Position numbers and translations under genes: made by a program | In this document: positions 1 to 64,000 of the stretch, piece by piece | Position numbering within the stretch: position 1 is the stretch's first letter | Layout of the letters: each line of letters starts with the position of its first letter | DNA from: Nitrososphaerota archaeon | Lineage (GTDB): Archaea > Thermoproteota > Nitrososphaeria > Nitrososphaerales > Gagatemarchaeaceae | Assembly: GCA_029785615.1 (NCBI GenBank) | Contig: JAFLZH010000004.1 | Coordinates: forward strand, 20,545 to 84,544 | Length of the DNA: 64,000 bases | Reading direction: 5' to 3' | The notes under the pieces: generated by a model | Databases searched by the model: none | What the model saw: the letters and a program-made list of their open reading frames with translations, nothing else | What the model was told of the DNA's origin: nothing

Positions 1-193
1 GGAAGATGGGTATCTTCTGGGGCCTGAAGTTGTCAGGGGTGGTCTTCCGGCCCAGGGTGACCACGTGTGGATGCTCGACCAGGACCAGGGAGTCGGGGAT
101 CTCCCCCCTGGCTCTCTTGGCGGCTAGCTCTCTCTGAAGCTCCAGAGCTTCGCCGTACTCCATGGTGCCGAAGTCGAAGAGGAAGCAGCTCAT
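1..193 (-). CDS. lipB: Octanoyl/lipoyl transferase LipB, N-terminal fragment running off the window edge
   Basis: Not in the ORF track. A minus-strand ATG at 193-191 overlaps the lpdA stop (ATGA). My translation, MSCFLFDFGTMEYGEALELQRELAAKRARGEIPDSLVLVEHPHVVTLGRKT..., fits the LipB N-terminal pattern (LxxEHPxVxTxG). Confidence 0.6.
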   Translation of the reverse strand, partial: MSCFLFDFGTMEYGEALELQRELAAKRARGEIPDSLVLVEHPHVVTLGRKTTPDNFRPQKIPIF

Positions 194-1593
194 GCCTTGA
201 GCTGGTGGATCGGGTGGCCGGCGGCGGACTCCGCCGCTTCCATGATCGCTTCCGGCAGAGTGGGGTGGGGGTGGACCGTAAGGGCGATGTCCTCCACGGT
301 GGCTCCCATCTCTATGGCAAGAGCCGCCTCGCTTATCAGGTTCGAAGCCTCAGGCCCGACGATCTGGACGCCGAGGACAAGGCCGTCCTCCTCGTTCGAG
401 ACGACCTTGACGAACCCCTCGGGCTCCCCTGCCGAGAGGGCCCTCCCCAGGGCGGCGAACTGAAACCTGCTCCGCTTCACTTTGTATCCTGCCTCGATGG
501 CCTTGGCCTCTGTCAGGCCCGCGCTGGCGACCTCGGGGTCACAGAAGACCGCGTCTGGGATGACCTTCCAGTCCGCTGCAGATGGAAGGCCCGAGATGCA
601 CTCCGCTGCCACGATCCCCTCCTTGGAGGCCTTGTGCGCCAGGAGAGGGGGGCCTCTCACGTCCCCGATGGCATAGACGCCAGGGACGTTCGTCTGCATC
701 TTCTCGTTGGTGAGTATGTACCCCCTCGGGTCGGTCTGCACGCCGATGGCTGCGAGGTTGAGATTCTCTATCCTGGGCTTCCGCCCGACGCTCACCAGGA
801 TCTTGTCCGCCACGACGGTCAGCGTCCCTTCGGGGGTCTCTATCTCGACTTCGGCCTCGGACCCCTTCTTCACGACTCGCGCGACCTTCGACTTCAGGTG
901 GACCTTCCCGCCCCTTGCCTCAAGCTTCCTATGGACGGTCCTTACGATCTCGGGGTCGCTCCCCGGCAGGAGCTGGTCCATTATCTCGACGACCGTGACC
1001 TGGCTCCCGAGCTTCTGGAACAACGAGGCGAACTCCAGCCCTATGGCGCCTCCCCCCACTATCAGCAGTCGGCCGGGAGCGCCCTTGAGTTCGAGCCCCT
1101 CCTTCGAGCTGATCACCAAGTCGCCGTCGAACTCTAGGCCAGGCAGGCTCGACGTCCTGGTCCCGGTGGCGATCACCAGGCTCCTGAACGAGACGTCCTC
1201 CTTTCCCTGGGCGGTGGTCACCACCAGGCGGTCCTTCGACACCACTTCGGCCACGCCGAAGATTACCGAGGCCCGGTAGCCACGCAGCAGCCCCTCCACC
1301 CCGCTGACGAGCTTCGAGACGACCTCGGACTTCCACTTCTGCAGCTGGGCGAAGTCCACGGAGACGCTGGAGGCCCTCAGGCCGAACTTCTCAGCCTCCT
1401 TGATCTTGTCGACAAGCTTGGAGACCGTTATGAGGGACTTCGATGGTATGCACCCGTAGTTCAGGCACTCCCCTCCGAGCCTGTCGGCTTCTATGACCAC
1501 AGTTTTCAGGCCGAGCTGGGCGGACCTGATGCCGCAGACATAGCCCCCGGGTCCTCCTCCGATTATGGCGACGTCTGCCTCTATCATGGACAA
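190..1593 (-). CDS. lpdA: Dihydrolipoamide dehydrogenase (E3)
   Basis: FAD-binding GGGPGGY, redox-active disulfide GGECLNYGCIPSK, a second NAD fold GGGAIGLE and the C-terminal HPHPTLPE dimerisation motif. Confidence 0.95.
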   Translation of the reverse strand: MSMIEADVAIIGGGPGGYVCGIRSAQLGLKTVVIEADRLGGECLNYGCIPSKSLITVSKLVDKIKEAEKFGLRASSVSVDFAQLQKWKSEVVSKLVSGVEGLLRGYRASVIFGVAEVVSKDRLVVTTAQGKEDVSFRSLVIATGTRTSSLPGLEFDGDLVISSKEGLELKGAPGRLLIVGGGAIGLEFASLFQKLGSQVTVVEIMDQLLPGSDPEIVRTVHRKLEARGGKVHLKSKVARVVKKGSEAEVEIETPEGTLTVVADKILVSVGRKPRIENLNLAAIGVQTDPRGYILTNEKMQTNVPGVYAIGDVRGPPLLAHKASKEGIVAAECISGLPSAADWKVIPDAVFCDPEVASAGLTEAKAIEAGYKVKRSRFQFAALGRALSAGEPEGFVKVVSNEEDGLVLGVQIVGPEASNLISEAALAIEMGATVEDIALTVHPHPTLPEAIMEAAESAAGHPIHQLKA

Positions 1594-1642
1594 ACGGGGT
1601 CGCCGCTGTCTACGGGCTTAAACGTTGCTGGGAGGCGCCCTG

Positions 1643-2857
1643 CTAGAGGACTTCGGCCAGCAGCTTCTTCGTGTCCTGTATCGTCTCGATCAGTCTCGAG
1701 GTGAACCTTGCCGCATAGGCGCCGTCTATCACCCTGTGGTCGAACGACAGTGAAAGGTAGGTGGTGTCTCTGACTTCTATCTTACCGTCGCGGACGACCG
1801 GTCGCTTGGCTATCTTGTGGAGCCCCAGGATAGCGACCTCAGGGAGGTTGATGATGGGTGTGGCGAAGAGTCCGCCTATCGCCCCGACGTTGGTGATGGT
1901 GAAAGTGGAGCCCCGGACGTCATCGAGCCCAAGCTGCCCGGTCCTGGCCTTCTCAGAGAGCTTGGCAATCTCCCCTGCGAGCTCGAATATGTCCTTCCTG
2001 TCCACGTCCTTCACGACAGGTACGACGAGCCCCTGCTCGGTGTCTGTCGCGATCCCGATGTTGTAGTACTTCTTCAGGACGATGTTCCCGGCCTGTTCGT
2101 CCAGCGAAGAGTTGACGTATGGGAACTCCTTGAGGGCGGGCACCAGCGCCTTGATTATGAACGGGAGGTAGGTCAGGCGCACCCCCCTCTTATCGGCGCT
2201 CCCCCTGAGCGCCTCTCTCAGCAGCACGAGTTCAGTCATGTCCGCCTCGTCGACGTGGGTGACCTGAGCTGTCGTCCTCTGGGACTTCACCATTCTGTCG
2301 GATATGGTCCTCCTCAGGCCCCTCAGTGGGATGAGCTCTTCTCCGGGGCCCCCCCTGGTCGGCTGAAGCGACTGGAGGGCTGCGGCGGTCGCGGCCGGCC
2401 TCGACGCTGACGTCCTGATGTCCTCATCGGTCACCCTCCCCTGTGGCCCCGACCCGTGGACCCTCGCGATGTCCACGCCAAGCTCCCTCGCCAGCCTTCT
2501 CGTGGCCGGAGTAGCGAGGACGGATTGGGCAGGGGCTGGGGGTGCCTGCTGTGACTGGGCAGCCGCCTGCGCTGGCGCGGCCTTGGGGGGAGCCGCTACT
2601 GGGGGGACCGCCGGAGCGCTGGCGTTCCCATCGTCTATCACCAGAATCGTCTGGCCAACCTTTGCCACGTCTCCTTCCTTGACCAGTAGCTTTGACACCC
2701 TCCCGCTCCTGGGGGATGGAATCTGGACGTTCACCTTGTCCGTCATCACTTCGACGATGGGCTGGTCTTCCTTGATCTGGTCCCCTTCCTTCACCATCCA
2801 CTTGATGACCTCTCCCTCGGTGATGCCTTCGCCGAGGTCCGGCAGTCTGAACTCCAA
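1643..2857 (-). CDS. Dihydrolipoamide acyltransferase (E2) of a 2-oxoacid dehydrogenase complex
   Basis: N-terminal lipoyl domain with VMTDKVNVQIPSP, an Ala/Pro linker, a subunit-binding domain (ATPATRRLARELGVD) and the catalytic SFDHRVIDGA motif. Confidence 0.93.
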   Translation of the reverse strand: MEFRLPDLGEGITEGEVIKWMVKEGDQIKEDQPIVEVMTDKVNVQIPSPRSGRVSKLLVKEGDVAKVGQTILVIDDGNASAPAVPPVAAPPKAAPAQAAAQSQQAPPAPAQSVLATPATRRLARELGVDIARVHGSGPQGRVTDEDIRTSASRPAATAAALQSLQPTRGGPGEELIPLRGLRRTISDRMVKSQRTTAQVTHVDEADMTELVLLREALRGSADKRGVRLTYLPFIIKALVPALKEFPYVNSSLDEQAGNIVLKKYYNIGIATDTEQGLVVPVVKDVDRKDIFELAGEIAKLSEKARTGQLGLDDVRGSTFTITNVGAIGGLFATPIINLPEVAILGLHKIAKRPVVRDGKIEVRDTTYLSLSFDHRVIDGAYAARFTSRLIETIQDTKKLLAEVL

Positions 2858-2919
2858 GACAGATACGGGCGACCCGGTGGAGGGTTAAAAACTGTGCAGC
2901 CAGCTCGTGGGGAGCCTAT

Positions 2920-5070
2920 TCAGTAGCCGACCACGTCGAGGGCCGCCTTCATGACGCGTTCCTTGCTCGGGATATAGTTGTCCTCGAGCTTGGCCAGGGG
3001 TACGGGTATGTCGTAGCCGGTCACCCTCCTGACGGGCGCCTTCAGGTAGTCCAGGGCCCTCTCAGCCACGGTGGCCGCTACCTCCGCCCCTATCCCGACA
3101 TTGCGGGGCGCTTCGTGGACGACGACGAGCCTTCCGGTCTTCTGCACCGATCCCACCACGGTTTCGAAGTCGATGGGGGAGACGGTTCGCAGGTCGACCA
3201 CTTCGGCCGAGACAGACCTCTCGCTCTGAAGCGCCTCCGCCGCCTGTGCGGTGGGGACCATCATCGCGCCGTAGGAGACGAGCGTGACGTCGTTGCCCTG
3301 CCTTACCACACTTGCCTTGCCTATGGGGATGCGGTACTCCTCCTCAGGGACGTCGGCCTTGGGGGAGTCGTAGATCTTCTTGGGCTCCATGAACACCACC
3401 GGGTCCGGGTCGGTCAGGGCGGATGCGAGGAGGCCTTTGGCGTCATATGGGGTGGAGGGGACTACGACCTTCAGCCCCGGCGTGTGGGCGAAGTAGGCTT
3501 CGGGGGATTCAGAGTGGAGCTCTGGGGGTCGTATGCCTGCCCCATAGGGGAATCGGATGACACCCCTGAGTGCGAACCTCCCTCTGGTCCTGTTCCTCAT
3601 CCTGGCTATGTGACTGAAGATCTGGTCGAAGGCAGGGAAAGTGAAGCCGTCAAACTGGAACTCGGCCACGGGGACCATGCCGCCGATAGAGAGGCCCACG
3701 AATATGCCAGCTATGCTGAGCTCGGCCAGGGGGGTGTCGAAGACCCTGCTGGGGCCGAACTCGTCAAAAAGCCCGCGCGTCACCTGGAAGACGCCGCCGT
3801 TCTTTGCCACGTCCTCCCCGAATATCACCAGCCTGCTGTCGCGCCGCAGGCCCTCCCTGAGGGCCATGTTGACCGCGTTCCTGATGTTTATCCCCGGCTT
3901 CCCGCCGGTGGCCGACGGCTCGGGCGCCGAAGCCGCTGGGCCAGACTGTCCCCCAAGAAACTCGGCCTTCTCCATGGCGAGGACTGGGGTGAGTGAGGAG
4001 TAGGTGTAGTCGAATATCGCCTCCGGGTCCACGGGGGGGGTCGCCCTGTAGGCAGCTATCGCCTCGTTCATCTTGTCCTGGGCGGCGGCAGCGACAGCCT
4101 CCTTCGTCTTGTCGTCCAGCAGGCCGCGCGACCTCAGGTACTTCTCGAATCTGACGATGGGGCTCCTCCGCTCCCATTCAGCGACCTCATCCGGAGCCTT
4201 CAGCTTGTTGGAGACAAGCTCGGCGGTCGTGTGCGGGCCGAGCCTGTAGGTAGAGTACTCGATCAGGGTGGGTCCCCCGCCCCTCCTTGCCTTGTCGACC
4301 GCGTACTTGGTAGCCTCATAGGACGCGATGACGTCGTTGCCGTCGACGAGGATCCCTTCGAAGCCGTAGGCGACTGCCTTCTGGGCGATGGTCTTCGACG
4401 CCGTCTGGGCGCCCCTCCTGACGGAGAGGGCCCACTGGTTGTTCTCCACCCCGAATATGACTGGCAGGTCGTAGACCCCGGCTATGTTCATCGCTTCGTG
4501 GAAGTCCGCCTTGGAGGTGCCGCCGTCCCCGGTGACCACGAATACAACTGACTTCTCCCCCTGCAGGCGCTTCGCCATCGCGAGCCCCGCGGCGTGAGGG
4601 AGCTGGGTGGCAACTGGAACGGCCAGCGGGAGCATGTTCAGGTCCCCGGGCGTCTGCATCCCCCTCTCGTCCCCGCCCCAGTACTGCAGCAGCTTGACTG
4701 GGGGCATCCCGAAGGCCAGCATACCCGCGGAGTCTCTGTACATGGGGACGTACCAATCTCCCCGCTCCAGGGCGTTGACCGGCCCAATCTGCGCCGCCTC
4801 CTGCCCCTTGCCGGGCGCATAGGTCCCGATCTCCCTGAGGGTCGAGAGGTTGGTCGCCTTGTCGTCGAAGAGGCGGCCGAAAACAAGCTGCTCGTAGATC
4901 CGTTTCAGAGTATCCGGTGAGAGGTTTGGGTCCTTCCCGCGGATGCCTCCGTCGGGGGATAGCCTCTGAAAGAGAAACTCTTCGGGAGTGGCGAACTTGA
5001 AATCAGACTCGCTGAAGATTCGTGGTACCGCGTCGGTGCCAGACCTCTTCATGGAATCTTCTTCGGTCAA
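2920..5070 (-). CDS. Fused E1 alpha-beta subunit of a 2-oxoacid dehydrogenase
   Basis: 716 aa. The N-terminal half has the TPP-binding GDGGTSKADFHEAMN motif of E1-alpha. The C-terminal half is E1-beta-like (VIFGEDVAKNGGVFQVTRGL ... PVVFMEPKKIY). Confidence 0.9.
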   Translation of the reverse strand: MTEEDSMKRSGTDAVPRIFSESDFKFATPEEFLFQRLSPDGGIRGKDPNLSPDTLKRIYEQLVFGRLFDDKATNLSTLREIGTYAPGKGQEAAQIGPVNALERGDWYVPMYRDSAGMLAFGMPPVKLLQYWGGDERGMQTPGDLNMLPLAVPVATQLPHAAGLAMAKRLQGEKSVVFVVTGDGGTSKADFHEAMNIAGVYDLPVIFGVENNQWALSVRRGAQTASKTIAQKAVAYGFEGILVDGNDVIASYEATKYAVDKARRGGGPTLIEYSTYRLGPHTTAELVSNKLKAPDEVAEWERRSPIVRFEKYLRSRGLLDDKTKEAVAAAAQDKMNEAIAAYRATPPVDPEAIFDYTYSSLTPVLAMEKAEFLGGQSGPAASAPEPSATGGKPGINIRNAVNMALREGLRRDSRLVIFGEDVAKNGGVFQVTRGLFDEFGPSRVFDTPLAELSIAGIFVGLSIGGMVPVAEFQFDGFTFPAFDQIFSHIARMRNRTRGRFALRGVIRFPYGAGIRPPELHSESPEAYFAHTPGLKVVVPSTPYDAKGLLASALTDPDPVVFMEPKKIYDSPKADVPEEEYRIPIGKASVVRQGNDVTLVSYGAMMVPTAQAAEALQSERSVSAEVVDLRTVSPIDFETVVGSVQKTGRLVVVHEAPRNVGIGAEVAATVAERALDYLKAPVRRVTGYDIPVPLAKLEDNYIPSKERVMKAALDVVGY

Positions 5071-5993
5071 GGATTTTTTCTGATTCCGGCGCCCATATAA
5101 GATTGGTGGGCTCTACTGTTCCTTTGGATGGCCGTCCTGATGAAGAATTCCCCCGCGCGGTAGCTGCTTCTCACCAGCGGGCCCGAGGCGACGTACAAGA
5201 ACCCGAGTTCTTCACCCATGGCTCTGTATCGTCCGAAGTGTATGGGGTCGACGTAATCGGCCACTTTAAGGTGGCGCGCGGAAGGGCGGAGGTACTGTCC
5301 CACCGTGAGGAAGTCCACGTCCGCCTGCCTCAGGTGCGTCATCGCCTGGTATACCTCCTCCTCTGACTCCCCGAGGCCCACCATTATGGACGACTTGGTG
5401 TAGACGCCAGGGTCCAGCTTCTTCACGTTCCGCAGGACCGAGAGCGACTGCCAGTAGTTCGCCCGCGGGTCCCTCACCCTGTGGGTGAGAGAAATAGTGG
5501 TCTCGATGTTGTGGGCTATGACGTCGGGTCGCGCTTCGACGACAGCCCTCAGGCCGTCGAGGTCCCCCTGGAAGTCTGGGATCAGGACTTCGACGAGCAT
5601 CCCCGGGTTCTCCTCCTTCACGAGCTTGACCGTGCGGGCGATGTGGGAAGCCCCGCCGTCAGGCAGGTCGTCTCTGTCTACAGAGGTCAGCACTACGTAG
5701 GTCAGGCCCATCTGGGAAAGGGCGAATGCGACGTTCTCTGGCTCGAGCTCGTCCAGGACCCCCTGGGGCTTCCCCGGGGTGACCATGCAGAACCGGCATG
5801 CCCGCGAGCAGACGTCCCCCATCAGCATCAGGGTGGCCGTCCCGCCCCCCCAGCATTCGTGGACGTTCGGACAGTGGGCTTCCTCGCAGACCGTGTGCAG
5901 GTTCAAGCGGCCGAAGAGGGCCTTCAGGTCGTCGTAGTTCTCCCCGATGGGAGGTTTTACAGTGAGCCAACTTGGCTTGGGATCGGCTAGCAA
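5067..5993 (-). CDS. lipA: Lipoyl synthase (radical SAM)
   Basis: Auxiliary cluster motif CEEAHCPNVHECW and radical-SAM CSRACRFC. The 3' end overlaps the E1 start by 4 nt. Confidence 0.93.
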   Translation of the reverse strand: MLADPKPSWLTVKPPIGENYDDLKALFGRLNLHTVCEEAHCPNVHECWGGGTATLMLMGDVCSRACRFCMVTPGKPQGVLDELEPENVAFALSQMGLTYVVLTSVDRDDLPDGGASHIARTVKLVKEENPGMLVEVLIPDFQGDLDGLRAVVEARPDVIAHNIETTISLTHRVRDPRANYWQSLSVLRNVKKLDPGVYTKSSIMVGLGESEEEVYQAMTHLRQADVDFLTVGQYLRPSARHLKVADYVDPIHFGRYRAMGEELGFLYVASGPLVRSSYRAGEFFIRTAIQRNSRAHQSYMGAGIRKNP

Positions 5994-5995
5994 TT

Positions 5996-6430
5996 TCAGC
6001 TGCTGACGAGCAACTTCAGCCTGTCAAAATCCTTTACGGAAAAGGTGCCTTCGCAGGCGTAGCAGCCTTCCACCTTGAAGTCGGGCTCAAGGTCGCCGTG
6101 CAGGAGGCACATCATCTTGTTGAACCTGATGTAGTCGAGGACCTCGGTCATCGACCGGAGCGCCTCTCTGGTGTCGGGATGGTCCAAGGAGAGCTCCTTG
6201 GCTATCTTGTCCGCGGCCTTCGTCACGGTCGGGTCGCCCTCGAGGTTGACCATGACCCCCCTCGTCTTTCTCGCGTAGTTACTCACTGAGGCCTGGGTGA
6301 CCCCGAGGCGCTTCGCGACCTCCTGCTGGGTGAGACGGTACTCCTCCTGCAGCCTTCTCGCCACCATGGCCCTCAGGGCGGGGAGGGCTGACTTCGCGAC
6401 TATCTCATAGGGGCTGATGAGGCGGGTCAT
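5996..6430 (-). CDS. HTH transcriptional regulator with a C-terminal Cys/His cluster
   Basis: HTH segment LTQQEVAKRLGVTQASVSNYARK; C-terminal CLLHGD...CYAC. It heads the lipA-E1-E2-E3-lipB gene string. Confidence 0.6.
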   Translation of the reverse strand: MTRLISPYEIVAKSALPALRAMVARRLQEEYRLTQQEVAKRLGVTQASVSNYARKTRGVMVNLEGDPTVTKAADKIAKELSLDHPDTREALRSMTEVLDYIRFNKMMCLLHGDLEPDFKVEGCYACEGTFSVKDFDRLKLLVSS

Positions 6431-6607
6431 CGTCTTTTCAATAACGTATGTTATAGTCCGTTATTTAAGGCGATACTCACGCCACAGCTCACTTTCGCAG
6501 CCGACGCTTTTCTGACGACTGGCCGACCGCAAACTTATTGGAGGAGGCCGAGGAGTTTCCCACAGTTCTTGACGCCGCGCCCAGACGACCCAAGGAGACG
6601 GTGAGCG

Positions 6608-9475
6608 GTGCAAGGGCAGAACGTCTTCCAGTTCCTTTCGCCTCCCCTGCTCGCAGCCTTGAAGGAACGGGGATTCGACTCCCCCACCGACCCCCAGGCG
6701 AAGCTCCTCCCCATAGTGATGAAAGGAAAGAATGCGCTCCTCATGGCCCCGACGGGGACTGGGAAGACTGAAGCGGCCCTGCTTCCGATTCTTGACGCCA
6801 TCATCCGCGAGGGCGAGACGAGAGAGAAGGGGACGAAACTGTTGTACATCACCCCGCTCCGAGCTCTCAACAGGGACATGCTCGACAGGATGCAGTGGTG
6901 GTGCAAGCGCTTCGACATCAGGCTGGGAGTGAGGCACGGAGACAGTAGCCAGGCAGAGAGGACCAACCTGAGCCTGGCCCCGCCCGACATACTCATCACG
7001 ACGCCGGAGACCCTCCAGATCATGCTCGTGGGGAGGAGGATCAGGCAGAACCTGGCGAAGCTGAGGTGGGTGGTGGTGGACGAGGTGCACGAGCTCTCGG
7101 AGGACAAGAGAGGGAGCCAACTGAGCGTCGGGCTCGAGAGGCTGAGGGACGTGGCAGAGAAGGAGTTCCAGGTAGTCGGTCTGTCGGCCACCGTCGGCTC
7201 CCCGGAGAAGGTCGCTCAGTTCCTAGTGGGGAACGGGAGAGAATGCGAGGTGGTGCGCGTCCCGGTTGAGAAGAGCCTGTCGCTGAAGGTGGTGGCCCCC
7301 AGGGCGACGGGGGACGACAGGATCCTCGCCGATGCCATATACTCCTACCCCGAAGTCGCGGCCAGGCTCAGGACCGTCAGGGAGCTGGTGGAGAAATACA
7401 GGTCAGTCCTCATTTTCACGAACACGCGGTCGGAGGCCGAGGCGCTGTCGAGTCGATTCAGGGTGTGGGATCCAGGATTCGCCATAGCGGTCCACCACAG
7501 CTCGCTGTCCAAGGCGACCAGGGAAGCCGTCGAGAGGAGCCTCAAGGATGGGAAGCTGCTCGGAGTAATATGCACGAGCAGCCTCGAGCTCGGCATAGAC
7601 ATAGGGTTCCTTGAGTATGTGATTCAGTACAACTCCCCGAGGCAGGTGACCAGGCTGATTCAGAGGGTAGGACGCAGCGGGCACAGGGTGGGTGAGGTCT
7701 CCAATGGGCTGGTGATCACCCAGGACTCTGACGACACGCTGGAAGCCGCCGTGCTCTGCAGGAAGGCGGTGATGGGCGAGCTGGAACCCCTCGAGCCGAT
7801 CTTCAACCCCTACGACGTGGCCATACACCAGGTCGCCGGGCTGCTCATCGAGCAGGGGAACTGGAACTTCGACGACCTGGTGGCCTTCTTCAAGAGGAGC
7901 TATGCCTATGCGGAACTCGACGGGGAGAGGATGAAGAAGGTGCTCACCTACATGCGGGAGCGCTATCCCCGCCTGGCCTACTACAGTGAATCGGACGGGA
8001 AGGTCTTCCGCGCCAGGGACGTCAAGCCGCTGTTCCAGTACTACTTCGACAACCTCTCGATGATTCCGGACGAGAAGCAGTACCTGGTCATCGAAGGGGA
8101 CACGTTCGTCGGCACCTTGGACGAGGCGTTCGTGTCGGAGTACGGGGAGGTCGGTGTCAAGTTCGTGGAGGCGGGGAGGTGCTGGAAGGTAGAGCAGATC
8201 TACGGGAACAAGGTATACGTGAGGTCAGAGGATGATCCGACGGGTGCAGTCCCCCACTGGGTGGGAGATGAGATACCTGTCCCGATGGAGGTCGCGGCAG
8301 AGGTAGGGTCCGTACGAAGGAGGTACGCCGAGGAGTTGGAGAAGGGTGGAGAGGCTGAATACCTGGACGAGCTGGCCAGGACTTACCCGGCCTCCAAGGA
8401 CGCCCTCCAGGAATCCTTGAAGGAGGTCGCGGAGCAGCAGGCTGCGAAGCTCCCCATACCCTCAGAGAGGCTTGTGACCATCGAGAAGTGGGACAAGTAC
8501 CTGGTCATACAGGCGGCCTTCGGGCACAGGGTGAACAGGCTGCTGGCCAGGGTCCTCGGTCACCTCATTTCCGAACGGATAGGGCAGTCGGTAGCCGTCC
8601 ACCAGGACCCTTACCGGATTGTGATCGAGGCCGAGGTGACGCCCGCCGTCGTCCTTTCGGTGGTCGAGGAGCTCCACAAGCTCGACCTGAAGGCAGCGAC
8701 TGAGAAAGCCGTAGAGAGGAGCGGGATCTTCAAGCGGCGCCTCATCCACGCGGGCAAGAAGTGCGGCGCCATAGCCAAGGACGCAGACTACGCAAGTGTC
8801 TCCATCGCCGGGATCATCGAAGCCCTCAGGGACACCCCCGTCTACGAAGAGGCGATGAGCATGATTTTCCACGACGACTTCGACCTCTCGGCGGCTGCCG
8901 ACGTGATCGAGAAGATTAACGCAGGCGCGATTGACGTGAAGCTGGTAGAGTACGAGGGGCTCACCCCCATCGCCAGAATCGGGGTGGAGGAGATCAGCAG
9001 ACGTGGAGAGATAGTCTCACCAGAGCGGTTGAGGGCCCTCCTGAAGCAGTCGACCAGGGCAAGGGTCAACGAGACGTTCCTCGTGGCGGTCTGCACCAGC
9101 TGCTGGAACTTCCTGGAGCTTAGAAAGGTCGCAGACCTAGAGGGGCTCGAGAGCTGCCCCGCGTGCGGGAAGCCTAGGTTGGGGCTCTCGACCGACTCTT
9201 ATGAGAACGTCTTCTCGCTGGCCATGAAGGCCAGGAGCAGGGCGGCTCTTACCGGAGCCAAGCTGAAGGTGGTCGAGGCGCTCAGAAAGTCGTCGGAGCT
9301 GAGGAAGGAGTACGGTCACGCCGCTGACATGATCCTGGCCGGGAGGGGGATAAGGCTGGCAGAAGCTGCAGCGCTGGCCGCGAAGATGAGGAAGGAAGGG
9401 ACGGATGTCGTTGAACTCATCATCGAAGGAGAGAGGGAGGCGCTGCGCAGGCGCTACTTCTTCGCCGCTTCCTGA
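6608..9475 (+). CDS. Lhr-type superfamily-2 DNA helicase (paralog 1) with a C-terminal zinc ribbon
   Basis: Walker A APTGTGKTEAALLPIL, DEVH box VVVDEVHEL, SAT, QRVGRSGHR motif VI and a late CTSCWN...CPACG ribbon. About 950 aa, typical of archaeal Lhr. Confidence 0.85.
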   Translation: MQGQNVFQFLSPPLLAALKERGFDSPTDPQAKLLPIVMKGKNALLMAPTGTGKTEAALLPILDAIIREGETREKGTKLLYITPLRALNRDMLDRMQWWCKRFDIRLGVRHGDSSQAERTNLSLAPPDILITTPETLQIMLVGRRIRQNLAKLRWVVVDEVHELSEDKRGSQLSVGLERLRDVAEKEFQVVGLSATVGSPEKVAQFLVGNGRECEVVRVPVEKSLSLKVVAPRATGDDRILADAIYSYPEVAARLRTVRELVEKYRSVLIFTNTRSEAEALSSRFRVWDPGFAIAVHHSSLSKATREAVERSLKDGKLLGVICTSSLELGIDIGFLEYVIQYNSPRQVTRLIQRVGRSGHRVGEVSNGLVITQDSDDTLEAAVLCRKAVMGELEPLEPIFNPYDVAIHQVAGLLIEQGNWNFDDLVAFFKRSYAYAELDGERMKKVLTYMRERYPRLAYYSESDGKVFRARDVKPLFQYYFDNLSMIPDEKQYLVIEGDTFVGTLDEAFVSEYGEVGVKFVEAGRCWKVEQIYGNKVYVRSEDDPTGAVPHWVGDEIPVPMEVAAEVGSVRRRYAEELEKGGEAEYLDELARTYPASKDALQESLKEVAEQQAAKLPIPSERLVTIEKWDKYLVIQAAFGHRVNRLLARVLGHLISERIGQSVAVHQDPYRIVIEAEVTPAVVLSVVEELHKLDLKAATEKAVERSGIFKRRLIHAGKKCGAIAKDADYASVSIAGIIEALRDTPVYEEAMSMIFHDDFDLSAAADVIEKINAGAIDVKLVEYEGLTPIARIGVEEISRRGEIVSPERLRALLKQSTRARVNETFLVAVCTSCWNFLELRKVADLEGLESCPACGKPRLGLSTDSYENVFSLAMKARSRAALTGAKLKVVEALRKSSELRKEYGHAADMILAGRGIRLAEAAALAAKMRKEGTDVVELIIEGEREALRRRYFFAAS

Positions 9476-10017
9476 GCGCGCGACAGTATCAGCGTCATGA
9501 GAGTCTTCTCGTCCACCTCCGCTCTGGTCCTCCAGCCTATGTGCACCATGGTCCGTTCGTCCTGCTCTAGGTAGCCGCGCTTCACGTACCGGTCGAGCGA
9601 GTAGTCGATCCTCCACCTGGGGAACTTCTCCCTGAGGAACTGCTCGACCTCGCGCCTGGCGACACGGCCGGTCTTGGAGTTGACGAAGGCGATGGTTGCC
9701 GCGAGGACAGCCAGGTCGTCTATCCTGATGCCCGACGTTTCCGCCTCCGTGACGGTAGGAGGCTCCTTGAACCTCAGGAGGAAGCGGGATGAATCGTCGG
9801 TCCCGTCGACGCCCTTCACCTCGAACACCTCGAGGCCCATGGGTGCGACGTCTTCTGAGAGGACTCCGATGATCTTGCGGTAGTCCCTCCCCAGGTACCG
9901 CTTCATCTCCCACCCCTTGACGCCGGGGTTACGCCCACGCTGGAGGACTAAGACCTGGAAGGCCCGCCTGACCTTCCTCTCCAGAAGCGCCCTGTCAGCG
10001 GTGTCCGACTCCATCAA
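9454..10017 (-). CDS. KITE-family tandem winged-helix protein (ScpB / Nse3-MAGE-like), SMC-kleisin partner
   Basis: 187 aa with two WH-like halves: VLVLQRGRNPGVKGWEMKRYL...GLEVFEVKG...RFLLRF and LAVLAATIAFVNSKTGRVARREVEQFL...YVKRGYLEQD...IGWRTRAEV. The start overlaps the stop of the kleisin-like gene by 4 nt. Confidence 0.6.
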   Translation of the reverse strand: MMESDTADRALLERKVRRAFQVLVLQRGRNPGVKGWEMKRYLGRDYRKIIGVLSEDVAPMGLEVFEVKGVDGTDDSSRFLLRFKEPPTVTEAETSGIRIDDLAVLAATIAFVNSKTGRVARREVEQFLREKFPRWRIDYSLDRYVKRGYLEQDERTMVHIGWRTRAEVDEKTLMTLILSRAQEAAKK

Positions 10018-10772
10018 TTCTCACCCGTTATCGATATCGCGACAGACTTCGGAGTCCCCTTCGTCTTCTCGGCCAGGGCCATGGTCCAGATTCTTCCCGT
10101 GAGAGGCTCGGTCTTCAGGAGGGCCCTCCCTTCGCTGATGAGGAACGCGAGGAGGTATGCCCTCCTGACCTTCATCTCGAAGCTTTCGACCCCGATGAAC
10201 TGGCGGTAGTCGACCCAGTCTCCGTTGGACTCCCTCAGGAGCTCTTCGTACAACTGGGTCAGTTCGACCTCGAACTCCTCCCTGGTGAAGACGCCGGTGC
10301 TGACCAGGTCGGCGTAATCGACCGTCCCCGGCCTGACTCCGTAGTTCCCGAACTGGTCTTTGAACCTCTCAGAGAGCGGGATTAGCTCGCGCCAGTAGAC
10401 GAAGGCCTTCTCCAGCCCCCTGGGAGACAGCTGGTCCACCTGGGCTATCGGGTGCCAGCTCCTGACGAACGCCTCGGTGAGGGCTTCCTTGGAGAGGAGC
10501 TTCACCTTGAGCTGGATGAGAAGAGGGTCGATGAAGAGAGCCGAAGCTCTCGACTTCAGCCACTGGTCCTGAAGCTTCACTATCTGCGCCAGCTCGAGCA
10601 TCGCCTCCGAGTCCACCAACAGTTCGTCCAGGAGCTTGAGCTCCGGGAGCCTCTGCTTCAACAGCAGTATCTTCTCCCTTATGTCCACGTCGAAGGGGTT
10701 CGCGCTGCTGGTCTCGACGTCGCGGCATAGCTCTATCACCCTGAGGTAGTCGTCGAGCTTGGTCTGTTCCAA
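10014..10772 (-). CDS. Kleisin-like protein (ScpA / Nse4-like)
   Basis: 252 aa. N-terminal helical segment (NPFDVDIREKILLLKQRL...EAMLELAQIVKLQDQWLKSRASAL) and a C-terminal WH-like segment (VRRAYLLAFLISEGRALLKTEPLTGRIW) resemble ScpA termini. It lies 4 nt downstream of the SMC-like gene. Confidence 0.6.
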   Translation of the reverse strand: MEQTKLDDYLRVIELCRDVETSSANPFDVDIREKILLLKQRLPELKLLDELLVDSEAMLELAQIVKLQDQWLKSRASALFIDPLLIQLKVKLLSKEALTEAFVRSWHPIAQVDQLSPRGLEKAFVYWRELIPLSERFKDQFGNYGVRPGTVDYADLVSTGVFTREEFEVELTQLYEELLRESNGDWVDYRQFIGVESFEMKVRRAYLLAFLISEGRALLKTEPLTGRIWTMALAEKTKGTPKSVAISITGEN

Positions 10773-10776
10773 GAAG

Positions 10777-12783
10777 TTACTTCAGCTCCTTGACCTCGGA
10801 CGAGCCGTGGACCGCCTGGACCGTGATGACGTGGGCGCTCCTGTCGAACACCGTCAGTATCGACGGGGTGATTACGATGTATTGTGAGGCCTCCCTCTGC
10901 TTCATCTGCGACAGAATCATCTTGAACATCGCTTCCCTGTTCTTGGGGTCCATATGTATGTCGAACTCGTCCATCGCCCTCAGGGGGGAGACTATCCTCG
11001 CCTGGAGGGACAGGATGAAAGCCATCAGGGCCACCGACCGCTCCCCGCCGCTCTGGGTGAACGGATCGAGGGTGGTGGGGGCGCCCCCCCTGAACCCGAC
11101 GTATAGGTCGAGGCCGGCGTCTTCGATGGTGTCAGCCTGCTCGAACTTTATGAAGCCGCTGGCGTCCGTTGCGGACAGGACCGCCTGATAGGATGGATCC
11201 ACAGTTTCAACCAGATCTTCCATGGCTTTCCTCCAGATGCCCTTACGCGAGTCCAGCTCCGAGAGCATGGACTTCTTGTTCTCCTGGAGCATTGCGAGCT
11301 TCGCCTTCAGCTCTTCGATGTTGCCAGAGTAGTCGTTGTAGATTTTCTCCGCGTCGTCGGGCACGTCCTGCATCTTTTGGATGTGGGCGGACACAAGCTT
11401 CAGCTCCTCTGAGACTTCATAGGGCTGGCGCGCTGTCTCCATCCTGCCCCCCGCCCTTTCGAGGTCCGGAGCCAGTTTGTCCAGCTCCGCTTTGTACTCT
11501 CTAGCAGTCCTCTCGAGGTCGTGGAGGTCAGACTCCGTCACTCTGATGCGGTACGAGAGTACCTCAGCCTTGACTTTGAAGGACACGTAGCTGTCGGTAG
11601 CGCGCCTGATGAGGTCCTCGGTCTTGGTGATGTCAGGCTGCAGGGAAGAGACTTCTCTGTCCAGCTCCGTCTTGCGGCGCTGGGCATCCTCTTCGGCCGA
11701 TAGGCTCTTTTGCTCGATGTACGCGGCGAGCTCCTTGAGCCTCTTCGCGCTCCTGTCCCCCCCTTTTGACAGGAGCTCGTCAATCGTGGTTGACAGCCCT
11801 GAGAGGTCGTCCTTTATCGACCGGTAGGCGTCGCGAGCCGACTCGTCCTTCGCCTTCTCCGACTCCGCCCGCACGAGGGCATAGTAGAGCTTGCGCAGTT
11901 CCACCTGCTTGTCCAGGAGCGTCTGGTGGGTCTGCTCGGCGTCGGAAGAGACCTCGGTCTGCTGCGACTTCAGGTCTTCAAGGGCCTTCGTCTTCGAAGC
12001 AATCTTCTCCTCGGCGCCCTGTAGTGCCTTGCTGAGCTTGTTCTCAGTGCTCCACAGAAGCTCCTTGGTCAGGAGGTCTCTGTGTTCGATTTGCCTCCGC
12101 TTCTCCTGGTAGCGGTCGTACACCTGCTTCCAGTATTCGAGGGCCTGGTTGGCGTTGTCTATGAGTTGGAGGAGGGAGCTCTCCTCTCCCACCAGTCCGC
12201 CCAGCTCCTGCTCGGCCAACGTGATCCTCTGCCTGTACTCGGAGAACCCGACCGCCTCTTCGACCATCCTCAGGCGCTCCTGGGGGGTGACGGCGCCCAG
12301 CTCCTCTATCATCCCCTGGTGCATGATGATGAGCAGGTTGTCTGGGTTGATGCCGAACTCGCTGAGGAGCCTCACGACCTCGCTCTTGTCTATCTCCTTG
12401 TAGTCCGCCTCGAACCAGTACGAACCGTCGCGCCTCAGGTACCTGCTGAGCATGAAGGTGTCCGACTTCGAGTAGGGAATCGGCCTCCGCCCCGCCTTCT
12501 GGGAGTTGTCGAAGATGAGAGAAACCCGGGCGATGTCTTTACCGCGCCTGATGAGGTCTGAGAGCTTCCTTGACCTTTCGGTGTACGCCTGCCCGAACGC
12601 TACGGAAATGGCGAGGAGGACCGAGGACTTGCCGGCCCCGTTGGGACCGACTACCAGGTTCAAGCCCTCGCGGAGGGGTATCCGGGCATACTCGTAACTC
12701 ATGAAATTCTCCAGGATGATCTCCTTTACTGTGGTAAGATGAGACGGCCTCTCCTGGGAGACCTCTCTGACGCCTCGGGACAA
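10777..12783 (-). CDS. Short SMC-family ATPase with Smc5/Smc6-like head motifs, no hinge and no zinc hook
   Basis: N-head ILENFMSY...LNLVVGPNGAGKSSVLLAI; C-head signature QSGGERSVALMAFILSLQARIVSPLRAMDEFDIHMDPKNRE...QYIVITPSIL. About 350 aa of heptad-like coiled coil lies between the heads. The protein is 668 aa with zero cysteines. Confidence 0.8.
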   Translation of the reverse strand: MSRGVREVSQERPSHLTTVKEIILENFMSYEYARIPLREGLNLVVGPNGAGKSSVLLAISVAFGQAYTERSRKLSDLIRRGKDIARVSLIFDNSQKAGRRPIPYSKSDTFMLSRYLRRDGSYWFEADYKEIDKSEVVRLLSEFGINPDNLLIIMHQGMIEELGAVTPQERLRMVEEAVGFSEYRQRITLAEQELGGLVGEESSLLQLIDNANQALEYWKQVYDRYQEKRRQIEHRDLLTKELLWSTENKLSKALQGAEEKIASKTKALEDLKSQQTEVSSDAEQTHQTLLDKQVELRKLYYALVRAESEKAKDESARDAYRSIKDDLSGLSTTIDELLSKGGDRSAKRLKELAAYIEQKSLSAEEDAQRRKTELDREVSSLQPDITKTEDLIRRATDSYVSFKVKAEVLSYRIRVTESDLHDLERTAREYKAELDKLAPDLERAGGRMETARQPYEVSEELKLVSAHIQKMQDVPDDAEKIYNDYSGNIEELKAKLAMLQENKKSMLSELDSRKGIWRKAMEDLVETVDPSYQAVLSATDASGFIKFEQADTIEDAGLDLYVGFRGGAPTTLDPFTQSGGERSVALMAFILSLQARIVSPLRAMDEFDIHMDPKNREAMFKMILSQMKQREASQYIVITPSILTVFDRSAHVITVQAVHGSSEVKELK

Positions 12784-12900
12784 GCTTCGAGCCTGCGCGG
12801 GCCCCGGGCGCTTTTAGACATTGCCCCCCGGGAGGCCGGAATACAGTTTCACCGACCCCTCTCTCGTGACACCTTAAATCGGGTGGCGGTCCTCTCACCG

Positions 12901-15747
12901 TTGTTGTCTGCTCGGACCGCGTTCGAAGCTCTCGCTCCAGCCGTGAGGGGGTTCCTGGCAGACACGGGGATGGTTGAGCCCACGCCCCCCCAGATCGAGG
13001 CATGGCCCCTCGTCTCTCGAGGGGGAGACGTCCTCGTGGTAGCCCCCACAGGTTCCGGGAAGACCGAAGCCGCAATGCTTCCGCTGCTGAGCAGGCTGTT
13101 GTCTGAAGGTCACGGGGACGGGATTTCGCTGCTGTACATCACCCCCATGCGAGCCCTGAACCGCGACATGCTGAAGCGGTTACAAGCCTGGTGCGCCAGG
13201 CTAGGGCTCACGGTCGACGTCAGGCATGGGGACACCCCCCAGTCCCAGAGGTCGAAGCAGTCGACGCACCCCCCTGACGTCTTGGTAACCACCCCGGAGA
13301 CATTGCAGGCGATACTCCCGGGCCGGAGGATGAGGGACAACTTGTCGCACCTGAAGGCAGTGGTAGTGGATGAGCTCCACAACCTGGTAGAGAGCAAGCG
13401 AGGGGTGCAGCTCTGCGTAGGGCTGGAGCGGCTCCGGAAGGTGGCTCCCGACTTCCAGCTGGTCGCGCTCTCCGCCACCGTCGGGACTCCAGCGGTGGCG
13501 GCCAAATTCCTCTTCGGAAACCGGAGCGTTAAGATCGTGAAGGCTGATGCGCCCAAGGAATTCGCCTTCGCCATCGAGTACCCGGTCCCCGACCCAGCGA
13601 GCCAGTCAGCCGCCAAGGAGACATACTCGGCGCCCGACCTGGCGGCCAGGCTCACCCGGATCAACGCCCTGATCGACGGCCACACTTCGACCCTCATCTT
13701 CGTCAACAGCAGGACCCTCGCCGAGATGCTTGGAGAGAAGCTGGCCAGGCTCAGGAAGGACGTCGGGGTCCATCACGGGTCGCTGCCCAGGGAGGAGCGA
13801 GAGCGGGTGGAGCAGGCGTTCAAGGCCGGAGAGCTGAAGGCTCTGGTCTGCACCAGCACCCTGGAGCTGGGCATCGATGTGGGGTCTGTGGACCTGGTGG
13901 TCCAGTACATGTCACCAAGGCAGGTCACAAGCCTCGTGCAGCGCGTCGGCAGGAGCGGCCACAGGCTCGGGAGGGTCTCCAAGGGCGTCCTCGTCACGGT
14001 CTCGGCGGATGACATCATGGAGTCCACCGCCAGCATCCGCTCGGCCGCCCAGAAGAGGATCGAGCCCACCAGGCCATACTCGAACTCCCTGGACGTGCTT
14101 GCCCACCAGGTCGCAGGGTACCTCATGGACTTCGAGACGATGGAGGCAAGTAGGATGCTGGCGGAGGTGAGGAAAGCAGCCCCGTTCGAGGGCCTCCAAG
14201 ACGACGCATTCCTCAGAACCGTGGGCTATCTCGCAGAGCTCCGGAAGCTCAGATTCGACGGCACGACGCTGTCCAGGACCAGACTGACTAGGGAGTACTA
14301 CTACGAGAACCTGTCGATGATCCCCGACGAGACCAGATACCTTGTCGTGGACGTGTCCACCAACCAGACCGTGGGCATACTGGGCGAGGAGTTCGTCCTT
14401 CTGAAGGCGAAGGTCGGCATACACTTCGTGATCAAGGGGCGGGTGTGGCAGGTGGAACAGATAGCCGAGGACAGGAAGATCTATGTGACCCCCGTTGAAG
14501 ACCCGCTCGCCGCCGTCCCCGGGTGGGACGGCGAGATGCTGCCGATTCCATACGAGCTCGCCGTGGAGACCGGCAGCCTGAGAAGGGAGGTCTCAGACGC
14601 GCTGGACGCGGGTCAAGACGCGGTCGAGAGGGTCGAGGGGCACATCCCCGGGGACACGGCTGCGCGGGCCCTCGTTGTGGACCAGATCGCCGAGCAGAAG
14701 AAGATGGGAGCGTCGGTCCCATCGGATAGGCTGGTCCTCTTCGAAGGTTTCGGCCGGTACCTGATCGTCCATCTCTGCTTCGGGGAGTCGGTCAACAGGA
14801 CGTTCGCCTATGTGTTCGAAGAGATCCTGTCTAGGCGGGGACTGGTGAGAGTCTGGTGGCTCGACGGATACAGGCTTCTGATGGAGCTCACCACGGAGAC
14901 TGGGGAGCTGGACCTTGAGGCGATTGCCACGGAGCTGATGCGCCTGACCCCCGAGGAGCTCGAGAGGACCTATGCGGTCGCCGCCCAGAGGAACTTCCCC
15001 TTCCCTGCTCGAGTGAAGTTCGTGGCCGAGAGGTTCGGAGCGCTGAAGCGGGGCAAATTGATTGCCCACCCCAACCTCTGCTCCCTCCCTACCCGCTTCG
15101 AAAAGACCCCCATCTTCGAGGAGGCCCTGCAGGAGACCGGGAGGGACCTGATTGACATGGGTCACTCGAAGGAGATTCTCATGGCGGTGGCCGGCGGCAA
15201 GATAGCGGTTGAGACCTTCCAAGCGGGTGAGAGGCCCACCCCCATCGCCTACAGTCTCCTCTATCGGTACCTCGAGGTTCCCGAGGCCGTTGCCCCCGAC
15301 TCACTGGGGAAGTCGTCCTACCAGAGGCTGAAGGCGACCATATTCGGGACCGAGGTGAGCCTCCTTTGCGTGAAGTGTGGCTCGGACCAAGGCCAGACCA
15401 CAGTGGGCGAAGTTCCTGAGGAGCCCCGGTGCGGAAGCTGCGGGTCAGGGCTCCTGGCTCCATGTTACTGTGGGACGGCCAAGCTCTCCGAACTGATCAA
15501 GAAGAGAGAGGCCAGGACCCAGCTGAACGAAGAGGAGCGCTCTGAGCTTTCGCGGGCCAGGCGGGGGGCCGACCTGGTCCTGTCGTACGGAAGGAAGGCG
15601 GTCGTCGCCCAGACCGTCTATGGCATCGGCCCGCAGACCGCGTCCAGGATCCTAGCCGAGATGCATGATGACGAGGAGGCGTTCTACAGGGACCTGCTCG
15701 AAGCTAAGATTCGGTTCGTCACGACCAGGCAGTACTGGGGGAGCTGA
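12901..15747 (+). CDS. Lhr-type superfamily-2 DNA helicase (paralog 2) with a C-terminal zinc ribbon
   Basis: APTGSGKTEAAMLPLL, VVVDELHNL, SAT, QRVGRSGHR and CVKCG...CGSCG. The frame is open from 12739, but that would overlap the divergent SMC-like gene. An in-frame TTG at 12901 lies about 24 nt after a TTAAAT box (12875-12880). The start is uncertain. Confidence 0.8.
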   Translation: MLSARTAFEALAPAVRGFLADTGMVEPTPPQIEAWPLVSRGGDVLVVAPTGSGKTEAAMLPLLSRLLSEGHGDGISLLYITPMRALNRDMLKRLQAWCARLGLTVDVRHGDTPQSQRSKQSTHPPDVLVTTPETLQAILPGRRMRDNLSHLKAVVVDELHNLVESKRGVQLCVGLERLRKVAPDFQLVALSATVGTPAVAAKFLFGNRSVKIVKADAPKEFAFAIEYPVPDPASQSAAKETYSAPDLAARLTRINALIDGHTSTLIFVNSRTLAEMLGEKLARLRKDVGVHHGSLPREERERVEQAFKAGELKALVCTSTLELGIDVGSVDLVVQYMSPRQVTSLVQRVGRSGHRLGRVSKGVLVTVSADDIMESTASIRSAAQKRIEPTRPYSNSLDVLAHQVAGYLMDFETMEASRMLAEVRKAAPFEGLQDDAFLRTVGYLAELRKLRFDGTTLSRTRLTREYYYENLSMIPDETRYLVVDVSTNQTVGILGEEFVLLKAKVGIHFVIKGRVWQVEQIAEDRKIYVTPVEDPLAAVPGWDGEMLPIPYELAVETGSLRREVSDALDAGQDAVERVEGHIPGDTAARALVVDQIAEQKKMGASVPSDRLVLFEGFGRYLIVHLCFGESVNRTFAYVFEEILSRRGLVRVWWLDGYRLLMELTTETGELDLEAIATELMRLTPEELERTYAVAAQRNFPFPARVKFVAERFGALKRGKLIAHPNLCSLPTRFEKTPIFEEALQETGRDLIDMGHSKEILMAVAGGKIAVETFQAGERPTPIAYSLLYRYLEVPEAVAPDSLGKSSYQRLKATIFGTEVSLLCVKCGSDQGQTTVGEVPEEPRCGSCGSGLLAPCYCGTAKLSELIKKREARTQLNEEERSELSRARRGADLVLSYGRKAVVAQTVYGIGPQTASRILAEMHDDEEAFYRDLLEAKIRFVTTRQYWGS

Positions 15748-15783
15748 AAGCCCAATAACAGGATTCGTGGAGGTCAGGACGGG

Positions 15784-16467
15784 TTGGTGCTAGCAGGCAA
15801 GGTCTTCCTCGTGAGGGAGAACTACGAGATCGACACCCTCGCGGAGAAGTTGAAGTCGTTCAGGATAGAGACGGAGACGAGCGTAGAGGGGAAGGAGTTC
15901 AAGCTCGTGTCAGAGATAACAGACCTGGGGGTCGGCAAGGGGTCACTCGAGGGGAAGTTCTCATTTGACTCCGTCTTCGTGGTCCCCCACAGGGGCGAGT
16001 CGGTCCCGGTCCCCAGGACCTATGAAGCGCCTTTCTCCTTCGGAATGTACAAGGATAGGATGTTCCTCACTGTCTACGACAAGAAAAACCGAGCTAACAA
16101 CATAGCGAACGAGATGAGCAAGGCGGTGTTCATGAGCCTTGGTCAGGTGGTCGAGGCCAGGATCGACCCGGAGACCTTACGGAAGTTCCATGAGGCGAAC
16201 TTCGACGACACCAAGGTGATATTCTATTCGGACGTCGACCTGCCTAACATCACCAAGCTGTCCCTCTATGGCGCTGAACTGGGCAACACGAGCCTCTACA
16301 CCGACTACCTTACTCATGGGAAGCTGTGGTACATCGTCTTCAAGAGCAGGGAGTACGGCTACGTGTTCGGGCTCACGAGGAACTGCATCCTGACGGGGTT
16401 CAGCAAGATGGAGCTGTCGGAGTTCAAGAACTTCGTGGGGAGCCAGGTCCTCCCGCTGATAGCGTAG
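15784..16467 (+). CDS. Hypothetical protein with no recognisable motif, wedged between Lhr paralog 2 and the MPE phosphoesterase
   Basis: 227-aa ORF with genome-typical GC3-rich codons. It starts 36 nt after the helicase stop and ends 1 nt before the next gene. Confidence 0.55.
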   Translation: MVLAGKVFLVRENYEIDTLAEKLKSFRIETETSVEGKEFKLVSEITDLGVGKGSLEGKFSFDSVFVVPHRGESVPVPRTYEAPFSFGMYKDRMFLTVYDKKNRANNIANEMSKAVFMSLGQVVEARIDPETLRKFHEANFDDTKVIFYSDVDLPNITKLSLYGAELGNTSLYTDYLTHGKLWYIVFKSREYGYVFGLTRNCILTGFSKMELSEFKNFVGSQVLPLIA

Positions 16468-16468
16468 C

Positions 16469-17227
16469 TTGCTGAAGATAGTCCCCGGAGAAGCCGCGCT
16501 AGTGTTCTCTACGGCCGAGAGCAAGACCCTGCTGATATCCGACCTGCACCTCGGCCTGGAGAAGGAGATGGCGAAGAAAGGCTTCCGCCTACCCGCCTAC
16601 TCGGTGAGGATGGTTGAGAGGGTGAAGCGGGCTGCTGAGGAGTATTCGACAACAAGGCTGGTCGTGTTGGGAGACGTCAAGCACACGGTCGGCAAGGTGG
16701 AGGACATAGACTGGGGGGCGGTCCCGTGGTTCTTCGACACCATGCTGGACCTCTTCGAGGTCGTGGAGGTCGTCCCGGGGAACCACGACGGGAACATCAA
16801 GACGGTCCTCCCCCCGCGCGTGAAACTGGACAGGTCTCAGGGGACCACCTTGGGCGAGGGGCGGAAGCAGATCGGGGTTGCCCACGGGCATGCCTGGCCC
16901 TCGGAGGAAGCCATTGCGACGAGGAACCTCGTCATAGGCCACTCCCACTTCACCTACGAGATGCGTGACGGCATGGGCGCCAGGACGAGGGAGTCGGTGT
17001 GGGTGACCGCTGACTACGACGTCGCCAAGCTGATGGAGGGGGCAGGGTACCCCTCCAAGCTCCGGGGGAAGGGTAGGCTGACGGTGATGCCCCCCTTCAA
17101 CAGGCTGGTCGGCGGACAGCCTATCAACAGGAGCAGGTCGTTCGAGTTCGGGCCCGTCCTATCCTCGAGGTCGATAAGCCTCGAAGAGGCAGACATATTC
17201 CTGACAGATGGGACCAGGGTGACCTAG
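16469..17227 (+). CDS. Calcineurin-like metallophosphoesterase (MPE/PdeM-like, Lhr-associated type)
   Basis: Metal-ligand motifs ISDLHLG, VVLGDVKH, VPGNHDG, VAHGHAWP and VIGHSHF. Confidence 0.8.
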   Translation: MLKIVPGEAALVFSTAESKTLLISDLHLGLEKEMAKKGFRLPAYSVRMVERVKRAAEEYSTTRLVVLGDVKHTVGKVEDIDWGAVPWFFDTMLDLFEVVEVVPGNHDGNIKTVLPPRVKLDRSQGTTLGEGRKQIGVAHGHAWPSEEAIATRNLVIGHSHFTYEMRDGMGARTRESVWVTADYDVAKLMEGAGYPSKLRGKGRLTVMPPFNRLVGGQPINRSRSFEFGPVLSSRSISLEEADIFLTDGTRVT

Positions 17228-17228
17228 G

Positions 17229-17597
17229 TCATGGGGTCCCGGTGCCGATGGCGCCGGTGATGAGCTTCTCCAGAGATGCCTCTCCCACGGCCCCGATGAC
17301 CGCGTCCATCGGCTGCCCGTTCTTGAATATCATGAACGTCGGGATGGAGAAGACCTGGAATCGGGAAGAGATGTTCATCTCTTCGTCGACGTTCACCTTC
17401 CCGAAGAGCACTCTTCCAAAGTACTTCGCCGCAAGCTTCTCAACCACAGGGTCCATGATCCTGCACGGCCCGCACCATACGGCCCAATAGTCCACGAACA
17501 CGGGCGTGGGCCCAGAGACAGCATCGTCGAAGTTCTCTTCAGTCAGTTTTACGGTGAGTTCGGTCCGACTAGATTCATGGGACATGATATCAGGCAA
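17229..17597 (-). CDS. trxA: Thioredoxin
   Basis: WCGPC active site within DYWAVWCGPCRIMDPVVEKLA; 122 aa. Confidence 0.9.
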   Translation of the reverse strand: MPDIMSHESSRTELTVKLTEENFDDAVSGPTPVFVDYWAVWCGPCRIMDPVVEKLAAKYFGRVLFGKVNVDEEMNISSRFQVFSIPTFMIFKNGQPMDAVIGAVGEASLEKLITGAIGTGTP

Positions 17598-17618
17598 CTC
17601 AGCCTGTGGGTCACGCTG

Positions 17619-17629
17619 TATATTTAAAA
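17619..17629. promoter_or_regulatory. Shared AT-rich TATA-like box between the divergent trx and Nudix genes
   Basis: TATATTTAAAA lies about 27 nt upstream of the trx ATG (17597) and about 50 nt upstream of the Nudix ATG (17678). Confidence 0.45.
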
Positions 17630-17677
17630 TTGGAGGAGAGAAGCAGTGCCTTGGACGATTTCATTTCGAAGGTCGCC

Positions 17678-18211
17678 ATGAACCTCGTCAAGGGCGAACC
17701 CGCCTCGAAGGGACTGAGCTCGGCTTCGGTTGCGGTGATACTTCGTGCGGGGGAGCCTGCCAGCGTCCTCCTCATCAAGAGGGCAGAGCGACCCGGGGAC
17801 CCCTGGTCCGGCCAGATAGCGCTGCCTGGCGGGAAGGCCTCTATCAATGACAGGACCCACCGCGACACCGCGATGCGAGAGACGTTCGAAGAGGTAGGGA
17901 TCGACCTCGGCGCCAGGGCGGAGTTCCTTGGATATGGGAAGGCTACGACTACGCACACCGGGACGATGGAGGTGGTCCCCGCCGTCTTCGAGCTGAAGGT
18001 TGGGGTGGAGGTCAAGCCCAACGACGAGGTGGCATCCTACCGCTGGGTTGGGGTCCAGGAGTTCTACGCCCCCCGCGCCAGATCCGTGCACAAGTTCGAG
18101 TCCCAGGGGAGGACCATGGAGATGCCGGCGTACCTGGTGGGGGACTACGTCGTCTGGGGCCTGACCCACCGGGTTCTCAGCTCGGTGCTGGTGGACGCCC
18201 AGGGCGCCTGA
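17678..18211 (+). CDS. Nudix hydrolase
   Basis: Nudix box LPGGKASINDRTHRDTAMRETFEEVGID. The frame is open from 17606, but that leaves only 8 nt to the divergent trx gene, so I prefer the ATG at 17678. Confidence 0.8.
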   Translation: MNLVKGEPASKGLSSASVAVILRAGEPASVLLIKRAERPGDPWSGQIALPGGKASINDRTHRDTAMRETFEEVGIDLGARAEFLGYGKATTTHTGTMEVVPAVFELKVGVEVKPNDEVASYRWVGVQEFYAPRARSVHKFESQGRTMEMPAYLVGDYVVWGLTHRVLSSVLVDAQGA

Positions 18212-18215
18212 GCCG

Positions 18216-18653
18216 CTATTTCTCTTCCACGAAGTCTTGTATCGCCCTTAGCGTCTGGGGATTCTCGCGGAGGTACTCGGCGAGCCTTTCGAGCCGCCTC
18301 AGGGTGCTGGGATGCACGTGATGCTCTATCCCTTCAGTGTCGACGTATGCGGTCTGCTCATCTACCCCGAGCATGGAGATGAAACCAGAGATGACCCGGT
18401 GCCTCTTGATTACAGACTTCGCCACTTTCTCCCCGGCAGGTGTGAGGCTCATCCCTCGATACCTCTCGTGCTCGAGGAAGCCCTTCCGCGTGAGGTTCCG
18501 CACCATGCTGGACACCGTCGGCGGTCTCACCCCTAGCTTCTCGGAGACGTCAGCTGCGTTGACATACCCCTTCTCGGAGTTGAGGTTGTAGATTGCCTCC
18601 AGATAGTCCTCCAGCCGCGAGATGTCCCGCTTCGACTGCAGCAGCGCCGCCAT
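18216..18653 (-). CDS. mntR: DtxR/MntR-family metal-dependent repressor
   Basis: N-terminal wHTH (EDYLEAIYNL...GYVNAADVSEKLGVRPPTVSSMVRNL) plus the metal-binding/dimerisation domain. It is divergent from an NRAMP gene. Confidence 0.85.
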   Translation of the reverse strand: MAALLQSKRDISRLEDYLEAIYNLNSEKGYVNAADVSEKLGVRPPTVSSMVRNLTRKGFLEHERYRGMSLTPAGEKVAKSVIKRHRVISGFISMLGVDEQTAYVDTEGIEHHVHPSTLRRLERLAEYLRENPQTLRAIQDFVEEK

Positions 18654-18745
18654 GCCCGTGGGTCGGAACCCTGAGCTCCCGATAAAAAGATTCTCGGGTG
18701 CCCACGAGTTTCATGGATGGACATTTGTGAGGTGTGCTTAGTTTT

Positions 18746-18761
18746 GTTAGATTTATCTAAC
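18746..18761. promoter_or_regulatory. Candidate MntR/DtxR operator palindrome
   Basis: GTTAGAT-TT-ATCTAAC is a perfect 7+7 inverted repeat in the mntR-mntH divergent spacer. It is reminiscent of the GTTAG..CTAAC core of DtxR/IdeR boxes. Confidence 0.5.
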
Positions 18762-18793
18762 TTTAAGTAGCCACCACTCCGTCGACGCCGAGG

Positions 18794-20035
18794 ATGAGGT
18801 GGAGTTCAGCCCGCGAGTTCTTCGCCTACCTTGGGCCAGCGCTCATCGTGAGCATGGCCTACATGGATCCGGGGAACTATGGGACGGCCATTCAGAGTGG
18901 CGCTCTCTTCCGGAACGAGCTCGTCTGGACGGTTTGGATGGCCAGCCTCATGGCAATGGAGCTCCAGTACCTCTCGGGGAAGCTGGGAATCGCCACCGGG
19001 CGGAGCCTGATGGAGCTCCTGAGGGGGTCGTTGCACTCGAGGTACTACAGGCTCACGTACTGGCTGGCTGCCGAGGCCGCTGCGGCCGCTACCGACTTGG
19101 CCGAGTACCTAGGCACGGTCCTCGCTCTCAACATTCTCTTCGGCATCCCGCTGCTATACGCGGCGGTGCTGGGAGCATTCGACGTACTGATCATCCTCGC
19201 TTTCGCTTCGAGGAGGTTCAGGGTGATAGAGTATGCGTTCATGCTCTTCGTCTCTGTTATCAGCGTCGGCTTCCTCTATGAACTCTACGTCTTTGGTCCC
19301 AACCTGGCCGACATAGTCAGGCACACCTTCGTCCCGACGCTGAATAGGGAGAATATCCCCTTCGTGGTCGGGATAGTCGGGGCCACGGTCATGCCTCACG
19401 CGTTGTTCCTCCACTCGCATCTTACAAAGGAGAAACTCAAGGAGAGCACCCTCGAAGAGAAGAGGAGAGTGAGGAAGCTCCATCTGACCGAGTGCGTCGT
19501 CACTCTGACGGTGGCAGCGCTGGTGAATGCGGCCATACTGGTAGTCGCTGGAAAGGCTCTCTGTCCCGTGTATGGCTGCATCGGTAACACTGACATCAAC
19601 GCGCTGACGGTCACGGGGGCGGCGAAGGTAATGGACGGGCTCTACGGCCCGCTGGCTGGGATCGTATTCGGAGTGACGCTCCTGTCCTCTGGGATTGCGT
19701 CGTCCACCACGGGGACTCTGGCGGGCCAGGCGATTATGGAAGGGATGCTGGGGATGAAGATCAACCCCTACTTCAGGAGGATAGTCACCAGGGTCATCAA
19801 CGTGTTCCCCACGGTCGCGGCCATAGTCGCGGGCCTTAGCCCGCTTTCGCTCCTGGTGTACAGTCAAGTGATACTGAGCATCATGATCCCTCTCCCCATG
19901 GTTCCCCTGCTATACTACACAGCCAAGAAGGAGCTTATGGGCGAGTTCGTCAACAGGAAGTCCACCACCCTCATTGCCTTGGCCGTGGGGGGGACCATCC
20001 TGGCCCTGAACGTCTACCTGCTGCTCACTCTCTAG
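18794..20035 (+). CDS. mntH: NRAMP-family divalent metal (Mn2+/Fe2+) transporter
   Basis: The MAYMDPGNYGT motif, about 11 hydrophobic segments, 413 aa. Confidence 0.9.
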   Translation: MRWSSAREFFAYLGPALIVSMAYMDPGNYGTAIQSGALFRNELVWTVWMASLMAMELQYLSGKLGIATGRSLMELLRGSLHSRYYRLTYWLAAEAAAAATDLAEYLGTVLALNILFGIPLLYAAVLGAFDVLIILAFASRRFRVIEYAFMLFVSVISVGFLYELYVFGPNLADIVRHTFVPTLNRENIPFVVGIVGATVMPHALFLHSHLTKEKLKESTLEEKRRVRKLHLTECVVTLTVAALVNAAILVVAGKALCPVYGCIGNTDINALTVTGAAKVMDGLYGPLAGIVFGVTLLSSGIASSTTGTLAGQAIMEGMLGMKINPYFRRIVTRVINVFPTVAAIVAGLSPLSLLVYSQVILSIMIPLPMVPLLYYTAKKELMGEFVNRKSTTLIALAVGGTILALNVYLLLTL

Positions 20036-20516
20036 GCTGAGCGTCCAGGGAGGCCCGCTGTCTCCCCACCTCCCCCAGCTCGAAGGGGAAGACGATCCAC
20101 TCTGACACCGTCTCGAGGTAGTAGTCCGGCTCAGCCTTGCTCCAAGGCTTCTTGAACATCACGGCGGTCTCCAGCGACTTCGGCTTCTGGTCGCTGAGGT
20201 ACTTTTTGAGGAAGACCATGGTGTCGCCTTGGTCGACGAGGTCGTCGACGAGCAGCACGTCCTTGCCTTCGACCCCCTCCACGAGGGTGGAGAGAATCCG
20301 TGGGGCGGTCCGCTTGCCGATGTCGTTGTAGGACTTCACGTTCACAAAGTCTATCTTGACGTTCAGGTGGTCTGACACGACCATGGCCACGGGGATGCCC
20401 CCTCGGGCTATGCCAACGACGAGGTCGTAACGCTTCCCGTTGGCTCTGACCTTCTCGGCCAGGGCCTCGGCCAGGTTGCCGTACTCGGACCAGCTGATGT
20501 ACCTGAAGTTGGGCAT
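20025..20516 (-). CDS. Purine phosphoribosyltransferase (HGPRT/XPRT-like)
   Basis: PRPP-binding loop VLLVDDLVDQGDTM and the N-terminal ISWSEY...DLVVGIARGGIPVA. Confidence 0.8.
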   Translation of the reverse strand: MPNFRYISWSEYGNLAEALAEKVRANGKRYDLVVGIARGGIPVAMVVSDHLNVKIDFVNVKSYNDIGKRTAPRILSTLVEGVEGKDVLLVDDLVDQGDTMVFLKKYLSDQKPKSLETAVMFKKPWSKAEPDYYLETVSEWIVFPFELGEVGRQRASLDAQPRE

Positions 20517-20582
20517 CTGTGCCTAGGCGGGGCCTCTGGATAGATAACCGTTCGAGGTCGACTTTGCTGGGATTTGCTAATA

Positions 20583-20673
20583 TGGGCCGGGGCGGATTCG
20601 AACCACCGACCCTGGCGCGCGGAGCGTTTCGCCGTGTAAGGGCGACGTCCTAACCATGCTAGACGACCGGCCC
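20583..20673 (-). tRNA. tRNA-Val (anticodon UAC) with an insertion of about 16 nt between the anticodon arm and the T arm
   Basis: Minus-strand read: GGGCCGG TC GTCT AGCATGGTTA GGAC G TCGCC CTTACAC GGCGA [AACGCTCCGCGCGCCA] GGGTC GGTGG TTCGAAT CCGCC CCGGCCC A. All four stems pair. The extra block sits in a non-canonical intron position. Confidence 0.8.
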
Positions 20674-20765
20674 GTTTTCGTGCGAGTTTTCGACGTGTAA
20701 TAAGCTTGGAGCTTCGCGCCGGGAACTAGGTTTTAACGCCCTGGTCCGCGCCTCCAGGGGGATTC

Positions 20766-22043
20766 ATGGCAGTCAAGACAAACATCCTGGACGTCAGGGC
20801 GAGGCAGGTCCTAGATTCGCGCGGAAACCCCACCGTCGAGGCCGAGGTTGAGTCAGGCCGCGCCATGGGGAGGGCGAGCGTCCCCTCTGGGGCGTCGAAG
20901 GGGAGGCACGAAGCGCTCGAGCTCAGAGACGGGGGGGAGAGGTTCCATGGGATGGGCGTGGCGAAGGCGGTGGGCAACGTCAGAGGCGCGCTCCGCCGCG
21001 GCGTCGTGGGTCTTCGCGTCGACGACCAGCGGCGCCTGGACCACAAGATGATTTCGTTGGACGGCACTCCGGACAAGAGCAAGCTGGGAGCCAACGCGAT
21101 ACTTGCCGTCTCCATGGCTTCGGCGAAGGCAGCCGCCAACTCGAATGGAGTGAGCCTCTTCGTCCAGCTGAGGAAGTCAGGCCGGTACATTCTCCCCGTG
21201 CCCATGATGAACGTGATCAACGGCGGGGAGCACGCAGGCAACGACCTGGCTGTGCAGGAGTTCCTCATCGAACCGGTGGGGGCGTCGTCGTGCGCTGAGG
21301 CGATCAGGATGGGGTCGGAGGTCTACCACTCCCTGAAGGCGATCCTCGTGTCGGAGCATGGCAGGGGGGCCATCAATGTAGGCGACGAAGGCGGCTTCGC
21401 CCCCCCGTTCAGGCTTACACGCGAAGCCCTGGGGTCCATCCGCAAAGCCGTTTCAGCCTCCGGCTACAGCGAGAAGGAGGTCAAGCTGGGCATTGACGCT
21501 GCAGCTTCCACATTCTATGACGAGAAGAGCGGAAGGTACACGCTGGACGGCCATGCGATGAGCGGTGAAGCCCTCGAAGACCACTACGCCCGGCTGAGGG
21601 ACGAGTTCGGCCTGCTCACCATTGAGGACCCCTTCCATGAGGAGGCCTTCGACGACTTCGCATCGATCACGAAGAGACTGGGACGCAGCACCAAAGTCAT
21701 CGGGGACGACATCTATGTGACCAACGTTGCGAGGATAAAGTTGGGCATCGAGAAGAAGGCAACCAATGCCGTCCTGATCAAGCTGAACCAGATAGGCACA
21801 GTGTCCGAGACCGAGGATGCCATCGGCCTTGCCCGCGCGGCGGGGTGGACCCCCGTGGTCTCACACCGGTCAGGGGAGACCGAAGACCCGTTCATAGCGC
21901 ACCTGGCGACTGCTTTCGGGGCGGACTTCATCAAGACGGGTGCTCCCGCGAGGGGCGAGAGGGTGGCGAAGTACAACGAGCTACTGCGGATCGAGGAAGA
22001 GTTGAGGTCGAAGGCCGGGTACGCGGGACGAGAGCTGGGCTGA
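20766..22043 (+). CDS. eno: Enolase
   Basis: ILDSRGNPTVEAEV, GASKGRHEALELRDG, SHRSGETED and NQIGTVSET motifs. Confidence 0.97.
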   Translation: MAVKTNILDVRARQVLDSRGNPTVEAEVESGRAMGRASVPSGASKGRHEALELRDGGERFHGMGVAKAVGNVRGALRRGVVGLRVDDQRRLDHKMISLDGTPDKSKLGANAILAVSMASAKAAANSNGVSLFVQLRKSGRYILPVPMMNVINGGEHAGNDLAVQEFLIEPVGASSCAEAIRMGSEVYHSLKAILVSEHGRGAINVGDEGGFAPPFRLTREALGSIRKAVSASGYSEKEVKLGIDAAASTFYDEKSGRYTLDGHAMSGEALEDHYARLRDEFGLLTIEDPFHEEAFDDFASITKRLGRSTKVIGDDIYVTNVARIKLGIEKKATNAVLIKLNQIGTVSETEDAIGLARAAGWTPVVSHRSGETEDPFIAHLATAFGADFIKTGAPARGERVAKYNELLRIEEELRSKAGYAGRELG

Positions 22044-22115
22044 CCCTGTCGGCAGAAGCGAGCCGCTGAAAGAAGCCTCGTGGGGGCGTGGGTGATGGTC
22101 CCAAGGAGAGGAGAG

Positions 22116-22253
22116 CGCAGGGGGTGGGACTATCGCCCGCCTTAGGCGGGATTCGAACCCACGAGTCCCGTTAGAGACACAGGCTTAGCAAGCTTGCGCC
22201 CATCTGGCTGCGCCTTACCAGGCTCCCCGTCCAGGACTCTAGGCTACCCCTGC
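22116..22253 (-). tRNA. tRNA-Ser (anticodon GCU), apparently interrupted by three short non-canonical introns
   Basis: Acceptor GCAGGGG/CCCCTGC+G. The anticodon arm CAG[14 nt]GC TTGCTAA GCCTG becomes perfect only after the 14 nt are removed. Long variable arm GTCTC TAAC GGGAC. T arm GTGGG TTCGAAT [22 nt] CCCAC. There is also an extra block of about 16 nt in the D loop. The predicted mature length is 86 nt. Confidence 0.7.
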
Positions 22254-22281
22254 GCGAGGTGACCAGCGATTTCGGAGTGTT

Positions 22282-22286
22282 AAAAA
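22282..22286 (-). terminator. Oligo-T tract ending the SRP RNA
   Basis: The minus strand reads ...CTACCGCCGCTCACGTTTTTAAC immediately after the 3' strand of the terminal helix. Confidence 0.5.
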
Positions 22287-22293
22287 CGTGAGC

Positions 22294-22612
22294 GGCGGTA
22301 GATCCCCCGGAGCTCACCATCACTCTCCGCCCCCATCTCGTCGGGCCAGGGATCCCCCACGTAGACGAGGCAGCGTGGCCACGTCGCCATAGGGCTGCTC
22401 CCTCCCGGATCTCGCCCGGTTCGGCAATCAAGAGTCAGGCCCTCTCCTTCGAGAGGGCTGCCCCTCATGACCGCCCACCCCGGCGTGAGTTCGTCTCCCC
22501 AGCCCGGCGCGGGTGACGGGGAAGATGGCTTTACCCGAGGGTTGCTGGCCGCTGCATGAAGCCGGTTTCAGCACTCTGGGATACGGCTACCATCCCGGCC
22601 CTACCCACCGCC
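22294..22612 (-). ncRNA. ffs: Signal recognition particle 7S RNA
   Basis: The minus strand starts GGCGGTGGGTAGGGCC... and ends ...GGGGGATCTACCGCC, so the 5' and 3' ends pair. It contains the archaeal helix-8 signature GCCGAACCGGGCGAGATCCGGGAGGGAGCAGCCCTATGGCGACGTGGCC. Length is about 319 nt. Confidence 0.85.
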
Positions 22613-23557
22613 GAACGCCGTTGGTTGAGCGCGGCTTTTAACGTGTTCCTCCACTGCCGCCTTCATCCTGCATACGCCGCAAAGGCCGCTGGACGAGGGC
22701 TTCCCGCACTGTGCGCAGGGAACGGATTGCCTTTCCCGAGAGCCTGAGTAGTGGGAGATCACGTCGAGGCCGCTGCGCAGCATGACGTTCTTGAGCCCCG
22801 GGTGATTCGCCTCCATCATGTTGAGGTAGTCCCTGACCTCACTCCTGAGCCCTTCGTGCATGTAGGGGCAGCTCACGCTCTGCAATGGGACACCCACCTG
22901 GTGGGCGTAGAGGGCGACCTCCTCCTCGTACAGCTCCATGAAGGGTTTGACCCTCCTTACGGAGAACGAGCCGTCCGAGTGGTTTGGATCGAGCCATCCG
23001 AGTCGGGTGACGTCGCCGTGCATGAGGTTCATCATGAACGTCTGGACGAAGTCGTCGAGGTTGTGGGCCGTAGCCACCACCGACGCCCCGACCTTGAGCG
23101 CAGCCACATCGATGGCCCTTCGCCTGAAGACCCCGCAGAAGCTGCAGGAGGACGCTTCGCGCTCGCCCTTCCAGTCCAGGGCTTCATCCAGCGAGAACCC
23201 GAGCATCTCCTTGTATGAGACGACCAAGTGCTCGACGCCGAGCTCATTCGCAAGGGAATGGGCGTGCGACAGTGCCTCGTCCCTGTACCCGGCGACCCCC
23301 TCGTCCACCGAGACCGCCACCATGCTGTTCCTCTTCGGCGCGTAGAGCCCTGTCAGCACCTTGAGCAGCGAAAGGCTGTCCTTTCCACCAGAGACAGCGA
23401 CCGCTACCTTCTCCCGCGGCCGTATCATCTTGTACTTCGAGACGGTCCTGCGGGTCTTCTCCACGATGGAGTCGTTGAAGCATGAGACGCAAAGTACCTC
23501 GCCGGAGTAGCGTCTTGTGTAGAAGGGCTTCCCTCCGCAGCCCGAACATCCGCCCAT
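22601..23557 (-). CDS. PP-loop tRNA thiolation ATPase (NcsA/TtuA/TtcA family) with N- and C-terminal zinc fingers
   Basis: The true start is M141 of the tracked ORF (MGGCSGCGGKPF...CVSC). PP-loop AVAVSGGKDSLS; C-terminal CAQCGKPSSSGLCGVC. Confidence 0.85.
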   Translation of the reverse strand: MGGCSGCGGKPFYTRRYSGEVLCVSCFNDSIVEKTRRTVSKYKMIRPREKVAVAVSGGKDSLSLLKVLTGLYAPKRNSMVAVSVDEGVAGYRDEALSHAHSLANELGVEHLVVSYKEMLGFSLDEALDWKGEREASSCSFCGVFRRRAIDVAALKVGASVVATAHNLDDFVQTFMMNLMHGDVTRLGWLDPNHSDGSFSVRRVKPFMELYEEEVALYAHQVGVPLQSVSCPYMHEGLRSEVRDYLNMMEANHPGLKNVMLRSGLDVISHYSGSRERQSVPCAQCGKPSSSGLCGVCRMKAAVEEHVKSRAQPTAFGGG

Positions 23558-23629
23558 TCGACTGAAACCGGGGCGGCTTCGATTTAAGCTATCAACGCTT
23601 AAAGCGAGAACGCCCTCGGCGCCTTCGAG

Positions 23630-24910
23630 ATGGAGCAGGAGGGCTTCAAGAGGTTCGAACTTCACTATGGGGTCATACTGATGCTCAGGACGAGGAGGTT
23701 TCTCTCTGCCATGGACAGCATGGGGCGCAGTCGTATTTCCAAGCCCGTCAGCTGGGTCTTGCTCTACCTCATGCCAGTTTCGGCGGCGGTGGCGTTCTTC
23801 ATCTTCATCAGCGTGTTCAGGGGGCTGATCTCGTCGAGGGGCCCACAGATAGCCCAGAACATCGTGAGCCTCGGTCCTCTGGTCAACCTTGGGATACCGG
23901 GGCTGAACCCGTATATTCCAATCCTGTATGGATGGATTGCCCTGGTCATAGGGATGGTTGTGCACGAGGGCGCCCATGGGGTCATAGCCCGGAGTCTAGG
24001 CATCCCAGTGAAGAACTCGGGGCTCATCTTGCTCTTCTTCGTGATACCGATCGGCGCCTTCGTCGACATCGAGGAGTCGGCCATCAAGCAGGCGCCGAAG
24101 AGGCACTCGGCCAGGGTCCTTGCGGCGGGGGCAGGGACCAACATGGTGCTAGCGGTGCTCTGCCTGCTGCTGCTCGTTGGGATTGTCAGCACCATGTCCC
24201 CGGTGGCCAGCGGCGCTGGGATAACTGGGGTAGGCCAGGGGACACCAGCCTATGACAGTGGGGTGCACCCTGGAGACATAGTGACCGCCGTCAACGGGAA
24301 GCCGATAACCAACTTGGACATGGTACTGGGCCCGAACACGAGTCTGACCGCGGGGGAGTCGATCAACTTCACGATTTACAGGGACGGGCAGGTCATGGAG
24401 ATCAATAACATCAAGCTCGTCTGCTGCCAGCAAATCATAGACACGAGCACTAACCAGACGCTAGCGAGCTACCCCTACATCGGAGTGAACTCGGTCTCGG
24501 AGGGGAGCCTCCGCTCTGCGGTCTCCGGCTACACCGACATCTTCGGCAACCCCATTCTGTACATCGGATGCATCCCGACGCTCAACATAGGGAACTGCCA
24601 GCAGGCGGTGCCGTTCTCAAACTCCGACTCGGTGTTCTACACCTCTCCTTTGGGAGGCGCCCTCGTCCCCATTGCCAACGTGCTCTACTGGTTGTTCTTC
24701 CTCAACTTCAACCTCGCAATTTTCAACTCCCTTCCGATCTTCCCGCTTGACGGAGGCCAGGCCTTCGGGGTCGGGGTCGGGGCCCTGGGGAGAGGCCGCC
24801 TGTCCGAGGCAGGCGCCATGAGGATCACCATGGCGGCCACCATGGCAGTGCTGCTCTTCCTTCTCGCGATAATAGTCGGACCATACTTCTACGTGTACAT
24901 ATTCGGCTGA
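23630..24910 (+). CDS. Site-2 protease (M50 family) with an embedded PDZ domain
   Basis: HEGAHG zinc motif, PDZ-like GVHPGDIVTAVNGKPITN, NSLPIFPLDGG and multiple TM segments. Confidence 0.88.
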   Translation: MEQEGFKRFELHYGVILMLRTRRFLSAMDSMGRSRISKPVSWVLLYLMPVSAAVAFFIFISVFRGLISSRGPQIAQNIVSLGPLVNLGIPGLNPYIPILYGWIALVIGMVVHEGAHGVIARSLGIPVKNSGLILLFFVIPIGAFVDIEESAIKQAPKRHSARVLAAGAGTNMVLAVLCLLLLVGIVSTMSPVASGAGITGVGQGTPAYDSGVHPGDIVTAVNGKPITNLDMVLGPNTSLTAGESINFTIYRDGQVMEINNIKLVCCQQIIDTSTNQTLASYPYIGVNSVSEGSLRSAVSGYTDIFGNPILYIGCIPTLNIGNCQQAVPFSNSDSVFYTSPLGGALVPIANVLYWLFFLNFNLAIFNSLPIFPLDGGQAFGVGVGALGRGRLSEAGAMRITMAATMAVLLFLLAIIVGPYFYVYIFG

Positions 24911-24991
24911 TGCCTTGTAGGAGGGCGGCAGGGTGTCGCCAAGTGACGGCGAGGGGTGGCGCGTTAAATACGAAATTCCAGTAATCTCCTG

Positions 24992-25258
24992 ATGTCAAGC
25001 ATCCAGCCTCCGGGCGGGATCGAATCCCAGATACAACAGTTTGCTCAGCAGTTCACTTCGTCCATGACTTTCCTCCTTTCGGTCGTCGACACAACGGTGA
25101 TTGACCTGATGCGGATCGTCTACGTCTCGCTCCTCGTGGTCGGCATCCTCCTATACTACTCCCATGTCGCCCAGAGGCTGGGGAAGGACCTGATCAAGGG
25201 GGGCGTCGCGCTGGCGATAATCTCCGAGTTCGTGGTCCCGTGGCTCGTCAAGCTCTGA
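24992..25258 (+). CDS. Small membrane protein, hypothetical
   Basis: 88 aa with two hydrophobic helices (RIVYVSLLVVGILLYY, GGVALAIISEFVVPWLV). Confidence 0.4.
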   Translation: MSSIQPPGGIESQIQQFAQQFTSSMTFLLSVVDTTVIDLMRIVYVSLLVVGILLYYSHVAQRLGKDLIKGGVALAIISEFVVPWLVKL

Positions 25259-26303
25259 GGGCGTACCTGAGGAGGGCGGCGATGCCCCCGAACGAAGAGA
25301 CCTGCTTGCCGAACTCCATCGAGGAGTCGGCAAGGAACACCTTTCCGCCCTTCGCCTCTATCTCGTTCAGGGCGCCGACCAGCTGAGACTCATCCACCCC
25401 GAGCGAGAAGACGTCGTCCGAGACCGCGCACGCTTCCACGGCCCCCGCTGCGGCGGCTTTTGCCACCCTCGGGAGTGCGTAGGCAACCTTCGGGTCTCCC
25501 ATGGAAATCCTCTTCACGATTTCACTCACAAGCTGCTGCATTTCAACGGCCACTGACCCCTTGGCCAGGGCCTGGAAGGGCGGTGACTTGATCATGGCCC
25601 TAATGCCGTCTCCTCCCGTCAGGTCAGGGCCATCGACCACCCTCACATCCTCGGACTTCAGAGCCTCATTGATCTGGTTCGCCACCGAGTTCTTGAAGTT
25701 GCCAGGGCCTGCCACGATCACCCTGTCCCCATGCTGAGACAACTGAGAGACGGCCTCAGCCACCTTGGAGAGATAAGGACGGGGGCTGCGCTCCTCCCCC
25801 ATCTTCCCACCCAGGCCCGACTCGATGGTAGTGACGACCGAAAGATGCGAGCCGCTGAGGAGGCCGATTCCCGCCTCGCGTCTGTCGACGGCCACCAGGA
25901 CGAACCTGGAGTACGACGGCCCGGAGGAGCGGACCAGCTGGATGTCGAGCTGCGACCAGTGGTTCTTCCTGAGCGTCATGGAGTGGCCCGGAGACAGTGT
26001 GACCGAATGCGAGCCCACCTTCGTCACGCTTTCGTCGCTGGCTTCGATGATTGTCCCCTTCACCCTGATCCTCTCGATGCTGCTGTCCAGGTGGACCTCG
26101 TCCACCGCCAGCGCCAGGGTGACCTTGACACGCTCCCCCTTGTCCGGCCTGGAATACTCCTCTTCCCTCTTGACCACCCGGGACCCCCTCGTGACCACCA
26201 CGTCCCCCTTCGCGATGAGCCGTCTCATGGTCCAGAGATCCTCTGCCGACTCTATTGTAAGTGAACAGTAACCGTGCTTGGGGTTGAAGTCGCTGACTTT
26301 CAA
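25248..26303 (-). CDS. pelA: Pelota (mRNA surveillance / ribosome rescue factor)
   Basis: 351 aa. The N-terminal pattern LTIESAEDLWTMRRLI and the eRF1-like central and C-terminal domains are typical of archaeal Pelota. Confidence 0.85.
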   Translation of the reverse strand: MKVSDFNPKHGYCSLTIESAEDLWTMRRLIAKGDVVVTRGSRVVKREEEYSRPDKGERVKVTLALAVDEVHLDSSIERIRVKGTIIEASDESVTKVGSHSVTLSPGHSMTLRKNHWSQLDIQLVRSSGPSYSRFVLVAVDRREAGIGLLSGSHLSVVTTIESGLGGKMGEERSPRPYLSKVAEAVSQLSQHGDRVIVAGPGNFKNSVANQINEALKSEDVRVVDGPDLTGGDGIRAMIKSPPFQALAKGSVAVEMQQLVSEIVKRISMGDPKVAYALPRVAKAAAAGAVEACAVSDDVFSLGVDESQLVGALNEIEAKGGKVFLADSSMEFGKQVSSFGGIAALLRYALRA

Positions 26304-26312
26304 CGGACCAGG

Positions 26313-27485
26313 CTACTCGAGCCCCAGGTCCCTGAAAGTCCCAATCCTGACGTCCTCCGGGACTTGGCCGAGCTCGCCTGTGCGGTGCCCGATGATCCCT
26401 TTGACCCCCACGCGCGTCGCAGACTCGACCAGCCTCTGGGTCACTATCCCGTCGAAGATAAGATACAGGGCCCCGCTGGCGCCCTCCATCTTCTGGACCA
26501 GTTCACTGATGGGAAACCTCCCGACCTCCTGCAGCCCTTGGTCGAGGAGTATCGCCTCGAGCGTACCGTTGAGGTTAGGATATAGTTCTCTGGTCTTCGC
26601 AACTACGGGCTCGTCCGGTTCTTCCGGCTGGGGCGGAGGAGCGCTCTCGACAGGTCTCTGTCTCCTTGGGTTCAGCTGCGCCGCATCGACCTTCTCCGCT
26701 TTCAGCATGTTGATCACGTCTATCGGGGTGAGGTCCTCAACCTCCTTCCCCTGAGGCGCATGGATTACCTTCTCGACGTGCATGACCTGGCCGAGCTCCT
26801 TCTCGATGAGATCCCCTCCCCTGTCGCCGTCCAGGACCGCTATCAGCCTCTTCTTCTTGCCAAGTTCTATTATGGAGTCGGGGATGCTGGTACCTTCGAG
26901 TGCGACCACGTTTTCGATGCCCGCCCTCAGGAACAGGACCACGTCGGCTCTACCTTCGACCAGGTAGATCAGCTCGGAGGAATATACCCCTGGGCCGGCC
27001 GGAAGGTTCTCCAGTCCGTAGTTGATCACCTTCGCCCTCTTTGTGGATTCGGTGACATCCTTGAGGAGGTTCTCCCCTTCGCTGGAGGTCTTGGAACTCC
27101 AGTCCCTTACAATCAGCTTCGCCCTGTCGACAATCTGTTTGCGCTTGACTGCCCTCACGTCTTCGATGTTTCCCACGGTGAAGTGGGCGCTGCATGGTCC
27201 GACCTTGTCCACGCTTTCGACCGCCGCGGCGATGAGAGCAGCTGTACCGATGTCGGTGGACATCGGGATAATCACTTCTCCCCTCGTCCGGTCGTTCTTC
27301 GACTCCAGGTTGATCTCTATCCTGCCGACCTTCCAGCTCTTCTGAAGCTCGTTCAGGTTCATCTCAGGGCCGAAGAGACCCTCGGTCTGGCCGAAGATCG
27401 CCCCGATCACGTCGGCCCTTTCAACGACCCCGTCTACTTCAAACCTCAGTCTGACTAGATACTTTACTATACCTGAATCTGGCAA
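26313..27485 (-). CDS. dnaG: Archaeal DnaG-type primase / exosome-associated Toprim protein
   Basis: The N-terminal IVKYLVRLRFEVDGVVERADVIGAIFGQTEGL block is diagnostic of archaeal DnaG. Toprim motifs LVEGRADVV and AVLDGDRGGDLI. Confidence 0.9.
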   Translation of the reverse strand: MPDSGIVKYLVRLRFEVDGVVERADVIGAIFGQTEGLFGPEMNLNELQKSWKVGRIEINLESKNDRTRGEVIIPMSTDIGTAALIAAAVESVDKVGPCSAHFTVGNIEDVRAVKRKQIVDRAKLIVRDWSSKTSSEGENLLKDVTESTKRAKVINYGLENLPAGPGVYSSELIYLVEGRADVVLFLRAGIENVVALEGTSIPDSIIELGKKKRLIAVLDGDRGGDLIEKELGQVMHVEKVIHAPQGKEVEDLTPIDVINMLKAEKVDAAQLNPRRQRPVESAPPPQPEEPDEPVVAKTRELYPNLNGTLEAILLDQGLQEVGRFPISELVQKMEGASGALYLIFDGIVTQRLVESATRVGVKGIIGHRTGELGQVPEDVRIGTFRDLGLE

Positions 27486-27592
27486 TTTCTTTCTCTCCGA
27501 CCATTGTCTGTTTCACTCGTCCTTAACGGTGTTAATCGTTAATTGGCTCCCACCAAATTTGTCGGGGATATAAACTTCGTGTTTTCTGGTTC

Positions 27593-28144
27593 TCATCGGG
27601 GGGGACGGATGCGTCTTGCCGCGCGCCTCCTCAATGGGCCGAGGGCGCTGCTCCTCTGGGGGCCCTCGGTTTCACGCGGAGGGCCGTCGTGCTCGAGGCG
27701 GGCGCCGCCTGACTCAGAAAATCGCCCCAGGTTCTCGATGTGTAGGAAGACGCCGCGCGACGCCGGCTTGAGCCTTCTCCGCTCGCTTAGCGACGTCTCG
27801 ATGCCTTCATGGACCAGGAGCCTGAGGTACTTCGAAGCGAGGGAGGCGCCTTCCCTGTCCAAGTCTGTAAGGATGACCACCCTCCCCACGCCTCTGAGCG
27901 CTGCGGCGCCACATCTCCCCAAGACTGAAATCATCAAGACTCGTCCCCTGTAGCCGAGCCTCCTCAGGGCCAGGGAGTCCCGCGGCCCTTCCACCAGCAG
28001 CGACCACCCCTCTTCCGACTTGTCGTTGAGGTCGCGTACGAAGTCGGAGAGGAATCGCCCGAAGTCCTCGTACGCCCTCTCGCGTCTCTCACTCAGATTG
28101 TTTTCATCTCTCTTCAGGGAAATGTTGCCCGTCTCTGACAGCAC
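27593..28144 (-). CDS. Stand-alone Toprim-domain protein (RNase M5-like / small primase-like)
   Basis: LLVEGPRDSLALRRLGY ... VVILTDLDREGASLA (Toprim E and DxD). The Arg/Pro-rich C-terminal tail is of doubtful reality. Confidence 0.6.
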   Translation of the reverse strand: MLSETGNISLKRDENNLSERRERAYEDFGRFLSDFVRDLNDKSEEGWSLLVEGPRDSLALRRLGYRGRVLMISVLGRCGAAALRGVGRVVILTDLDREGASLASKYLRLLVHEGIETSLSERRRLKPASRGVFLHIENLGRFSESGGARLEHDGPPRETEGPQRSSALGPLRRRAARRIRPPR

Positions 28145-28318
28145 GGATCATGCCCAGCTTTAAGCGGGGAGCATCACCGAGCCTCTTCAACGGGCAAACG
28201 GCTTCCGTCTGTCGCACGCCTGGGTAAACCATCCGCTCATCAAAGCGTTTCCGCCTTCGCAGGTGGCCGTTTGGCGCGCTTTAGAACGAAAGCCGTCTGC
28301 CCCGGACGAGGTCCATCT

Positions 28319-29953
28319 CTATTTTAGCAGTTCGTAGAGCTTCGACAGGTCAATTTCGAACCCTGACACAGGGACCCCGACTCCGAAGGCGTCGATGGCG
28401 CCGGGCTTGAGCTCCCCGACGTACCCCAGCCCGTGATCCTTCACGGCGATGGACGCGCACCGGCCGGGCGAGAACGCCCAGTGTTCGGCCGCCCGCGTGG
28501 CGACCTCCAGTCCGGCCACCACCCTGCAGGCCGCTTCCAGGTACATCTTCGCCTCTGTGTAAGAGGACTGTGAATGGGCCACCAGGCAGCCGAGGTGCCA
28601 GGATTCTTTGACGCCGTCCCGTGTCCGGGCGTACGTCCTGCCTATCTCGAAGACCCGCTGGGGGTAGTCAGACTTCACATTTCCAGACAGGACCGCCATC
28701 AGGGCGGGGACGAGGGCGTCTCTGAGCATCGAGTGGTCGAGGCTCTTCGGGTTCTGGACCGTCACCATCTCCGAGGATGGCCGCTCGAAATGGTCGTAGA
28801 GGGTTCTCCGGTCGGTCAGCTCGTAGGTCATCGTTTCTATCATTCCCGCCCCAGCCATTACAGTAGACACCGAGTCGAGGAACTCTTCGAATGGGTTGAA
28901 CGCCCCGGGGGCTTTGCTCGGCGGATACACTGGCCCGATGCGGTCGATCCCATAACCCAGGGCTACCTCCTCGGCCACGTCCACCGGGTGGAGCAGGTCG
29001 ACTCTGTACCTGGGTCCCACGGCCTTACTCCCCCTCACGCCCATCCTGCTCCTGGCGAGGCAGGCGAGTATCTCCCGGCGCGGAAGGTCGAGTCCGACGA
29101 CAGAATTAACCAATCCGAGGTCGAGAGGGAGCACGGTCGGGGATAGGTCGGGCGTAGCCCTGGTCTTGTCTGGATACCGCACTGCGACCGTTCCCAGCTT
29201 ACCCCCTGCCTCGGAGAGAGTCGTAGCCAGAATCGCGAGCACGTCGTCCCCTGCCTTCTGGCCGGTGCTCGTGACGTCGACGAACATCCTCTTGGTCTTG
29301 GTCGTCACCCGGGTGGCGTTGCCGTTGATTATCGGTGGGAAAGACATGACCGTCCCTTTCGAGTCGGAGATCACTGGGAAGACGTCGCTGTCTCCGAAGA
29401 CGTGCCCGTAGGCCCTCCCTTCGTAGGTGTCGGACAGGATGGAGCGGATGGAGGACGGCTTGTCGGCGCCCAGGGGCAGGAACTTGAACGTCGACGGAAC
29501 CCCCCGGTAGGATAGCGGGGGCGACACCGCATCGAGGTCGTGAAGCCCGATAGCCACGGTCCTCCGTTTCCGTCCTAGGCCGTTGTGAAGGTCTTCCTGG
29601 AGTGAGATTAACTGTCGGACATCTTCGTCGTCGAGGTCGAGCCCTGTTGCGACGCAGCAGGCGATGTACGGCCTGACCTTAGAGAGTCTCGGGTCGACGG
29701 CGACCTTGATGCCCGTGGGTTTGGTCCGGAACTCGGGGAGCCCCGTCTCCGTCCCGAGCAGCCCCCTGAGGGCGCGCGCGATCCCAAAGTCCGTCCCGAG
29801 GTCAGGCCTGTTGGGGCTATACTCCACACGCACCGACTTGCTGTCCGAGCTCTCTATGTCGAGGCCGATGTACGGGAGGCGGTCAAGGATCTCCTTCCTG
29901 CCGGTCCCTACCATCTTGGTGAAGCGCGTAAGCTCCAGCCTAACTACCGGCAA
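28319..29953 (-). CDS. pheT: Phenylalanyl-tRNA synthetase beta subunit (archaeal type)
   Basis: 544 aa with B3/4 and B5 domain patterns. The start overlaps the pheS end. Confidence 0.9.
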   Translation of the reverse strand: MPVVRLELTRFTKMVGTGRKEILDRLPYIGLDIESSDSKSVRVEYSPNRPDLGTDFGIARALRGLLGTETGLPEFRTKPTGIKVAVDPRLSKVRPYIACCVATGLDLDDEDVRQLISLQEDLHNGLGRKRRTVAIGLHDLDAVSPPLSYRGVPSTFKFLPLGADKPSSIRSILSDTYEGRAYGHVFGDSDVFPVISDSKGTVMSFPPIINGNATRVTTKTKRMFVDVTSTGQKAGDDVLAILATTLSEAGGKLGTVAVRYPDKTRATPDLSPTVLPLDLGLVNSVVGLDLPRREILACLARSRMGVRGSKAVGPRYRVDLLHPVDVAEEVALGYGIDRIGPVYPPSKAPGAFNPFEEFLDSVSTVMAGAGMIETMTYELTDRRTLYDHFERPSSEMVTVQNPKSLDHSMLRDALVPALMAVLSGNVKSDYPQRVFEIGRTYARTRDGVKESWHLGCLVAHSQSSYTEAKMYLEAACRVVAGLEVATRAAEHWAFSPGRCASIAVKDHGLGYVGELKPGAIDAFGVGVPVSGFEIDLSKLYELLK

Positions 29954-31421
29954 GCTCTCCCCTGTTCCTGAGCCATGATAGGTCCGAACCGTACAGGGTG
30001 CGCATGTCCTCCAGGCCGAACCTCATTAGCATCAACCTCTCAATTCCAGGGCCCCAGGCGAGGACCGGAACCTTGACGCCGAGCGGTTGAGTGACCTCGG
30101 GGCGGAACACGCCGGACCCGCCAAGCTCAATCCAGCTCTTGAACGCCTTTGAAAAGCCGACAATCTGCAGGGAGGGCTCGGTGTAAGGGAAGTAGGTGGG
30201 CCAGAGCTTCACGTCAGCCATCCCGAGCTTCTTGTAGAACTCAGCCAGGAACCCCATGAGGTGTCTCACGTTTAGGCCCTTCCCCACCATTATCCCATCC
30301 ATCTGATAGAACTCTGCGAGATGCTTGTAATCCAGGTTTTCATTCCTGTAAACCTTCGACACGGCGAAGACCCTCGTTTCCTTTTCCTGTGACTCGGACA
30401 GCGCCCGCACGGAGAGCACCGTGTTGTGGGTCCTGAGCACCAGTCGCCGCGCCTCCTCGATGCGCCAGCGATATCCCCAGCCCCTGCTCCCGGTCGTCCA
30501 GCCGTCTTCGTGGGCCGAGGCCACCCTAGCCACCACCCCGGAGCGGCTGAGCGTCCTGTCTGCCAGCCCATCCAGGTAGAAGGTGTCCTGCATATCCCTC
30601 CCCGGGTGGTCCTGGGGAATGAACAGGGCGTCGAAGTTCCAGAAGGCTGGATGGACGCTGTCCCCTTGGAGTTCGGTGAAGCCCATTGAGACGTAGACCT
30701 CCCTCACCTCCCTGATGAAGTCGCGGACGGGATGGCGCCGACCCGGGAAATAGCGGGGGGCTTTCGCTTCGACGTCGATGGGGCGCAGCTTTCTGCCTCG
30801 CCATTCTCCGGACGCTAGAATGTTGGGGGTCAGCCTGTCGATGAAATCTTCGCTCTCTGTTGGTGAGGAAGAGCGCCTCCCTTCGTCGGTGATTGCGACG
30901 GTGGTCGTGCGCGTCTCGATGCGCCTGACAATCCCACGTTTCAACAGGTCGGTAACGAGCGCCGACTCTTCTTTGGTGAAATCGCGCTCAGCCTTGCCCG
31001 AGGCGACCGCGCGGACGAGGGAACGTAGGGGTTCTGCCCCCGCGGTGTCGACCAGCCGCACGACAGGCGCCGCCCCCCCTTCCACCGAGATCCAGCCCGA
31101 CCCCCTTGCCCTGCCGAAGGCTGCAGAGAACTCCTCGGGGGACCCGAATTCGCCCCGAAGCTGGCCGATGGTGGCTGGCGCGGTCGACTGACCGACCTTG
31201 CGGAGCAGGTCCAGTTCCGGGGGTTCTCTGACGAGCTCCAACCTTCCTTCCACCGAGCCTCCGATTGTGACGAGCCCCTTCGATGTGAGCCACTGGAGGG
31301 CCCGCCTGACTTGGTCCACGTTCAGCGAAGTGGCTGCGACCAGCGCCTCGAAGGGTGCAGACCCCAGGGGCGCCAGGGCCGAAAGTATCTTTCGTTCGAT
31401 GGGATGGAGAGCGGTCGACAA
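29940..31421 (-). CDS. pheS: Phenylalanyl-tRNA synthetase alpha subunit
   Basis: Class II core motifs (HPGRDMQDTFYL, VFAVSKVYRNE, GGSGVFRPEV ... AWGPGIERL) after N-terminal wHTH repeats. Confidence 0.92.
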   Translation of the reverse strand: MSTALHPIERKILSALAPLGSAPFEALVAATSLNVDQVRRALQWLTSKGLVTIGGSVEGRLELVREPPELDLLRKVGQSTAPATIGQLRGEFGSPEEFSAAFGRARGSGWISVEGGAAPVVRLVDTAGAEPLRSLVRAVASGKAERDFTKEESALVTDLLKRGIVRRIETRTTTVAITDEGRRSSSPTESEDFIDRLTPNILASGEWRGRKLRPIDVEAKAPRYFPGRRHPVRDFIREVREVYVSMGFTELQGDSVHPAFWNFDALFIPQDHPGRDMQDTFYLDGLADRTLSRSGVVARVASAHEDGWTTGSRGWGYRWRIEEARRLVLRTHNTVLSVRALSESQEKETRVFAVSKVYRNENLDYKHLAEFYQMDGIMVGKGLNVRHLMGFLAEFYKKLGMADVKLWPTYFPYTEPSLQIVGFSKAFKSWIELGGSGVFRPEVTQPLGVKVPVLAWGPGIERLMLMRFGLEDMRTLYGSDLSWLRNRGELAGS

Positions 31422-31428
31422 TCTAAAC

Positions 31429-32559
31429 TCACTTCCCCCTGGAGGAGAGGTAGTCTCTGTTCTTGGCCAAGAGTTCCTCCGCGTCCTTCATCAATGAGTC
31501 GCGTTTCCGATGGTGCTCGTCCAAGAACGTCTTGACAGTCACTATCACTTCCTGCTTGCATTCGCCGCACAGGCGTATACCCTTGGTGCATTCGTGGTCG
31601 ACCCTCTGGACATGCTCGTCGTCCTTTGCGAAATGGAACCGGTAGAGGTCGTAGACAGGGCATATGTCGGGCCTTCCTCCGAGCCTTCGCTGCTCTTCGA
31701 CGGTGTCCCTCCCCCCGGTGAAAGCAGCCCTGATGCGCCTAGACGCGTCCGCAGAGGTGTCGTCCAAGGTGAAACCTGATTCGGGGTCCCGCTTTGACAT
31801 CTTCTGGCCCCCGGTGAGGGCCAGTTCGAGCCTGTGGTAGATTGCCGATGGTGGGATGAACCCGAACTCGGAGCGATAGCGATTGGCGATGTCCCGCGAT
31901 AGCCTGATGTGTGGGTCTTGGTCCGCTCCGACCGGGACGAGGACTGGCTTTGGCCCGCCGAACTCCGGGAGCTGGGGCATGAGGATGTCCCCGGCCTGTA
32001 TGAGAGCCGACATGTAGAGCCCCAGCTGGCGTTCGCCGTAGATAGCTTTCATCATGTTGTTCGTCACGGCACGAGAGAAGATAGTCGACATCCTCATCAC
32101 CCTCATCTCCTCGCTCTGCTTGTACACAACCGCACGGTCGGGATCGAGCCCCAGCGCGAGTATGTCGGCCACGTTCCTGACCGCGGTCTTGGACGACTCA
32201 TTGAACGAAAGGCCGTTGTCGGCGTATGCTTCCACGTCAGCTATCGAGTAGTAGACGGTCCCTTTCTTCGAGAGAGACTGGAAATAGACCATGTCGTCGG
32301 CTGTCATCTTGTTCCCCAGATGGAAGACCCCATCGGGTTTGATGCCGCTCATCACGGCGTAGGGTTTGTGGTTGTCGACGGCGTCGAGTACCCTGGCCAG
32401 ATCTCTCTGCCCGAAGTCGATCCCTCTGCTGATATGATGACTCGGCGCCTTGAAACGTGGTACGAGGGGGGCGAGGGGCTCGATCCCGAACTCAGACTGC
32501 AGCCGGGCGTAGTCCTTGATTACGCTCGTGCCCCACGGATCAAGCCTGTCCTTTTCCAC
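31429..32559 (-). CDS. trpS: Tryptophanyl-tRNA synthetase
   Basis: A class I HIGH-like motif (GVFHLGN) and KMSKS (KMSKRDP); 376 aa. Confidence 0.9.
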   Translation of the reverse strand: MEKDRLDPWGTSVIKDYARLQSEFGIEPLAPLVPRFKAPSHHISRGIDFGQRDLARVLDAVDNHKPYAVMSGIKPDGVFHLGNKMTADDMVYFQSLSKKGTVYYSIADVEAYADNGLSFNESSKTAVRNVADILALGLDPDRAVVYKQSEEMRVMRMSTIFSRAVTNNMMKAIYGERQLGLYMSALIQAGDILMPQLPEFGGPKPVLVPVGADQDPHIRLSRDIANRYRSEFGFIPPSAIYHRLELALTGGQKMSKRDPESGFTLDDTSADASRRIRAAFTGGRDTVEEQRRLGGRPDICPVYDLYRFHFAKDDEHVQRVDHECTKGIRLCGECKQEVIVTVKTFLDEHHRKRDSLMKDAEELLAKNRDYLSSRGK

Positions 32560-32589
32560 ATTGACTCGCCTGCAGGCGTTCTGATTTAA

Positions 32590-33090
32590 CTACTCGGGAG
32601 GCGGCTCTTCTACATCCCCCGCGTGTCCCCTCGTGAGACTCCCCTCTGAGTCGATCTCCCCCAGCCTGATCCTGGTGGACGAGATTGGTTTCGAGTCTTC
32701 AGCCAAGACATAGTCTACGACGACCACTTCGAGCGGAGGGTATCCCTTGCCCTCCCTGAGCGCGTTCGCGATGTGCACCCGCTGTGCGGTCTCCCGGCTA
32801 ACGACGATGGCTTCCACCTCCGGAGACTCTATGCCGGGGCCGAAGTAGTCATCGAGCTTCGCAATCAGATAGTCTCTGCCGGGGAACTTCCTCTCGATTA
32901 GCTCCTTCAAGGCGAGGATACGTTCCTCGTAACTCTGGTCGGGGTTCTTGCCTTCCTTCAGCGCGAACGCGTCCGACGTGACCCCTATCACCACGCGATC
33001 ACCCACATCGAAGCTCCTAGAGAGGAGGGCGAGGTGCCCTCGGTGGACGTGATCGAATGTGCCCCCTGTCGCGACTGTCCTGAACTTCAT
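32590..33090 (-). CDS. Cytidylyltransferase-fold protein, probably archaeal phosphopantetheine adenylyltransferase
   Basis: MKFRTVATGGTFDHVHRGHLALL (the (H/T)xGH nucleotidyltransferase motif). I prefer the ATG at 33090 over the tracked 33135 start. Confidence 0.7.
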   Translation of the reverse strand: MKFRTVATGGTFDHVHRGHLALLSRSFDVGDRVVIGVTSDAFALKEGKNPDQSYEERILALKELIERKFPGRDYLIAKLDDYFGPGIESPEVEAIVVSRETAQRVHIANALREGKGYPPLEVVVVDYVLAEDSKPISSTRIRLGEIDSEGSLTRGHAGDVEEPPPE

Positions 33091-33165
33091 GGATGGAGGG
33101 CCGCCCGGCAAATCATTTGAATACCACGTGCACACCTGCTGACCCCGTAACGGAATAAAGGATTT

Positions 33166-34068
33166 GTGAGAGATTTGGGGCTGATTCCGGACGAGTACAG
33201 AAAGTCAGGGAAAATCACCGGCGAGGTGAAGTCGTTGGTGAGATCGGCTGTCAAGCCTGGCGTCGGGTACATCGAAATCTGCGACTTTGTGAAACGGGAA
33301 GTGGAGTCGCGCGGGGGCCGGCTGGCATTTCCTACGGGAATCGGGGTCAACGAGGTGACCGCCCACTACGCCCCCCAGGAGGGAGACGACTCCGTCTTTC
33401 GGGAGGGGGACCTGGTGAAGGTGGATTTCGGGGTCCACGTCGACGGGTATGTCACCGACACTTCGGTGAGCGTCACCTATAACCCGGAATACAACCTCCT
33501 CCTTGAAGCGACTGGGAGGTCCCTGGAGGCAGCCATAGCGACAGCAAGGAGGGACCAGCGAGCGGGCGAGATCGGGAGAGAGATCCACAGGGAAGCGGCC
33601 CGCTTCGGATTCAAGACGATAGAGAACCTAACCGGGCATACCGTGGATAGGTACGTCGTCCACGCCGGGAAGAGCATACCCAACCTGTTCACGCCAGGCG
33701 TGCAGCCTCTCAAGAAAGGAGAGGTGTTCGCCATCGAGCCTTTCCTCACCTTCGGGACCGCGGCAGGCTACGTCGTCGACGGCTCGTCGAAGACGATTTT
33801 CTCGATTGTGGCCAGGAAGAAGACCGGCGTGCCTGAGCTGGATGCGCTAGCTGACATGGTATGGGCCGAGCGCAAGACCCTCCCGTTCACCCCGCGGTGG
33901 TACGCGGCGGAGCTGGGCGCTCGGAAGGTCGCTGGGATGGTCGAACGGCTTGTCGCAAAGAAAATCGTTAGGGCGTACCCGACATTGGTGGAGGCCTCTG
34001 GAAGCCCGGTGGCTCAGTTCGAGCACACGATGGCGCTCGACGAGGGCGGCCTTGTGGTCCTAACCTGA
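33166..34068 (+). CDS. map: Methionine aminopeptidase, type 2 (archaeal)
   Basis: Metal ligands in context: GDLVKVDFGVHVDGYVTDTS, LTGHTVDRY, FAIEPF and QFEHTM. Confidence 0.92.
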   Translation: MRDLGLIPDEYRKSGKITGEVKSLVRSAVKPGVGYIEICDFVKREVESRGGRLAFPTGIGVNEVTAHYAPQEGDDSVFREGDLVKVDFGVHVDGYVTDTSVSVTYNPEYNLLLEATGRSLEAAIATARRDQRAGEIGREIHREAARFGFKTIENLTGHTVDRYVVHAGKSIPNLFTPGVQPLKKGEVFAIEPFLTFGTAAGYVVDGSSKTIFSIVARKKTGVPELDALADMVWAERKTLPFTPRWYAAELGARKVAGMVERLVAKKIVRAYPTLVEASGSPVAQFEHTMALDEGGLVVLT

Positions 34069-34263
34069 TGGTTTCATGCTCTCGGCGTAGACCAAGCCTA
34101 TCCGAGTAGGGTTCCCGCACTTCGCGCATTTCGCTGCCTCCTTTGTCACGTAGTCGCCGACAGCGAACGCGCGTTTGGTCTTCTGTCCACAGGCGGGACA
34201 TTCCTCGATAGTGTAAACCAGCAGCTTCGTCTTCTTGTCTGGCCCCGGAACTGAACTCATCAT
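34060..34263 (-). CDS. Small zinc-ribbon protein
   Basis: 67 aa with CPACG...CAKCG. Its start overlaps the stop of the upstream gene. Confidence 0.5.
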   Translation of the reverse strand: MMSSVPGPDKKTKLLVYTIEECPACGQKTKRAFAVGDYVTKEAAKCAKCGNPTRIGLVYAESMKPSG

Positions 34264-35384
34264 TGCGCTACACCCAGCGTGTTGCCTATTCCGGCGACCA
34301 CCACGTCGTCCCCTTCCTTCGTCTTCTCTTCGATGACCCTGTTCAGCACCTGCGTGACCTTGTCCGCCGCTTCGGCAATCTCCTTCCTCATCACCGTGAT
34401 CGCCTCAAGGAGGCTCTGTTTCACGAGAATGGCATACAGCGGAACCTTGGCCTTGGTGGCTGCCTCTTCAATCTGGAACTTCTCCACCCCGATGCCACCG
34501 ATCGCGGCGCCGACACCTTCCGCTATCTCCCCTGTCTTCTCCCCTTCGAGCTTCAGGGCCGCATCGATCATCACTATGGCGCTCGGTTTGACGCCCATCT
34601 CCGTGACGATCTTCTGGATGGCCACCCCCGGCTGCCCCACGTAGGCCATGGGGCCGTCAGCTTTCAGGACGTAGAGCTTCCGCCCCTTGTACTCGGTAAT
34701 CGCCATCATGGTGTCTTTGGCTACGACGCGCTTTTCGTTCCCGGCCATTAACCTGGAAACCACGACCGGGCCAATCCCGTCCCCGACAGGCTGTCCCAGC
34801 TTGAAAGAGTCGACCGCGTTGAGGAGGGCGTCTGCCTCCTGGATTATCATCGGCATGAGCATCTGCAGCTGGACGAGGGTGAAGTACGAATTGGTCTTCT
34901 TCCCCAGGAGGTAGTAGTGGCGGACGATTTTGTGAATCTGGTTGAGGGAAGTGGCGACCTCTAGCAGGTTCTCGCTGATTGAGACGGTGACCGGATTGTT
35001 CTGGTTGAGCAGTGCGCCAACCTCAGTCCTGACCCTGTCGTTGTTGGTCGTCACTACGTGGTCGATCTTCCCTACGATGCCGGCCGGGTCCATGTCCACG
35101 GGCATGATGGTGACGTAATCGAGGAACTGGTCCACTCTCTGAGTGGGGTCGCTCGGCGCTTTGCCGACGTCCACCAAGTAGTCTATCGCGTCCTTTCTCG
35201 CCTTGTCCTTCATCACCCTGAGCTTGTTGAGACCACGGCTTATCTCGCTCAGGGCCAAGTAGGACTGTATCCTGGTCTGATAGAGGAAGGTGAGCGCGAA
35301 GAATGCAATCCACACGAGGGTGACAAGGTCGGAGACGTTGGCGCCTCCAAACACCTGAAGAATTCCACCCTCAAGAACAGACAT
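34260..35384 (-). CDS. Conserved archaeal membrane-anchored protein (DUF1512-like, assigned from memory)
   Basis: An N-terminal TM helix (LVTLVWIAFFALTFLY) followed by a soluble domain of about 330 aa. No catalytic motif recognised. Confidence 0.5.
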   Translation of the reverse strand: MSVLEGGILQVFGGANVSDLVTLVWIAFFALTFLYQTRIQSYLALSEISRGLNKLRVMKDKARKDAIDYLVDVGKAPSDPTQRVDQFLDYVTIMPVDMDPAGIVGKIDHVVTTNNDRVRTEVGALLNQNNPVTVSISENLLEVATSLNQIHKIVRHYYLLGKKTNSYFTLVQLQMLMPMIIQEADALLNAVDSFKLGQPVGDGIGPVVVSRLMAGNEKRVVAKDTMMAITEYKGRKLYVLKADGPMAYVGQPGVAIQKIVTEMGVKPSAIVMIDAALKLEGEKTGEIAEGVGAAIGGIGVEKFQIEEAATKAKVPLYAILVKQSLLEAITVMRKEIAEAADKVTQVLNRVIEEKTKEGDDVVVAGIGNTLGVAQ

Positions 35385-35665
35385 GAAATTACGAAGTCCG
35401 ACGCCGTAAACCCGGACTTAAATGTTCTGTAGGATATCTTCAATGAAAACTGGGATTTTTAGAAGAAGGCGCCGGCACCTCGGCTTCCCGACTCCTCTCG
35501 GAAGTCAGTAGCACCGGGGCGACGCGCGGTTTGACTGCCAGGATCGGAACGAGTCTGGGTCGGACCCACGCGCTATGGCCGGCTGAAGTGAGGGGTCCCG
35601 CCGCGGTAGATTAACGTTTCCTGGCCCACCAAGCGTTTTTTACATGATTTGAAGCATGCGGGGGG

Positions 35666-35944
35666 ATGCAGAAGAAGCTCCTCGACATACTCGCCTGTCC
35701 CATGGACAAGCACTATCCGCTGGAGATGATCGAGTTCGGCGTCCGGGAGCCCGACGTCGTGGTCGATGGCGTCCTGCTGTGCTCTCAGTGCGGGAGGTAC
35801 TACCCCATCATCGACGAGATTCCGGTCATGCTCCCAGACAACCTGAGAAACAGGAAGGAGGACATGAGCTTCCTCGAGAAATGGAGCGCCAGGCTGCCGG
35901 AGAATGTTGTCCATGGCGGGAAGCCGTGGAGCCTCACTGGCTGA
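35666..35944 (+). CDS. trm112: Trm112-like zinc-finger methyltransferase activator
   Basis: LLDILACPMDK ... LLCSQCGRYYPIIDEIPVMLPD. Confidence 0.8.
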   Translation: MQKKLLDILACPMDKHYPLEMIEFGVREPDVVVDGVLLCSQCGRYYPIIDEIPVMLPDNLRNRKEDMSFLEKWSARLPENVVHGGKPWSLTG

Positions 35945-35990
35945 CCTCGGAAACTCTAAAGGCACCTGCAGTTGGCCCGGCGGTCGTGTT

Positions 35991-36121
35991 GGGGGTATAG
36001 CCCAGCCAGGCAGGGCGACAGGCTCCAGTGACACCAATGGCTGACACGGAAACGTGGATGACTTGACATTGGAGCTGCCTAAGAAACCTGTAGACCGTCG
36101 GTTCAAATCCGACTACCCCCA
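35991..36121 (+). tRNA. tRNA-Trp (anticodon CCA) with a 57-nt intron at the canonical 37/38 position
   Basis: GGGGGTA TA GCCC AGCCAGGCA GGGC G ACAGG CTCCAG[intron 36029-36085]A CCTGT AGACC GTCGG TTCAAAT CCGAC TACCCCC A. Confidence 0.9.
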
Positions 36122-36190
36122 CGCACCAACTCCTAGACTGGGCGTTCATCATGTTACAATTATATAGAGAGTCGGCGGCTGAAGGCAATC

Positions 36191-36838
36191 GTGACCCACA
36201 GGCGCCACGCAGCTTCCGCATTGCTGCTTTTCTTGGCCTTCGTCCTCGCTGCCCAGGGAGCGATGGCCCAGACGTCCTACACGCTGACTGTCTCGACTGA
36301 CAAGCCCTCGTATGTGTACGGACAGGCGATCCAGATCTCAGGGAAGGTGTCACCACCCCCCGGGCCGAACACCGCCGTCTTCTTGGAGATAATCAACCCG
36401 CACGGAGCAGTCGTCGCGCCGGGGGAGGCTCCGGTCGGGGCCTCCACTGGTCTCTACAACTACACTTTAGTCGCCGGCGGGAACTCGGGCTGGATTGCAG
36501 GGACGTATTCCGTAAACGCCACCTGGGGAGCCTATCCTCCGCAAGTCAGTGCCGAGGCGACATTCCAATACACGCCGACCGCAGTCACATCCACCACCTC
36601 GAGCACTTCCAACACCTCAAGTTCCCAGATTACATCGACATCGAGCACCACGACCGTCTCGACCTCTTCCAGCGCCACCACCTCGGCTTCTAGCACCAGC
36701 TCCACCAAGGGGGGCGGCGGGATACCTGTGTTCCCGTTCCAGGCGGCCCTGCTAGGCGTCTTCGTCTTGGCGATAGTCTCGGCGTACCTGGTGATGAAGA
36801 GGGCATCCGTCCGGGGCGTGCCTGCGGTCACCAGGTGA
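36191..36838 (+). CDS. Secreted surface protein with a Thr/Ser-rich stalk and a C-terminal archaeosortase-type sorting signal
   Basis: Signal peptide (ALLLFLAFVLAAQGAMA), a beta-rich domain and a TSTTSSTSNTSSSQITSTSSTTTVSTSSS linker. These are followed by GGGGIPVFPFQ, a TM helix and a basic tail (KRASVR). Confidence 0.75.
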   Translation: MTHRRHAASALLLFLAFVLAAQGAMAQTSYTLTVSTDKPSYVYGQAIQISGKVSPPPGPNTAVFLEIINPHGAVVAPGEAPVGASTGLYNYTLVAGGNSGWIAGTYSVNATWGAYPPQVSAEATFQYTPTAVTSTTSSTSNTSSSQITSTSSTTTVSTSSSATTSASSTSSTKGGGGIPVFPFQAALLGVFVLAIVSAYLVMKRASVRGVPAVTR

Positions 36839-36851
36839 AAGTGGCGGACAG

Positions 36852-37748
36852 TTGAAGGCCGCTGTCAGGCTTGTCGTCTGGATTGGGGCGGGAACGGCCC
36901 TCTGCCTGGCCACCGCGCCAAATTTCCTCAGCCTTCTGGACCAGTCACTGGGAGACACGTTCGGCAGCGTCTTCCCAGCTATCCCTTTCGCCGCGCTGCT
37001 CACCCTCATCTTCGCGCTGAGATGGAACGAGCTCCGGGATGTGCTTGCGGCCGAAGGAGGGGCCACGACCCAGCTCCGGATAAGAGCCCTGGGCGCAGGG
37101 ATTCTGGTGTTGCTATGGCTGGGCGAGCCTCTAACGGCCCAGACCGTGGAAACAGCGGGAGTCGCCGTCGTCCTGACGCTCTACGCTTCCTCCCTGGTGG
37201 TCAACCCCCTGACGAAGAGAATCCTGCTCCCCTACGCCGCCATCTACTCGGCTGGGATAGGAGCCCCGTTTGTGCTTCAGTGGGCCTTCGGCGAGCCCTT
37301 GGCCTACGCGTCGTCGGTCCTCGCTTCGAGGTTCGTCGGCCTGGCAGGCCTGCCAGTGGTTTGGCAGGGTACCCAGTTCCAGCTGTTTTCTAGAACTGGA
37401 GACGTTGTAGCCGGTTACGTTGCGCCTGGCTGCTCGAGCATCATCTCGATAACCACTTTCGTCGGTCTCCTCGCGCTCATGCACATGGACATGAAGAAGG
37501 ACCTACGGTCGACGGCCATAGTCGCAGTCGCCGGGATAGCCATCCTAACACTTCTCAATTCCCTCAGGATACTGCTTCTGATGTGGGTGGGGTACGTTGA
37601 CGGAGCTTCAGCGTTCTGGGGGGTCCACAACTGGATAGGGTACGCGCTGTTTCTCGGATTCTACCTCGCTGCACTCCCGGTCTACACCAGGATGGGGAGG
37701 GGCAGCATGGTCGGCTACCCCATTTCAGGGACGCCGTACACGCCGTAG
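36852..37748 (+). CDS. Archaeosortase / exosortase-family transpeptidase
   Basis: A polytopic membrane protein with the family's Cys-Arg-His set in context: APGCSSIISI, NSLRILLLMW and VHNWIGY. Confidence 0.8.
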   Translation: MKAAVRLVVWIGAGTALCLATAPNFLSLLDQSLGDTFGSVFPAIPFAALLTLIFALRWNELRDVLAAEGGATTQLRIRALGAGILVLLWLGEPLTAQTVETAGVAVVLTLYASSLVVNPLTKRILLPYAAIYSAGIGAPFVLQWAFGEPLAYASSVLASRFVGLAGLPVVWQGTQFQLFSRTGDVVAGYVAPGCSSIISITTFVGLLALMHMDMKKDLRSTAIVAVAGIAILTLLNSLRILLLMWVGYVDGASAFWGVHNWIGYALFLGFYLAALPVYTRMGRGSMVGYPISGTPYTP

Positions 37749-37920
37749 TCAGGCTTCACCCTTACCTTCCCCTTCCTTGACGCGAGGTGCTCAAGGTCCA
37801 TGGCCTTGCCTGGTGGCCATCGCGAACTTCGAGCGGAGCTGGAGGTCGGCCAGGATTTTCATCGCATGTCGGACACCCCGCTCTGGTTAATTAACGGAAG
37901 AAGACGGAACCCGGGCGAGT

Positions 37921-38526
37921 TTGAAGCGGAGCGTTATCCCGAGGGAGTTCTTCTGCCGGTACACCCCCGAGGTGGCAAGTGACCTGGTCGGGTGCCGCCT
38001 TGTCAGGGTTATACGCGGCAGGAGGATATCAGGGATAGTCGTCGAGACTGAGGCATACAGGGGCCCGAAGGACCCTGCAAGTCACGCGTACAGAGGGAAG
38101 ACATCCCGGAACGGCGTGATGTTCGGACCGCCGGGGCATGCCTACGTCTACTTCACCATGGGCATGCACTTCTGCCTTAACGTCACCACGGAGCCTACTG
38201 GAACCCCGGGCGCGGTACTGCTGAGGGCGATTGAACCGGAAGAGGGAATCGCAGTGATGGTGAAGAATAGGGGGCCAATTGCAGTCGACAGACTGGCCTC
38301 GGGCCCTGGAAACCTGACGAAGGCCCTGGGCATAGGCAAGGAACTGGACGGAGAAGACTTGGTCATGTCAGACAGGATCTTCTTGGAGCACGGCCGGATG
38401 GCCAGAGAAATCGGGACAAGCCCCAGAGTGGGCGTGTCGGCTGGGAGGTCAACAAGGTGGAGGTTCTTCGAACGAGGGAACCGCTTCGTCTCAAGGGGAA
38501 GGCCATCATCTCCCCAGAACCCATAA
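37921..38526 (+). CDS. 3-methyladenine DNA glycosylase (AAG/MPG family)
   Basis: IVETEAYRGPKDPASHAYRGKTSRNGVMFGPPGHAYVYFTMGMHFCLNV. Confidence 0.88.
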   Translation: MKRSVIPREFFCRYTPEVASDLVGCRLVRVIRGRRISGIVVETEAYRGPKDPASHAYRGKTSRNGVMFGPPGHAYVYFTMGMHFCLNVTTEPTGTPGAVLLRAIEPEEGIAVMVKNRGPIAVDRLASGPGNLTKALGIGKELDGEDLVMSDRIFLEHGRMAREIGTSPRVGVSAGRSTRWRFFERGNRFVSRGRPSSPQNP

Positions 38527-38554
38527 CTATCTCAGGATTGGACCGAGGAAGGTC

Positions 38555-38662
38555 GGGGTCGTCGGCTAGTCTGGTCTAGGCTTCAAGCCTTGGGTGTCCC
38601 ATCAGTCGTGGCTGGGGGGCCGAGGCCGCTTGAGACCCCCGGTTCAAATCCGGGCGACCCCA
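38555..38662 (+). tRNA. tRNA-Pro (anticodon UGG), with an intron of about 32 nt after position 37
   Basis: Acceptor GGGGTCG/CGACCCC+A. Anticodon arm CAAGC CTTGGG[intron]C GCTTG. T arm CCCGG TTCAAAT CCGGG. My D-arm parse has one mismatch and one extra nt, so the isotype is less certain. Confidence 0.7.
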
Positions 38663-38734
38663 TCCAATCAAAAGCGCGTATTAAATCGAGTTATCATAGC
38701 GTTAAATACTTTTGACCTCGACGTCCTGGTCAGA

Positions 38735-40822
38735 TTGCAGGCCGCTCCTCGCAGGGTCAAGACGATCTATAGTGTGATCGCGTCTCCGCAGAGGCTCGAG
38801 ATTCTGAGGATACTGAACATCAAGGGACCCCTGACCTACAGCGCCCTGAAGACGCTGGCCGGGTTCAAGTCGAAGAAGGAGTCTGGGAAGTTCGCCTACC
38901 ACCTGCGAAAGCTCGTGAAGCAGCTGCTCATCCAGCTCAACAGGCAGGAGAGGAAGTACACAGTGACCAACCTGGGGAGGCTTGTGCTCAACCTCACCAG
39001 GCAGATCGAAGAGCAGTCGCTCGTAGAGAGCGGGAAGCTGTATGTCCGGACCTCGCACCAGACGATGGAGGAGTTCAATGCCAACAAGATACTCCAGTCA
39101 CTTGTGAAGGAGGCAGGGATGCCGGTGGAGCTGGCCCAGAAGATCACGAGTGAGACTGAGTCAAGGCTCTACAAGTTCCAGACCCAGTATCTGACCGCCC
39201 CTCTCATACGCGAGATAGTCAACGCGCTCCTCGTGGAGCACAGCATGGAGGAGTACAGGCACAAGCTCACCAGACTTGGGATGCCCATCTACGACGTCAC
39301 CCAACTTTTGGGGAAGGCAGGGGACGACGGGGGCAACGTCGAGTCGCTGATTCACCAGACTGGGAAGCAGGTCTTCTCCGAATATCTCCTGCTGGAACAG
39401 CTCCCGAGGGACGTGGCGGACGCTCACCTCTCCGGCGACATCCACATCACGAACGCGGGGTCCTGGGGGCTCTCGCCCGACGCAGTGTTCGTCGACCTTC
39501 TGTCTATGAGGTCCGCAGGGCTCAACCCGAGGGGGAAGATACTCAACGCCTCCATGATACCGAGCCCCGAGAATGCCGAAAAGGCGCTCAACATCGTGCT
39601 CAACATGGCTTCCATGCTCACGAGGGAAGCTTCTGACGAAGTGACCTTCCGGAACTTCCTTCAGTTTATCGGCCCGTACTGCAGATCCAAGGGGAAGAGG
39701 GAGCTCGAATCGCTCTTCCTGAGGTTCTATGAGACCATCGGGTCGCCAGTTGCCGGGGCGACCGGTCCGGCCATCAGCATCGACCTCAATCCATACAAGC
39801 ACGACGACGTCGGCCGCGAAGTCCTGGACAAGACCCTAGACGCGGCCCTCGGCGCCTACAGGAGCTACGTCGAAGAGACCCCGAGGCCTGACATCAGGAT
39901 TCTTCTGGCAAAGCCCAGCAGGGTGGACGATACGAAGACTTTGAAGGATGCCGCGTCAATCATCTTCAACGGAGGGAGGATAGCGTTCTTCTCCTCTGAC
40001 CAGCGTAGGAGCTTTCTCGGGCTGAACGCCAACGTGCTCTCTCAGGAGTCCCAGGCGGACAACATCAACGTGCTCCACGGGCTCAGCCTTAACCTCCCCA
40101 GGCTCGCCTATGACTCCAACCAAGACGAGACATACTTCCGGGCCAAGCTGGCCCTCCTCATCGGAGTGGCGGCGGACGCACTTTCGACGAGGAGGAGGCT
40201 GATTGAGAGAGCGTTGAAGAGGGGCCTCCTTCCCTCGCTGGCGTCCGGTTCGGATGCCGTGACTTCTGACACGATGCCGCTCATCATGAATTTTGTCGGC
40301 TTCGAGGAGACCCTTGCCAGTCTGATACGGGACCCGACAACGGCCTCGCGATACGAGCTCGCAGACAAGATAGTGGGGACAGCCACCCAGGTGGCAGACG
40401 ACAAGTCGACCAAGATTGACAGGCTTGGAGCTGCGATGCTGGACTTGGACGGCGCGTCGAGGCTCGCGAGCCTTGATGCTGAGAAGTATGGGAAGGCGAA
40501 CATCCAGCCTCTCATGAGAGGGGCGTATACCCAGGCCCCCAGGCTTCTCCTGGCCGACCTTGAGAACCCGGAGAAGATGGACTACGTGACGAAGCTCTCC
40601 ACAGGGCTGCGCGGAGGGGTCTCCATCACCCTGGACGGATCTTCGGACGAAGTGAGGGGGATCTACAACCTCATCCTCAACGCGTCGCCCAAACTATCCT
40701 ACTTCAAGGTGGACAGGGTCATATCGGTCTGCAGAAATTGCGGCGCGAAGCTGCCACAGAACGCAGGCAGGTGCCAGAGGTGCAAGTCCGTCGCGATGAC
40801 GCAGTATTCGACGGCGGGCTAG
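38735..40822 (+). CDS. wHTH + ATP-cone + class III RNR (NrdD)-like protein lacking radical-chemistry residues
   Basis: The tracked start at 38594 overlaps tRNA-Pro. An in-frame TTG at 38735 lies about 27 nt after TTAAATA (38702-38708). ArsR-like wHTH (SPQRLEILRILNIKGPLTYSAL); ATP-cone (KLYVRTSHQTMEEFNANKILQSL...); NrdD-like AHLSGDIHITN and LSLNLPRLAY; terminal CRNCG...CQRC ribbon. Confidence 0.7.
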   Translation: MQAAPRRVKTIYSVIASPQRLEILRILNIKGPLTYSALKTLAGFKSKKESGKFAYHLRKLVKQLLIQLNRQERKYTVTNLGRLVLNLTRQIEEQSLVESGKLYVRTSHQTMEEFNANKILQSLVKEAGMPVELAQKITSETESRLYKFQTQYLTAPLIREIVNALLVEHSMEEYRHKLTRLGMPIYDVTQLLGKAGDDGGNVESLIHQTGKQVFSEYLLLEQLPRDVADAHLSGDIHITNAGSWGLSPDAVFVDLLSMRSAGLNPRGKILNASMIPSPENAEKALNIVLNMASMLTREASDEVTFRNFLQFIGPYCRSKGKRELESLFLRFYETIGSPVAGATGPAISIDLNPYKHDDVGREVLDKTLDAALGAYRSYVEETPRPDIRILLAKPSRVDDTKTLKDAASIIFNGGRIAFFSSDQRRSFLGLNANVLSQESQADNINVLHGLSLNLPRLAYDSNQDETYFRAKLALLIGVAADALSTRRRLIERALKRGLLPSLASGSDAVTSDTMPLIMNFVGFEETLASLIRDPTTASRYELADKIVGTATQVADDKSTKIDRLGAAMLDLDGASRLASLDAEKYGKANIQPLMRGAYTQAPRLLLADLENPEKMDYVTKLSTGLRGGVSITLDGSSDEVRGIYNLILNASPKLSYFKVDRVISVCRNCGAKLPQNAGRCQRCKSVAMTQYSTAG

Positions 40823-40974
40823 CTAATCAGTTCGCACTTCCTTCTTGTCAACATCAGTTCACAGTCGAACGTCTCATGTCGTCGAGAAAAAGGCGAGTAC
40901 CCTCCTTGGTGGTTAACTCGGAATAAGCCGAGTCGGAATTATATATCGCAAGCCACAGGGTGCAGGCTAAGGTT

Positions 40975-43290
40975 ATGACGTCGATAGTTGAACAACCACG
41001 CGACTCTCCGGATGTAGGAGAGGAGATGAAAGGGGAGGTCAGACTCCCCTCGGAGACTTTGGCGGCGTTCGGAGGAGACGAGCTGCGCGCCCGGGTCTTC
41101 TACGAGAAGTACGCATTGAGAGACGCAACGGGCCAACAGGTTGAGAAGGTCCCGGCTGACATGTGGCGCAGGGTCGCGAAAGAGCTCGCCTCGCCCGAGA
41201 AGGACGAGGACAAGAAGAAGGAATGGGCCAACAGGTTCTACTGGCTCCTTGAGAACTACCGTTTCGTCCCCGGAGGGAGGATTCTTTTCGGCGCGGGGCA
41301 GACCAGGAAGTCGACGCTCCTGAACTGCTACTTCTTCAAGATCAAAGAGGACTCAATCGAAGCGATATTCGACTGGTGCAAGGAGGCCGCTCGGACATAC
41401 AGCTTCGGTGGGGGGGTCGGGACGGATATTTCGGTCCTGAGACCCAGGGGGGCACCGGTGAACAACTCCGCCATCTACAGCTCCGGTTCGGTGTCGTTCA
41501 TGGAGCTGCTCTCGACGACGACGGGGACCATCGGTCAGGCGGGAAGGCGCGGAGCCCTCATGATTACCATTGGGGTGGACCATCCGGACGTGATTGACTT
41601 CATCAACGTGAAGCGCGACCTCAAGAGAGTCAACTATGCCAACATCTCGGTGAAGATCACCGACGACTTCATGAGGGCGGTGGAGACCGACGGAGACTTT
41701 CTGCTCCACTTCAAGAACGACAAGGTGGAAGTGAACCGCACCGTGAGGGCGAGGGAGGTGTGGAAGTCCCTAATCAAGGGAGCCTGGCAGTCGGCGGAGC
41801 CTGGGGTGCTCTTCTGGGACGCGATCAAGCGCGAGTCCACCACCGAGTACAACGGCATGGAGGTGCAGGGGGTCAACCCTTGCAGCGAACAGACCCTTGA
41901 GAGCTACGGGTGCTGCTGCCTGGGCTCCGTAAACCTGAGCGCGTTCGTAAAAGACCCTTTTACCGAAAGGGCGAGCATCGACTGGGATTCCCTCACGAGG
42001 GCAGCCCAATACGGGGTCAGGTTCCTGGACAACGTCCTTGACTACAATGCCGAGCGGCATCCGCTCCCGCAGCAAAAGGAGGCGTCGCTCCACAGCAGGA
42101 GGATAGGGGTGGGGATCACCGGCCTGGGAGACATGCTCATCAAGCTCGGCCTGAAGTATGATGATGACTCGACCATCGAGTTCGTGGATCACCTCTTTGA
42201 GAAAATCAAGAACGTCTTCTACGATTACTCTACCGAGCTGGCGGAGGAGAAGGGGAGCTTCCCCGCGTTCGATGCGGCCAAGCACCTGGCCCAGCCGTTC
42301 ATCTCGAGGCTGGATGAGAAGGTGAAGGGGAAGATTAGGACCCAGGGTATCAGGAACGCGGCGGTCACCACCATCCCTCCCGTGGGCTCAGGGTCGATCC
42401 TCGCAGGTACCAGCAGCGGCGTCGAGCCGGTCTTCGCGCTCTTCTACACGCGGAGGAGCAAATCGTTGAGCGAGGGGGAGTTCAAGGTCTTCCACCCGCT
42501 CGTGAGAGAGTACATGGCGGCAACGGGAGCGAGGGACGAAAACCAGCTCCCCAACTACTTCGTAACGTCGCACCAGATCAAGCCAGACATGAGGGTGAAG
42601 ATGCAGGCGACCATCCAGAAGCACATCGACACAGCGATCTCAAGCACTGTGAACCTCCCAGAGGACATAACACCGGAGGAGGTCGAGAAGATCTACCTCC
42701 TAGCCTGGCGGATGGGGTGCAAGGGCATCACGGTCTATAGGGAGGGGAGCAGGGAGGGAATCCTTGAGACTGCGAAGGTCGCCAAGAAGGTCGAAGCCAA
42801 GCCGGCGGCAGGCTTTGAGCGGCCCAAGGTGATGGAGGGAAGGACCCTAAAGCTCAAGCTCCCCCAGGGGAACATCTACCTCACCGCTAACCTGGTCGAA
42901 GGGGAGATCAAAGAGGTCTTCGTTACCCTGGGCAAGTCTGGGGCCGATGAGAACGCAGACGCGGCCGCGCTCGGCAGGCTGATTAGCCTGTACCTCCAAC
43001 ATGGAGGGAGCATCAAGAACGTCATCTCCACCCTGAAGGGGATCAAGGGGAAGTACGTCTCTTGGGACGAGGGGACACAGCTCCAGTCCATCCCAGACGC
43101 CATCGCGAAAGCCCTGGAACTCCTGACCCTCAACCACGTGGTCAAGGAGTCGGGCTTCGTGGACGAGACGAAGGGGAAGGCAGCCTCAAGGGGAGGGACA
43201 GGCACCTGTCCCGACTGTCATGAGAGCGCCCTCGTGTTCGAGAATGGCTGCTACCACTGCAGTTCGTGTGGCTACTCGAAGTGCGAATAG
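40975..43290 (+). CDS. nrdJ: Adenosylcobalamin-dependent ribonucleotide reductase (class II)
   Basis: NPCSEQTLESYGCCCLGSVNL active-site loop, TIPPVGSGS, ISSTVNLP and a C-terminal CPDCH...CSSCG ribbon. The ATG at 40975 lies about 33 nt after AATTATATAT (40937-40946). An alternative GTG is at 40960. Confidence 0.9.
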   Translation: MTSIVEQPRDSPDVGEEMKGEVRLPSETLAAFGGDELRARVFYEKYALRDATGQQVEKVPADMWRRVAKELASPEKDEDKKKEWANRFYWLLENYRFVPGGRILFGAGQTRKSTLLNCYFFKIKEDSIEAIFDWCKEAARTYSFGGGVGTDISVLRPRGAPVNNSAIYSSGSVSFMELLSTTTGTIGQAGRRGALMITIGVDHPDVIDFINVKRDLKRVNYANISVKITDDFMRAVETDGDFLLHFKNDKVEVNRTVRAREVWKSLIKGAWQSAEPGVLFWDAIKRESTTEYNGMEVQGVNPCSEQTLESYGCCCLGSVNLSAFVKDPFTERASIDWDSLTRAAQYGVRFLDNVLDYNAERHPLPQQKEASLHSRRIGVGITGLGDMLIKLGLKYDDDSTIEFVDHLFEKIKNVFYDYSTELAEEKGSFPAFDAAKHLAQPFISRLDEKVKGKIRTQGIRNAAVTTIPPVGSGSILAGTSSGVEPVFALFYTRRSKSLSEGEFKVFHPLVREYMAATGARDENQLPNYFVTSHQIKPDMRVKMQATIQKHIDTAISSTVNLPEDITPEEVEKIYLLAWRMGCKGITVYREGSREGILETAKVAKKVEAKPAAGFERPKVMEGRTLKLKLPQGNIYLTANLVEGEIKEVFVTLGKSGADENADAAALGRLISLYLQHGGSIKNVISTLKGIKGKYVSWDEGTQLQSIPDAIAKALELLTLNHVVKESGFVDETKGKAASRGGTGTCPDCHESALVFENGCYHCSSCGYSKCE

Positions 43291-43388
43291 TGAGAGGGAA
43301 GGGGAGCTTCCCCCGACCCTCGCCTACGGCCGGCATCTGAAAACCTTCAACTCGTAGGCTTGGAGAGCCCTGAGGGCAGGGCGTACAA

Positions 43389-44312
43389 GTGAAGCCCATA
43401 GTCATAGTAGGGAGCTACAACACCAGCGAGACGATACGGGTGTCCCGTCTCCCCAGGCCTGGGGAGACCATCATGGGCTCAGGATACTCCAAAGGCCCGG
43501 GGGGGAAGGGGTCGAACCAGGCAGTCGCGGCGCGGCGGTTGGACGGAGAAGCTCGATTCATAGGGTGCGTTGGCAAGGACAAGAATGGAGACGAGGCCTT
43601 CTCCCTATGGGAATCTGAGAGCGTCGCGGTGGAAGGGGTCAGGCGGGTCGCGAGGCATACCGGGACGGCCCTGATAGTGGTGGAAGAAGACACTGGAGTC
43701 AACATCATAACCATAGCCCCGGGCGCCAACCTCGACCTCTCCCCGGCAGACATCGTGGAGTCCAGGAAGACGGTCGCTGGGTGCGGGGTGGTGCTCGCCC
43801 AGCTCGAGATCCCGGTGGAGACGGCGGTGGCAGCGACCAGGGTCGGGAGAGAGGAAGGCGCCCTGGTGATCTTGAACCCGGCTCCCGCGATGCCCGCGTC
43901 GGAGCTCGACCTGACGCGGGTAGACGTGGTCACCCCCAACGAGCAGGAGTTCGTGTTGCTTTCTGGGACCGACAGCCTCGAAGCGGGCTCGGCCTCCCTC
44001 CTGAAGAGGGGACCACGGACGGTGATAGTCACCCTCGGAGAAGGAGGGGCGTACGTGGCAACAGAGAAGAGGTCATACAGGGTTCCGGCACCCCGCGTGA
44101 GGTCGGTAGACGAGACGGGGGCTGGTGACGCCTTCAATGGGGCCCTCGCGGTCGCGCTCTCGAAGGGGGAGGAGATGGAAGAGGCGGTCAGGTTCGCCAA
44201 CGTCGCGGGCGCCCTGACGGTCACCAAAGAGGAGGTCATTCCAGCGCTCCCGCGCTTAGAGGAGGTCGAGGCCCTGCGGCGGTCGGCGGTCCTTTCTTGG
44301 CCGCCCCCCTAA
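43389..44312 (+). CDS. rbsK: Ribokinase-family sugar kinase
   Basis: GGKGSNQAVAAARL and VDETGAGDAFNGALA motifs. Confidence 0.85.
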   Translation: MKPIVIVGSYNTSETIRVSRLPRPGETIMGSGYSKGPGGKGSNQAVAARRLDGEARFIGCVGKDKNGDEAFSLWESESVAVEGVRRVARHTGTALIVVEEDTGVNIITIAPGANLDLSPADIVESRKTVAGCGVVLAQLEIPVETAVAATRVGREEGALVILNPAPAMPASELDLTRVDVVTPNEQEFVLLSGTDSLEAGSASLLKRGPRTVIVTLGEGGAYVATEKRSYRVPAPRVRSVDETGAGDAFNGALAVALSKGEEMEEAVRFANVAGALTVTKEEVIPALPRLEEVEALRRSAVLSWPPP

Positions 44313-44438
44313 GCACGCTGTAGGAGTCCGCACCTCCTGATACCAAAGGAGGGATTCTGACTGGCTAACTCGCAAAGCAGCGCTTGAGAGAGGATTGGCC
44401 GCGTCGCCAGCGCCAAGAGCACTGGTCCATAGGACAGG

Positions 44439-44771
44439 TCAGGAGGTTAGCTTCAGGATGGCTCGGGCAACCTCGCCGTCCGACTGCTCTAGGGCCGCCA
44501 CGGCTTTCTCCCTGGAGGCTCCGGCCTGCTGCTGCACCAGGAGGATGTCCTCATCGCTGAACGTCTTCCGCTCTACCTCCACCTCCTCGACCTCGCCCAC
44601 GACCTGGAACATCCTCTGCCCCTGGGCGTTGACCTCTGACACGGAAGCGTTGGTGATGTGCATCTCCGTGTCGGGCGTCTTGATCACTACCTCCTGGACG
44701 TTGGGGATCTCCTTCATGTTGATCCCGAGGCGGTCCATCATTCTTCTCGCGTTCCTGTTGTCCATCTTCAT
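44439..44771 (-). CDS. nac: Nascent polypeptide-associated complex protein (NAC + UBA)
   Basis: NARRMMDRLGINMKEIPNVQEVVIK ... a C-terminal UBA-like segment (DILLVQQQAGASREKAVAALEQSDGEVARAI). Confidence 0.9.
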   Translation of the reverse strand: MKMDNRNARRMMDRLGINMKEIPNVQEVVIKTPDTEMHITNASVSEVNAQGQRMFQVVGEVEEVEVERKTFSDEDILLVQQQAGASREKAVAALEQSDGEVARAILKLTS

Positions 44772-45235
44772 GTCGTTGTCCCTGCTCTGACCTTCACCGC
44801 CGTCCCCGACTTAAATTGTTCCATGTGCGCCCCATTCAGCACCGCCATGCCCACCCCCAGGACCTTCCAGTTCCGGTCTACGACGGCCACCTCTCCCTTG
44901 GGGTAGATGCTCTTCCCGGACCAGGTGACGAACTTGCAGAACACGGACTTCCCTCCGCGGACGAACTGCGCGGCCTCGTCTGTGACCTGGACGCAGCTGT
45001 CCCTGAACCTGGGACTCCTGGAGAGGGTCTGGGCACCATACATGGAGAGGGCCATGGCCCCGTTCGGCTTCACGGTGGCGAAGAGCTTCCCGTCCAATTG
45101 GATCAGTTTCACCCTCCCTGATCTTCTCGAACGGAAGAGTCGGTAGCCACTCTTCGGCAGGGCCCTGCTCACCCCCTTCCCGAACAGGTAGTCGACCATC
45201 AGAGCCACCTGCCTTCGGTCGGTCGGAGACGCCAT
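44768..45235 (-). CDS. PUA-domain RNA-binding protein
   Basis: The C-terminal PUA pattern (KGEVAVVDRNWKVLGVGMAVLNG...GTAVKVR). I prefer the ATG at 45235 over the tracked upstream start. Confidence 0.7.
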   Translation of the reverse strand: MASPTDRRQVALMVDYLFGKGVSRALPKSGYRLFRSRRSGRVKLIQLDGKLFATVKPNGAMALSMYGAQTLSRSPRFRDSCVQVTDEAAQFVRGGKSVFCKFVTWSGKSIYPKGEVAVVDRNWKVLGVGMAVLNGAHMEQFKSGTAVKVRAGTTT

Positions 45236-45439
45236 CGCCGGGGCGCCGCCGTGCGGGCGATAAATCTGTGAGGTTGCAGGCTCTGCCGGCGATGCGGCAG
45301 CCTCCCCCCGCGCCTGACCGATCCAAAGCCAAGCCCCGAGGGCGGGCGCCCGGCGGAGCCGCCGTGGTTCCCCTGCACTGTTCATCTACCGGGGCCGCGA
45401 GAGGCCGGCCGAGAGGGAGCGAGCACGAAGAGCATCCGG

Positions 45440-45949
45440 GTGCTGAGGCTTGGACAAAGATACGTGAGGGACGAAAGGACCCTTACGCACCTGTGCCTGG
45501 TCTCCAGGGCGCTGGGGGCGGAGTGTATCTACCTCGAAGACGCCGAGAACGATGTCACGGCGACCCTTGATGAAGTGAATAAGACGTGGGGCGGGGACTT
45601 CCGTGCAATTCTAGGCGAGTCGTGGAAGGGAGTGATGAGGGAGGCGAAAAGGGAGGGGAGGAGCGTGGTCCACCTCACCATGTACGGGATGCCCATCCAA
45701 GATGTGATGCAGGACCTACGAGGGCTCGAGAAGGTACTCATAGTGGTGGGGGGGCCGAAGGTCCCCGGGAAGGTCTACCACGAAGCAGACTTCAACGTCG
45801 CGGTCACCTCGCAGCCACACTCCGAGGTCGCTGCCCTGGCCATAACGCTTCATGAAATCCAGAGCGGGGAAGAGCTTAAGAGGACGTTTCCACAAAGCAG
45901 ACTAAGGATTTTGCCTTCCGCTCGGGGCAAGAGAGTTGTAGAAAATTGA
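45440..45949 (+). CDS. trm56: tRNA (cytidine56-2'-O)-methyltransferase (SPOUT, aTrm56)
   Basis: VLRLGQRYVRDERTLTHLCLVSRALGA ... TWGGDF ... NVAVTSQPHSEVAALAI. Confidence 0.8.
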   Translation: MLRLGQRYVRDERTLTHLCLVSRALGAECIYLEDAENDVTATLDEVNKTWGGDFRAILGESWKGVMREAKREGRSVVHLTMYGMPIQDVMQDLRGLEKVLIVVGGPKVPGKVYHEADFNVAVTSQPHSEVAALAITLHEIQSGEELKRTFPQSRLRILPSARGKRVVEN

Positions 45950-46455
45950 AGATTGAATACGAAGACACCTTTGTGAAGGTGGCCGGACTTATCGGCGGGC
46001 CCGACTACGTCAGGGTGGCGAGGGCCCTTCTGAACAACGAGAACGCGACGGACGAGGAGATTGCGTCCGCCACCGGCCTCAAGATAAAGACGGTGAGGAA
46101 GGCCCTCTACGACCTGTTCGGCCGGAGCCTCATCACAGGAGTGAGGGTCAGGGACCCCAAGAGAGGGTGGTTCGTCTACAGGTGGAAGGCTCAGCGAGAC
46201 CAGACGGATGGATTCATCCAGACCCAGCGGAAGAAGGTACTGAACAGGCTGAGGCAGCGTTTCGAATACGAAGAAGTGCATGAGTTCTACCACTGCGGGA
46301 CCCCGACCTGCCTCACCAGGACGTTCGAGGACGCCATGGAGAACTTCTTCAAGTGCCCGAGCTGCGGAAAGCCACTGAACCGCCTCGACAACGCCGAGCT
46401 GAAGGACGCCCTTCGCTGGAAGATCCATCAGCTGGAAGAGGAACTCGCAAAGTGA
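45946..46455 (+). CDS. tfe: Transcription factor E (TFE alpha)
   Basis: wHTH (ATDEEIASATGLKIKTVRKALYDL) plus the zinc ribbon YHCGTPTC...FKCPSCG. It overlaps trm56 by 4 nt. Confidence 0.88.
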   Translation: MKIEYEDTFVKVAGLIGGPDYVRVARALLNNENATDEEIASATGLKIKTVRKALYDLFGRSLITGVRVRDPKRGWFVYRWKAQRDQTDGFIQTQRKKVLNRLRQRFEYEEVHEFYHCGTPTCLTRTFEDAMENFFKCPSCGKPLNRLDNAELKDALRWKIHQLEEELAK

Positions 46456-46994
46456 TCACTTCCGAAGGGGAGGCCACGGCGCTCCATCGGAAGTACGGCA
46501 GCAACGAAAGGATCATCGAACACTGCAGGACAGTGGCCAAGGCCGCTATGGCGCTGGCGGAGGAGTTCGAGAAGCGCGGCTACGGCGTGGACGAGAGGGC
46601 GGTCTTCGTCGCTGCCATGCTCCATGACATCGGAAGGTCCCGGGTACAGACCGTCAGCCACGGCGTGGAAGGGGCGAGCATCGCCGAGAAAGAGGGGGCG
46701 GGGAAGAAGGTCGCCGAAATAATCCAGAGGCATGTAGGGGCGGGCATCTCGCCCGAGGAGGCAAAGTCCCTGGGGATGCCAGCCCTCGACTACATCCCCC
46801 GGACTCTTGAAGAGAGAATTGTCTGCTTCGCGGACAAGATGGTAGACGGAGTCAAAGTGAGGCCATTCGAGGAGGAGGTGAAGCGGTTCACGGCCAAGGA
46901 GCACGATGTGGCCCGCCTCCTCGCGCTCAGAGAAAGCCTCCGGGAAGAGCTCGGGGAGGACCCAGAAAGGGCAGTCTTCGACAACGTGAAATAG
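46452..46994 (+). CDS. HD-domain phosphohydrolase
   Basis: IIEHCRTVAKAA ... AAMLHDIGR ... QRHVGAGI. A GTG at 46452 overlaps the tfe stop; the tracked upstream extension lies inside tfe. Confidence 0.75.
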   Translation: MITSEGEATALHRKYGSNERIIEHCRTVAKAAMALAEEFEKRGYGVDERAVFVAAMLHDIGRSRVQTVSHGVEGASIAEKEGAGKKVAEIIQRHVGAGISPEEAKSLGMPALDYIPRTLEERIVCFADKMVDGVKVRPFEEEVKRFTAKEHDVARLLALRESLREELGEDPERAVFDNVK

Positions 46995-47016
46995 CGACAC
47001 CGTTGGCTAAGAAACC

Positions 47017-47124
47017 ATGGCCTCTTGCATATGCAAGGTCTGCAGGCACAAGGACTACGAGAGCTGCTCGAAGTGCACCTGCTGTAGGTATCAGCGTGCG
47101 GCCTGCATGCCGGTGACAGGTTAG
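47017..47124 (+). CDS. Candidate 35-aa cysteine-rich micro-protein
   Basis: Below the ORF-track cut-off. My translation is MASCICKVCRHKDYESCSKCTCCRYQRAACMPVTG (8 Cys). Third-codon positions are mostly G/C, as in neighbouring genes. A GCCC-CCGT-GGGC hairpin follows the stop. Confidence 0.4.
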   Translation: MASCICKVCRHKDYESCSKCTCCRYQRAACMPVTG

Positions 47125-47170
47125 GCCCCCGTGGGCAAGACTTAAGGGAGAACCGCGAGGAGGCTTCCGC

Positions 47171-47299
47171 AGCGAGGTGGGGAAGCCAGACCCCCCGTGG
47201 GGGTAAGGATCATCCCGGCGGGCTCATAAGCGAAAGCTTGGAAACCCGCAGAGCGGAGGTTCAAAAGGAGAGCAATCTCCTGAAAGTCCTCCCCTCGCT
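47171..47299 (+). ncRNA. Candidate structured ncRNA of unknown family
   Basis: A 13-bp closing stem (AGCGAGGTGGGGA / TCCTCCCCTCGCT, one mismatch) encloses hairpins CCCC-CCGT-GGGG, AAGC-GAAA-GCTT and GGAGA-GCAA-TCTCC (two GNRA loops). A T7 tract lies at 47347-47353. There is no credible ORF. Confidence 0.35.
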
Positions 47300-47810
47300 A
47301 CTTTTCGAAGAGCCCCCGACCGTTCAACCGTCTCGCTCGTGCCCTCTTTTTTTCTCAGGTTGAATTTCCTAAGGTCGACGTGCTAGCAGGCTTCCAAGTT
47401 GTGCCCGTTGGCTCAAGCCGGCTTCTAGGAGAGGCCGAAGTCAAGGAATCGTCTTGTGAGGGTATGCCTGGAAATTAGATGCGGGAGGGTGTTCTTGATG
47501 AGCGCTTTTGCTGCGCCTCCGCGCTGGCCGCGAGCCCAATCTAGTCCTCCTCCCCGAAAGTGAAAGGGACGTTGGCCCTCTTACGTCGGATTGCCAGGCA
47601 GCCATTGGTTCGCGAAGTGGCACCCCTGATACCGTGAAACGAAGATGAGTGTTGTTTGGTCCGACGGGGGATCCTGGGCTCTCATACGTTTCCACGCGGC
47701 AGAATCACTGAATTGGCTCGGGTCGTGCCGCAGAACCGGCCAAAGCGTCACTGCCTGGGGCGCATCTTATATCTACGGCCCCGTGGCTTTCTAGACCTGT
47801 GCCTGGGAGC

Positions 47811-48158
47811 ATGGTTGCGGATCAGATAAGGGGCGTACACGTCGTGCATGCGCAGTGGTGCCCGCACTGCCACCCGACCACGGTGGAACCGGTGGGAGAG
47901 AAAGCCGCTGAACTCGGATTGGAATTCCACGACTACGACATAGACAACCCTGACCAGGTAAAGAAAGCGGACGCGCTCATCCGAGACCATGGCGACTGGT
48001 CCGAGGACTATCTGATACCGCAGGTCTTCTTGGAGATGCGGGATGGGACAATTCGCCATGTTCTGACCGGCTACTCGGAAGGTGTGGAGCTTACCAGAAG
48101 GGCGGTCGCGAACCTGCTGAACAGTCCCTACTTTCGAGGTGGCGCGCCTGCAAGATAG
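47811..48158 (+). CDS. Thioredoxin-fold protein with a CPHC active site (glutaredoxin-like)
   Basis: VVHAQWCPHCHP ... IPQVFL. The ATG at 47811 is preferred; the tracked GTG is at 47799. Confidence 0.7.
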   Translation: MVADQIRGVHVVHAQWCPHCHPTTVEPVGEKAAELGLEFHDYDIDNPDQVKKADALIRDHGDWSEDYLIPQVFLEMRDGTIRHVLTGYSEGVELTRRAVANLLNSPYFRGGAPAR

Positions 48159-48600
48159 GGCGATGGAGGTAGCGCGCTCCATCCTAGCAACCACCGCCAA
48201 GTGCTCACATTGCAGCGGCCAGGCGGCCATCGAATACCTCGAGGGCGGCTCGATCGGGGTGCACGTCTGCCCAGGCAGATATGTCTCAAGGATAATCGCG
48301 TATGGCAACCCGCTCGACCTGGACAGATTCAGGGAGTTCGTTCAAGGGGCCGTTCAGGGGACGCAGAGAATCGACGACACCGATGTGAGGGTAGCGAGCC
48401 GCTACGCCTGGGACCTGGGGCTCGACAGGGCCAGCAACGACCTGATCCTCAAGGAGATGTACTGGACGCAGAACTACCGCAGGGCCAAGAGCGAAGACCC
48501 AGACAGGGTTGCCCTCTTCTTCTGCGCCAATGGAGACTCGTTCTTCGTCCAAGCAGTCCAGGGAAATGAGAGGCTCTGCAGCAAGTGCAGGAACCCATAG
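48139..48600 (+). CDS. Hypothetical protein with split Cys pairs, possibly zinc-binding
   Basis: CSHCSG...VCPG near the N-terminus and CSKC at the C-terminus. It overlaps the preceding Trx-like gene; the start may instead be the ATG at 48163. Confidence 0.45.
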   Translation: MARLQDRAMEVARSILATTAKCSHCSGQAAIEYLEGGSIGVHVCPGRYVSRIIAYGNPLDLDRFREFVQGAVQGTQRIDDTDVRVASRYAWDLGLDRASNDLILKEMYWTQNYRRAKSEDPDRVALFFCANGDSFFVQAVQGNERLCSKCRNP

Positions 48601-48736
48601 GGAACGCATAACACTGCGCACGCCATCCCCAATCGCCGTCCTCCCCTAACCGGGAGTCTTGTCCGACCAACGCGGTCCATGCCGGCCAGAATCCCCCCAC
48701 CATGTATTTACGCCCCGTCCCTGAACCTGAGGGCAC

Positions 48737-49909
48737 TTGCCAGGGGAATCGACGAAGTCCGTCCATGAAGCAGAACCCTTCGACGAGGGCACCGGCTCGC
48801 TTGTCGCGCCCATCTATGAGACTTCGACCTTCGGGTTCGCCAGGGCTGCAGACGTCCCTCTCGCGGTGTCAGGCTCAGGGGAGAAGGGGTACACGTACTC
48901 GAGGTGGGACAACCCCACCGTCGTGAGGCTTGAGAAGAAGCTCGGAGCCTTCGAGCATGCAGGGGGCGGCGCAGCCTTCTCGTCTGGGATGGCAGCGATA
49001 TCCACCGCCGTCTTCGCCTTCCTGGAGAAGGGATCCCACGTGCTGGCGATCAGAGACCTCTATGGTGGGACATTCGGGCTCCTCCACGACATCCTCCCCG
49101 GGCTCGGCTTCGACATTACCCTGGTGGACACCGGAAATTTTGAGGCCCTGGAGAGGGGCGTGAAGAAGAACACGAAGATAGTCTACATCGAGAGCCCCAC
49201 GAATCCCACCCTGAAGGTGGTCGACATAGGAAAGGCGGCCAAGCTCGCCCATTCGAACGGCGCGCTGTTAATGGTGGACAACACCTTTGCGTCGCCGATC
49301 AACCAGAACCCCCTGGACCTGGGGGCAGACGTCGTCCTGCACAGCGCCACGAAATATCTCAACGGGCATGCGGACCTGATAGCAGGCGCGGCGATGGCTG
49401 ACGCCGAGAGGATTCGTAAGATCAAGATGACGAGGAGGGAGTTCGGAGGGACACTGGACGCGCTCCCCGCCTGGCTAGTCCTCCGCGGCATGAAGACCAT
49501 GGCCATCAGGGTGAGGCAGCAGAACGCCAGCGCCATGGCCCTGGCGGAATTCCTGTCGACCCACAAGAAGGTGGCGTCAGTGCATTACCCCGGACTCAAG
49601 ACACACCCGCAGCACCGGCTCGCGCGGAAACAGATGAAGGGCTTCGGCGGCATGCTGAGTTTCGAGGTCGATGGGACGGCGGGGGACGCCATGAGGTTCA
49701 CCGAGTCAGTGAAGATTGCGACCCTCGCCGCAAGCCTTGGCGGGGTCGAGACACTGGTGTCGCAACCCTACAACATGACCCACACCCAGATGTCGGCCGA
49801 AGACAGGGAGAAAACTGGGATTCCTGAGACGCTTGTGAGGGTCTCGGTTGGGATAGAGGACGTGAACGACCTCATCGAAGACTTCAGGCGTGCACTCGCA
49901 GCTGTGTAG
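48737..49909 (+). CDS. PLP-dependent Cys/Met-metabolism enzyme (cystathionine gamma-synthase/lyase or O-acylhomoserine sulfhydrylase family)
   Basis: The PLP-lysine motif SATKYLNGHADL, VDNTFASP and the overall MetB/MetC/MetY pattern. Confidence 0.85.
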   Translation: MPGESTKSVHEAEPFDEGTGSLVAPIYETSTFGFARAADVPLAVSGSGEKGYTYSRWDNPTVVRLEKKLGAFEHAGGGAAFSSGMAAISTAVFAFLEKGSHVLAIRDLYGGTFGLLHDILPGLGFDITLVDTGNFEALERGVKKNTKIVYIESPTNPTLKVVDIGKAAKLAHSNGALLMVDNTFASPINQNPLDLGADVVLHSATKYLNGHADLIAGAAMADAERIRKIKMTRREFGGTLDALPAWLVLRGMKTMAIRVRQQNASAMALAEFLSTHKKVASVHYPGLKTHPQHRLARKQMKGFGGMLSFEVDGTAGDAMRFTESVKIATLAASLGGVETLVSQPYNMTHTQMSAEDREKTGIPETLVRVSVGIEDVNDLIEDFRRALAAV

Positions 49910-51074
49910 AGGGCTCGAGCCAGCCCTCGACAGACTCCGCTTCCTCGTAGACCTCCAGGCCGTATCTGATCAGAGGCTTGGTCAGGTGCCTGTTTGCCCT
50001 TGGGGATGGAATGTAGACTCCTGCCTCCAGCCCCCCAACGCGGGTGCGCTTCACCTCGAGCTTCTCCATGTTGAGAATCTTCGGGTGGCGAGATGTCGCT
50101 CTCCTTACACCTCCGAAGGCGCGAATCGTGTCCCCCCTCTTCAGCAGCTTCGCGGAGCGCCTGAGGTCCCCCGTGGGCTCGTAGGCTGCCAGCATGTGCC
50201 TCCCCCCGCTTTGGTCGAAAGTTACGTAGACGTGCCCCCCCTCCCCCACCTCCACCTCCTCGACCGTGCCGTCCACCCAGCCAGAGGAGTAGACCTTCCA
50301 ATCCAGCTCCCTCTGGATGTGAGCGTCGGTGTGCTGGTTGGACAGGTAGACCATGTGCCCTTCCAGAAGCTCGTCGTACTTCAGCATACTGAAGGCCCTG
50401 ACCACGCTGGAGGGAGAGTCGCCGCGGATCCCAACGAAGACCGGGTCCGGCCCGTGGGGGGCGACCAGGACCTTCCTCTTCTGATAGTCGAAGCTGTTGA
50501 AGGTGTGGGGAAACATACGAGCGTCCATCTCCTTGACTGACGAGCTGTCGACGAGCCGCCTCGTCCCCCAGCGCTCCTTCCTCCTGTATGCGATGAGCTC
50601 GTAGGTGTGGTCTGAGGTCCCTGCGAACCCGAGAGAGGCGGCGGCCCCCACCACCCCCATGCCGTTGCCGAGCTCGAGGGTCCTCCCCCCTGCCTGTCTG
50701 ATGAGGCTCCGGGCCCTTTGCGGGCTGACGACCGCGGAGAGCGCGTCCTGATAGAGGTCCTCGAAGGCATCTGCCTTCGAGGCGCAGTCGAGGAAGACCA
50801 ACCCAGAGTTGGCTCCCCCCTCGACGTCAGCCAGGGCCCTTACCTTAGACGAAAGGGCACGGAAAGCTTCGTCCGGGTCGTCCCCCTCGAGAGTCAGACA
50901 CACCGCGGCGTTTCCCCGCGTCTTGAACGGGATGTTGGGGTTGAGCCTGACCAGGCGCGGATAGGCGCACACCCTGACCACCGGGCTGAGGTCGGTGGCA
51001 ATCCGGTAGGCAAGATATGTGGTGCAGTAGCCGCGGGCGGAATCGGTGTCGTCGATGCCTGCTAGGAACCGCAC
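49884..51074 (-). CDS. tiaS: tRNA(Ile2) 2-agmatinylcytidine synthetase
   Basis: The N-terminal GIDDTDSARGYCTTYLA block is characteristic of TiaS; about 400 aa with an OB/zinc-ribbon-like C-terminus. Confidence 0.8.
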   Translation of the reverse strand: MRFLAGIDDTDSARGYCTTYLAYRIATDLSPVVRVCAYPRLVRLNPNIPFKTRGNAAVCLTLEGDDPDEAFRALSSKVRALADVEGGANSGLVFLDCASKADAFEDLYQDALSAVVSPQRARSLIRQAGGRTLELGNGMGVVGAAASLGFAGTSDHTYELIAYRRKERWGTRRLVDSSSVKEMDARMFPHTFNSFDYQKRKVLVAPHGPDPVFVGIRGDSPSSVVRAFSMLKYDELLEGHMVYLSNQHTDAHIQRELDWKVYSSGWVDGTVEEVEVGEGGHVYVTFDQSGGRHMLAAYEPTGDLRRSAKLLKRGDTIRAFGGVRRATSRHPKILNMEKLEVKRTRVGGLEAGVYIPSPRANRHLTKPLIRYGLEVYEEAESVEGWLEPSTQLRVHA

Positions 51075-51120
51075 GAAAGGCTATGCCGGCCTAGGGGCGT
51101 TTTAAGCGTGGAAGCGATGG

Positions 51121-51354
51121 TTACGCGTCTACCACGATCATGGTGAGGGTGCTCCTCACCTTGTCGAGGCGTCTGATGTTCCAGGTGATTGTCTCCTTGA
51201 CCTTCTCCATGGTGTCGGCTTCCACCCTGGCGACGATGTCGTAGACGCCGTAGACTACATAGACCTCCTTGACGTTGGGGATCTCACGGAGCTTCTTGAG
51301 CAGGTCCTCTTCAGCCCCGAGGTCCGCGTTCACCAGGACGAATGCTTGAGGGAT
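51121..51354 (-). CDS. Stand-alone Lrp/AsnC-type ligand-binding (RAM) domain protein
   Basis: PQAFVLVNADLGAEEDLLKKLREIPNVKEVYVVYGVYDIVARVEA. I see no canonical start codon near 51354. The frame is open up to the ATG at 51495, but that N-terminal extension looks non-protein-like. The start is unresolved. Confidence 0.55.
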   Translation of the reverse strand: MPQAFVLVNADLGAEEDLLKKLREIPNVKEVYVVYGVYDIVARVEADTMEKVKETITWNIRRLDKVRSTLTMIVVDA

Positions 51355-51478
51355 GCCAGATCTACCTCTCCTCTTTCTCTGAGAGCATTCAGTAATAACC
51401 GTTGCCCTATGCCGTGAAGGTGCCGCCTGGCAGACAGTAGATAAGGAACCGGCCAGGGGCTGGCCAGGGAACCGCGCC

Positions 51479-52003
51479 TTGCTAGGAGTATTCACCCTCG
51501 AAATGGGTCAGGACGACCCCGCGAAGTGCACCGCCAGGAAGATGGTCAACATGGACCTGGCGAAGGGGGTCAGCCGCAAGTTCCACGCCTCGGACAAGAT
51601 AGTCGTCCTGAACCCATTCGCTCACAGGGTACTGTCCCAGCCTGACCGTGGAGTCAAGGCCGTGCTCGCCGTCGACTGCTCATGGAACCAGGCCCAGGAG
51701 GTCTTCTTCAGGAAGCTCGGGGGGAAGCACCGGAGGCTCCCGGTGCTCCTGGCGGCGAACCCCACCAACTACTCCAGGGCTGGGATGCTCAGCTCATTGG
51801 AAGCGGTGGCGGCCACCATGTACGTCCTGGGCGAGGTCGAAGAGGCCGAGAGGTACCTCAACATCTACAAGTGGGGCCCCACCTTCTTGACCCTCAACCA
51901 CGAGCCGCTGGAGGCATACCGTAGGGCCAGGACGGAAGGGAAGGTGAGGCAGGCGGAGAGAGAGTACTTCCCTCACCTTTTCGCGCCAGACTCTCTCCAG
52001 TAA
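51479..52003 (+). CDS. tsr3: 16S rRNA aminocarboxypropyltransferase Tsr3
   Basis: QDDPAKCTARKM ... AVDCSWNQA ... LLAANPTNYSRAGMLSSLEAVAATMY. Confidence 0.85.
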   Translation: MLGVFTLEMGQDDPAKCTARKMVNMDLAKGVSRKFHASDKIVVLNPFAHRVLSQPDRGVKAVLAVDCSWNQAQEVFFRKLGGKHRRLPVLLAANPTNYSRAGMLSSLEAVAATMYVLGEVEEAERYLNIYKWGPTFLTLNHEPLEAYRRARTEGKVRQAEREYFPHLFAPDSLQ

Positions 52004-52057
52004 GAATACTGAAGCCCACGGTCGGCGCGGCTGTTTGAGGAGCGCCCTTCACGAACC

Positions 52058-52520
52058 AAGGACTCGCGGAGCTCGCCATGGGCGTGATGCCGGCCACTCG
52101 CATAGGAAGCATCTCGTTTCGAGGTCAAACGTCGGGCGCCGCCCGCTCGGTCGGACAGCCGCACTGCCCATGTGCCGCGCCCGGGAAAGGGTTAACTGTA
52201 GTTGAGGGGCCCGCGAAGCCGACGCGAGCCGGTGGACGGGCCACGGGGATCTCCTGGGGAAGTTCCTCCCTCACTGCAGGACGCACGGCGCCAGGAGGCG
52301 CGACCGGAGACGGTCGGCTCCAGAACAGAAACGAGACCCGGCCCACCTCGAGCGATGATGGGGCGACCTTGAGGTCGGTGGGACGCGGGATGAAACGGCT
52401 GACCCGTGCGGAGCAAGGCCAAACGTGGCCGATGAAGTGCCTGCGACAGGCCAGGGTAGGCCGCTGAGCGGAATCCCGTCTAGAACAGAAGGAGGACTAC
52501 GGCCGGCACACGTCGGAGTC
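52058..52520 (+). ncRNA. rnpB: RNase P RNA (type A-like); core secure, 5' boundary uncertain
   Basis: CR-I-like GGGGAAGTTCCTCCC pairs with the CR-V-like ACAGAAGGAGGACTACGG to form P4 with a bulged U. Also present are CAGAACAGAAACGAGACC, GGATGAAACGGCTG, GCGGAGCAAGGCCAAACG and AGGGTAGGCCGCTGAGCGG. P2 is TGTGCCG/CGGCACA. A possible P1 is AGGACTC (about 52059) with GAGTCCT (about 52516). Confidence 0.8.
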
Positions 52521-52522
52521 CT

Positions 52523-52557
52523 CGGGAGAGGGGTAAAACCCTCTCTCGTGGGCTTTT
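52523..52557 (+). terminator. Hairpin plus T-tract after the RNase P RNA
   Basis: A 10-bp stem CGGGAGAGGG/CCCTCTCTCG with a GTAAAA loop, followed by TGGGCTTTTCC. Confidence 0.5.
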
Positions 52558-53076
52558 CCATCGGAACAAGCAATGGAGGCTAACCCAAGTGGGGTGCTAG
52601 ATTATCCGAGACTTAAAGTGGGGATGAACACGAATCAGATTCTACCTTTCAATCTGTCTGGGCACAGGTAGGAGGTTACTTCGATGGAGATAGATTGCCC
52701 ACATCCGAGTTGACTCCCCCGTCGTCCTGAAGTTCATCCTCGCTTGGGTTGACAACTAGCGCGAGCGACTGCGATGGCTCAGACTCTCCCTTCTAACGAA
52801 GGGTTTGCAGTCGGGCTGATCTGAACCACGGCAAAGAGGCGCTCGTGCTTCGAGTAGCAAGCACCAGGACGGCGCTGGCTGCCGTAAAGGAGTTGGTAAG
52901 ACATTGTTTCAAGAAGCTCAGAGAATTGCAAGCGACTGTTGATTATTATTAGAACAGGGTTACCGGAACCGCGGTTCTATCAGAATTCAATGAGCTGATA
53001 CAAGCAAGAACACGCCTCGGTAAGACAATGCCATTGGTCCCACTATCGGCATTTGTTGATGCCATGTGTCAAATAG

Positions 53077-56000
53077 CTACGGACGGAGAATTGAAGTCTG
53101 AAGAAGCGAAGAAATGTCGAAGAGAGCAGAAAATCCGGAACCGTGACAGTTTCGAGCCAGGACAGGCAAAGCCTGGGCGGAGGGAAGACACCTCTGCTGG
53201 GAATCATATTTCCCGAGCTTCGTCTGGAGCTCCTCCTCTTCCTTCCTGCGTCGCTTCCCCGCGATGAGGAAGAACCACGCGAAGAAGAATACAAGGGAGC
53301 CCACGAGCATGGGGATGATGAAGAACCAAATCCATGATATCTGGCTCGCAATGCCGACACGAGTGGGCACGCTCTGAAGGTTCCCGATAGCAAAGTTGGT
53401 CCCGCCCAGTCTGGCTATCGGGACAGTCCCGCAGATTGTGAATCCCGCTGTCGTAATGTCAGATGGATTCACCCAGGTGCTCCCGTTCCAGTATTGCATT
53501 CCGGTGCCGGCACCGACAATGGAATTGGTGATGCAGACGTGGGCGTTCAACCCGGTCGGGATGGTCCCGTTACCGACTACGAACACGTCGAAGTATCTGA
53601 TCGCACCGGTAAAGGTCTCGGCGGTGACTCCGTAGGAGGGCAGGGTGAGGTTCGCGAGCTCGATTCTGAGCGTCGTGCCGGGGGCGTTCCCGAGGCCAGG
53701 GATGGAGACCGAGATTCCCGTCGTGGCCGTCTCGTCGACGACGGCCGTGCCGTTGGTCGAGGTCACTGGGAAGACGTCCGAGTGGTAGTTGCCGACGTTC
53801 GTGACTATGAAGGTCGTTGTCGCCACGTCTCCGGGGCGGGTCGCCACGTCGCTCCCGGTCGCGGTGACAGTTTCGGCCCCGGGGGGAGAAGATGGGACGC
53901 TGAACGTAGCCGAGAAGGTCCCGTTGGGACCTACAGTCGCTGCGGCTACCGTACCTCTGCTTATCACGATGTTGACCGTCGCACCAGGAGTGAACCCGGT
54001 TCCGTCCACGGTCACTGGAGTACCTGTGAGCCCCGAAGTCGGCGTGATAGCGATGGCGGGACCTCCAGCCGGAGCGGTAGTGAGGATAAAGACCGCGTAG
54101 GCGACGATTTGCCCGGTGCTAGCGTCGCTTACGACCACCAAGCCATTCTGGCCGAAGGCAGTGAGGACGGTTAGGGGAGGGACGGCGCCTGAGGAAGTTG
54201 AGGTGAACTCGTAGGTCGTCGGACATGGGGACATGGTGCTGAGAGTGACGCCCGGCTCGAAGCAGTAGTAGTAGTTACCACCAGGCGAGAAGTTGGAGCC
54301 GCTGAGGAAGATCAGTGTTCCCGGCGGGCCGGAGGTCGGCGTGATGGTGATGACGGTGGTGGACCCGACAGCCACCGTGTCCACGGGAGAACACGCGCTT
54401 TCAGGGGTGTGGGCCGAGTCGGTGACTTTGTAGGAGTATACCGTCGAGGTGGACGGTGAGGGAGAGAAGCTGGCAGCTGTCGCACCTGAGACAGGGCTGG
54501 CGCACCCTGCTCCCGCGTACCACTGGTAGGAGTATGGGGCTGTCCCGCCTGAGGGGCTGGCCGAGAGGCGGATGGACTGCCCAGCGCTGATGGTCGGGGC
54601 GGAGGGAGTTATCGGTCCGGCGATGAGCTCGCCGTTTACTGTCACGGCGTCACCCCCCACGCAGGACTTGGTGCCCGTCGCGTCGGTCACCTGGACCCAG
54701 TAGGTGGTGGTCGTGGAGGGTGAGACGGTGAAGCTCGAGCTGGTTCCCGATACCTGGCCGCTGCAGTCTGCCCCGGTGAACCACTCGTAGGAATAAGGAC
54801 CAACGCCGCCACTGGGAGTTATGGTGAGGGTGATTGGTTGGCCGCCGTCGATGGAAGGTGAAGGTGGTTCTATCCCGCCAGGCGATAGGGTGGAGCCGTA
54901 GGTGACAGAGCTGGAAGAAGTCGCGGTGTTGCCGTCAGCGTCGGTGACGGTCAGGCCGACGGAGTAGCTTCCAGGGGCCCTGGCGATGACGGTGCATGAC
55001 TGGTCGGAAGGCCCGCACCCCGAGGCGACGGACATTCCGCCTGGGAGGTTCCATGAGTAGGTGTAGGGTGAGGTACCGCCCGAGGCGGTTGCGGTGAACG
55101 TGACGGGCGAACCCAAGGTCGCGCTCACGGGAGCTGACACCAGGACGGAAAGGGGCGCAGGGCCGACCTTGAGGGTCGCCGGGGAAGAGGTCGAAACATC
55201 GTTGGCGCTGTCCGTGACCCTTACGCTCACCGAGTAGGACCCTGGGGCGGCGGAGGTCACTGTGCAGGTGTCGGCGGTGGAGTCGCACCCTGACACCACC
55301 GTGACGCCTGAGGGAATGCTCCAGTAGTAGGTATACGGCGAAGTGCCGCCTGTGGGGGTAACTCTGAAGGTGACGTCACTCCCCGCTTGAATTGTCGCGG
55401 TCGAAGGCGACAGCGGCCCCGCATGGAGCGAAGGCAGGGGAGCTGGGCTGTTTACCGTTACAGTGTCCCCCGCGGAACAGGCAGACTCAGGCGTTGAAGC
55501 AGAGTCGGTGACTTGGTAGTAGTAGGCGGTCGTAGAGGAGGGCGAAGCATCGTATGTAGAGGAGATTGCTCCGCTTATGGGGCTGGTGCAGCCAGCTCCA
55601 GTGAACCATTGATACGCGTAGGCGGTGGTACCGCCGTTCGGGTTTGCAGTAAGGAGCACCGATGAGCCGCTGGAGATGGTAGGCGATGGAGGTGTTATGG
55701 CTCCTGCGCTCAGGGCCGGGTTGACGGTCACCGCCACGGGGCTGGACGTCGAGACTGCGCCAGTCACGCTGTCGACGACGGTTGCACAGTAGTAGGTAGT
55801 TGAAGCGGGCGAGACGGAGACGCCAGTGAGCGGGCTCGTTCCGATGTTGGCATGCGCCGAACCTACTTGGGTGATGTCGAGGGCGCAACTTGTGGACGAG
55901 GAACCGCTGTAAATCGTTATCGTGAAGTCTGCCGTCCCGCCGGTCCAAGACACTTGGAGGGTGCCCGACTGCCCGCTGTCCAGAACGGCGGGTGAAGGCG

Positions 56001-59000
56001 TCGCGGTGACCCCGGAGATCGCCGCGTTGACCGTTACCAAGTCGGTTGGGGAGCTTACAGCCGGAGGATTGGTCGAGGCGTCTGTAACTTCGTAACAGTA
56101 GTAGGTGTTGGAAGTCGGCGATACCAACTGGATGGATGAGGTACCCAGGGGTGTCGTATCAGAGGTACAGGCCGCACTGGACCCTGAGTACCACTGGTAG
56201 GTGTACGAACCGGTTCCGCCTGATGGGTGGGCGGTGAGGGTCAATGATTGGCCGCTGTCGATCGTGGGGGATGCTGGGGTGATGGCTCCAGCCGAAAGAG
56301 CAGTGTCAACAGCTACCTGGTCCGTAGCTGAGCTAGTCGTGGGCGGGTTGGTGGATGTGTCAGATATGCTGTAGCAGTAGTAGGTGTTCGAGGTCGGCGA
56401 CACTACCTGAGCGGATGACGTCCCGAGCGTTGCGGTGTCAGAGGAACAGGTGGAGCTCGAACCTGAATACCATTGGTAGGTGTACGCCCCCGTCCCTCCT
56501 GACGGATGCGCCGTGAGGGTTACCGACTGTCCATTGTCGACGGTCGGGGAAGAGGGAGTGACTGCGCCGGCCGAAAGAGCGGAATCCACTGTGACCAAGT
56601 CGGTCGCCGATGACACCGTGGGAGGGTTCGTCGAAGTGTCCGACAGTGAATAGCAGTAGTATGTGTTGGTTGTGGGTGAAACCACCTGTGTGGAAGCAGT
56701 TCCCAGTGTGGCGGTGTCAGAAGCACAGGAGGTGCTTGACCCGGAGTACCACTTGTATGTGTAGGAGCCGGTTCCGCCTGATGGATTAGCCGTAAGGGTG
56801 ACGGACTGGCCGCTGTCTATGGTAGGACCATTTGGGGTCATTGCCCCCGCTGAAAGTGTACTGTCTACGGTAACTGCGTCGCCAGATGAGCAAGAGGTAG
56901 TTGAAGTGGAGTCAGTCACCTTGACGTAGTACGTGGTAGAGGAGCCAGGCGAGGCAGCAAGAGTGGAGGCCGTCGCTCCAGATATAGGAGAGGTGCTGCA
57001 GTCAGAGGAGGTATACCACTGATAGGTATAGGGGCTGGTCCCGCCGCTGGGATTGACAGCCAGCGTGACAGATTGACCGTTGTCTATTGTGGGAGATGAG
57101 GGGGAGATGGTTCCTGCAGCAAGGGGGACGTTGACTGTCACCAGGTCTGTGGCAGAATTCACGGTTGGAGTGTTGGTCGAAGTGTCCGTGACGGAGTAGC
57201 AATAGTAGGTATTCGACGTCGGAGATGGAGCGTAAGTCGATGAAGTCTGCCCGCTCACCGCCGAATCCGAGGAACAGGCCGCGCTGGACCCTGAGTACCA
57301 CTGGTAGGCGTAGGAGCCGGTACCGCCCGAGGGGTGAGCCGTCAGGGTGACTGATACACCGCTGTTGATGGTCGGGCTAGTGGGGGTAATCGCGCCGGCA
57401 GTCAGCGCGGAATCCACTGTGACAAGATTGGCGGCCGAGGTCGACGTTGGCGGGTTGGTCGATGAATCTGTCACCGAGTAGCAGTAGTATATGTTTGATG
57501 TGGGTGAGACCGCCTGGGTTGAAGCGGTTCCAAGTGTCGTAATGTCGGACGAACACGTTGAACTCGAACCAGAGTACCACTGATACGTATAGGACCCGGT
57601 CCCACCGGACGGATGGGCTGTCAATGTGACGGACTGTCCGCTGTCGATGATTGGAGATGTCGGGGTCACAGCACCGGCAGCCAGTATTGCATCTACCGTC
57701 ACTGTGAAAGTGCTTGAGCTTGCGGTTGGGGTCGGGGAAGAACCTGAAGTCACTCCGGCATCCGTGACGATATAGCAGTAGTAGTAGGTGCCAGCAGAAG
57801 TCGACGTTGGGACAGTATAGGTTGAAGATGTCGCCCCGCTGATGGAGGCATCGCTCGTGCTGCATGTTCCAGGGCTGCTGGCGCTGTACCATTGGTAAGC
57901 GAAAGTCCCCGTGCCTCCTGAAGGATGCGAAGTCAACAACAGCGACTGGCCGCTGTCGATGGTTGATCCTGGTGCTGTGATAGCTCCTGCAGAGGGGGAG
58001 CTGTCGACGGTGACGGCGTCCCCGCTCGAGCAACTTGTAGCGCTCGTCGAGTCGGTGACCAGCACGTAGTAGGTGGTTGTCGACGACGGAAACGGGGAGA
58101 AGGTTTGCGAAGTCCCTAGCACCGAGCCGCTGCAACCCGAGCCGGAGTACCATTGGTAGGTGTAGCCGGGGTTCCCTCCGGTGGGGTTGGCAGTGAGGGT
58201 CACCGACTGGCTGCTATCGATGGTCACGGGGGATGGAGAGATGGCTCCTGCAGAAAGGACGTTGTTTACGGTAAGGGAAGATCCTGACGTGGGAGAAGCC
58301 GCAGAATTCGAGTTGGCGTCGGTGACCTTGGCACAGTAGTAGTAAGTGTTGGCGGAGCCCGGCGAAGTGAAACTCAGAGTTTGTGGCGACGATGACGCGC
58401 CGGTCACCTGTCCAGCCTGAGTGTCGGCGCTCGAGCAGGAAGAACTCGACGTGCTGTAATAGAGGGTGACCGTGAAGGTTCCGGTCCCGCCTGACCATGA
58501 GACGCTTACAGAGTCAGACGTGGTGGGCCCGACAGGGTCCGCCGCGAACGACCCGAGCGAAACGCTGGACGGGAGCGGGTTCGCCGTGACTGTCGTCGGG
58601 GTCGAGGTCGTGGTTACCGGGGTCGAGGCGCTGTCGGTCACCTTCAGCTCGAATGAGTAGACACCGGATGTTGTGAGGGTCCCCGTGGACTGAGTGTAGG
58701 TCGTGACCCCGGCGCTGCATGAGAAGGAAGAGCCCAGGTTGCTGTAGCTGCTGGCGCCAGGGGCCTCCTGCAGCCACTGACAAGTGTAGGATGATGTGCC
58801 GCCGCTGAAGGCCGAGGTGACAGTGAGCGATGTCGAACCGCCCACGTCGAAGGCCGGTGACGCTTGAGAGATAGCAGGGGCGCTCAACGGTGTGTTCACG
58901 GTAACCTGATCGGTGCCAGACCCGGATGTGGGAGCGGGAGTCGACCCGGACGTCACCCCCGTGTCAGTGATGATGTAGCAGTAGTAGTAGATCCCGGACG

Positions 59001-60501
59001 TGGTTGAGGTCGGAACTGCGTAGGAAGCAGAGGTGGCGCCGCTGATCGGTGCGTCACCAGTGGTGCAGGTTCCGGGAGAGCTTGCGGTGTACCATTGGTA
59101 GGTGAAGGTTCCAGTGCCCCCTGTGGGAGCTGGGGCTGTGAGTAGGACGGACTGACCCTGGTCGATCACAGGGGTCGAGGGTGTTACCGACCCTGCCACA
59201 GGCGCGCTGTCAACGGCGACCGCGTCCCCGCTGGAGCAGGCCGTCGCGTGGGTCGGCGTTGCCGAGTCTGTGACATATACGAAGTAGGTTCCGGCCGACG
59301 AGACAGAAAGGGAGGACGCCGTGCCCAGGACCGTCCCTGAGCACCCTGACCCAGAATACCACTGGTAAGTATAGGGTGAGGTGCCGCCATATGGGTTCGC
59401 AGCAAGCGAAATCGACTGCCCGCTGTCAATGGTCGGAGTGGAAGGCGAGATGGCGCCTGCATTCAGAGCGACGGCGGTCACGGCGACTGTAGCAGGCGTC
59501 GAAAACCCCTGAGGTGTAGGTGAATTCGACCCGTCGGACACTTGAAGCTCAAAGCTCCAAGTCCCGGATGTTGTGAGGGTCCCCGTGGACTGAGTGTAGG
59601 TCGTGACCCCGGCGCTGCATGAGAAGGAAGAGCCCAGGTTGCTGTAGCTGCTGGCGCCAGGGGCCTCCTGCAGCCACTGACAAGTGTATGGTGAGGCACC
59701 TCCGCTGAATCCGGAGGTCATCGATAGAGAGGAACTCTGACCCTGGTCTATAGACGACGGCGTGGCCGCGATGGTGGGAGCGACCAGCGCTGGGTTTACA
59801 GTGATGGTCACTTCAGCCGTCGCCGTGTCGGTTGTGACCGTGTCAGTGACGATCAGGCAGAAGTAGTAAGTGCCTGCGGCGGCCGGCGTGTAGTCCAAGG
59901 TCGATGACGTATAGGAGGAGCCCAGGCTCGTCAATGAAGAACATGAAGCGTCTGTGCTTGAGTACCACTGGTAGGTGAAACCGTCTGTTGTCGCACAGTT
60001 TATCGTAGTAGTGACTTTGAAGTCCTCGCCCTTGTTGATCTTCTGATTGGGATTGTTGAATGTGATGCACCCTGTCGTGCCGTAGGCTGCAGAGGTGATC
60101 GGTGTCCCGGTAGCGCAGGTGGAGTTGGCGCATACAATAATGAAGACATTTCCGAACGAGGAGCTTGGGACCGTGTCAGTGATGCCGGACGGTATGTTGC
60201 CAGAGGCATCAGTGGTGAAGGTCCCGTCGGGATGGGATGAGGATGGAGTGCTGCCGGCGTCCAGGCACAGGTTAGAGTGCGCCGTTCCTGACGCAAAGCA
60301 GTACCCTTCCACTGTGTTGGCAGAGTAACCTGTGCCCGACAGCGTGACGACCGTCCCCTGGCCGCCGGAGGACGGGTTTATCGCCAGGGTCGCTGTGCCG
60401 CTGCCAGCGCGCGTTGGGCCAGCAACTGGGATGATGGCGAGCGTGGCCGAGGTCAGCAGCAGGACCGCGACCAGCAGAGACCTTAGCGCACGGGAGTTCA
60501 C
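53077..60501 (-). CDS. Giant secreted, C-terminally membrane-anchored surface protein built from about 20 tandem Ig-like/beta-sandwich repeats
   Basis: 2474 aa with a GTG start. Signal peptide LLVAVLLLTSATLAIIPVAG. Repeats of about 90-100 aa each carry Y(T/A)YQWY(S/T)GS..C. It is extremely Thr/Ser/Gly-rich, with a C-terminal TM helix (WIWFFIIPMLVGSLVFFFAWFFLIAG) followed by KRRRKEEEE. Confidence 0.85.
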   Translation of the reverse strand: MNSRALRSLLVAVLLLTSATLAIIPVAGPTRAGSGTATLAINPSSGGQGTVVTLSGTGYSANTVEGYCFASGTAHSNLCLDAGSTPSSSHPDGTFTTDASGNIPSGITDTVPSSSFGNVFIIVCANSTCATGTPITSAAYGTTGCITFNNPNQKINKGEDFKVTTTINCATTDGFTYQWYSSTDASCSSLTSLGSSYTSSTLDYTPAAAGTYYFCLIVTDTVTTDTATAEVTITVNPALVAPTIAATPSSIDQGQSSSLSMTSGFSGGASPYTCQWLQEAPGASSYSNLGSSFSCSAGVTTYTQSTGTLTTSGTWSFELQVSDGSNSPTPQGFSTPATVAVTAVALNAGAISPSTPTIDSGQSISLAANPYGGTSPYTYQWYSGSGCSGTVLGTASSLSVSSAGTYFVYVTDSATPTHATACSSGDAVAVDSAPVAGSVTPSTPVIDQGQSVLLTAPAPTGGTGTFTYQWYTASSPGTCTTGDAPISGATSASYAVPTSTTSGIYYYCYIITDTGVTSGSTPAPTSGSGTDQVTVNTPLSAPAISQASPAFDVGGSTSLTVTSAFSGGTSSYTCQWLQEAPGASSYSNLGSSFSCSAGVTTYTQSTGTLTTSGVYSFELKVTDSASTPVTTTSTPTTVTANPLPSSVSLGSFAADPVGPTTSDSVSVSWSGGTGTFTVTLYYSTSSSSCSSADTQAGQVTGASSSPQTLSFTSPGSANTYYYCAKVTDANSNSAASPTSGSSLTVNNVLSAGAISPSPVTIDSSQSVTLTANPTGGNPGYTYQWYSGSGCSGSVLGTSQTFSPFPSSTTTYYVLVTDSTSATSCSSGDAVTVDSSPSAGAITAPGSTIDSGQSLLLTSHPSGGTGTFAYQWYSASSPGTCSTSDASISGATSSTYTVPTSTSAGTYYYCYIVTDAGVTSGSSPTPTASSSTFTVTVDAILAAGAVTPTSPIIDSGQSVTLTAHPSGGTGSYTYQWYSGSSSTCSSDITTLGTASTQAVSPTSNIYYCYSVTDSSTNPPTSTSAANLVTVDSALTAGAITPTSPTINSGVSVTLTAHPSGGTGSYAYQWYSGSSAACSSDSAVSGQTSSTYAPSPTSNTYYCYSVTDTSTNTPTVNSATDLVTVNVPLAAGTISPSSPTIDNGQSVTLAVNPSGGTSPYTYQWYTSSDCSTSPISGATASTLAASPGSSTTYYVKVTDSTSTTSCSSGDAVTVDSTLSAGAMTPNGPTIDSGQSVTLTANPSGGTGSYTYKWYSGSSTSCASDTATLGTASTQVVSPTTNTYYCYSLSDTSTNPPTVSSATDLVTVDSALSAGAVTPSSPTVDNGQSVTLTAHPSGGTGAYTYQWYSGSSSTCSSDTATLGTSSAQVVSPTSNTYYCYSISDTSTNPPTTSSATDQVAVDTALSAGAITPASPTIDSGQSLTLTAHPSGGTGSYTYQWYSGSSAACTSDTTPLGTSSIQLVSPTSNTYYCYEVTDASTNPPAVSSPTDLVTVNAAISGVTATPSPAVLDSGQSGTLQVSWTGGTADFTITIYSGSSSTSCALDITQVGSAHANIGTSPLTGVSVSPASTTYYCATVVDSVTGAVSTSSPVAVTVNPALSAGAITPPSPTISSGSSVLLTANPNGGTTAYAYQWFTGAGCTSPISGAISSTYDASPSSTTAYYYQVTDSASTPESACSAGDTVTVNSPAPLPSLHAGPLSPSTATIQAGSDVTFRVTPTGGTSPYTYYWSIPSGVTVVSGCDSTADTCTVTSAAPGSYSVSVRVTDSANDVSTSSPATLKVGPAPLSVLVSAPVSATLGSPVTFTATASGGTSPYTYSWNLPGGMSVASGCGPSDQSCTVIARAPGSYSVGLTVTDADGNTATSSSSVTYGSTLSPGGIEPPSPSIDGGQPITLTITPSGGVGPYSYEWFTGADCSGQVSGTSSSFTVSPSTTTTYWVQVTDATGTKSCVGGDAVTVNGELIAGPITPSAPTISAGQSIRLSASPSGGTAPYSYQWYAGAGCASPVSGATAASFSPSPSTSTVYSYKVTDSAHTPESACSPVDTVAVGSTTVITITPTSGPPGTLIFLSGSNFSPGGNYYYCFEPGVTLSTMSPCPTTYEFTSTSSGAVPPLTVLTAFGQNGLVVVSDASTGQIVAYAVFILTTAPAGGPAIAITPTSGLTGTPVTVDGTGFTPGATVNIVISRGTVAAATVGPNGTFSATFSVPSSPPGAETVTATGSDVATRPGDVATTTFIVTNVGNYHSDVFPVTSTNGTAVVDETATTGISVSIPGLGNAPGTTLRIELANLTLPSYGVTAETFTGAIRYFDVFVVGNGTIPTGLNAHVCITNSIVGAGTGMQYWNGSTWVNPSDITTAGFTICGTVPIARLGGTNFAIGNLQSVPTRVGIASQISWIWFFIIPMLVGSLVFFFAWFFLIAGKRRRKEEEELQTKLGKYDSQQRCLPSAQALPVLARNCHGSGFSALFDISSLLQTSILRP
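58664..58788. repeat. 125-bp perfect direct repeat, copy 1 (copy 2 at 59564-59688)
   Basis: Identical by eye from CCGGATGTTGTGAGGGTCCCCGTGGAC... to ...CAGCCACTGACAAGTGTA. The offset is exactly 900 bp, and both copies lie inside the giant gene. Confidence 0.9.
59564..59688. repeat. 125-bp perfect direct repeat, copy 2
   Basis: See copy 1. It encodes CQWLQEAPGASSYSNLGSSFSCSAGVTTYTQSTGTLTTSG in both repeat units. Confidence 0.9.
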
Positions 60502-60504
60502 GAT

Positions 60505-61044
60505 CTATCTCCTCGCCACCACTACCTCGCAGACGTCGTCCCCCTTCGAGGTGCAGAGCTCCTCCCAGGCCCTGAACTGCTCTCCCTCGAGGACGCTCAT
60601 TGTCCCCTTCAGTAGTCCTACTGTGAAATGGCAGAGCGGAGTCTCGCCCCCGAGCCTCAGCTTGTTGAAGGCGCATCCCTTGATCCTGAAGTTGACCTGG
60701 TCAGATTTGTGCGATGTGAAAGCCTTTAGGACATCCGAGTCGAACACGAACTGCCCCCACCCCACCTCGCTGAGGCTCGCTACGATGTCCGCCATCGAAT
60801 CCTCGGTGAACGGCGTCTCCTTCTTCTGTCGGGTCGCGAGCTCGGCACCAAGCGCCCCGCCGATTTCGTCCATTATGATGGGGGCCCTGGACGGGTCGCA
60901 GGTGTAGATCCGCTTGCAGATAGAGCTCCAGGTGTCTATGTCGACGGCTACGACTCTCCGCCCGTCCCTGACGCTGGTCAGCACTCCGGGGATGGTGTGC
61001 GTGAAAGGACGTGGGTTCTCGGAGGAATGCGGCAGTAGTACCAA
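60505..61044 (-). CDS. V4R-domain (4-vinyl-reductase-like small-molecule-binding) protein
   Basis: GGALGAELA ... SEVGWGQFVF ... FRIKGCAF ... PLCHFTVGLLKGTMSVL ... EELCTSKGDDVCEVVV matches the V4R pattern (GwG, C.f..G.l.G, E..C...Gd..C.f). The stop lies 3 nt before the giant gene's start codon. Confidence 0.65.
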   Translation of the reverse strand: MVLLPHSSENPRPFTHTIPGVLTSVRDGRRVVAVDIDTWSSICKRIYTCDPSRAPIIMDEIGGALGAELATRQKKETPFTEDSMADIVASLSEVGWGQFVFDSDVLKAFTSHKSDQVNFRIKGCAFNKLRLGGETPLCHFTVGLLKGTMSVLEGEQFRAWEELCTSKGDDVCEVVVARR

Positions 61045-61047
61045 GTG

Positions 61048-61068
61048 TTTAACTGTTCAACTGTTAAA
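61048..61068. promoter_or_regulatory. Two overlapping copies of a 12-nt motif (TTTAACTGTTCA / TCAACTGTTAAA) in the V4R-KaiC divergent spacer
   Basis: Related copies TCAACAATTAAA (62250-62261) and TCAACAGTTAAA (62283-62294) lie in the next divergent spacer. A TATA-like ATTATATAA follows at about 61074-61082. Confidence 0.5.
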
Positions 61069-61153
61069 CTCGTAATTATATAAGCTCAGCGCCACGCCTT
61101 CGACCACATCGCTCCCAGAAAGGGACATAAGCCGATTAGATTCCCACCAGAAC

Positions 61154-61882
61154 GTGCGACGGCTTCCTACCGGCGTGGAAGGCCTGGACGAGATTCTTGG
61201 CGGAGGGTTCGTCCCGGGAAGCTGCGTGACCATATCAGGGGGCCCGGGGAGCGGGAAGTCGACGCTTTGCTCACAGTTCCTATACCACGGGTACAAGGAA
61301 CTGGGGGAGAACGGGGTTTATGTCACCTGCACAGAGAGCCCCGAGGAGATCAAGAATAACTTCAGGGACCATGGGTGGGACATCGACGAAGCAATTCGCA
61401 AGGGGAAGATCAAGATCCTCGACATGAGGCCTGTCCTAGCTACCGAGTCGGGACTAATCACCAGAAACGAGGCGCTCTTCGAAGGGGAGACCATCCCGTT
61501 CAGCGTGGTCGCCAAGGGAACCCTGGATGAAATCAGACGGTCACATGCGAGGAGGGTAGTTCTCGACTCTATCACCACCATAGCGATGCAGTACTCTGGC
61601 GAGTTCCAAGTGAGGCAGGGGCTGCTGGGGCTTGTCCAGGGGCTGTCGAACGAAGACTGCGTCAGCCTTCTGATCGTCGAGACAATCGGGGCCAAGAACA
61701 TCATCCCGGCCGAGTGGGCGCTTTCGCACGGCGTGGTCCTGCTCAACTACACCAGCGAAGCGGCCGAGGTAATCAGGTCGATACAGGTGGTCAAGATGCG
61801 AAGGACGGCGCACGACCAGGCTGTCTATGGAATGGAAGTCAGCAAGGATGGGATAGTCGTCCACACCGATGTTAAGGTCTAG
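61154..61882 (+). CDS. Single-domain KaiC/RadA-like (RecA-superfamily) ATPase
   Basis: LPTGVEGLDEILGGGFVPGSCVTISGGPGSGKSTLCSQFLY (Walker A), RVVLDSIT (Walker B); 242 aa. Confidence 0.8.
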   Translation: MRRLPTGVEGLDEILGGGFVPGSCVTISGGPGSGKSTLCSQFLYHGYKELGENGVYVTCTESPEEIKNNFRDHGWDIDEAIRKGKIKILDMRPVLATESGLITRNEALFEGETIPFSVVAKGTLDEIRRSHARRVVLDSITTIAMQYSGEFQVRQGLLGLVQGLSNEDCVSLLIVETIGAKNIIPAEWALSHGVVLLNYTSEAAEVIRSIQVVKMRRTAHDQAVYGMEVSKDGIVVHTDVKV

Positions 61883-61884
61883 AG

Positions 61885-62238
61885 TCAGTATAGGTTCGCG
61901 AGCCTGAAGAAGACCTTCTTCCCGACCCTCTTGCGCGCCAGCGCGCCAAGCCTGACTAGCTGGTTCAGGTAGATTGTCTCCACGCTTCGGTTTCTTCCTG
62001 TCTTCTGACCTACCGCGGAGGCGTCGGCTTCGCCGAGAACCCGCATCGCCTGGAGGGACTTCGTCAACGAGTTAGGGAGCTCACCGAGCTTCAGGTCGCC
62101 CAGGGCCGAACCGGGTTTGGGGAGGGATACTCCTGCCCTGAGCATCTCCTCTAGCGCGGTGACGCGAGCTTCAAGCCGCTTGAGTTTGCTGGCCGTGTCG
62201 TTCCTATGCGTGGTGTTAGACAAATAGAGCTTGGTCAT
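61885..62238 (-). CDS. Small coiled-coil + winged-helix DNA-binding protein
   Basis: LKRLEARVTALEEML followed by a wHTH-like segment (MRVLGEADASAVGQKTGRNRSVETIYLNQLVRLGALARKRVGKKVFFRL). I prefer the ATG at 62238 over the tracked TTG at 62256. Confidence 0.55.
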   Translation of the reverse strand: MTKLYLSNTTHRNDTASKLKRLEARVTALEEMLRAGVSLPKPGSALGDLKLGELPNSLTKSLQAMRVLGEADASAVGQKTGRNRSVETIYLNQLVRLGALARKRVGKKVFFRLANLY

Positions 62239-62299
62239 TGGAGAAGTGTTCAACAATTAAACCCTCTCCCGAATCCGCGCCCTCAACAGTTAAAACGAG

Positions 62300-63841
62300 T
62301 TGGGTTGCTCTAAAAGGCGCGCATTGGAGCAGGAAAGGAGTAGCCATCCACTCGCGGAGGGAGCGCGTGAGGCAAAGCGACCAGGAAAGCTCGTCACTGG
62401 GCATCAGATTCTTGACAAGATCCTGACGGTCTACCAGGGCAACTCGATACTGATGCTGGACGAGACCTACTCGGAGGCGAGGAACTTCATGCAGCTCATC
62501 ATAGAGAAATACAATCCGGGGCTGAAATTCGTCGAGATAACGGACAGGATTTCCCTGGCCAATAGGGAGAACCTAGAAGTCCTCACCGGAGACACTCTTG
62601 CAGACAAGGTCGTCAGGGTGAACGCAATCAGGAGGAAGCATGCGGGCGAGATACTAGTCCACTCGTATCTGCCGTCGCTCCTGATCAGCCAGCCCCAGGA
62701 CAACGTCCTGAAGTACGTCGACGGCTGGAAGAACGCTGCGAAGGAGTTCGAGACGGTCGAAATCTTCCTTATGCCCTCCAACTCCTTCAAGGAGACAGAA
62801 CGGAAGCTGATCGCGCTTCTGGACTGCCGCGTCGAGTTCAGCGTCACCAGGAAGGACAGCAGGATGGCGAAGTACTTTGTAATCTCCGGGTGCTGCAGGG
62901 CGGAGTTCAACATGAAGGAGTTCGAGTATCTCGTCGAGGGCGACAAGCTCCTCGTTGAGTGGGAAGGGAGCCTCACTGACAGGCCCGCCCAGATTTCAGA
63001 AGGCGCACTGGAAAAGAAGTATGGAGAGATCGTCGAAAAGCCAGCGACATTCATCATACAGAAGGGGGCCAACTCGGAGAGGGCTGCGCTCACCGTGTCC
63101 GACTACACCCTAATCCACCAGATTATCGGGATGTCTGCGGGAGAAGTCAGCGCGCTCTTCCCCGAAAGGCCAAAGGAGATCCTGCAGCGGCTCGCCAAGT
63201 GGGACCTTGCGGGCGTAGTGTCGTTCAAACGCGACTTCTCCAGGTCGGCGGGACCGATTCCAGAATCCAAGGATGCGGGCTATTCGGTGCTCAACGCGCT
63301 TAGGCTCCTTCTCCCTGACAGGCTGGTCGCCTGGAGCTACAAGATGGGGACGCAGGCAGTCCCGCTGGAGTACTTCGTGGCGAACAGGGAAGCGCTGAGC
63401 ACGGTGATTGACATGCTCACTGAAAACGCGGCGAACAAAGACAAGAACGACTACTTGAAGTCGATGCCCCAGATCGAGCGGTCGGTGTTGGAGATGGCCG
63501 CGAGGAGGGCGGCGCTGCTGGAGGTGCCGAGGCACCACGAATCCACCGCCGCTGCCGCGGCCAGGAAATACATTCCCAAGATAATGAGGGTGAGCCTACT
63601 GAGCGCATTCATATTGAGGTCGAAGATCGACAAGATCTCTGATACCGAGTACCACATCGTAGTTCACAACTGCTACATCTGCGGCAATCAGACCACCAAG
63701 GTACCCATGTGTTCCTCCGTTTCGGGGGGCCTGGAAGGGGTCTGCGGGACCGTGTTCAAGCTGAAGGCGGATTGCACCGAGGTCAGATGCAAGGCCCTGG
63801 GGGACAGGAACTGCGAGTTCAGACTTCGGCTCTACTCCTAG
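62300..63841 (+). CDS. Fusion of a P-loop-less KaiC-like domain, a middle region and a C-terminal V4R domain
   Basis: The N-terminus LVTGHQILDKILTVYQGNSILMLDETYSEARNFMQLII aligns with the neighbouring KaiC-like protein, but GGPGSGKST is replaced by DETYSEARN. The C-terminus CYICGN...PMCSSVSGGLEGVCG...EVRCKALGDRNCEFRL is V4R-like. The start is a TTG at 62300 or 62324. Confidence 0.6.
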   Translation: MGCSKRRALEQERSSHPLAEGAREAKRPGKLVTGHQILDKILTVYQGNSILMLDETYSEARNFMQLIIEKYNPGLKFVEITDRISLANRENLEVLTGDTLADKVVRVNAIRRKHAGEILVHSYLPSLLISQPQDNVLKYVDGWKNAAKEFETVEIFLMPSNSFKETERKLIALLDCRVEFSVTRKDSRMAKYFVISGCCRAEFNMKEFEYLVEGDKLLVEWEGSLTDRPAQISEGALEKKYGEIVEKPATFIIQKGANSERAALTVSDYTLIHQIIGMSAGEVSALFPERPKEILQRLAKWDLAGVVSFKRDFSRSAGPIPESKDAGYSVLNALRLLLPDRLVAWSYKMGTQAVPLEYFVANREALSTVIDMLTENAANKDKNDYLKSMPQIERSVLEMAARRAALLEVPRHHESTAAAAARKYIPKIMRVSLLSAFILRSKIDKISDTEYHIVVHNCYICGNQTTKVPMCSSVSGGLEGVCGTVFKLKADCTEVRCKALGDRNCEFRLRLYS

Positions 63842-63905
63842 TCGAATGGTCCGACGACGTCCCTCCCGAAACACGCATAAAGTGAACCTCTCATAAGGGG
63901 GGCCG

Positions 63906-64000
63906 TTGCACAGGTTCGCACACATCGCGGATGCGCATCTCGGGGCGCATCGGGAGCCAAACCTCCAGAAGCTCGAGTTGCGGACGTTCGACTCGACGAT
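63906..64000 (+). CDS. Mre11/SbcD-like metallophosphoesterase, N-terminal fragment at the window edge
   Basis: My translation from the TTG at 63906 is (M)HRFAHIADAHLGAHREPNLQKLELRTFDST. It carries the FAHIADxHLG phosphoesterase motif I. It is truncated by the window. Confidence 0.5.
   Translation, partial: MHRFAHIADAHLGAHREPNLQKLELRTFDST

Follow-up and report, generated by a model that had tools for sequence, protein, structure and literature searches.

Whether they invoke topological entrapment, segment capture or loop extrusion, models of how SMCs work assign essential roles to the coiled-coil arms and the hinge. The question of whether an SMC-kleisin complex can function with an open apex has to date been addressed chiefly with engineered proteins. 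The 64,000-nucleotide stretch of archaeal DNA analysed here (the window) carries a gene that a sequence-only reading had described as a miniature SMC lacking a hinge domain, and the locus poses the question of whether a cellular SMC complex can dispense with a closed apex. Because the hinge has been lost and the protein is nevertheless strongly conserved, in an operon with a kleisin and a kite subunit, it offers a natural test of whether the hinge is needed.

Table 1 Features of the SMC-kleisin-kite locus, in order of position in the window.
Feature	Position (nt)	Strand	Basis
Lhr-type helicase, convergent with the kite gene	6608..9475	+	Pfam DEAD, Helicase_C, WH_Lhr, DEAD_assoc; NCBIfam PRK13767, TIGR04121
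Putative kite subunit, 187 aa, tandem winged helix	9454..10017	-	AF2, Foldseek, profile, synteny
Kleisin, 252 aa, ScpA-like N-terminal domain and Nse4-like C-terminal winged helix	10014..10772	-	profile against PDB, Pfam, synteny
Short hingeless SMC ATPase of the Smc5/6 type	10777..12783	-	ORF, Pfam SMC_N, PDB matches, head tree, selection
C-terminal half of SMC head, residues 528-668	10780..11202	-	motifs, PDB matches, dN/dS
Walker B/D-loop MDEFDIHMD	10948-10974	-	motif position
Signature QSGGERS	11035-11055	-	motif position
C-terminal arm helices, residues 344-527	11203..11754	-	AF2, alignment
Break in C-terminal arm helix, residues 445-459, G-x-R-x-E-T-x-R	11407-11451	-	AF2, alignment
Apex turn KGGD, residues 340-343, at the usual site of hinge or zinc hook	11755..11766	-	AF2, alignment, dN/dS
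N-terminal arm helix, residues 181-339	11767..12243	-	AF2 helix 180-339, alignment
N-terminal half of SMC head, residues 19-180	12244..12729	-	motifs, conservation, dN/dS
Walker A GPNGAGKSS	12622-12648	-	motif position
Second Lhr-type helicase, divergent from the SMC gene	12739..15747	+	Pfam, NCBIfam

Affinity of the ATPase heads

The SMC gene starts with TTG and encodes 668 residues, confirming the size of about half the canonical value given in the earlier reading. All ATPase motifs are intact and the split ABC-type head is complete. The head motifs named beforehand all lie at the expected residues, with ENFMSY at residue 25, Walker A at 46, the Q-loop (MHQG) at 154, the signature at 577, the Walker B/D-loop (MDEFD) at 604 and QYIVITP at 634. 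Pfam SMC_N matches residues 19-641 with 123.8 bits (cut-off 40), and Walker A and the signature are 531 residues apart, against about 900 in full-size SMCs.

In HMMER comparisons with the PDB, Smc5 (1e-29) and Smc6 (3.5e-22) rank above prokaryotic Smc (6e-19), followed by Smc2/3/1, Rad50 (1e-9) and RecF. Among 1.8 billion representatives, eukaryotic Smc5 likewise provides the next best matches after the protein's own archaeal family. Two derived motifs are shared: the D-loop DEFD[VI]H[ML]D (DEFDVFMD in Smc6) and ITP in place of the H-loop histidine. A neighbour-joining distance tree of 330 head columns, with no outgroup from Rad50, RecN or MukB, splits the archaeal SMC and eukaryotic Smc5/6 from canonical bacterial and archaeal SMCs in 200/200 bootstraps. 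Ranking, derived motifs and tree bear out the proposal that the heads are nearer to Smc5 and Smc6 than to bacterial Smc or Rad50, and these sequence comparisons support their assignment to the Smc5/6 type. The NCBIfam model SMC_prok_A gives 171.7 bits (cut-off 729), and models of Rad50, RecN and SbcC score 22-66 bits against 172 for the SMC model; the protein does not group with these families, which the earlier reading had named as the outcome that would count against it. Individually, Rad50 (43-66 bits against cut-offs of 700-1087), ASRP (43.8 against 300) and RecN (21.7 against 408) are rejected as identities, and RecF and arcadin-4 are ruled out on score.

The long archaeal relatives P0414 and P0449 branch nearest to eukaryotic Smc5/6 in the head tree; long relatives measure 982-1047 aa. 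The middle of P0414 has no hinge match in the PDB or Pfam, and we refer to it as a globular middle region rather than a hinge. Bathyarchaeota relatives with a mid-arm CxxC nest among the short forms. Their CxxC segment has no zinc-hook match in the PDB and is called zinc-hook-like here by position and motif only; its presence in nested relatives hints that apex dimerisation matters in this clade.

A hairpin in place of the hinge

AF2 models the region between the head halves as a helix (residues 180-339), a turn (340-343), a second helix (344-444), a break (445-459) and further helices (460-527). The input alignment was shallow (87-100% identity) and left the heads with a pLDDT below 50, so the arm part alone was used (pLDDT 70-93). 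In this model the chain runs out along one helix and, after the four-residue turn KGGD, back along another, forming an antiparallel coiled coil with N- and C-terminal arm helices of matched lengths and arms of about 23 nm. The long antiparallel coiled coil of SMC proteins is present at about half the canonical length, and its helical residues, about 330-345 in number, agree with the roughly 350 estimated earlier; the short break SKGGDRS, also picked out then, begins at residue 339 and holds the modelled turn. Foldseek with the middle region retrieves antiparallel coiled-coil hairpins, namely the Smc5/6 arms (8wjo), Rad50, the MukB elbow and Smc arm fragments.

The 668-aa protein has no Pfam SMC_hinge match and no CxxC zinc hook, and the alignment of short relatives contains no conserved tip motif. 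Together with the modelled turn and the short distance from Walker A to the signature, this shows that a plain coiled-coil hairpin is all that remains of the distal arms and of the domain that dimerises SMCs at the apex, as the earlier account of a protein without hinge or hook had it. Its remark on the absence of cysteines is accurate (0 counted), but the feature is not special in itself, as relatives have 0-4. The break at residues 445-459, which that account had missed, is a second, conserved discontinuity of the arm.

Close relatives of 668 aa (87-100% identical) make up more than 100 clusters at 90% identity among the matches listed, with frame and length intact in many independent assemblies, and full-length short relatives of 548-685 aa form more than 50 clusters at 50% identity, in Nitrososphaerota, Bathyarchaeia and Thermofilales. 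A genome scan with the full-length family alignment matched the universal Walker A pattern, mostly in canonical bacterial Smc, and yielded two true relatives only (L001 and L002); metagenomes were scanned for related loci with an alignment of the C-terminal part only. The whole gene is under strong purifying selection, with dN/dS values of 0.027 and 0.033 in the N- and C-terminal head halves and 0.07-0.08 in the arms. Residues 326-362 at the apex are the least constrained part (0.23), and as this value is still below 1 the tip may have some function. Conservation in the family alignment is 0.56-0.79 in the N-terminal head half and 0.11-0.19 in residues 301-390, where 37-60% of positions are gaps. 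Across 42 short relatives, the apex is precisely where indels occur and conservation is lowest, and the heads and proximal arms, where the kleisin neck site and the joint would lie, are conserved. W218 and W244 in the head-proximal part of the N-terminal arm helix are invariant, as is W517 in the C-terminal arm, and the path between W218 and W517 is 197-330 residues long across the family.

Kleisin and kite partners

The operon runs from the SMC gene to an Nse4-like kleisin and then to an Nse1/Nse3-like kite gene. In 74 related loci the kleisin gene comes after the SMC gene, and the full order recurs in 66, including those of Thermofilales and a low-GC Thaumarchaeote. Neither partner from the window is matched by Pfam or NCBIfam, even at E<=10, and a shallow kleisin profile found no match in the PDB; kleisin and kite matches appeared there only once distant orthologues were added to the profiles. 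The kleisin profile then matches yeast Nse4 (E=0.0042), human NSE4B/EID3 (0.0075) and the N- and C-domains of ScpA (0.012-0.033 and 0.07-0.11), and 7/18 orthologues match Pfam Nse4_C, every score lying below the gathering cut-off.

For the third protein, AF2 gives a tandem winged-helix topology (pLDDT 65). Kites account for 8 of the 9 best Foldseek matches (MAGE-G1/NSE1 5hvq_C, Nse1 7dg2_A, JetB, ScpB and MAGE-A3), with a probability of 0.97 for 5hvq_C and 7dg2_A and weak scores overall (E about 0.02, TM 0.3-0.44). The sole kite-family match of its sequence profile in the PDB is Nse3/MAGE 7dg2_C, also weak (E 0.2-0.6). It is the specificity of these weak matches that marks the protein as a probable kite; having no cysteine, it lacks a RING. 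No genes for further Smc5/6 subunits adjoin the operon, either in the window or at any of the 66 related loci. Profile matches and gene order identify the 668-aa protein as the SMC subunit of an archaeal Smc5/6-related SMC-kleisin-kite complex.

Genomic neighbourhood

The convergent Lhr-type helicase gene overlaps the 3' end of the kite gene by 22 nt. A convergent Lhr gene is found at 36/42 related loci with enough flanking sequence, and also at the Thermofilales locus L001; it is missing in the most distant tier (L153-L160). As most of the Lhr-linked loci are close relatives, they are not independent. The second, divergent Lhr gene is present at 29/42 loci with enough upstream flank, in close relatives only. 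The Lhr genes and a PdeM-like gene nearby form a repair-type context. Other neighbours of the locus are housekeeping genes (2-oxoacid dehydrogenase, enolase and Nramp).

A proposed DNA clamp and its alternatives

We think it rather probable that the reduced complex acts as an ATP-gated DNA clamp or sensor, probably in DNA repair. Two SMC subunits would engage their heads around two ATP molecules, a single kleisin would link one SMC at its neck to the other at its cap, and a kite dimer would sit on the kleisin. The DNA would lie within the kleisin compartment, clamped on top of the engaged heads much as in DNA-clamped eukaryotic Smc5/6. With neither hinge nor hook, the arms would not be covalently closed at the top, and the complex would then work as a clamp or sensor and not by ring-like entrapment of loops between long arms. 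That the convergent Lhr helicase is conserved points to a role in repairing DNA or at replication forks that have stalled, and a separate canonical Smc-ScpAB would organise the chromosome alongside. We advance more tentatively, and regard as somewhat doubtful, the wider claim that a widespread natural SMC-kleisin-kite machine works without any apical dimerisation and that a globular middle domain, a zinc-hook-like CxxC and a bare hairpin have freely replaced one another at the apex in this Smc5/6-type clade. If true, at least one conserved SMC function in the cell, the ATP-gated clamping of DNA in repair, would need neither hinge nor hook.

The arms might instead form a closed ring or rod, their hairpin tips or whole lengths pairing non-covalently in a cryptic mode, like the coiled-coil tips of RecN or the hook-proximal coiled coils of Rad50, to organise or extrude DNA with arms of about 23 nm. 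To our knowledge, the other kleisin-binding SMCs are all dimerised at the apex (compare PMC4989898), and this universality speaks for closure, as do the zinc-hook-like CxxC at the same place in Bathyarchaeota relatives and the selection on arms and apex alike. However, the apex is the most variable and gap-richest part of the protein, the arm path varies greatly in length, and the tip has neither a conserved motif nor a cysteine; we consider closure unlikely, though likelier than the other alternatives. The short size also bears on the possibility that the protein is what truncation or decay has left of a full-length SMC, either a pseudogene or an assembly artefact, particularly as long relatives exist. 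Intact frame and conserved length in close and divergent clusters alike, dN/dS values of 0.03-0.08 and arm helices of matched length in the AF2 model all stand against decay; conservation and selection effectively refute a pseudogene, the other outcome named as fatal in the earlier reading, and we give a remnant practically no chance.

Lamassu systems typically include an SMC-like ATPase that is short and hingeless, which raises the thought of an immune module that restricts extrachromosomal DNA in the manner of Wadjet or Lamassu, or of eukaryotic Smc5/6 acting against viral episomes, with the short SMC as sensor of foreign DNA and the Lhr-type helicases as effectors. In PADLOC the SMC weakly matches mad3 (98 bits, confined to the N-terminal head), LmuB over the full length (62 bits) and JetC (41 bits), the latter two generic, and the flanking helicases match its BrxHI, SngC and DpdJ models strongly. 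The SMC nevertheless reaches a higher score against Smc5/6 (107 bits), PADLOC matches neither kleisin nor kite, and the operon contains no nuclease effector. Its housekeeping neighbours, and synteny across metagenomic loci combined with very low dN/dS, are unlike patchy defence islands. On partners and genomic context we reject membership of a defence system, and a restriction role of this kind seems very improbable. Our preferred reading remains the ATP-gated clamp.

Comparison with known systems

The natural protein can be set beside engineered mini-Smc and hinge-to-zinc-hook swaps of Bacillus subtilis Smc (PMC5344682). These share the shortened arms and the replaced apex and reportedly still work with kleisin and kite. 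The engineered constructs are reported to retain an apical dimerisation module, whereas no such module is detectable in the archaeal SMC.

Like Rad50 and the archaeal ASRP/ClsN proteins, the SMC combines a split ABC head with an antiparallel coiled coil and no globular hinge, and some close Bathyarchaeota relatives have the mid-arm CxxC. It differs in lacking a CxxC itself, in family scores far below the cut-offs and in having kleisin and kite as partners, not Mre11; it is not a member of the Rad50/ASRP (ClsN, Sph) group. RecN and Lamassu LmuB resemble it in overall size and short coiled-coil hairpin, LmuB aligning weakly over its full length, but its heads are of the Smc5/6 type, a kleisin and a kite are present and the context is housekeeping. 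With generic scores and no system or nuclease partners, it belongs neither with LmuB nor with Wadjet JetC.

The eukaryotic Smc5/Smc6-Nse1/3/4 core (PDB 7TVE, 7QCD, 7DG2) provides the best head sequence matches, the DEFDxxMD D-loop and ITP motifs, the Nse4-like C-terminal kleisin domain and the MAGE/Nse1-like kite fold. In contrast to this heterodimer, the archaeal complex is presumably a homodimer, because there is a single SMC gene. Its operon has one kite gene and no RING, no Nse2 or Nse5/6 adjoins it, and the SMC lacks a hinge and has arms of roughly half the length; with a single SMC and a single 187-aa cysteine-free kite, it does not amount to the eukaryotic holocomplex. Eukaryotic Smc5/6 and canonical SMCs are all hinged, and P0414 and P0449 lie nearest to eukaryotic Smc5/6, so the miniature form most likely arose by secondary reduction and is not ancestral. 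Being probably derived, it adds little on Smc5/6 origins and by itself leaves the published picture unchanged. Of the relevance to this origin that the sequence-only reading had proposed, the kinship of the heads stands, but the link was already published.

The locus does supply a natural minimal Smc5/6-type system, in which an SMC of 548-685 aa and kleisin and kite subunits of about 250 and about 190 aa, respectively, presumably make up a homodimeric complex, whose small size suits structural work and biochemistry. Sister forms with a zinc-hook-like motif or a larger middle domain offer a built-in comparison, and the recurrent Lhr linkage suggests what an archaeal forerunner of Smc5/6 does.

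An archaeal "SMC5/6-related" SMC-kleisin-kite operon has been published (Yoshinaga & Inagaki 2021, PMC8665677, and 2022, PMC9389158; van Hooff et al., bioRxiv 10.1101/2024.01.07.573240). Our operon shares its head clade, its three-gene logic and its phyla (TACK, including Thaumarchaeota and Bathyarchaeota). The portions of these three reports available to us describe a general SMC architecture with a hinge, in contrast to the 23-nm arms and four-residue turn found here, and make no mention of short or hingeless members. A literature search turned up no relevant account of archaeal Smc5/6-like proteins that are short or hingeless. The hingeless short-arm form is one for which we found no prior description, within a known operon type. 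Canonical Smc-ScpAB co-exists with such operons: smc, scpA and scpB are encoded in 14/14 RefSeq Thaumarchaeota examined (PMC7055376), and on a single contig a canonical Smc-ScpA-ScpB operon lies 3 kb from a short Smc5/6-like operon.

A short SMC without a hinge

The SMC of the window has the split head of its class, matching Pfam SMC_N over residues 19-641 (123.8 bits; cut-off 40 bits), and matches no Pfam hinge model. The top NCBIfam model is the archaeal-type SMC TIGR02169 at 171.7 bits, far under its full-length cut-off of 729; weaker scores go to Rad50 (43-66 bits), ASRP (43.8), arcadin-4 (38.9) and RecN (21.7). A sequence-only reading of this DNA had quoted a set of head and arm motifs and claimed that the protein contains no cysteine; every motif was located at its place and the cysteine count is zero.

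Features of the SMC locus (window positions) and motifs of the SMC (residue numbers)
Feature	Position	Strand	Details
2-oxoacid dehydrogenase E3	190-1593	minus	
2-oxoacid dehydrogenase E2	1643-2857	minus	
Fused E1 alpha/beta	2920-5070	minus	
Lipoyl synthase	5067-5993	minus	
Lhr-type helicase, downstream	6608-9475	plus	convergent with kite gene, tail-to-tail overlap 22 nt
Kite gene	9454-10017	minus (SMC strand)	187 aa, abuts/overlaps preceding gene
Kleisin gene	10014-10772	minus (SMC strand)	252 aa, abuts/overlaps preceding gene
SMC ORF	10777-12783	minus	TTG start, 668 aa
SMC arm break	11407-11451	minus	residues 445-459
Second Lhr-type helicase, upstream	12739-15747	plus	divergent from SMC gene
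Phosphoesterase, PdeM/SbcD-like	16469-17227	plus	TIGR00024 82 bits, TIGR04123 58 bits, both sub-cut-off
Repeat ORF	53077-60501	minus	2474 aa
ENFMSY	25		
Walker A GPNGAGKSS	46		
Q-loop MHQG	154		
SKGGDRS	339		
Signature QSGGERS	577		
Walker B/D-loop MDEFDIHMD	604		
QYIVITP	634		

AlphaFold2, given a shallow alignment of 23 sequences all at least 87% identical, left the heads unfolded (pLDDT <50) and modelled the arms at pLDDT 70-93 as a helix (180-339), a four-residue turn (KGGD, 340-343), a second helix (344-444), a break (445-459) and further helices (460-527). Foldseek matches to this model are antiparallel two-helix hairpins from Smc5/6 arm regions (8wjo), Rad50, the MukB elbow, Smc arm fragments and chemoreceptors. 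By model and matches together, the protein is a head followed by an arm of ~160 residues per strand (~23 nm) that ends in a bare turn. The distance from Walker A to signature is 531 residues, compared to ~900 in full-size SMCs, so that a hinge cannot fit. The proposed lack of a hinge is thus borne out by domain models, predicted turn and motif spacing alike. The conserved break in the C-terminal arm helix bears a motif shared across the family, G-[PS]-R-x-E-T-x-R, which reads GGRMETAR in this protein; the break may be the joint, or a site that binds DNA or a partner.

Affinity to Smc5/6

Against all PDB sequences, the protein ranks Smc5 (1.1e-29) before Smc6 (3.5e-22) and prokaryotic Smc (6e-19), followed by Smc2/3/1 (~1e-16), Rad50 (1e-9) and RecF (~1e-3). 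In a representative library, the first matches outside the archaeal family are eukaryotic Smc5 proteins from Tieghemostelium and Edaphochlamys, with all canonical SMCs ranking below. The family D-loop, DEFD[VI]H[ML]D, is of the Smc6 type (DEFDVFMD), and ITP is shared with Smc5/6 at the H-loop position where canonical SMCs have histidine.

Our head tree is a neighbour-joining distance tree (330 head columns, 47 sequences) of the query, 22 short forms, three long Bathyarchaeota and two other long archaeal proteins, six Smc5, two Smc6 and 11 canonical SMCs, including that of Nitrosopumilus. It separates Smc5/6-type from canonical heads in 200/200 bootstraps, unites Smc5 and Smc6 in 196/200 and groups the long archaeal protein P0449 with them in 145/200. 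The Smc5/6-like character first seen in the head motifs is therefore upheld by PDB order, D-loop and ITP motifs and this split, in a tree without Rad50, RecN and MukB outgroups. The tree agrees with published maximum-likelihood and Bayesian trees (PMC8665677; PMC9389158), in which an "SMC5/6-related" clade of archaeal proteins is defined for TACK archaea, Thaumarchaeota and Bathyarchaeota among them.

A widespread family under selection

Proteins of 668 aa that are 87-100% identical to the query form >100 clusters among the matches listed in a 90%-identity database, from Nitrososphaerota MAGs; some carry the JGI label "structural maintenance of chromosomes protein 5". We found >50 clusters of full-length short relatives (548-685 aa, 32-45% identity), with 429-563 residues between Walker A and signature, in a set of 1.84 billion representatives at 50% identity. 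Named sources are Nitrososphaeria, Bathyarchaeia, Thermofilales and one MAG labelled Halobacteria. When 42 short forms are aligned, head conservation is 0.56-0.79. Compared codon by codon to 29 relatives, the window gene has a dN/dS of 0.03 for heads, 0.07-0.08 for arms and 0.23 for the apex. These ratios are approximate because dS is almost saturated; they show strong purifying selection on the gene. The breadth of the family, its conserved heads and these low ratios exclude a truncated pseudogene of a longer SMC, which the sequence-only reading had named as a possible refutation.

The apex differs among relatives. The nearest long relatives, P0371, P0383 (both from Bathyarchaeota) and P0388, measure 1016-1047 aa with 52-54% head identity to the query, and in the head tree are nested among the short forms (with the related P0364 in 197/200 bootstraps). 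All three have KPQI[RK]CDKCGS at mid-arm, with a zinc-hook-like CxxC at residues 542, 531 and 522 in P0371, P0383 and P0388, respectively; such a motif stands here in an SMC type otherwise paired with a kleisin. In another long form (P0414, 982 aa), ~170 residues of the middle region are not coiled and seem to be globular. Sequence searches of PDB and Pfam gave no confirming match for the putative CxxC hook or this middle region. Hinges are present in canonical SMCs and eukaryotic Smc5/6 alike, so parsimony makes the bare hairpin a secondary reduction.

Kleisin and likely kite partners

Searched singly, the two proteins encoded downstream of the SMC have no Pfam or NCBIfam match. The order of short SMC, a 236-289-aa protein and a 186-207-aa protein recurs in a Thermofilales MAG (L001) and a low-GC Thaumarchaeote (L002); across these and 80 scanned metagenomic loci, 74 have SMC and second gene and 66 all three. 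A profile of diverse kleisin orthologues matches the C-terminal domain of yeast Nse4 (E=0.0042) and human NSE4B/EID3 (0.0075) in the PDB, ahead of ScpA (N-domain 0.012-0.033, C-domain 0.07-0.11), and seven of 18 orthologues match Pfam Nse4_C (best E=2.5e-4, under the gathering score). The top-ranked profile match, the designed repeat protein 7obi_A (2.8e-5), has no aligned stretch over threshold and is taken to be an artefact.

The model of the 187-aa protein has two winged-helix domains (pLDDT 65, pTM 0.54). Eight of its nine top Foldseek matches among 350,542 chains are kite proteins: MAGE-G1/NSE1 (5hvq_C) and Nse1 (7dg2_A), both with probability 0.97, JetB, ScpB from three species and MAGE-A3. 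The sole kite-family match of its sequence profile in the PDB is Xenopus Nse3/MAGE (7dg2_C, E 0.2-0.6). Each score is weak alone; because the matches are kite-specific and the operon position fits, the protein is likely a kite. It has no cysteine and hence no RING. The operon matches the content published for archaeal SMC5/6-related operons: SMC, Nse4-related kleisin and Nse1/3-like kite (bioRxiv 10.1101/2024.01.07.573240).

Coexistence with canonical Smc-ScpAB

Metagenome contig Ga0180923_148 (L156, 1-9791) directly shows both SMC complexes in one genome. Canonical Smc-ScpA-ScpB lies ~3 kb upstream, on the same strand, of a short operon with Smc5/6-like SMC, kleisin matching Nse4_C and kite. 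Of the canonical Smc, the contig has the C-terminal 650 aa, whose match to TIGR02169 (407 bits) takes in the hinge part; ScpA (PF02616, PF04824) and ScpB (PF04079, 114.7 bits) accompany it. The Nitrosopumilus chromosome (L036) encodes a canonical SMC of 1179 aa, and smc, scpA and scpB occur in all 14 RefSeq Thaumarchaeota surveyed by Jeon et al. (PMC7055376). Given these canonical sets, the short complex is most likely an additional machine rather than the sole cellular SMC.

Flanking Lhr helicases and proposed mechanism

Two paralogous Lhr-type helicases flank the operon. The convergent, overlapping copy is shared by L001; of 42 related loci with sufficient flank, 36 have it, and it is absent from L144 and the most divergent tier (L153-L160). 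The divergent copy occurs in 29 of 42. With the present gene calls, the upstream Lhr ORF and the start of the SMC gene share 45 nt; one of the two true start codons therefore probably lies further in. Downstream of the second Lhr, 15784-17227 (plus strand) holds an unannotated 227-aa ORF and the phosphoesterase, an arrangement of Lhr and phosphoesterase similar to bacterial Lhr-PdeM ligase-associated damage-response clusters. PADLOC gives the SMC only generic head matches (mad3, 98 bits, N-terminal head alone; LmuB, 62 bits) and none for kleisin and kite.

The protein keeps its ATPase motifs intact, residues of the neck and joint region are conserved, and kleisin and kite genes are present; the head-module model of an Smc5/6-type complex is therefore the most economical. 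ATP would bring two SMC heads into engagement, with the kleisin spanning neck and cap and the kites docked on the kleisin, and the engaged heads would hold DNA clamped on them. Arms without apical closure would be unable to make a sealed SMC compartment, and for this reason we consider an ATP-gated clamp or sensor more likely than a loop extruder; it would act together with Lhr, in repair or at stalled forks.

The strongest competing reading is cryptic dimerisation via tips or arms. Across the 42 short forms, the apex (query residues 301-390) has the lowest conservation (0.11-0.19) and carries the indels (gaps 37-60%), so the arm tip does not appear to be a conserved interface. Conservation is moderate in the proximal arms (0.4-0.5), where W218, W244 and W517 are invariant, and the path from W218 to W517 varies from 197 to 330 residues.

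The system type and its tie to Smc5/6 are already known. For the hingeless short-arm form, its breadth, its apex diversity and the Lhr link, we found no description in the searchable part of the literature, and an earlier one may exist elsewhere.

Other genes of the window

Genes around the operon are housekeeping genes. The minus strand carries a complete 2-oxoacid dehydrogenase set at 190-5993, which fits a heterotrophic, high-GC (~61%) Nitrososphaerota lineage. The 2474-aa ORF, a probable giant surface protein, consists of Ig-like, PKD and SprB repeats, and GC skew in its region is strongly positive on the plus strand (0.18-0.23).

Follow-up and report, generated by a model that had tools for sequence, protein, structure and literature searches.

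The locus lies within a 64-kb window (the whole stretch of DNA analysed) and comprises a gene for a 695-aa protein, to which we give the working name X, and, directly 3′ on the same strand, nrdJ, encoding an adenosylcobalamin-dependent (class II) ribonucleotide reductase (RNR). From N to C terminus, X combines a winged helix-turn-helix (wHTH; DUF7347/ArsR-like), an ATP-cone, a class III RNR (NrdD) fold and a CxxC..CxxC ribbon. The elements described in an initial annotation of this DNA were all found at the coordinates it gave; the coding features are as follows:

38735..40822, + strand: gene X, wHTH / ATP-cone / dead-NrdD / Zn-ribbon protein of 695 aa (ORF with TTG start and TAG stop)
38750..39031, + strand: N-terminal wHTH of X, aa ~6-99 (PF24038 DUF7347 match)
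39041..39256, + strand: ATP-cone of X, aa ~103-174, non-canonical (PF03477)
39332..40714, + strand: NrdD-like alpha/beta-barrel core of X, aa ~200-660 (family profile, Foldseek)
39998..40021, + strand: finger-loop remnant DQRRSFLG, aa 422-429 (aligned with T4 NrdD, E. coli NrdD and the family profile)
40730..40783, + strand: C-terminal CxxC-N10-CxxC zinc ribbon of X, C666, C669, C680 and C683 (alignments)
40975..43290, + strand: nrdJ, class II RNR and presumed target (TIGR02504, PF02867, TSCPD)

The stop-to-stop ORF of X would permit an earlier start at GTG 38594, which would overlap an intron-containing tRNA-Pro (38555-38662). Because the orthologues are 695 aa long and positions 38702-38708 form a conserved TATA box, we take TTG 38735 to be the true start, as initially annotated. 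The product of nrdJ scores 555.7 bits to TIGR02504 and 365 bits to PF02867 and carries a TSCPD domain; its ATG at 40975 is conserved in the locus alignment, and the protein has no ATP-cone.

An NrdD fold without radical chemistry

The family profile of X matched NrdD structures in the PDB at 1e-37 to 1e-29 (profile positions 221-713), and a Foldseek search with its AlphaFold model (pLDDT 87.4) returned class III RNRs as top matches (8.5e-22 to 9d3x). X scores 92.2 bits to the Pfam NRDD family and 84.7 bits to the NCBIfam NrdD equivalog, for which the cut-off is 326. The core retains the DAHLSGDIHI, LNLPR, R..LD..KYG and Y-T motifs, and the four ribbon cysteines are all invariant (4/4) in alignment A1 and match the NrdD ribbon in the profile alignment. 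The class III landmarks first reported for this protein (AHLSGDIHITN, LSLNLPRLAY and the ribbon) are all present.

In NrdD, the oxygen-sensitive type of RNR, the finger loop MGCRSFL carries the thiyl-radical cysteine. Alignment to T4 and E. coli NrdD upholds the earlier reading of this loop in X as DQRRSFLG without the radical cysteine: 291-RSFL of T4 NrdD pairs with RSFL of X, and an arginine faces Cys290. The family profile moves the register by a few residues, but no cysteine occurs within ~100 residues of the X finger loop in whichever register, and none at the finger-loop columns in 78 orthologues, in which G429 of the loop is invariant. Cys175 of E. coli NrdD (FNCMLIDL) pairs with an alanine in X (DAVFVDL). 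X has five cysteines in total, those of the ribbon and C316 (GPYCRSK), the single non-ribbon cysteine already remarked upon; across the 78 orthologues this position varies among S, C, T and A.

The protein ends only 12 residues past the last CxxC (KSVAMTQYSTAG) and therefore has no glycyl-radical domain, in line with the reported absence of an RVxGY motif. Tails past the ribbon measure 6-14 residues in the 78 Nitrososphaeria orthologues, end in glycine in only 7 and never contain G[YFW] (0/78). With the catalytic cysteines and the glycyl-radical glycine both lost in the NrdD alignment, the description of X as a catalytically dead NrdD, missing both catalytic cysteines and the glycyl-radical domain, is confirmed. 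The claim that no activase gene lies nearby also held: tblastn with E. coli NrdG gave no match, no NrdG-like gene was found in the 64-kb window, and among the real genes of the window, lipoyl synthase (5067-5993) alone has an in-frame CxxxCxxC radical-SAM motif.

A conserved DNA-binding module and a non-canonical ATP-cone

The ArsR-like wHTH that X was proposed to have gained scores 38.2 bits to PF24038 DUF7347 (Pfam cut-off 27.6) and 24.1 bits to HTH_20, under the cut-off of that model; ArsR/SmtB matches of the family profile in the PDB are weak. The AlphaFold model places helices at H18-62 and wing strands at E66-77. The stretch AGFKSKKESGKFAYHLRKL is unchanged in 78 orthologues, and the recognition-helix region is invariant.

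The ATP-cone, likewise noted at the outset as retained, matches PF03477 at 29.9 bits, barely over the Pfam cut-off of 25.8. Aligned with the cones of E. coli NrdA and NrdD and of archaeal NrdD and NrdJ, it lacks the canonical Lys-Arg pair, reading V-R-T-S where canonical cones have V-x-K-R. Given this loss and the marginal score, nucleotide binding by X is not assured, and its responsiveness to ATP/dATP is inferred only, without ligand data. Among Nitrososphaeria, identity ranges over 73-100% for the wHTH and 66-100% for the ATP-cone, and in the most distant members it is 73% and 66%, respectively, against 29% for the NrdD-like core.

Linkage to RNR genes of two classes

Relatives of X are encoded in at least 590 species-representative genomes, and the best 80 of these are all from Nitrososphaeria. 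Every Nitrososphaeria locus with enough downstream sequence has an RNR gene directly 3′ of X on the same strand (78/78). Older, long-form relatives from sediment metagenomes, which are 740-770 aa long, score 307 bits to the NRDD HMM and have the Gly replaced, are followed by a bona fide nrdD in 49 of 59 cases and by nrdJ in 1; complete copies of this nrdD all carry an RVTGY or RITGY tail. At one such locus (L084), the long-form X and the adjoining real NrdD share 32% identity over their full length. Not adjoining any RNR gene are 9 of the 59 long forms, a 565-aa short form and P0214. Because the long forms precede nrdD and Nitrososphaeria X precedes nrdJ, the link between X and RNR is independent of RNR class, and the partner of X is accordingly "the RNR gene" and no one particular enzyme.

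Conserved palindromes at the X and nrdJ promoters

A search for a palindromic operator had been proposed for 38663-38734 and 40823-40974, and a conserved palindrome was found in both regions. The noncoding features are as follows:

38701..38716, no strand: palindrome GTTAAATACTTTTGAC, candidate autoregulatory operator without binding data (upstream alignments, motif scan)
40847..40862, no strand: palindrome GTCAACATCAGTTCAC, candidate distal operator without binding data (phylogenetic footprint)
40870..40877, + strand: conserved CGTCTCAT box at a fixed distance past the palindrome (intergenic alignment)
40911..40917, no strand: conserved half-site GGTTAAC, GTCAAC in relatives (GT(C/T)AA columns of the intergenic alignment)
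40939..40946, + strand: nrdJ TATA box TTATATAT (conserved ATATATA block in the alignment, sequence read)

The consensus GTCAA-N5/6-TTGAC occurs on X's own promoter and again upstream of nrdJ. The first palindrome encloses the TATA box of X, ~30 nt before the TTG start, and Nitrososphaerales loci share the block GTTAAATAC(T/A)TTTGAC upstream of X; TTGAC follows none of nine other TATA-like sites in the window (0/9). The second lies 25 nt past the X stop codon and 128 nt ahead of the nrdJ ATG; loci L028-L031 have perfect palindromes at this position, the Nitrosopumilaceae counterpart is GTCAACAAAATTGAY, and the downstream box extends to the deeper lineages L032-L036. The half-site precedes the TATA box of nrdJ by ~20 nt; this TATA box is itself ~30 nt ahead of the ATG, and the nrdJ transcript is probably near-leaderless.

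In a motif scan, the palindrome was found in 60 of 79 loci, with a density of 2.62 per kb across both regulatory regions versus 0.091 per kb in flanks, and 85 occurrences were observed where composition-matched simulations gave 2.6 ± 1.6 (maximum 7), an enrichment of ~30-fold by either comparison. Some lineages keep it although the rest of their intergenic DNA cannot be aligned. We note that these statistics overstate independence, since the loci used to measure enrichment had also served to define the motif and are phylogenetically related. The long-form (non-Nitrososphaeria) loci showed no significant enrichment (7 versus 2.9 expected, simulation maximum 8), and no operator was identified in them. 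No riboswitch or other Rfam family was found in 38300-41100. Further sites were sought only in the 64-kb window and ±6-kb flanks: a 1-mismatch site (6023-6037) lies between the genes for lipoyl synthase and an Lhr helicase; other matches in the window fall within coding regions at background density.

X as a candidate regulator of RNR genes

We hypothesize that a duplicated class III RNR gave rise to X as a transcription factor that senses nucleotides, regulates RNR genes and controls its own expression, and we assign this reading a probability of roughly 0.7. The initial suggestion of a pseudo-enzyme turned RNR transcription factor has comparative support of four independent kinds, from linkage, class independence, differential conservation and the palindromes, with DNA binding inferred. 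Binding of X to the palindromes, a nucleotide as the signal, and repression versus activation of nrdJ are inferences without experimental data, and the palindromes could be bound by some factor other than X.

An ancestral archaeal nrdD may have been duplicated in tandem, with the upstream copy gaining an N-terminal wHTH and losing its radical chemistry along with the two cysteines of the active site and the glycyl-radical glycine. Later, in Nitrososphaeria, the entire C-terminal glycyl-radical domain of X would have been removed, and the neighbouring RNR there is class II nrdJ in place of nrdD. Given that class III RNRs form alpha2 dimers, the NrdD-like body could serve as a dimerisation scaffold, with the ATP-cone, and possibly also fossil nucleotide pockets of the barrel, reading the nucleotide pool and so setting the binding of two wHTH domains to the GTCAA-N5/6-TTGAC palindromes. 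The palindrome enclosing the TATA box of X predicts autorepression through blocking of TBP/TFB; the palindrome and half-site that precede the TATA box of nrdJ predict that RNR is transcribed under nucleotide-dependent control. Because these latter sites fall outside the core promoter, their position does not reveal the sign of this control.

It is conceivable, if unlikely, that X is a transcription factor for which RNR is not the main target or nucleotides are not the signal, such as a broader replication/repair regulator or a Zn-ribbon redox/metal sensor, kept beside RNR merely by old synteny. The relatives unlinked from RNR genes, the non-canonical cone, the 1-mismatch site near lipoyl synthase and a regulon undefined beyond the window and its flanks leave space for this, but plain synteny does not explain a linkage that outlasts replacement of the RNR class, and the palindromes lie specifically on the X promoter and between X and the RNR gene, the other window matches being coding background. 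Somewhat less plausible is a non-catalytic regulatory subunit that heteromerises with or sequesters the RNR protein according to nucleotides, the wHTH being secondary. X is a full-length paralogue of a normally dimerising RNR catalytic subunit and retains an ATP-cone, by which RNR activity is controlled via oligomerisation and which the NrdJ of this window lacks; Nitrosopumilaceae NrdJ, however, has an ATP-cone of its own, X neighbours a class II RNR in Nitrososphaeria but a class III RNR in long-form lineages, the differing quaternary interfaces of these two classes making one conserved protein-protein mode unlikely, and the DNA-binding domain is the best-conserved part of X, with conserved palindromes flanking the genes. 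That X is still an RNR or other glycyl-radical-type enzyme, working through unconventional residues or a partner in trans, we regard as highly improbable: the fold is intact, substrate-side motifs (LNLPR, R..LD..G, Y-T, GG) are kept and public annotations often read "anaerobic ribonucleoside-triphosphate reductase," but in the 78 orthologues both catalytic positions and their surroundings are free of cysteine and the glycyl-radical domain is missing, the equivalog score is far too low, no NrdG occurs in the window, the core evolves fast while the wHTH is nearly frozen, and a working RNR gene adjoins X.

We found no published description of X, which we consider a strong, apparently undescribed candidate for an archaeal regulator of DNA-building-block synthesis.

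Comparison with known systems

Transcription factors derived from enzymes, whether "trigger enzymes" or pseudoenzyme regulators, include PutA, BirA and PyrR; as proposed here for X, they re-use an enzyme fold for ligand sensing to regulate their own pathway, but most, unlike X, are still catalytically active. To our knowledge, and in the literature searched, no such factor originated from a ribonucleotide reductase. Archaeal wHTH regulators usually act as dimers on a palindrome overlapping the promoter. The N terminus of X passes the DUF7347 cut-off and weakly matches ArsR-type models, but ArsR/SmtB and archaeal DUF7347 proteins are metal/redox sensors of ~100-120 aa, whereas in X nearly 600 aa, comprising a fossil enzyme and an ATP-cone, would form the sensor. 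With NrdD (PDB 9d3x, 8p23, 4coi, 1h78), X shares the ATP-cone, the ten-stranded barrel, LNLPR and other motifs, and the C-terminal CxxC..CxxC ribbon; it differs in lacking the thiyl-radical cysteine, the second active-site cysteine and the glycyl-radical domain, in having no activase found in the 64-kb window, in its extra wHTH and in scoring far under the NrdD equivalog cut-off.

The DNA binding of NrdR, the RNR-specific repressor of bacteria, is switched by ATP/dATP-dependent oligomerisation, and the initial view that archaea generally lack this regulator agrees with its being "rare in archaea" (PMC9110341). Both NrdR and X join an ATP-cone to a DNA-binding module and are encoded with or beside RNR genes; in both cases palindromic boxes occur at the RNR promoters and apparently also at that of the nrdR or X gene itself. 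Outside the ATP-cone there is no homology: NrdR binds DNA by a Zn ribbon, whereas X would use its N-terminal wHTH, and X adds a dead NrdD body of ~500 residues and a C-terminal NrdD-type ribbon, has a cone without the canonical K-R pair, belongs to archaea and has a box, GTCAA-N5/6-TTGAC, unrelated to NrdR boxes. The net outcome would resemble that of bacterial NrdR, reached through unrelated DNA-binding and scaffold parts, and X is best read as analogous, not homologous, to NrdR.

Genomic context and domain composition of X

The region contains two co-directional genes, the first encoding X, a 695-aa protein that joins a winged helix-turn-helix (wHTH), an ATP-cone, an NrdD-like core and a C-terminal Zn ribbon, and the second encoding the ribonucleotide reductase (RNR) NrdJ.

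38555-38662 (+), tRNA-Pro(TGG) gene with a 32-nt intron, directly upstream of the X promoter and detected only in ARAGORN intron mode
38735-40822 (+), X gene, TTG start, with more than 100 close homologues of 695 aa and a conserved TATA box at 38702-38708
40975-43290, nrdJ, starting at the conserved ATG 40975 (TIGR02504, 556 bits; Ribonuc_red_lgC, 365 bits)

The homologue length and the conserved TATA box place the start of X at TTG 38735, as the initial annotation had proposed, and the alternative GTG start of the same ORF at 38594 overlaps the tRNA-Pro gene. This tRNA is missed by default ARAGORN and gives only a sub-threshold tRNA-Sec match in Rfam (25 bits), and it precedes X in several related loci as well (L002, L004, L005 and L008). 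Screening 38300-41100 against Rfam at E <= 1 detected, apart from a sub-threshold tRNA match, no riboswitch, cobalamin riboswitches included, and no other regulatory RNA. On the strength of its model matches, nrdJ is unambiguously predicted to encode an adenosylcobalamin-dependent class II RNR, and neither Pfam nor NCBIfam models find an ATP-cone in its 771-aa product. The Nitrosopumilaceae NrdJ (898 aa; locus L082, 8218-10914) has its own N-terminal ATP-cone (81 bits), and X is present in this lineage and in the window's Nitrososphaerales alike. We note that inteins interrupt nrdJ in some relatives (L001, 10208-15721, whose 1837-aa product contains Hint and LAGLIDADG domains; L016 and L019, with nrdJ of ~3.3 kb), and that the window nrdJ is intein-free.

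The N-terminal wHTH of X, previously described as ArsR-like, passes the Pfam cutoff for DUF7347 (38.2 bits; cutoff 27.6), falls below that for the ArsR-type HTH_20 (24.1 bits; cutoff 27), contains no Cys by residue count, and appears in the AlphaFold2 model with three helices, a recognition helix and a beta-wing; it belongs to the DUF7347/ArsR-like group. The ATP-cone is recognized by Pfam (29.9 bits; cutoff 25.8), and a single-sequence PDB search with this segment returned nothing meaningful. In alignments it retains the K21-like Lys and the C-terminal YRHK, but its hairpin reads V-R-T-S where the canonical cones of E. coli NrdA, E. coli NrdD and Nitrosopumilus NrdJ have V/I-x-K-R; the cone of a genuine archaeal NrdD neighboring an X relative reads V-R-K-S. 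With V-R-T-S in this position the X cone may have an altered mode of nucleotide binding or a different ligand altogether, and for this reason the ligand is the weakest link of the mechanism proposed below.

X retains a class III RNR fold without the catalytic residues

X scores 92 bits against the Pfam NRDD model, and a profile built from 59 family members matches every class III RNR in the PDB (1e-37 to 1e-29), spanning the whole catalytic domain and the ribbon. A confident AlphaFold2 model from the 59-member alignment (mean pLDDT 87.4, pTM 0.77) likewise finds class III RNRs as its best Foldseek matches (9d3x at 8.5e-22, then 4coj, 8p2c and 1h79; TM about 0.58-0.66), with class I RNRs and glycyl-radical lyases far weaker. 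The profile and structural matches, together with the CxxC..CxxC ribbon, bear out the class III landmarks that had been claimed for the protein.

X contains five cysteines, four of which (C666, C669, C680 and C683) are invariant in the X family alignment (A1) and align to the NrdD CxxC..CxxC ribbon; the fifth, C316, is not conserved. The thiyl-radical Cys (T4 C290, E. coli C384) is absent: T4 291-RSFL pairs with RSFL of X, setting Arg opposite Cys290, and in the 59-member profile alignment, where the register is slightly shifted, the position holds Leu. Under either register X has no Cys between aa 317 and 665, and no Cys occurs in the finger-loop columns of any of 78 orthologues. The second active-site Cys (T4 C79, E. 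coli C175) is also missing, with Ala in its place (DAVFVDL in X versus FNCMLIDL in E. coli), and is found at that position in 0 of 105 family representatives. The glycyl-radical domain is absent as well: X ends 12 aa past the ribbon, the post-ribbon tails of the 78 Nitrososphaeria orthologues are 6-14 aa long with G[YFW] in none, and the terminal Gly of the window X is kept in only 7 of them. Against the NCBIfam NrdD equivalog TIGR02487, X reaches 84.7 bits, below the cutoff of 326.35. We found no NrdG in the 64-kb window or in the +/-6 kb flanks of the compared loci, and the sole genuine CxxxCxxC radical-SAM gene in the window encodes lipoyl synthase.

The alignment to NrdD sequences, which the initial annotation had put forward as a check, confirmed that both catalytic cysteines and the glycyl-radical Gly are lost, and its remaining observations (a single Cys outside the ribbon, no RVxGY motif, no nearby NrdG) hold equally. 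Judged from residues and models alone, X is catalytically dead. In public annotation it appears either as 'ArsR family transcriptional regulator' or as 'anaerobic ribonucleoside-triphosphate reductase', and the latter name, carried by many entries, invites the mistaken conclusion that these organisms synthesize dNTPs anaerobically.

Distribution, linkage to RNR genes and origin

Across GTDB, with each species represented by one genome, a scan confirmed at least 590 X relatives, and the best 80 of these are all Nitrososphaeria, with Nitrososphaerales, Nitrosopumilaceae, Nitrosotalea, Nitrosotenuis, Nitrosopelagicus and Gagatemarchaeum among the groups represented; X is apparently present in all Nitrososphaeria examined. 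The window itself is 95% identical to Nitrososphaerales MAGs at the protein level. An RNR large-subunit gene lies 3' of X on the same strand in all 78 loci with enough downstream sequence (4 incomplete loci were excluded), and in L001, L002 and L082 gene calls show that the two genes are immediate neighbors.

Conservation is distributed unevenly along the protein. The most distant Nitrososphaeria orthologues share 73% identity with the window X in the wHTH and 66% in the ATP-cone, versus 29% in the NrdD-like core, and all 78 orthologues share AGFKSKKESGKFAYHLRKL unchanged, a stretch that includes the predicted recognition helix. A conserved wHTH and cone combined with a diverged core is what one would expect from a DNA-binding sensor and not from an enzyme.

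In a library of 50%-identity representatives, 211 clusters matched at E < 1e-30, among them longer forms of 740-770 aa that occur outside Nitrososphaeria; relatives of this type are assigned by source name to Bathyarchaeota and Thorarchaeota. One such long form, the representative P0151, matches the NRDD model end to end (307 bits) and its gene immediately precedes that of a genuine NrdD (483 bits, with RITGY), to which P0151 is 32% identical over its full length; compared with this neighbor, its three critical positions have changed from CC to GT, from C to I and from G to A. The long forms retain the glycyl-radical tail with the Gly replaced (e.g., SRSLAKY versus SRITGYY), and we regard them as surviving intermediates of the change from enzyme to regulator. 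In 59 metagenomic long-form loci with room for a neighbor, a bona fide nrdD lies downstream in 49, nrdJ in 1, and 9 have no RNR gene nearby. The RNR linkage of both X and the long forms, taken with the paralogy of P0151 and NrdD, leads us to infer that X is an old tandem paralogue of archaeal NrdD whose link to the RNR gene outlasted the replacement of class III by class II.

Many long-form loci (L084-L165) carry a small CxxC redoxin ORF (VVYTSNGCHKC..., NrdH- or thioredoxin-like) between the X relative and nrdD, and in L084 a Thioredoxin_3 gene after nrdD stands in place of this intervening ORF. Shorter, more degenerate X forms can be unlinked from RNR genes. A NAC and TGT_C2/PUA gene pair, found downstream of nrdJ in the window (44439-45385, -), adjoins a 565-aa RNR-unlinked X relative in L166 (7682-8532), which suggests that the genes around X form an old syntenic block that can lack the RNR gene.

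Candidate operators at both promoters

Alignment of the X-nrdJ intergenic region revealed four footprints amid diverged DNA, and a further conserved block lies upstream of X.

38701-38716, palindrome block GTTAAATAC(T/A)TTTGAC, wrapped around X's own TATA box and conserved upstream of X
40847-40862, palindrome GTCAACATCAGTTCAC, 25 nt past the X stop codon; perfect GTCAAC-N4-GTTGAC in L028-L031
40870-40877, CGTCTCAT box, following the intergenic palindrome at a constant spacing of ~8 nt in every Nitrososphaerales locus; TCTCAT in deeper lineages
40911-40917, GT(C/T)AAC half-site
40939-40946, nrdJ TATA box

The palindromes at the X promoter and in the intergenic region are of the same kind, and in Nitrosopumilaceae, at ~42% protein identity, GTCAACAAAATTGA(C/T) is found upstream of nrdJ. 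The search for palindromes in these two regions, suggested earlier from the window sequence, was thus productive at both, with support across loci and without binding data. The CGTCTCAT box could mark where transcription begins from a distal promoter with its TATA-like center within the palindrome.

We counted GTCAA-N5/6-TTGAC with <=1 mismatch in the two regulatory regions and in the remaining 954 kb, which gave 85 matches in 60 of 79 loci, or 2.62 per kb in regulatory DNA versus 0.091 per kb elsewhere; first-order Markov simulations of the same regions yielded 2.6 +/- 1.6 matches, with a maximum of 7. This enrichment carries the caveat that the motif was defined on the very loci counted and that these loci are phylogenetically related. 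In the window alone, GTCAACNNNNGTTGAC with <=2 mismatches has 4 matches versus 2.1 expected, which is not significant, and the palindrome signal therefore comes from cross-locus comparison only.

TTGAC following a TATA box is not a general promoter element in the window, since it occurs at 0 of 9 other TATA-like sites there. The hairpin ACTCGG-AATAAG-CCGAGT (40916-40933) was dropped as a candidate operator or terminator because it is unconserved in orthologous loci, and a leaderless 16-codon ORF from the conserved CTCATG (40875) was rejected because its ATG is unconserved. The long-form loci, whose wHTH differs, show no enrichment of the GTCAA palindrome, and de novo k-mer and palindrome counts there recovered only AT-rich TATA-like words (TTTAA-N4-TTAAA, GTTTAAAA) that are not interpretable.

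Other features of the window

Two Lhr-type DEAD/H helicases, paralogous to each other, lie on either side of a Rad50/SMC-like ATPase (6608-9475, +; 10777-12783, -; 12739-15747, +) in what looks like a DNA-repair cluster, and a GTCAA-N5-TTTAC site with 1 mismatch (6023-6037), which may be due to chance, lies in the intergenic DNA upstream of the first helicase. The gene for a secreted Ser/Thr-rich protein whose C terminus forms a hydrophobic anchor (36191-36838, +) immediately precedes that for an exosortase/archaeosortase-like membrane protein (PF09721; 36852-37748, +), and the two look like a sortase-substrate pair. A giant 2474-aa ORF with Ig, PKD and SprB-type repeats (53077-60501, -), with strongly positive GC skew across the stretch, probably encodes a surface adhesin.

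Regulatory interpretation

Genome stability depends on a controlled supply of dNTPs, and in bacteria NrdR exerts such control at the transcriptional level. How archaea control RNR expression is largely open, and X offers a protein, DNA sites and a ligand hypothesis that can be tested. The interpretation we consider best supported makes X a transcription factor that acts on the RNR gene and on its own; we estimate a probability of roughly 0.7 that X regulates RNR gene transcription, an inference drawn entirely from comparative genomics. The evidence behind this regulator interpretation, which the initial annotation had already advanced, consists of the observed domain architecture, the dead chemistry, an RNR linkage that is independent of RNR class, the selective conservation of wHTH and cone, and palindromes at both promoters, and it includes no binding data.

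We propose that X would dimerize through its NrdD body and bind the GTCAA-N5/6-TTGAC palindromes, and that occupancy of the TATA-overlapping site would repress its own promoter. A nucleotide held at the ATP-cone or in the pockets of the fossil barrel would then modulate DNA binding, thereby coupling nrdJ transcription to the nucleotide pool. Since the sites are located 5' of the core promoter, they leave the sign of nrdJ regulation undetermined, and the case for nucleotides as the signal is only slightly better than even. We lean, by a similarly small degree, toward a broader hypothesis in which an archaeal family spanning Nitrososphaeria, Bathyarchaeia and Thorarchaeota, built from a fossil class III RNR and a wHTH, is the missing NrdR counterpart that reads the NTP/dNTP pool through the ATP-cone and retained effector/substrate pockets and sets transcription of whichever RNR class is present, as well as of its own gene.

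If this interpretation is correct, X would be without described precedent in two respects, as a transcription factor that arose from the catalytic subunit of an RNR and as an RNR-specific regulator in ammonia-oxidizing archaea, and it would offer a clean case of an enzyme becoming the regulator of its own pathway. The Nitrososphaeria that carry X include the ammonia oxidizers that dominate ocean and soil nitrification, and relatives occur in Bathyarchaeia and Asgard archaea.

Comparison with known systems

We found no description of a wHTH/ATP-cone/NrdD-like fusion in the full-text literature, including Lundin 2009, 2010 and 2015, Burnim 2022 and Rozman Grinberg 2022 (subscription-only papers were outside the search). 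X is homologous to NrdD, sharing its barrel-core fold and CxxC..CxxC ribbon, but it fails four defining features of that enzyme: the thiyl-radical Cys, the second Cys, the glycyl-radical motif and domain, and the equivalog cutoff. With ArsR/SmtB-like regulators it has the winged helix-turn-helix in common.

NrdR, which is rare in archaea (PMC9110341), resembles X in combining an ATP-cone, which in X has a non-canonical hairpin, with a DNA-binding module and, by analogy, in having palindromic boxes at RNR promoters and often at its own promoter, although binding by X has not been shown. The functional likeness may extend to nucleotide-dependent oligomerization, which is known for NrdR (PMC9110341), whereas dimerization of X is only inferred. 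NrdR carries an N-terminal Zn-ribbon DNA-binding domain, while the N terminus of X is a wHTH and its only ribbon is C-terminal and of the NrdD type; the NrdR boxes are unrelated in sequence to the GTCAA-N5/6-TTGAC sites, and no NrdR family model in NCBIfam or Pfam matches X at E <= 0.1. X is on these grounds not a member of the NrdR family, and would instead represent an NrdR-like function on an unrelated scaffold, that of a fossil RNR.

Follow-up and report, generated by a model that had tools for sequence, protein, structure and literature searches.

A KaiC-like ATPase, a small probable DNA-binding protein and a fusion protein in which a dead KaiC domain is joined to a predicted DNA-binding domain and a V4R sensor appear to form a conserved archaeal regulatory unit, whose association with a giant surface protein, a putative adhesin, looks secondary. 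We give about an even chance (0.5) to the reading that these three genes are a regulatory module for which the operon of a stand-alone V4R gene and the giant gene is an ancestral, dispensable target and not its reason to exist; the operon is optional and its promoter carries the same DNA motif as the module's own, which makes the adhesin look like a target that the unit can do without. The window, the whole 64,000-nucleotide stretch of Nitrososphaerota DNA analysed here, holds the following genes:

53077-60501, minus strand: giant surface-protein gene, 2474 aa, GTG start, second gene of the V4R operon
60505-61044, minus strand: stand-alone V4R gene, 179 aa, TTG start
61154-61882, plus strand: KaiC-like ATPase gene, 242 aa, single-domain
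61885-62256, minus strand: small gene (ORF); 61885-62238 from its ATG start, 117 aa
62300-63841, plus strand: iKaiC-wHTH-V4R fusion gene (ORF); 62324-63841 from its TTG start, 505 aa
63906-64000, plus strand: 5' end of mre11, a conserved neighbour, TTG start, translation beginning MHRFAHIADAHLG

The ORF list contains the four small genes and the 2474-aa gene as an earlier sequence-only reading had described them, with two starts revised: the fusion most likely begins at TTG 62324, giving 505 aa in place of 513, and the small protein at ATG 62238 (117 aa) or at a conserved TTG at 62223 instead of at the start of its ORF. The small gene is convergent with the KaiC gene, across a 2-nt gap, and divergent from the fusion gene. 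Since the window stops 95 nt into mre11, that reading could not see the Mre11-Rad50-NreA genes that follow; in lineage L007 the full genes encode a Metallophos protein of 417 aa, an SMC_N protein of 674 aa and an Nre_N/Nre_C protein of 438 aa, respectively.

Pfam bears out the domain calls made earlier for KaiC and for both V4R domains. The KaiC-like ATPase matches PF06745 (182 bits, E 1.4e-53) and retains its catalytic motifs (GGPGSGKS as Walker A, VVLDS as Walker B, and KMRRTAH) intact; among PDB sequences it matches KaiC (4e-50), PH0186 (9e-32), PH0284 and SSO2452, and it does not reach the cut-off of any NCBIfam equivalog model, those for KaiC, ArlH and RadA included. The small protein begins with a coiled-coil-like helix and probably ends in a winged helix; its last 50 residues are nearly invariant among lineages. 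The wHTH previously assigned to this protein is favoured by the sequence pattern and a weak Pfam match (SoFic-like_C, E 0.003), and a comparison with PDB sequences returned no match.

The fusion protein divides into three parts:

62381-62983, plus strand: inactive KaiC/RecA-fold domain (iKaiC), residues ~20-220, from AF2 and Foldseek
63050-63232, plus strand: predicted winged helix, residues ~243-303, from the AF2 model
63287-63835, plus strand: helical linker and V4R domain, residues ~322-504, PF02830

The C-terminal V4R, the second such domain at the locus, scores 37.9 bits against PF02830. The N-terminal domain has no Pfam match, even at E 10, and hhalign gives it a probability of 6% against KaiC. 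Its fold emerged from an AF2 model for which 42 family members were aligned (pLDDT 84.9) and for which the best Foldseek matches were KaiC CI (4tlc, E 7.6e-8, TM 0.66), PH0186 (2zts, TM 0.70, rmsd 3.7 A over 221 columns) and SSO2452. The proposal that this domain is a KaiC/RecA fold without Walker A is therefore upheld by AF2 and Foldseek, and Walker B is missing too: in 42/42 family members LDETxxE replaces the P-loop and IHxYLP replaces Walker B. Between iKaiC and V4R the model also predicts a winged helix that the sequence-only reading had missed. Within the family C463, E486, C489 and C497 are invariant.

The stand-alone V4R protein barely passes the PF02830 threshold, reaching 31.3 bits where 31 are required (residues 119-176), and also matches the C-terminal region of MsvR (E 1.7e-5); it has no DNA-binding domain. 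Four homologues, with identities as low as 46%, share its MVLLP N-terminus and its C138/E162/C164/C172 motif without change. At only 28% identity over 40 aa to the V4R of the fusion, it is not a recent duplicate of that domain. As noted before, 3 nt separate the V4R stop codon (TAG, 60505-60507) from the GTG of the giant gene at 60501, and a GAGGAG Shine-Dalgarno-like element is found 7 nt upstream of that GTG; the short gap and the internal element make co-transcription plausible, and we regard the two genes as probably one operon with V4R as its first, leaderless gene. The giant protein matches Ig_3, SprB, PKD, K319L-like_PKD and Ig_7 repeats in Pfam, and by eye the sequence seems to open with a signal peptide, to run through many Ig/PKD/SprB-type repeats and to close with a TM anchor and a basic tail. 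Its length differs among strains, from 2474 aa in the window to >2750 aa in L008.

The KaiC, small and fusion genes are kept in five related Nitrososphaerota lineages, with identities of 74-84% for KaiC, 51-72% for the small protein and 64-76% for the fusion, whereas only three of the lineages have the pair of V4R and surface-protein genes. The trio persists without the pair in the 69%, 66% and 64% lineages; the giant gene is present in L007-L010 and partly in L011-13, and absent from L006, L001-5 and L050-52. Conspecific strain L006 (GCA_029785355.1) lacks one segment:

52861-60922, no strand assigned: giant gene and C-terminal two thirds of V4R

By blastn the flanks of this deletion are 99% identical and 33 nt of filler occupy its place; a decayed remnant of V4R codons 1-41 is left, and the KaiC, small and fusion genes are retained. 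The segment is therefore a presence/absence polymorphism within the species. The close lineages make up one narrow clade, in which the flanking synteny is conserved as well (TiaS, AsnC, Tsr3, RNase P RNA, AlaX, EamA), so that adjacency inside the clade is weak evidence.

The two divergent gene pairs are connected by a shared motif, searched for in the 64-kb window and its flanks and in the roughly 20-kb loci of other lineages. All five matches to AACAGTTAAA in the window (≤1 mismatch; 0.52 expected) fall inside two intergenic regions, IGR1 between the V4R and KaiC genes and IGR2 between the small and fusion genes, which supports a regulatory link between the pairs; one of 100 shuffles likewise reached five. 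In the other lineages, too, the motif keeps to these two regions, with hardly any further matches in the rest of the locus. The elements are:

61048-61069, minus-strand reading GTTTAACAGTTGAACAGTTAAA: candidate operator of IGR1, holding three of the five matches to AACAGTTAAA
61076-61083, no strand assigned: TATA-like box TTATATAA, upstream of the IGR1 operator relative to the V4R gene, about 7-20 nt from the pair
61114-61133, plus strand: conserved block CCCAGAAAGGGACATAAGCC, about 20-40 nt upstream of the KaiC start
62249-62296, plus strand: candidate operator pair of IGR2, direct repeats TTCAACAATTAAAC and TCAACAGTTAAAAC, 33-34 nt apart

The IGR1 candidate contains two overlapping AACAGTT cores and an inverted GTTTAAC/GTTAAAC repeat, and ends 3 nt before the V4R start codon, between the TATA-like box and the start. 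It is conserved in L006, L012 and L049, while the flanking IGR1 sequence has diverged between the window and L012; the pair GAACAGTTGAACAGTTAAAC is identical in L049, whose V4R is just 46% identical. Counterparts of TTATATAA occupy the same relative position (TATATAA in L012, TTTTATAG in L049), and we infer that this element acts as a TATA box. The block CCCAGAAAGGGACATAAGCC is conserved in all four lineages compared, unlike the neighbouring IGR sequence, and is probably the KaiC core promoter. In IGR2 the scan recovers the first copy (AACAATTAAA) in the 100%, 69%, 66% and 64% lineages and misses it in the 76% lineage (AACAATTTAA); the second, which ends 28 nt before the fusion start, is recovered in 5/5 lineages (as AAGAGTTAAA in the 66% lineage). 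This arrangement is consistent with a shared operator and with a regulon to which the adhesin operon belongs as an optional member.

About 56 clusters, most of them of 450-510 aa, make up the unannotated family of the fusion, which is known in databases only as '4-vinyl reductase', 'hydrocarbon binding protein' or 'hypothetical'. Distant relatives (22-33% identity) have as neighbours protein X (an uncharacterised DDxxD protein with invariant DNxxD and YDDVxD motifs), UbiA, a UbiE-like methyltransferase and KaiC-like ATPases; no surface-protein or Ig-repeat genes were found beside them, nor Mre11, Rad50 or NreA near about 30 distant family loci. A KaiC-like ATPase lies near the fusion in four different arrangements: two genes upstream in the window clade, in the order fusion-UbiA-KaiC in L017, about 1 kb downstream and convergent in L027/L033, and in the order fusion-UbiA-X-KaiC in L034-45. 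In about half of the distant lineages (L021-23, L030, L038, L046-48) no KaiC gene was found within 8 kb.

We propose that the fusion acts as a ligand- or redox-gated transcription factor similar to MsvR (wHTH plus V4R), and that its dead KaiC domain docks onto the adjoining KaiC-like ATPase, in which case DNA binding would also depend on the nucleotide state of the ATPase. The AACAGTT-type sites would be bound by the fusion, the small wHTH protein or both, and the two direct copies in IGR2 would provide autoregulation. At the leaderless V4R-giant operon the pair lies between TATA box and start codon, where an occupied site would block recruitment of RNA polymerase, so that repression is the expected effect. 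The stand-alone V4R, produced along with the adhesin, may give feedback, for example by binding the same ligand or by pairing with the V4R of the fusion, and the operon would have been lost repeatedly.

Among the alternatives, a role in isoprenoid or quinone-type metabolism, in which the V4R senses a prenylated or hydrophobic metabolite and the protein regulates the X, UbiA and UbiE-like genes, is unlikely, although we place it ahead of the others. X adjoins the fusion homologue in most distant lineages, often together with UbiA and the UbiE-like methyltransferase, and V4R domains carry a hydrocarbon-binding annotation; however, neither the window nor L001-16 has X or UbiA, which would put the targets of the window clade elsewhere in the genome and make the local neighbours incidental. 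The enzymology of X is a mere guess from motifs, because X matches neither Pfam nor PDB sequences, and a locus-specific motif common to the V4R-giant promoter is left unexplained. It is improbable, and we rank it next, that the genes are independent neighbours and the AACAGTTAAA repeats ordinary BRE/TATA-type promoter sequence. The shuffles allow for this, the TTAAA(A) part is TATA-like, and the downstream IGR2 copy, with its TTAAAA at the expected TATA distance, could simply be the TATA box of the fusion. Yet the element is absent at all of the roughly 60 other genes of the window, IGR1 has a separate TATA box upstream of the motif pair, the IGR2 copies are direct repeats that would need to serve divergent promoters, and the AACAGTT part is as strictly conserved across lineages as the A/T-rich part.

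The sequence-only reading saw in the four genes a self-contained sensory switch dedicated to expression or display of the giant adhesin, a proposal already weakened by the conservation data and, in our judgement, quite improbable. The genes do cluster at the head of the giant gene, V4R is probably co-transcribed with it, the layout of KaiC / V4R followed by a secreted protein recurs in three lineages, and both intergenic regions share the motif. Against a dedicated four-gene block conserved beside large surface proteins, the trio and its IGR2 motif pair survive where V4R and the giant gene are missing, in three lineages as well as a conspecific strain, no distant fusion was found beside Ig-repeat genes, and the stand-alone V4R is no duplicate of that of the fusion. 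Least probable of all is that the trio works with Mre11-Rad50-NreA, a KaiC-like/RadA-paralogue ATPase and its regulator controlling or assisting double-strand-break repair. Wherever the contig is long enough, the order is fusion-Mre11-Rad50-NreA without exception, fusion and mre11 are annotated on the same strand about 64-135 nt apart in the different lineages (64 nt in that of the window), KaiC-like proteins such as SSO2452 are RadA paralogues, and an SMC_N ATPase and a Y-family polymerase occur near the fusion in L027 and L022, respectively. That linkage is nevertheless confined to the one clade in which all flanking synteny is conserved and is missing at the distant loci, the repair-like neighbours of L022 and L027 do not recur, and the KaiC gene scores far higher against KaiC than RadA models; mre11, which no motif copy precedes, carries an ATAAAG box of its own about 25-30 nt ahead of the start and is probably its own transcription unit.

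The three-gene module favoured here belongs with known iKaiC and MsvR-like regulators. The V4R of the fusion, whose family profile matches MJ1460 (2.4e-6) and MopR (0.009), resembles the MopR/PoxR/DmpR phenol sensors and MJ1460 (PDB 5kbe, 2osd). The Cys-Glu-Cys-Cys positions that do not vary in the fusion family or the stand-alone V4R align with C155/E178/C181/C189 of MopR, which we take to be its zinc site. In the bacterial proteins, however, V4R is N-terminal in sigma-54 AAA+ activators, whereas here it follows the wHTH or stands alone, and the fusion family has an additional CxxC (C450/C453). ArlH- and CirA-type KaiC-like proteins regulate archaeal motility and surface structures (PMC8978795, PMC10983859), and the window likewise has a KaiC-fold ATPase near a gene for a cell-surface structure; yet this ATPase scores 45 bits on the ArlH model against a cut-off of 215, the locus has no archaellum or pilus genes, and its surface-protein association is optional. 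iKaiC domains are recognised as archaeal signalling modules in PMC5847659 (citing Makarova et al. 2017). As in those systems, a single-domain KaiC-like ATPase adjoins sensor and HTH proteins and a KaiC-fold domain without a P-loop is fused to signalling domains, with the difference that Pfam does not recognise the N-domain of the fusion; in the literature covered, which did not include Makarova, Galperin and Koonin 2017 (mBio), we found no description of the iKaiC-wHTH-V4R combination. MsvR, the methanogen-specific V4R regulator, represses its own gene in a redox-sensitive manner, with DNA binding modulated by the cysteines of its V4R domain, and the repeats to which it binds lie in its own promoter within a divergent gene arrangement (PMC3729527). 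The fusion similarly has a predicted winged helix followed by a C-terminal V4R with conserved cysteines, and its own promoter region holds conserved repeats. In both window proteins it is the V4R part that aligns with the NCBIfam MsvR model, at 22-25 bits against a cut-off of 220, so that neither is a member of MsvR. Unlike MsvR, the fusion is found in Nitrososphaerota and not in methanogens, adds an inactivated KaiC domain of ~220 residues and a long helical linker, and is paired with a KaiC-like ATPase.

The KaiC-like ATPase gene, the small gene and the fusion gene, which we call the trio, most likely form a conserved regulatory module. The sequence-only reading had joined these three with a stand-alone V4R gene as a self-contained sensory switch for a giant adhesin, and all four small genes are present as open reading frames where it had placed them, as is the 2474-aa giant gene:

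53077-60501, minus strand: giant surface-protein gene, 2474 aa (ORF; Pfam Ig_3, SprB, PKD and Ig_7 repeats)
60505-61044, minus strand: stand-alone V4R gene, 179 aa (ORF; PF02830)
61154-61882, plus strand: KaiC-like ATPase gene, 242 aa (ORF; PF06745)
61885-62256, minus strand: small gene (ORF)
62300-63841, plus strand: fusion ORF, 513 codons (C-terminal PF02830)
63906-64000, plus strand: 5' end of mre11, TTG start, product begins MHRFAHIADAHLG; the window ends 95 nt into the gene

The window is archaeal, Rfam identifying an archaeal-type RNase P RNA (52224-52511), an archaeal SRP RNA and a 5S rRNA; its GC content is ~0.6. Two tRNA genes exceed 71 nt (20583-20673, minus strand, 91 nt; 35991-36121, plus strand, 131 nt), and given these lengths both probably contain introns; ARAGORN reported the first alone of the two, as tRNA-Val(TAC). 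Comparison with homologues places the start of the fusion at the TTG at 62324, so that the ORF of 513 codons stands but its product is 505 aa rather than 513. The V4R gene does begin at the TTG at 61044, since the N-terminus MVLLP is kept across homologues. The 3-nt gap between the V4R stop and the GTG start of the giant gene was correctly seen in the sequence, a Shine-Dalgarno-like GAGGAG precedes that GTG by 7 nt, and the adjacency recurs in L013 and L049, two of the homologous loci from other assemblies; from these three features a V4R-giant operon, here called the cassette, is plausible.

The identity of the KaiC-like ATPase could be confirmed. The 242-aa protein is a single domain matching PF06745 at 182.1 bits over residues 5-239 (gathering threshold 26.6); both Walker A (P-loop GGPGSGKS) and Walker B (RRVVLDS) are intact in its translation, and G29, P31, G32, G34, K35 and D138 are invariant across our alignment of KaiC-like proteins (A7). 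It does not belong to the circadian KaiC proteins, which carry CI and CII domains in ~500 aa (NCBIfam PRK09302 and TIGR02655; 133.9 bits against a cut-off of 408 and 106.3 against 546), nor to the ArlH equivalog (45.3 against 215), to bacterial-type RadA/Sms (TIGR00416; 40.3 against 403) or to the archaeal RadA and RadB models of NCBIfam (~19-20 bits against 172-361).

The N-terminal domain of the fusion had been read as a pseudo-KaiC, and rightly so, on structural and not on sequence grounds. We could identify no Pfam match for this domain up to an E-value of 10 and no KaiC match in profile searches of the PDB, and hhalign against an alignment of the neighboring KaiCs returned a probability of 6%, in a sensible register. 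Because all of these tests failed, the assignment of an inactivated KaiC (iKaiC) domain rests on predicted structure. An AlphaFold2 model from a 42-sequence family alignment reached a pLDDT of 84.9; with six close homologues alone the pLDDT was 45 and the model unusable, its weak Foldseek matches being to Bet3 and H-NOX, which are V4R-like folds. For the model of pLDDT 84.9, the top 50 Foldseek matches in the PDB are all KaiC, PH0186 or SSO2452 (E ~1e-7, probability 1.00, target-normalised TM 0.60-0.70), and among the best are the KaiC CI domain (4tlc; E 7.6e-8, TM 0.66), PH0186 (2zts; TM 0.70, rmsd 3.7 Å over 221 columns) and SSO2452 (2w0m). The missing Walker A lysine loop, remarked on for the fusion of the window, extends to the whole family: in 42/42 aligned members the P-loop position reads LDETxxE, and the Walker B position reads IHxYLP. 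Residues ~20-220 are accordingly modeled as a KaiC/RecA-like fold that lacks both the Walker A lysine loop and the Walker B aspartate.

A further domain of the fusion, overlooked in the sequence-only reading, is a predicted winged helix at residues ~243-303, where the model has a strand, three helices and a wing at a pLDDT of ~75-92 (E243-247, H258-267, H272-278, H283-296, E299-303), with a helical linker and then the V4R core on its C-terminal side; this stretch has no match in Pfam and none in the PDB profile search. The two V4R domains hold up, PF02830 (cut-off 31) scoring 37.9 bits at the C-terminus of the fusion and, marginally, 31.3 bits in the stand-alone protein. The domain is found at the C-terminus of 40 of the 42 aligned family members, and the family profile matches the V4R structures MJ1460 (2.4e-6) and MopR (0.009) in the PDB. 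Residues C463/E486/C489/C497 are invariant in the fusion family and align with C155/E178/C181/C189 of MopR; the stand-alone protein has its own invariant C138/E162/C164/C172 at the same four positions, and it is over this Cys/Glu motif that it matches MopR, alone in the PDB, at E ~1. With the two V4R domains 28% identical over 40 aa, an origin of the stand-alone one by duplication of that in the fusion was rejected. The predicted architecture of the fusion would therefore be iKaiC, winged helix (wHTH) and V4R. As for the small protein, of 117 aa, it shows a weak match to the SoFic-like_C wHTH (E 0.003; 18 bits, cut-off 27) and no sequence match in the PDB; kinship of its putative wHTH with that predicted in the fusion was unsupported by hhalign.

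As judged from gene content, the trio is independent of the V4R-giant pair. Word-indexed homologue searches, even with the 42-sequence profile, retrieved five clusters of close relatives only, 64-100% identical to the fusion and named "Nitrososphaerota archaeon," and the GTDB species genomes hold three loci only. Every close lineage examined has KaiC (+), small gene (-) and fusion (+), always followed by genes for Mre11 (Metallophos, ~417 aa), Rad50 (SMC_N, ~674 aa), NreA and AlaX; there is no HerA or NurA gene among the Mre11/Rad50/NreA genes of these loci. The continuation beyond the window, mre11 and then Rad50 and NreA, can be seen at L007 11583-16225. The presence of the cassette, by contrast, is patchy, so that the four-gene block proposed earlier is split.

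The V4R and giant genes in close lineages, labelled by fusion identity to the window
100% lineage (L007-L010): pair present
100% lineage, conspecific strain (L006): pair deleted
76% lineage (L011-13): pair present
69% lineage (L005/L015): pair absent; tyrosine integrase and 1142-aa protein in the slot
66% lineage (L050-52): pair absent
64% lineage (L001-4, L016): pair absent; RNase P RNA abuts KaiC

In the conspecific strain the flanks are 99% identical at the nucleotide level, and window positions 52861-60922 are missing, a deletion of 8062 bp with 33 nt of unrelated filler in its place (L006 8576-8608). Its breakpoints fall within V4R and 217 nt downstream of the stop codon of the giant gene; the strain has thus lost that gene together with two thirds of V4R, at the C-terminal end, and retains codons 1-41 of V4R as a decayed remnant. 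In a further lineage, that of L049, KaiC is divergent from a V4R gene whose product is 46% identical, with a signal-peptide ORF 43 nt after it. On the basis of the L006 remnant, of this same arrangement at such V4R divergence, and of the single copy of the intergenic motif (described below) kept in L005 and L050, the V4R/surface-protein operon looks ancestral at this site and repeatedly lost, and we rejected a recent insertion in favor of this history.

Where present, the giant gene varies among strains or assemblies (L008 1-8178, L010 3-4151, L012 1-2884, L011 1-3000): its product exceeds 2750 aa in L008 (2474 aa in the window), a gap of 844 nt separates it from V4R in L012, and in L011 it is broken into many small ORFs. 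Its internal repeats are 65-94% identical in DNA, and the variation could stem from repeats being gained and lost, or from errors in assembly. The slot of the 69% lineage (L005 6431-6902, 1483-6430; L015) lies between RNase P RNA and KaiC and contains a tyrosine integrase of 448 aa and the 1142-aa protein; the integrase adjoins a fragment identical to the 3' end of RNase P RNA, GGAGGACTACGGCCGGCACGAGTCGAA, and the slot may be an integrative element for which the RNase P RNA gene serves as attachment site.

Elements of the AACAGTTAAA type are present in both divergent intergenic regions, that between V4R and KaiC (IGR1) and that between the small gene and the fusion (IGR2). Allowing one mismatch, all five matches in the 64-kb window fall in IGR1 or IGR2 (expected 0.52), and in the ~20-kb loci of other lineages the matches occupy the same intergenic places, bar one stray. 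The IGR2 pair, TTCAACAATTAAAC ... TCAACAGTTAAAAC, consists of direct repeats 33-34 nt apart, conserved across the compared lineages apart from single-base changes at most. Wherever V4R or its remnant is found, so is the IGR1 pair, GTTTAACAGTTGAACAGTTAAAC, which is letter-for-letter the same in L049 despite the divergence of its V4R; lineages without V4R retain one copy ~85-95 nt upstream of KaiC. Just 3 nt separate the end of the IGR1 pair from the V4R start codon, and upstream of the pair there is a distinct TATA-like box (TTATATAA, 61076-61083). Archaeal repressors usually have their operators placed in this way, downstream of the TATA box and ahead of the point where a leaderless transcript begins. 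This repressor-like position and the motif shared with IGR2, which is the best evidence, suggest that the cassette is wired to the same regulator or regulators as the small-gene and fusion promoters; which wHTH protein would bind the candidate operator, and with what sign, is what we infer.

An exhaustive HMMER search with the fusion N-domain extended the family to 56 representatives, mostly of 450-510 aa, or ~56 clusters at 50% identity. Members with a named organism come from Thaumarchaeota/Nitrososphaerota MAGs, including Candidatus Caldarchaeum, and source names are "hypothetical," "4-vinyl reductase" or "hydrocarbon binding protein" only; the family is unannotated, narrowly distributed and so far named in Nitrososphaerota MAGs only. 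About 30 distant loci gave genomic context. A KaiC-like ATPase lies ~1-3 kb off in L017, in L027/L033, and in L034-37, L040-41 and L043-45, and none was found within 8 kb in about half of the distant lineages (L021-23, L030, L038, L046-48). Four distinct gene orders, that of the window clade included, keep KaiC near the iKaiC protein, which argues for a functional KaiC-iKaiC pairing. The Candidatus Caldarchaeum-type members (L046 and L047, 446-454 aa) have a C-terminal domain under the Pfam V4R threshold; their gene lies between genes for Mrp-type antiporter subunits and adjoins that of a ~335-aa protein with a faint HTH_24 match, and no KaiC, UbiA or protein X (see below) was found within 6 kb.

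These contexts bear on what else the trio might be. A switch dedicated to the adhesin would draw on the motif shared with the V4R-giant promoter, and that link of the earlier proposal survives; its dedicated four-gene block does not, for the trio is kept without the cassette, and with no surface-protein gene among the annotated neighbors of the distant family loci we consider such a switch distinctly unlikely. The invariable Mre11, Rad50 and NreA genes behind the trio could point to a DNA-repair-linked module, yet by tblastn these lie near none of the ~30 distant loci, and this explanation is very unlikely; the repair theme was rejected as non-recurrent, being Mre11-Rad50-NreA here, Dpo4 in L022, SMC_N in L027 and PHP/DnaE in L019. 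The most constant neighbor outside the window clade is instead protein X (~390-460 aa; L018, L021-23, L027, L030-32, L034-45 and L048, for example L041 10314-11495, minus strand), which has no Pfam match and no PDB sequence match. Its invariant K..DNxxD and YDDVxDxxxD motifs, ~150 residues apart, are reminiscent of class I isoprenoid synthases, a guess from the motifs alone, and a UbiA prenyltransferase and UbiE-like methyltransferase are often encoded alongside it. The fusion might then be an isoprenoid or quinone regulator whose local neighbors are incidental, which is rather doubtful, protein X and UbiA being found neither in the window nor in its close relatives. In L019, a 579-aa ORF (2213-3952, minus strand) joins in frame a bacterial DnaE-type PHP/PolIII-alpha N-terminus and the C-terminal third of X, and is probably a chimeric metagenome assembly.

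Coincidence, with the motif consisting of ordinary promoter elements, is made unlikely by the confinement of the window matches to two intergenic regions. In the distant family loci the AACNGTT core occurs at 0.29 per kb without clear enrichment. The only suggestive AACNGTT-type sites there, 30-95 nt upstream of the fusion gene (L019 727) or of an X-fusion operon (L030 6540; L038 6533-6547, CAACAGTTAACAATT), resemble the candidate operator of the window, in cases too few to call.

We return to the regulatory module. The fusion would be a V4R-gated DNA-binding protein, for which MsvR is a precedent (PMC3729527), and its dead KaiC domain would couple it to the neighboring active ATPase. The trio would autoregulate via IGR2 and, where the cassette is kept, would also control the leaderless V4R-giant operon via an operator in IGR1. 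All of this may be joined into an archaeal switch not described before, which as a whole is a rather improbable proposal: a hexamer of the active KaiC-like ATPase would recruit the dead-KaiC/wHTH/V4R transcription factor by KaiC-iKaiC mimicry; a metabolite or redox signal at V4R and the ATPase or phosphorylation state of KaiC would together gate the AACAGTT operator; and in some strains the switch would turn the operon of a giant, strain-variable adhesin on and off, the operon's own V4R feeding back on the sensor.

KaiC-like ATPases have been proposed as major signalling hubs in archaea, and to our knowledge a partner, a DNA target or an output has been defined for almost none of them. The locus offers a compact, testable case of such a hub, in uncultured organisms represented by MAGs and with every functional step inferred. 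It provides an active KaiC, a dead-KaiC partner predicted both to bind DNA and to sense a ligand, from a family whose N-domain is invisible to Pfam, a phylogenetically footprinted candidate operator, and a natural polymorphism of strains with and without the cassette, the adhesin link of the trio being optional.

The fusion is kin to iKaiC signalling proteins and to wHTH-V4R regulators, both of known kinds. Domains of the iKaiC type are recognised as archaeal signalling modules in a passage of PMC5847659 that cites Makarova et al. (2017), and MsvR binds repeats in its own promoter in a manner modulated by the cysteines of its V4R domain (PMC3729527). Against the MsvR equivalog, an N-terminal wHTH with V4R (NF053755, cut-off 220), the two window V4R proteins score 24.6 and 22.3 bits, with the alignment confined to the V4R part of each, and neither is a member; the fusion is MsvR-like, but with a dead KaiC domain added.
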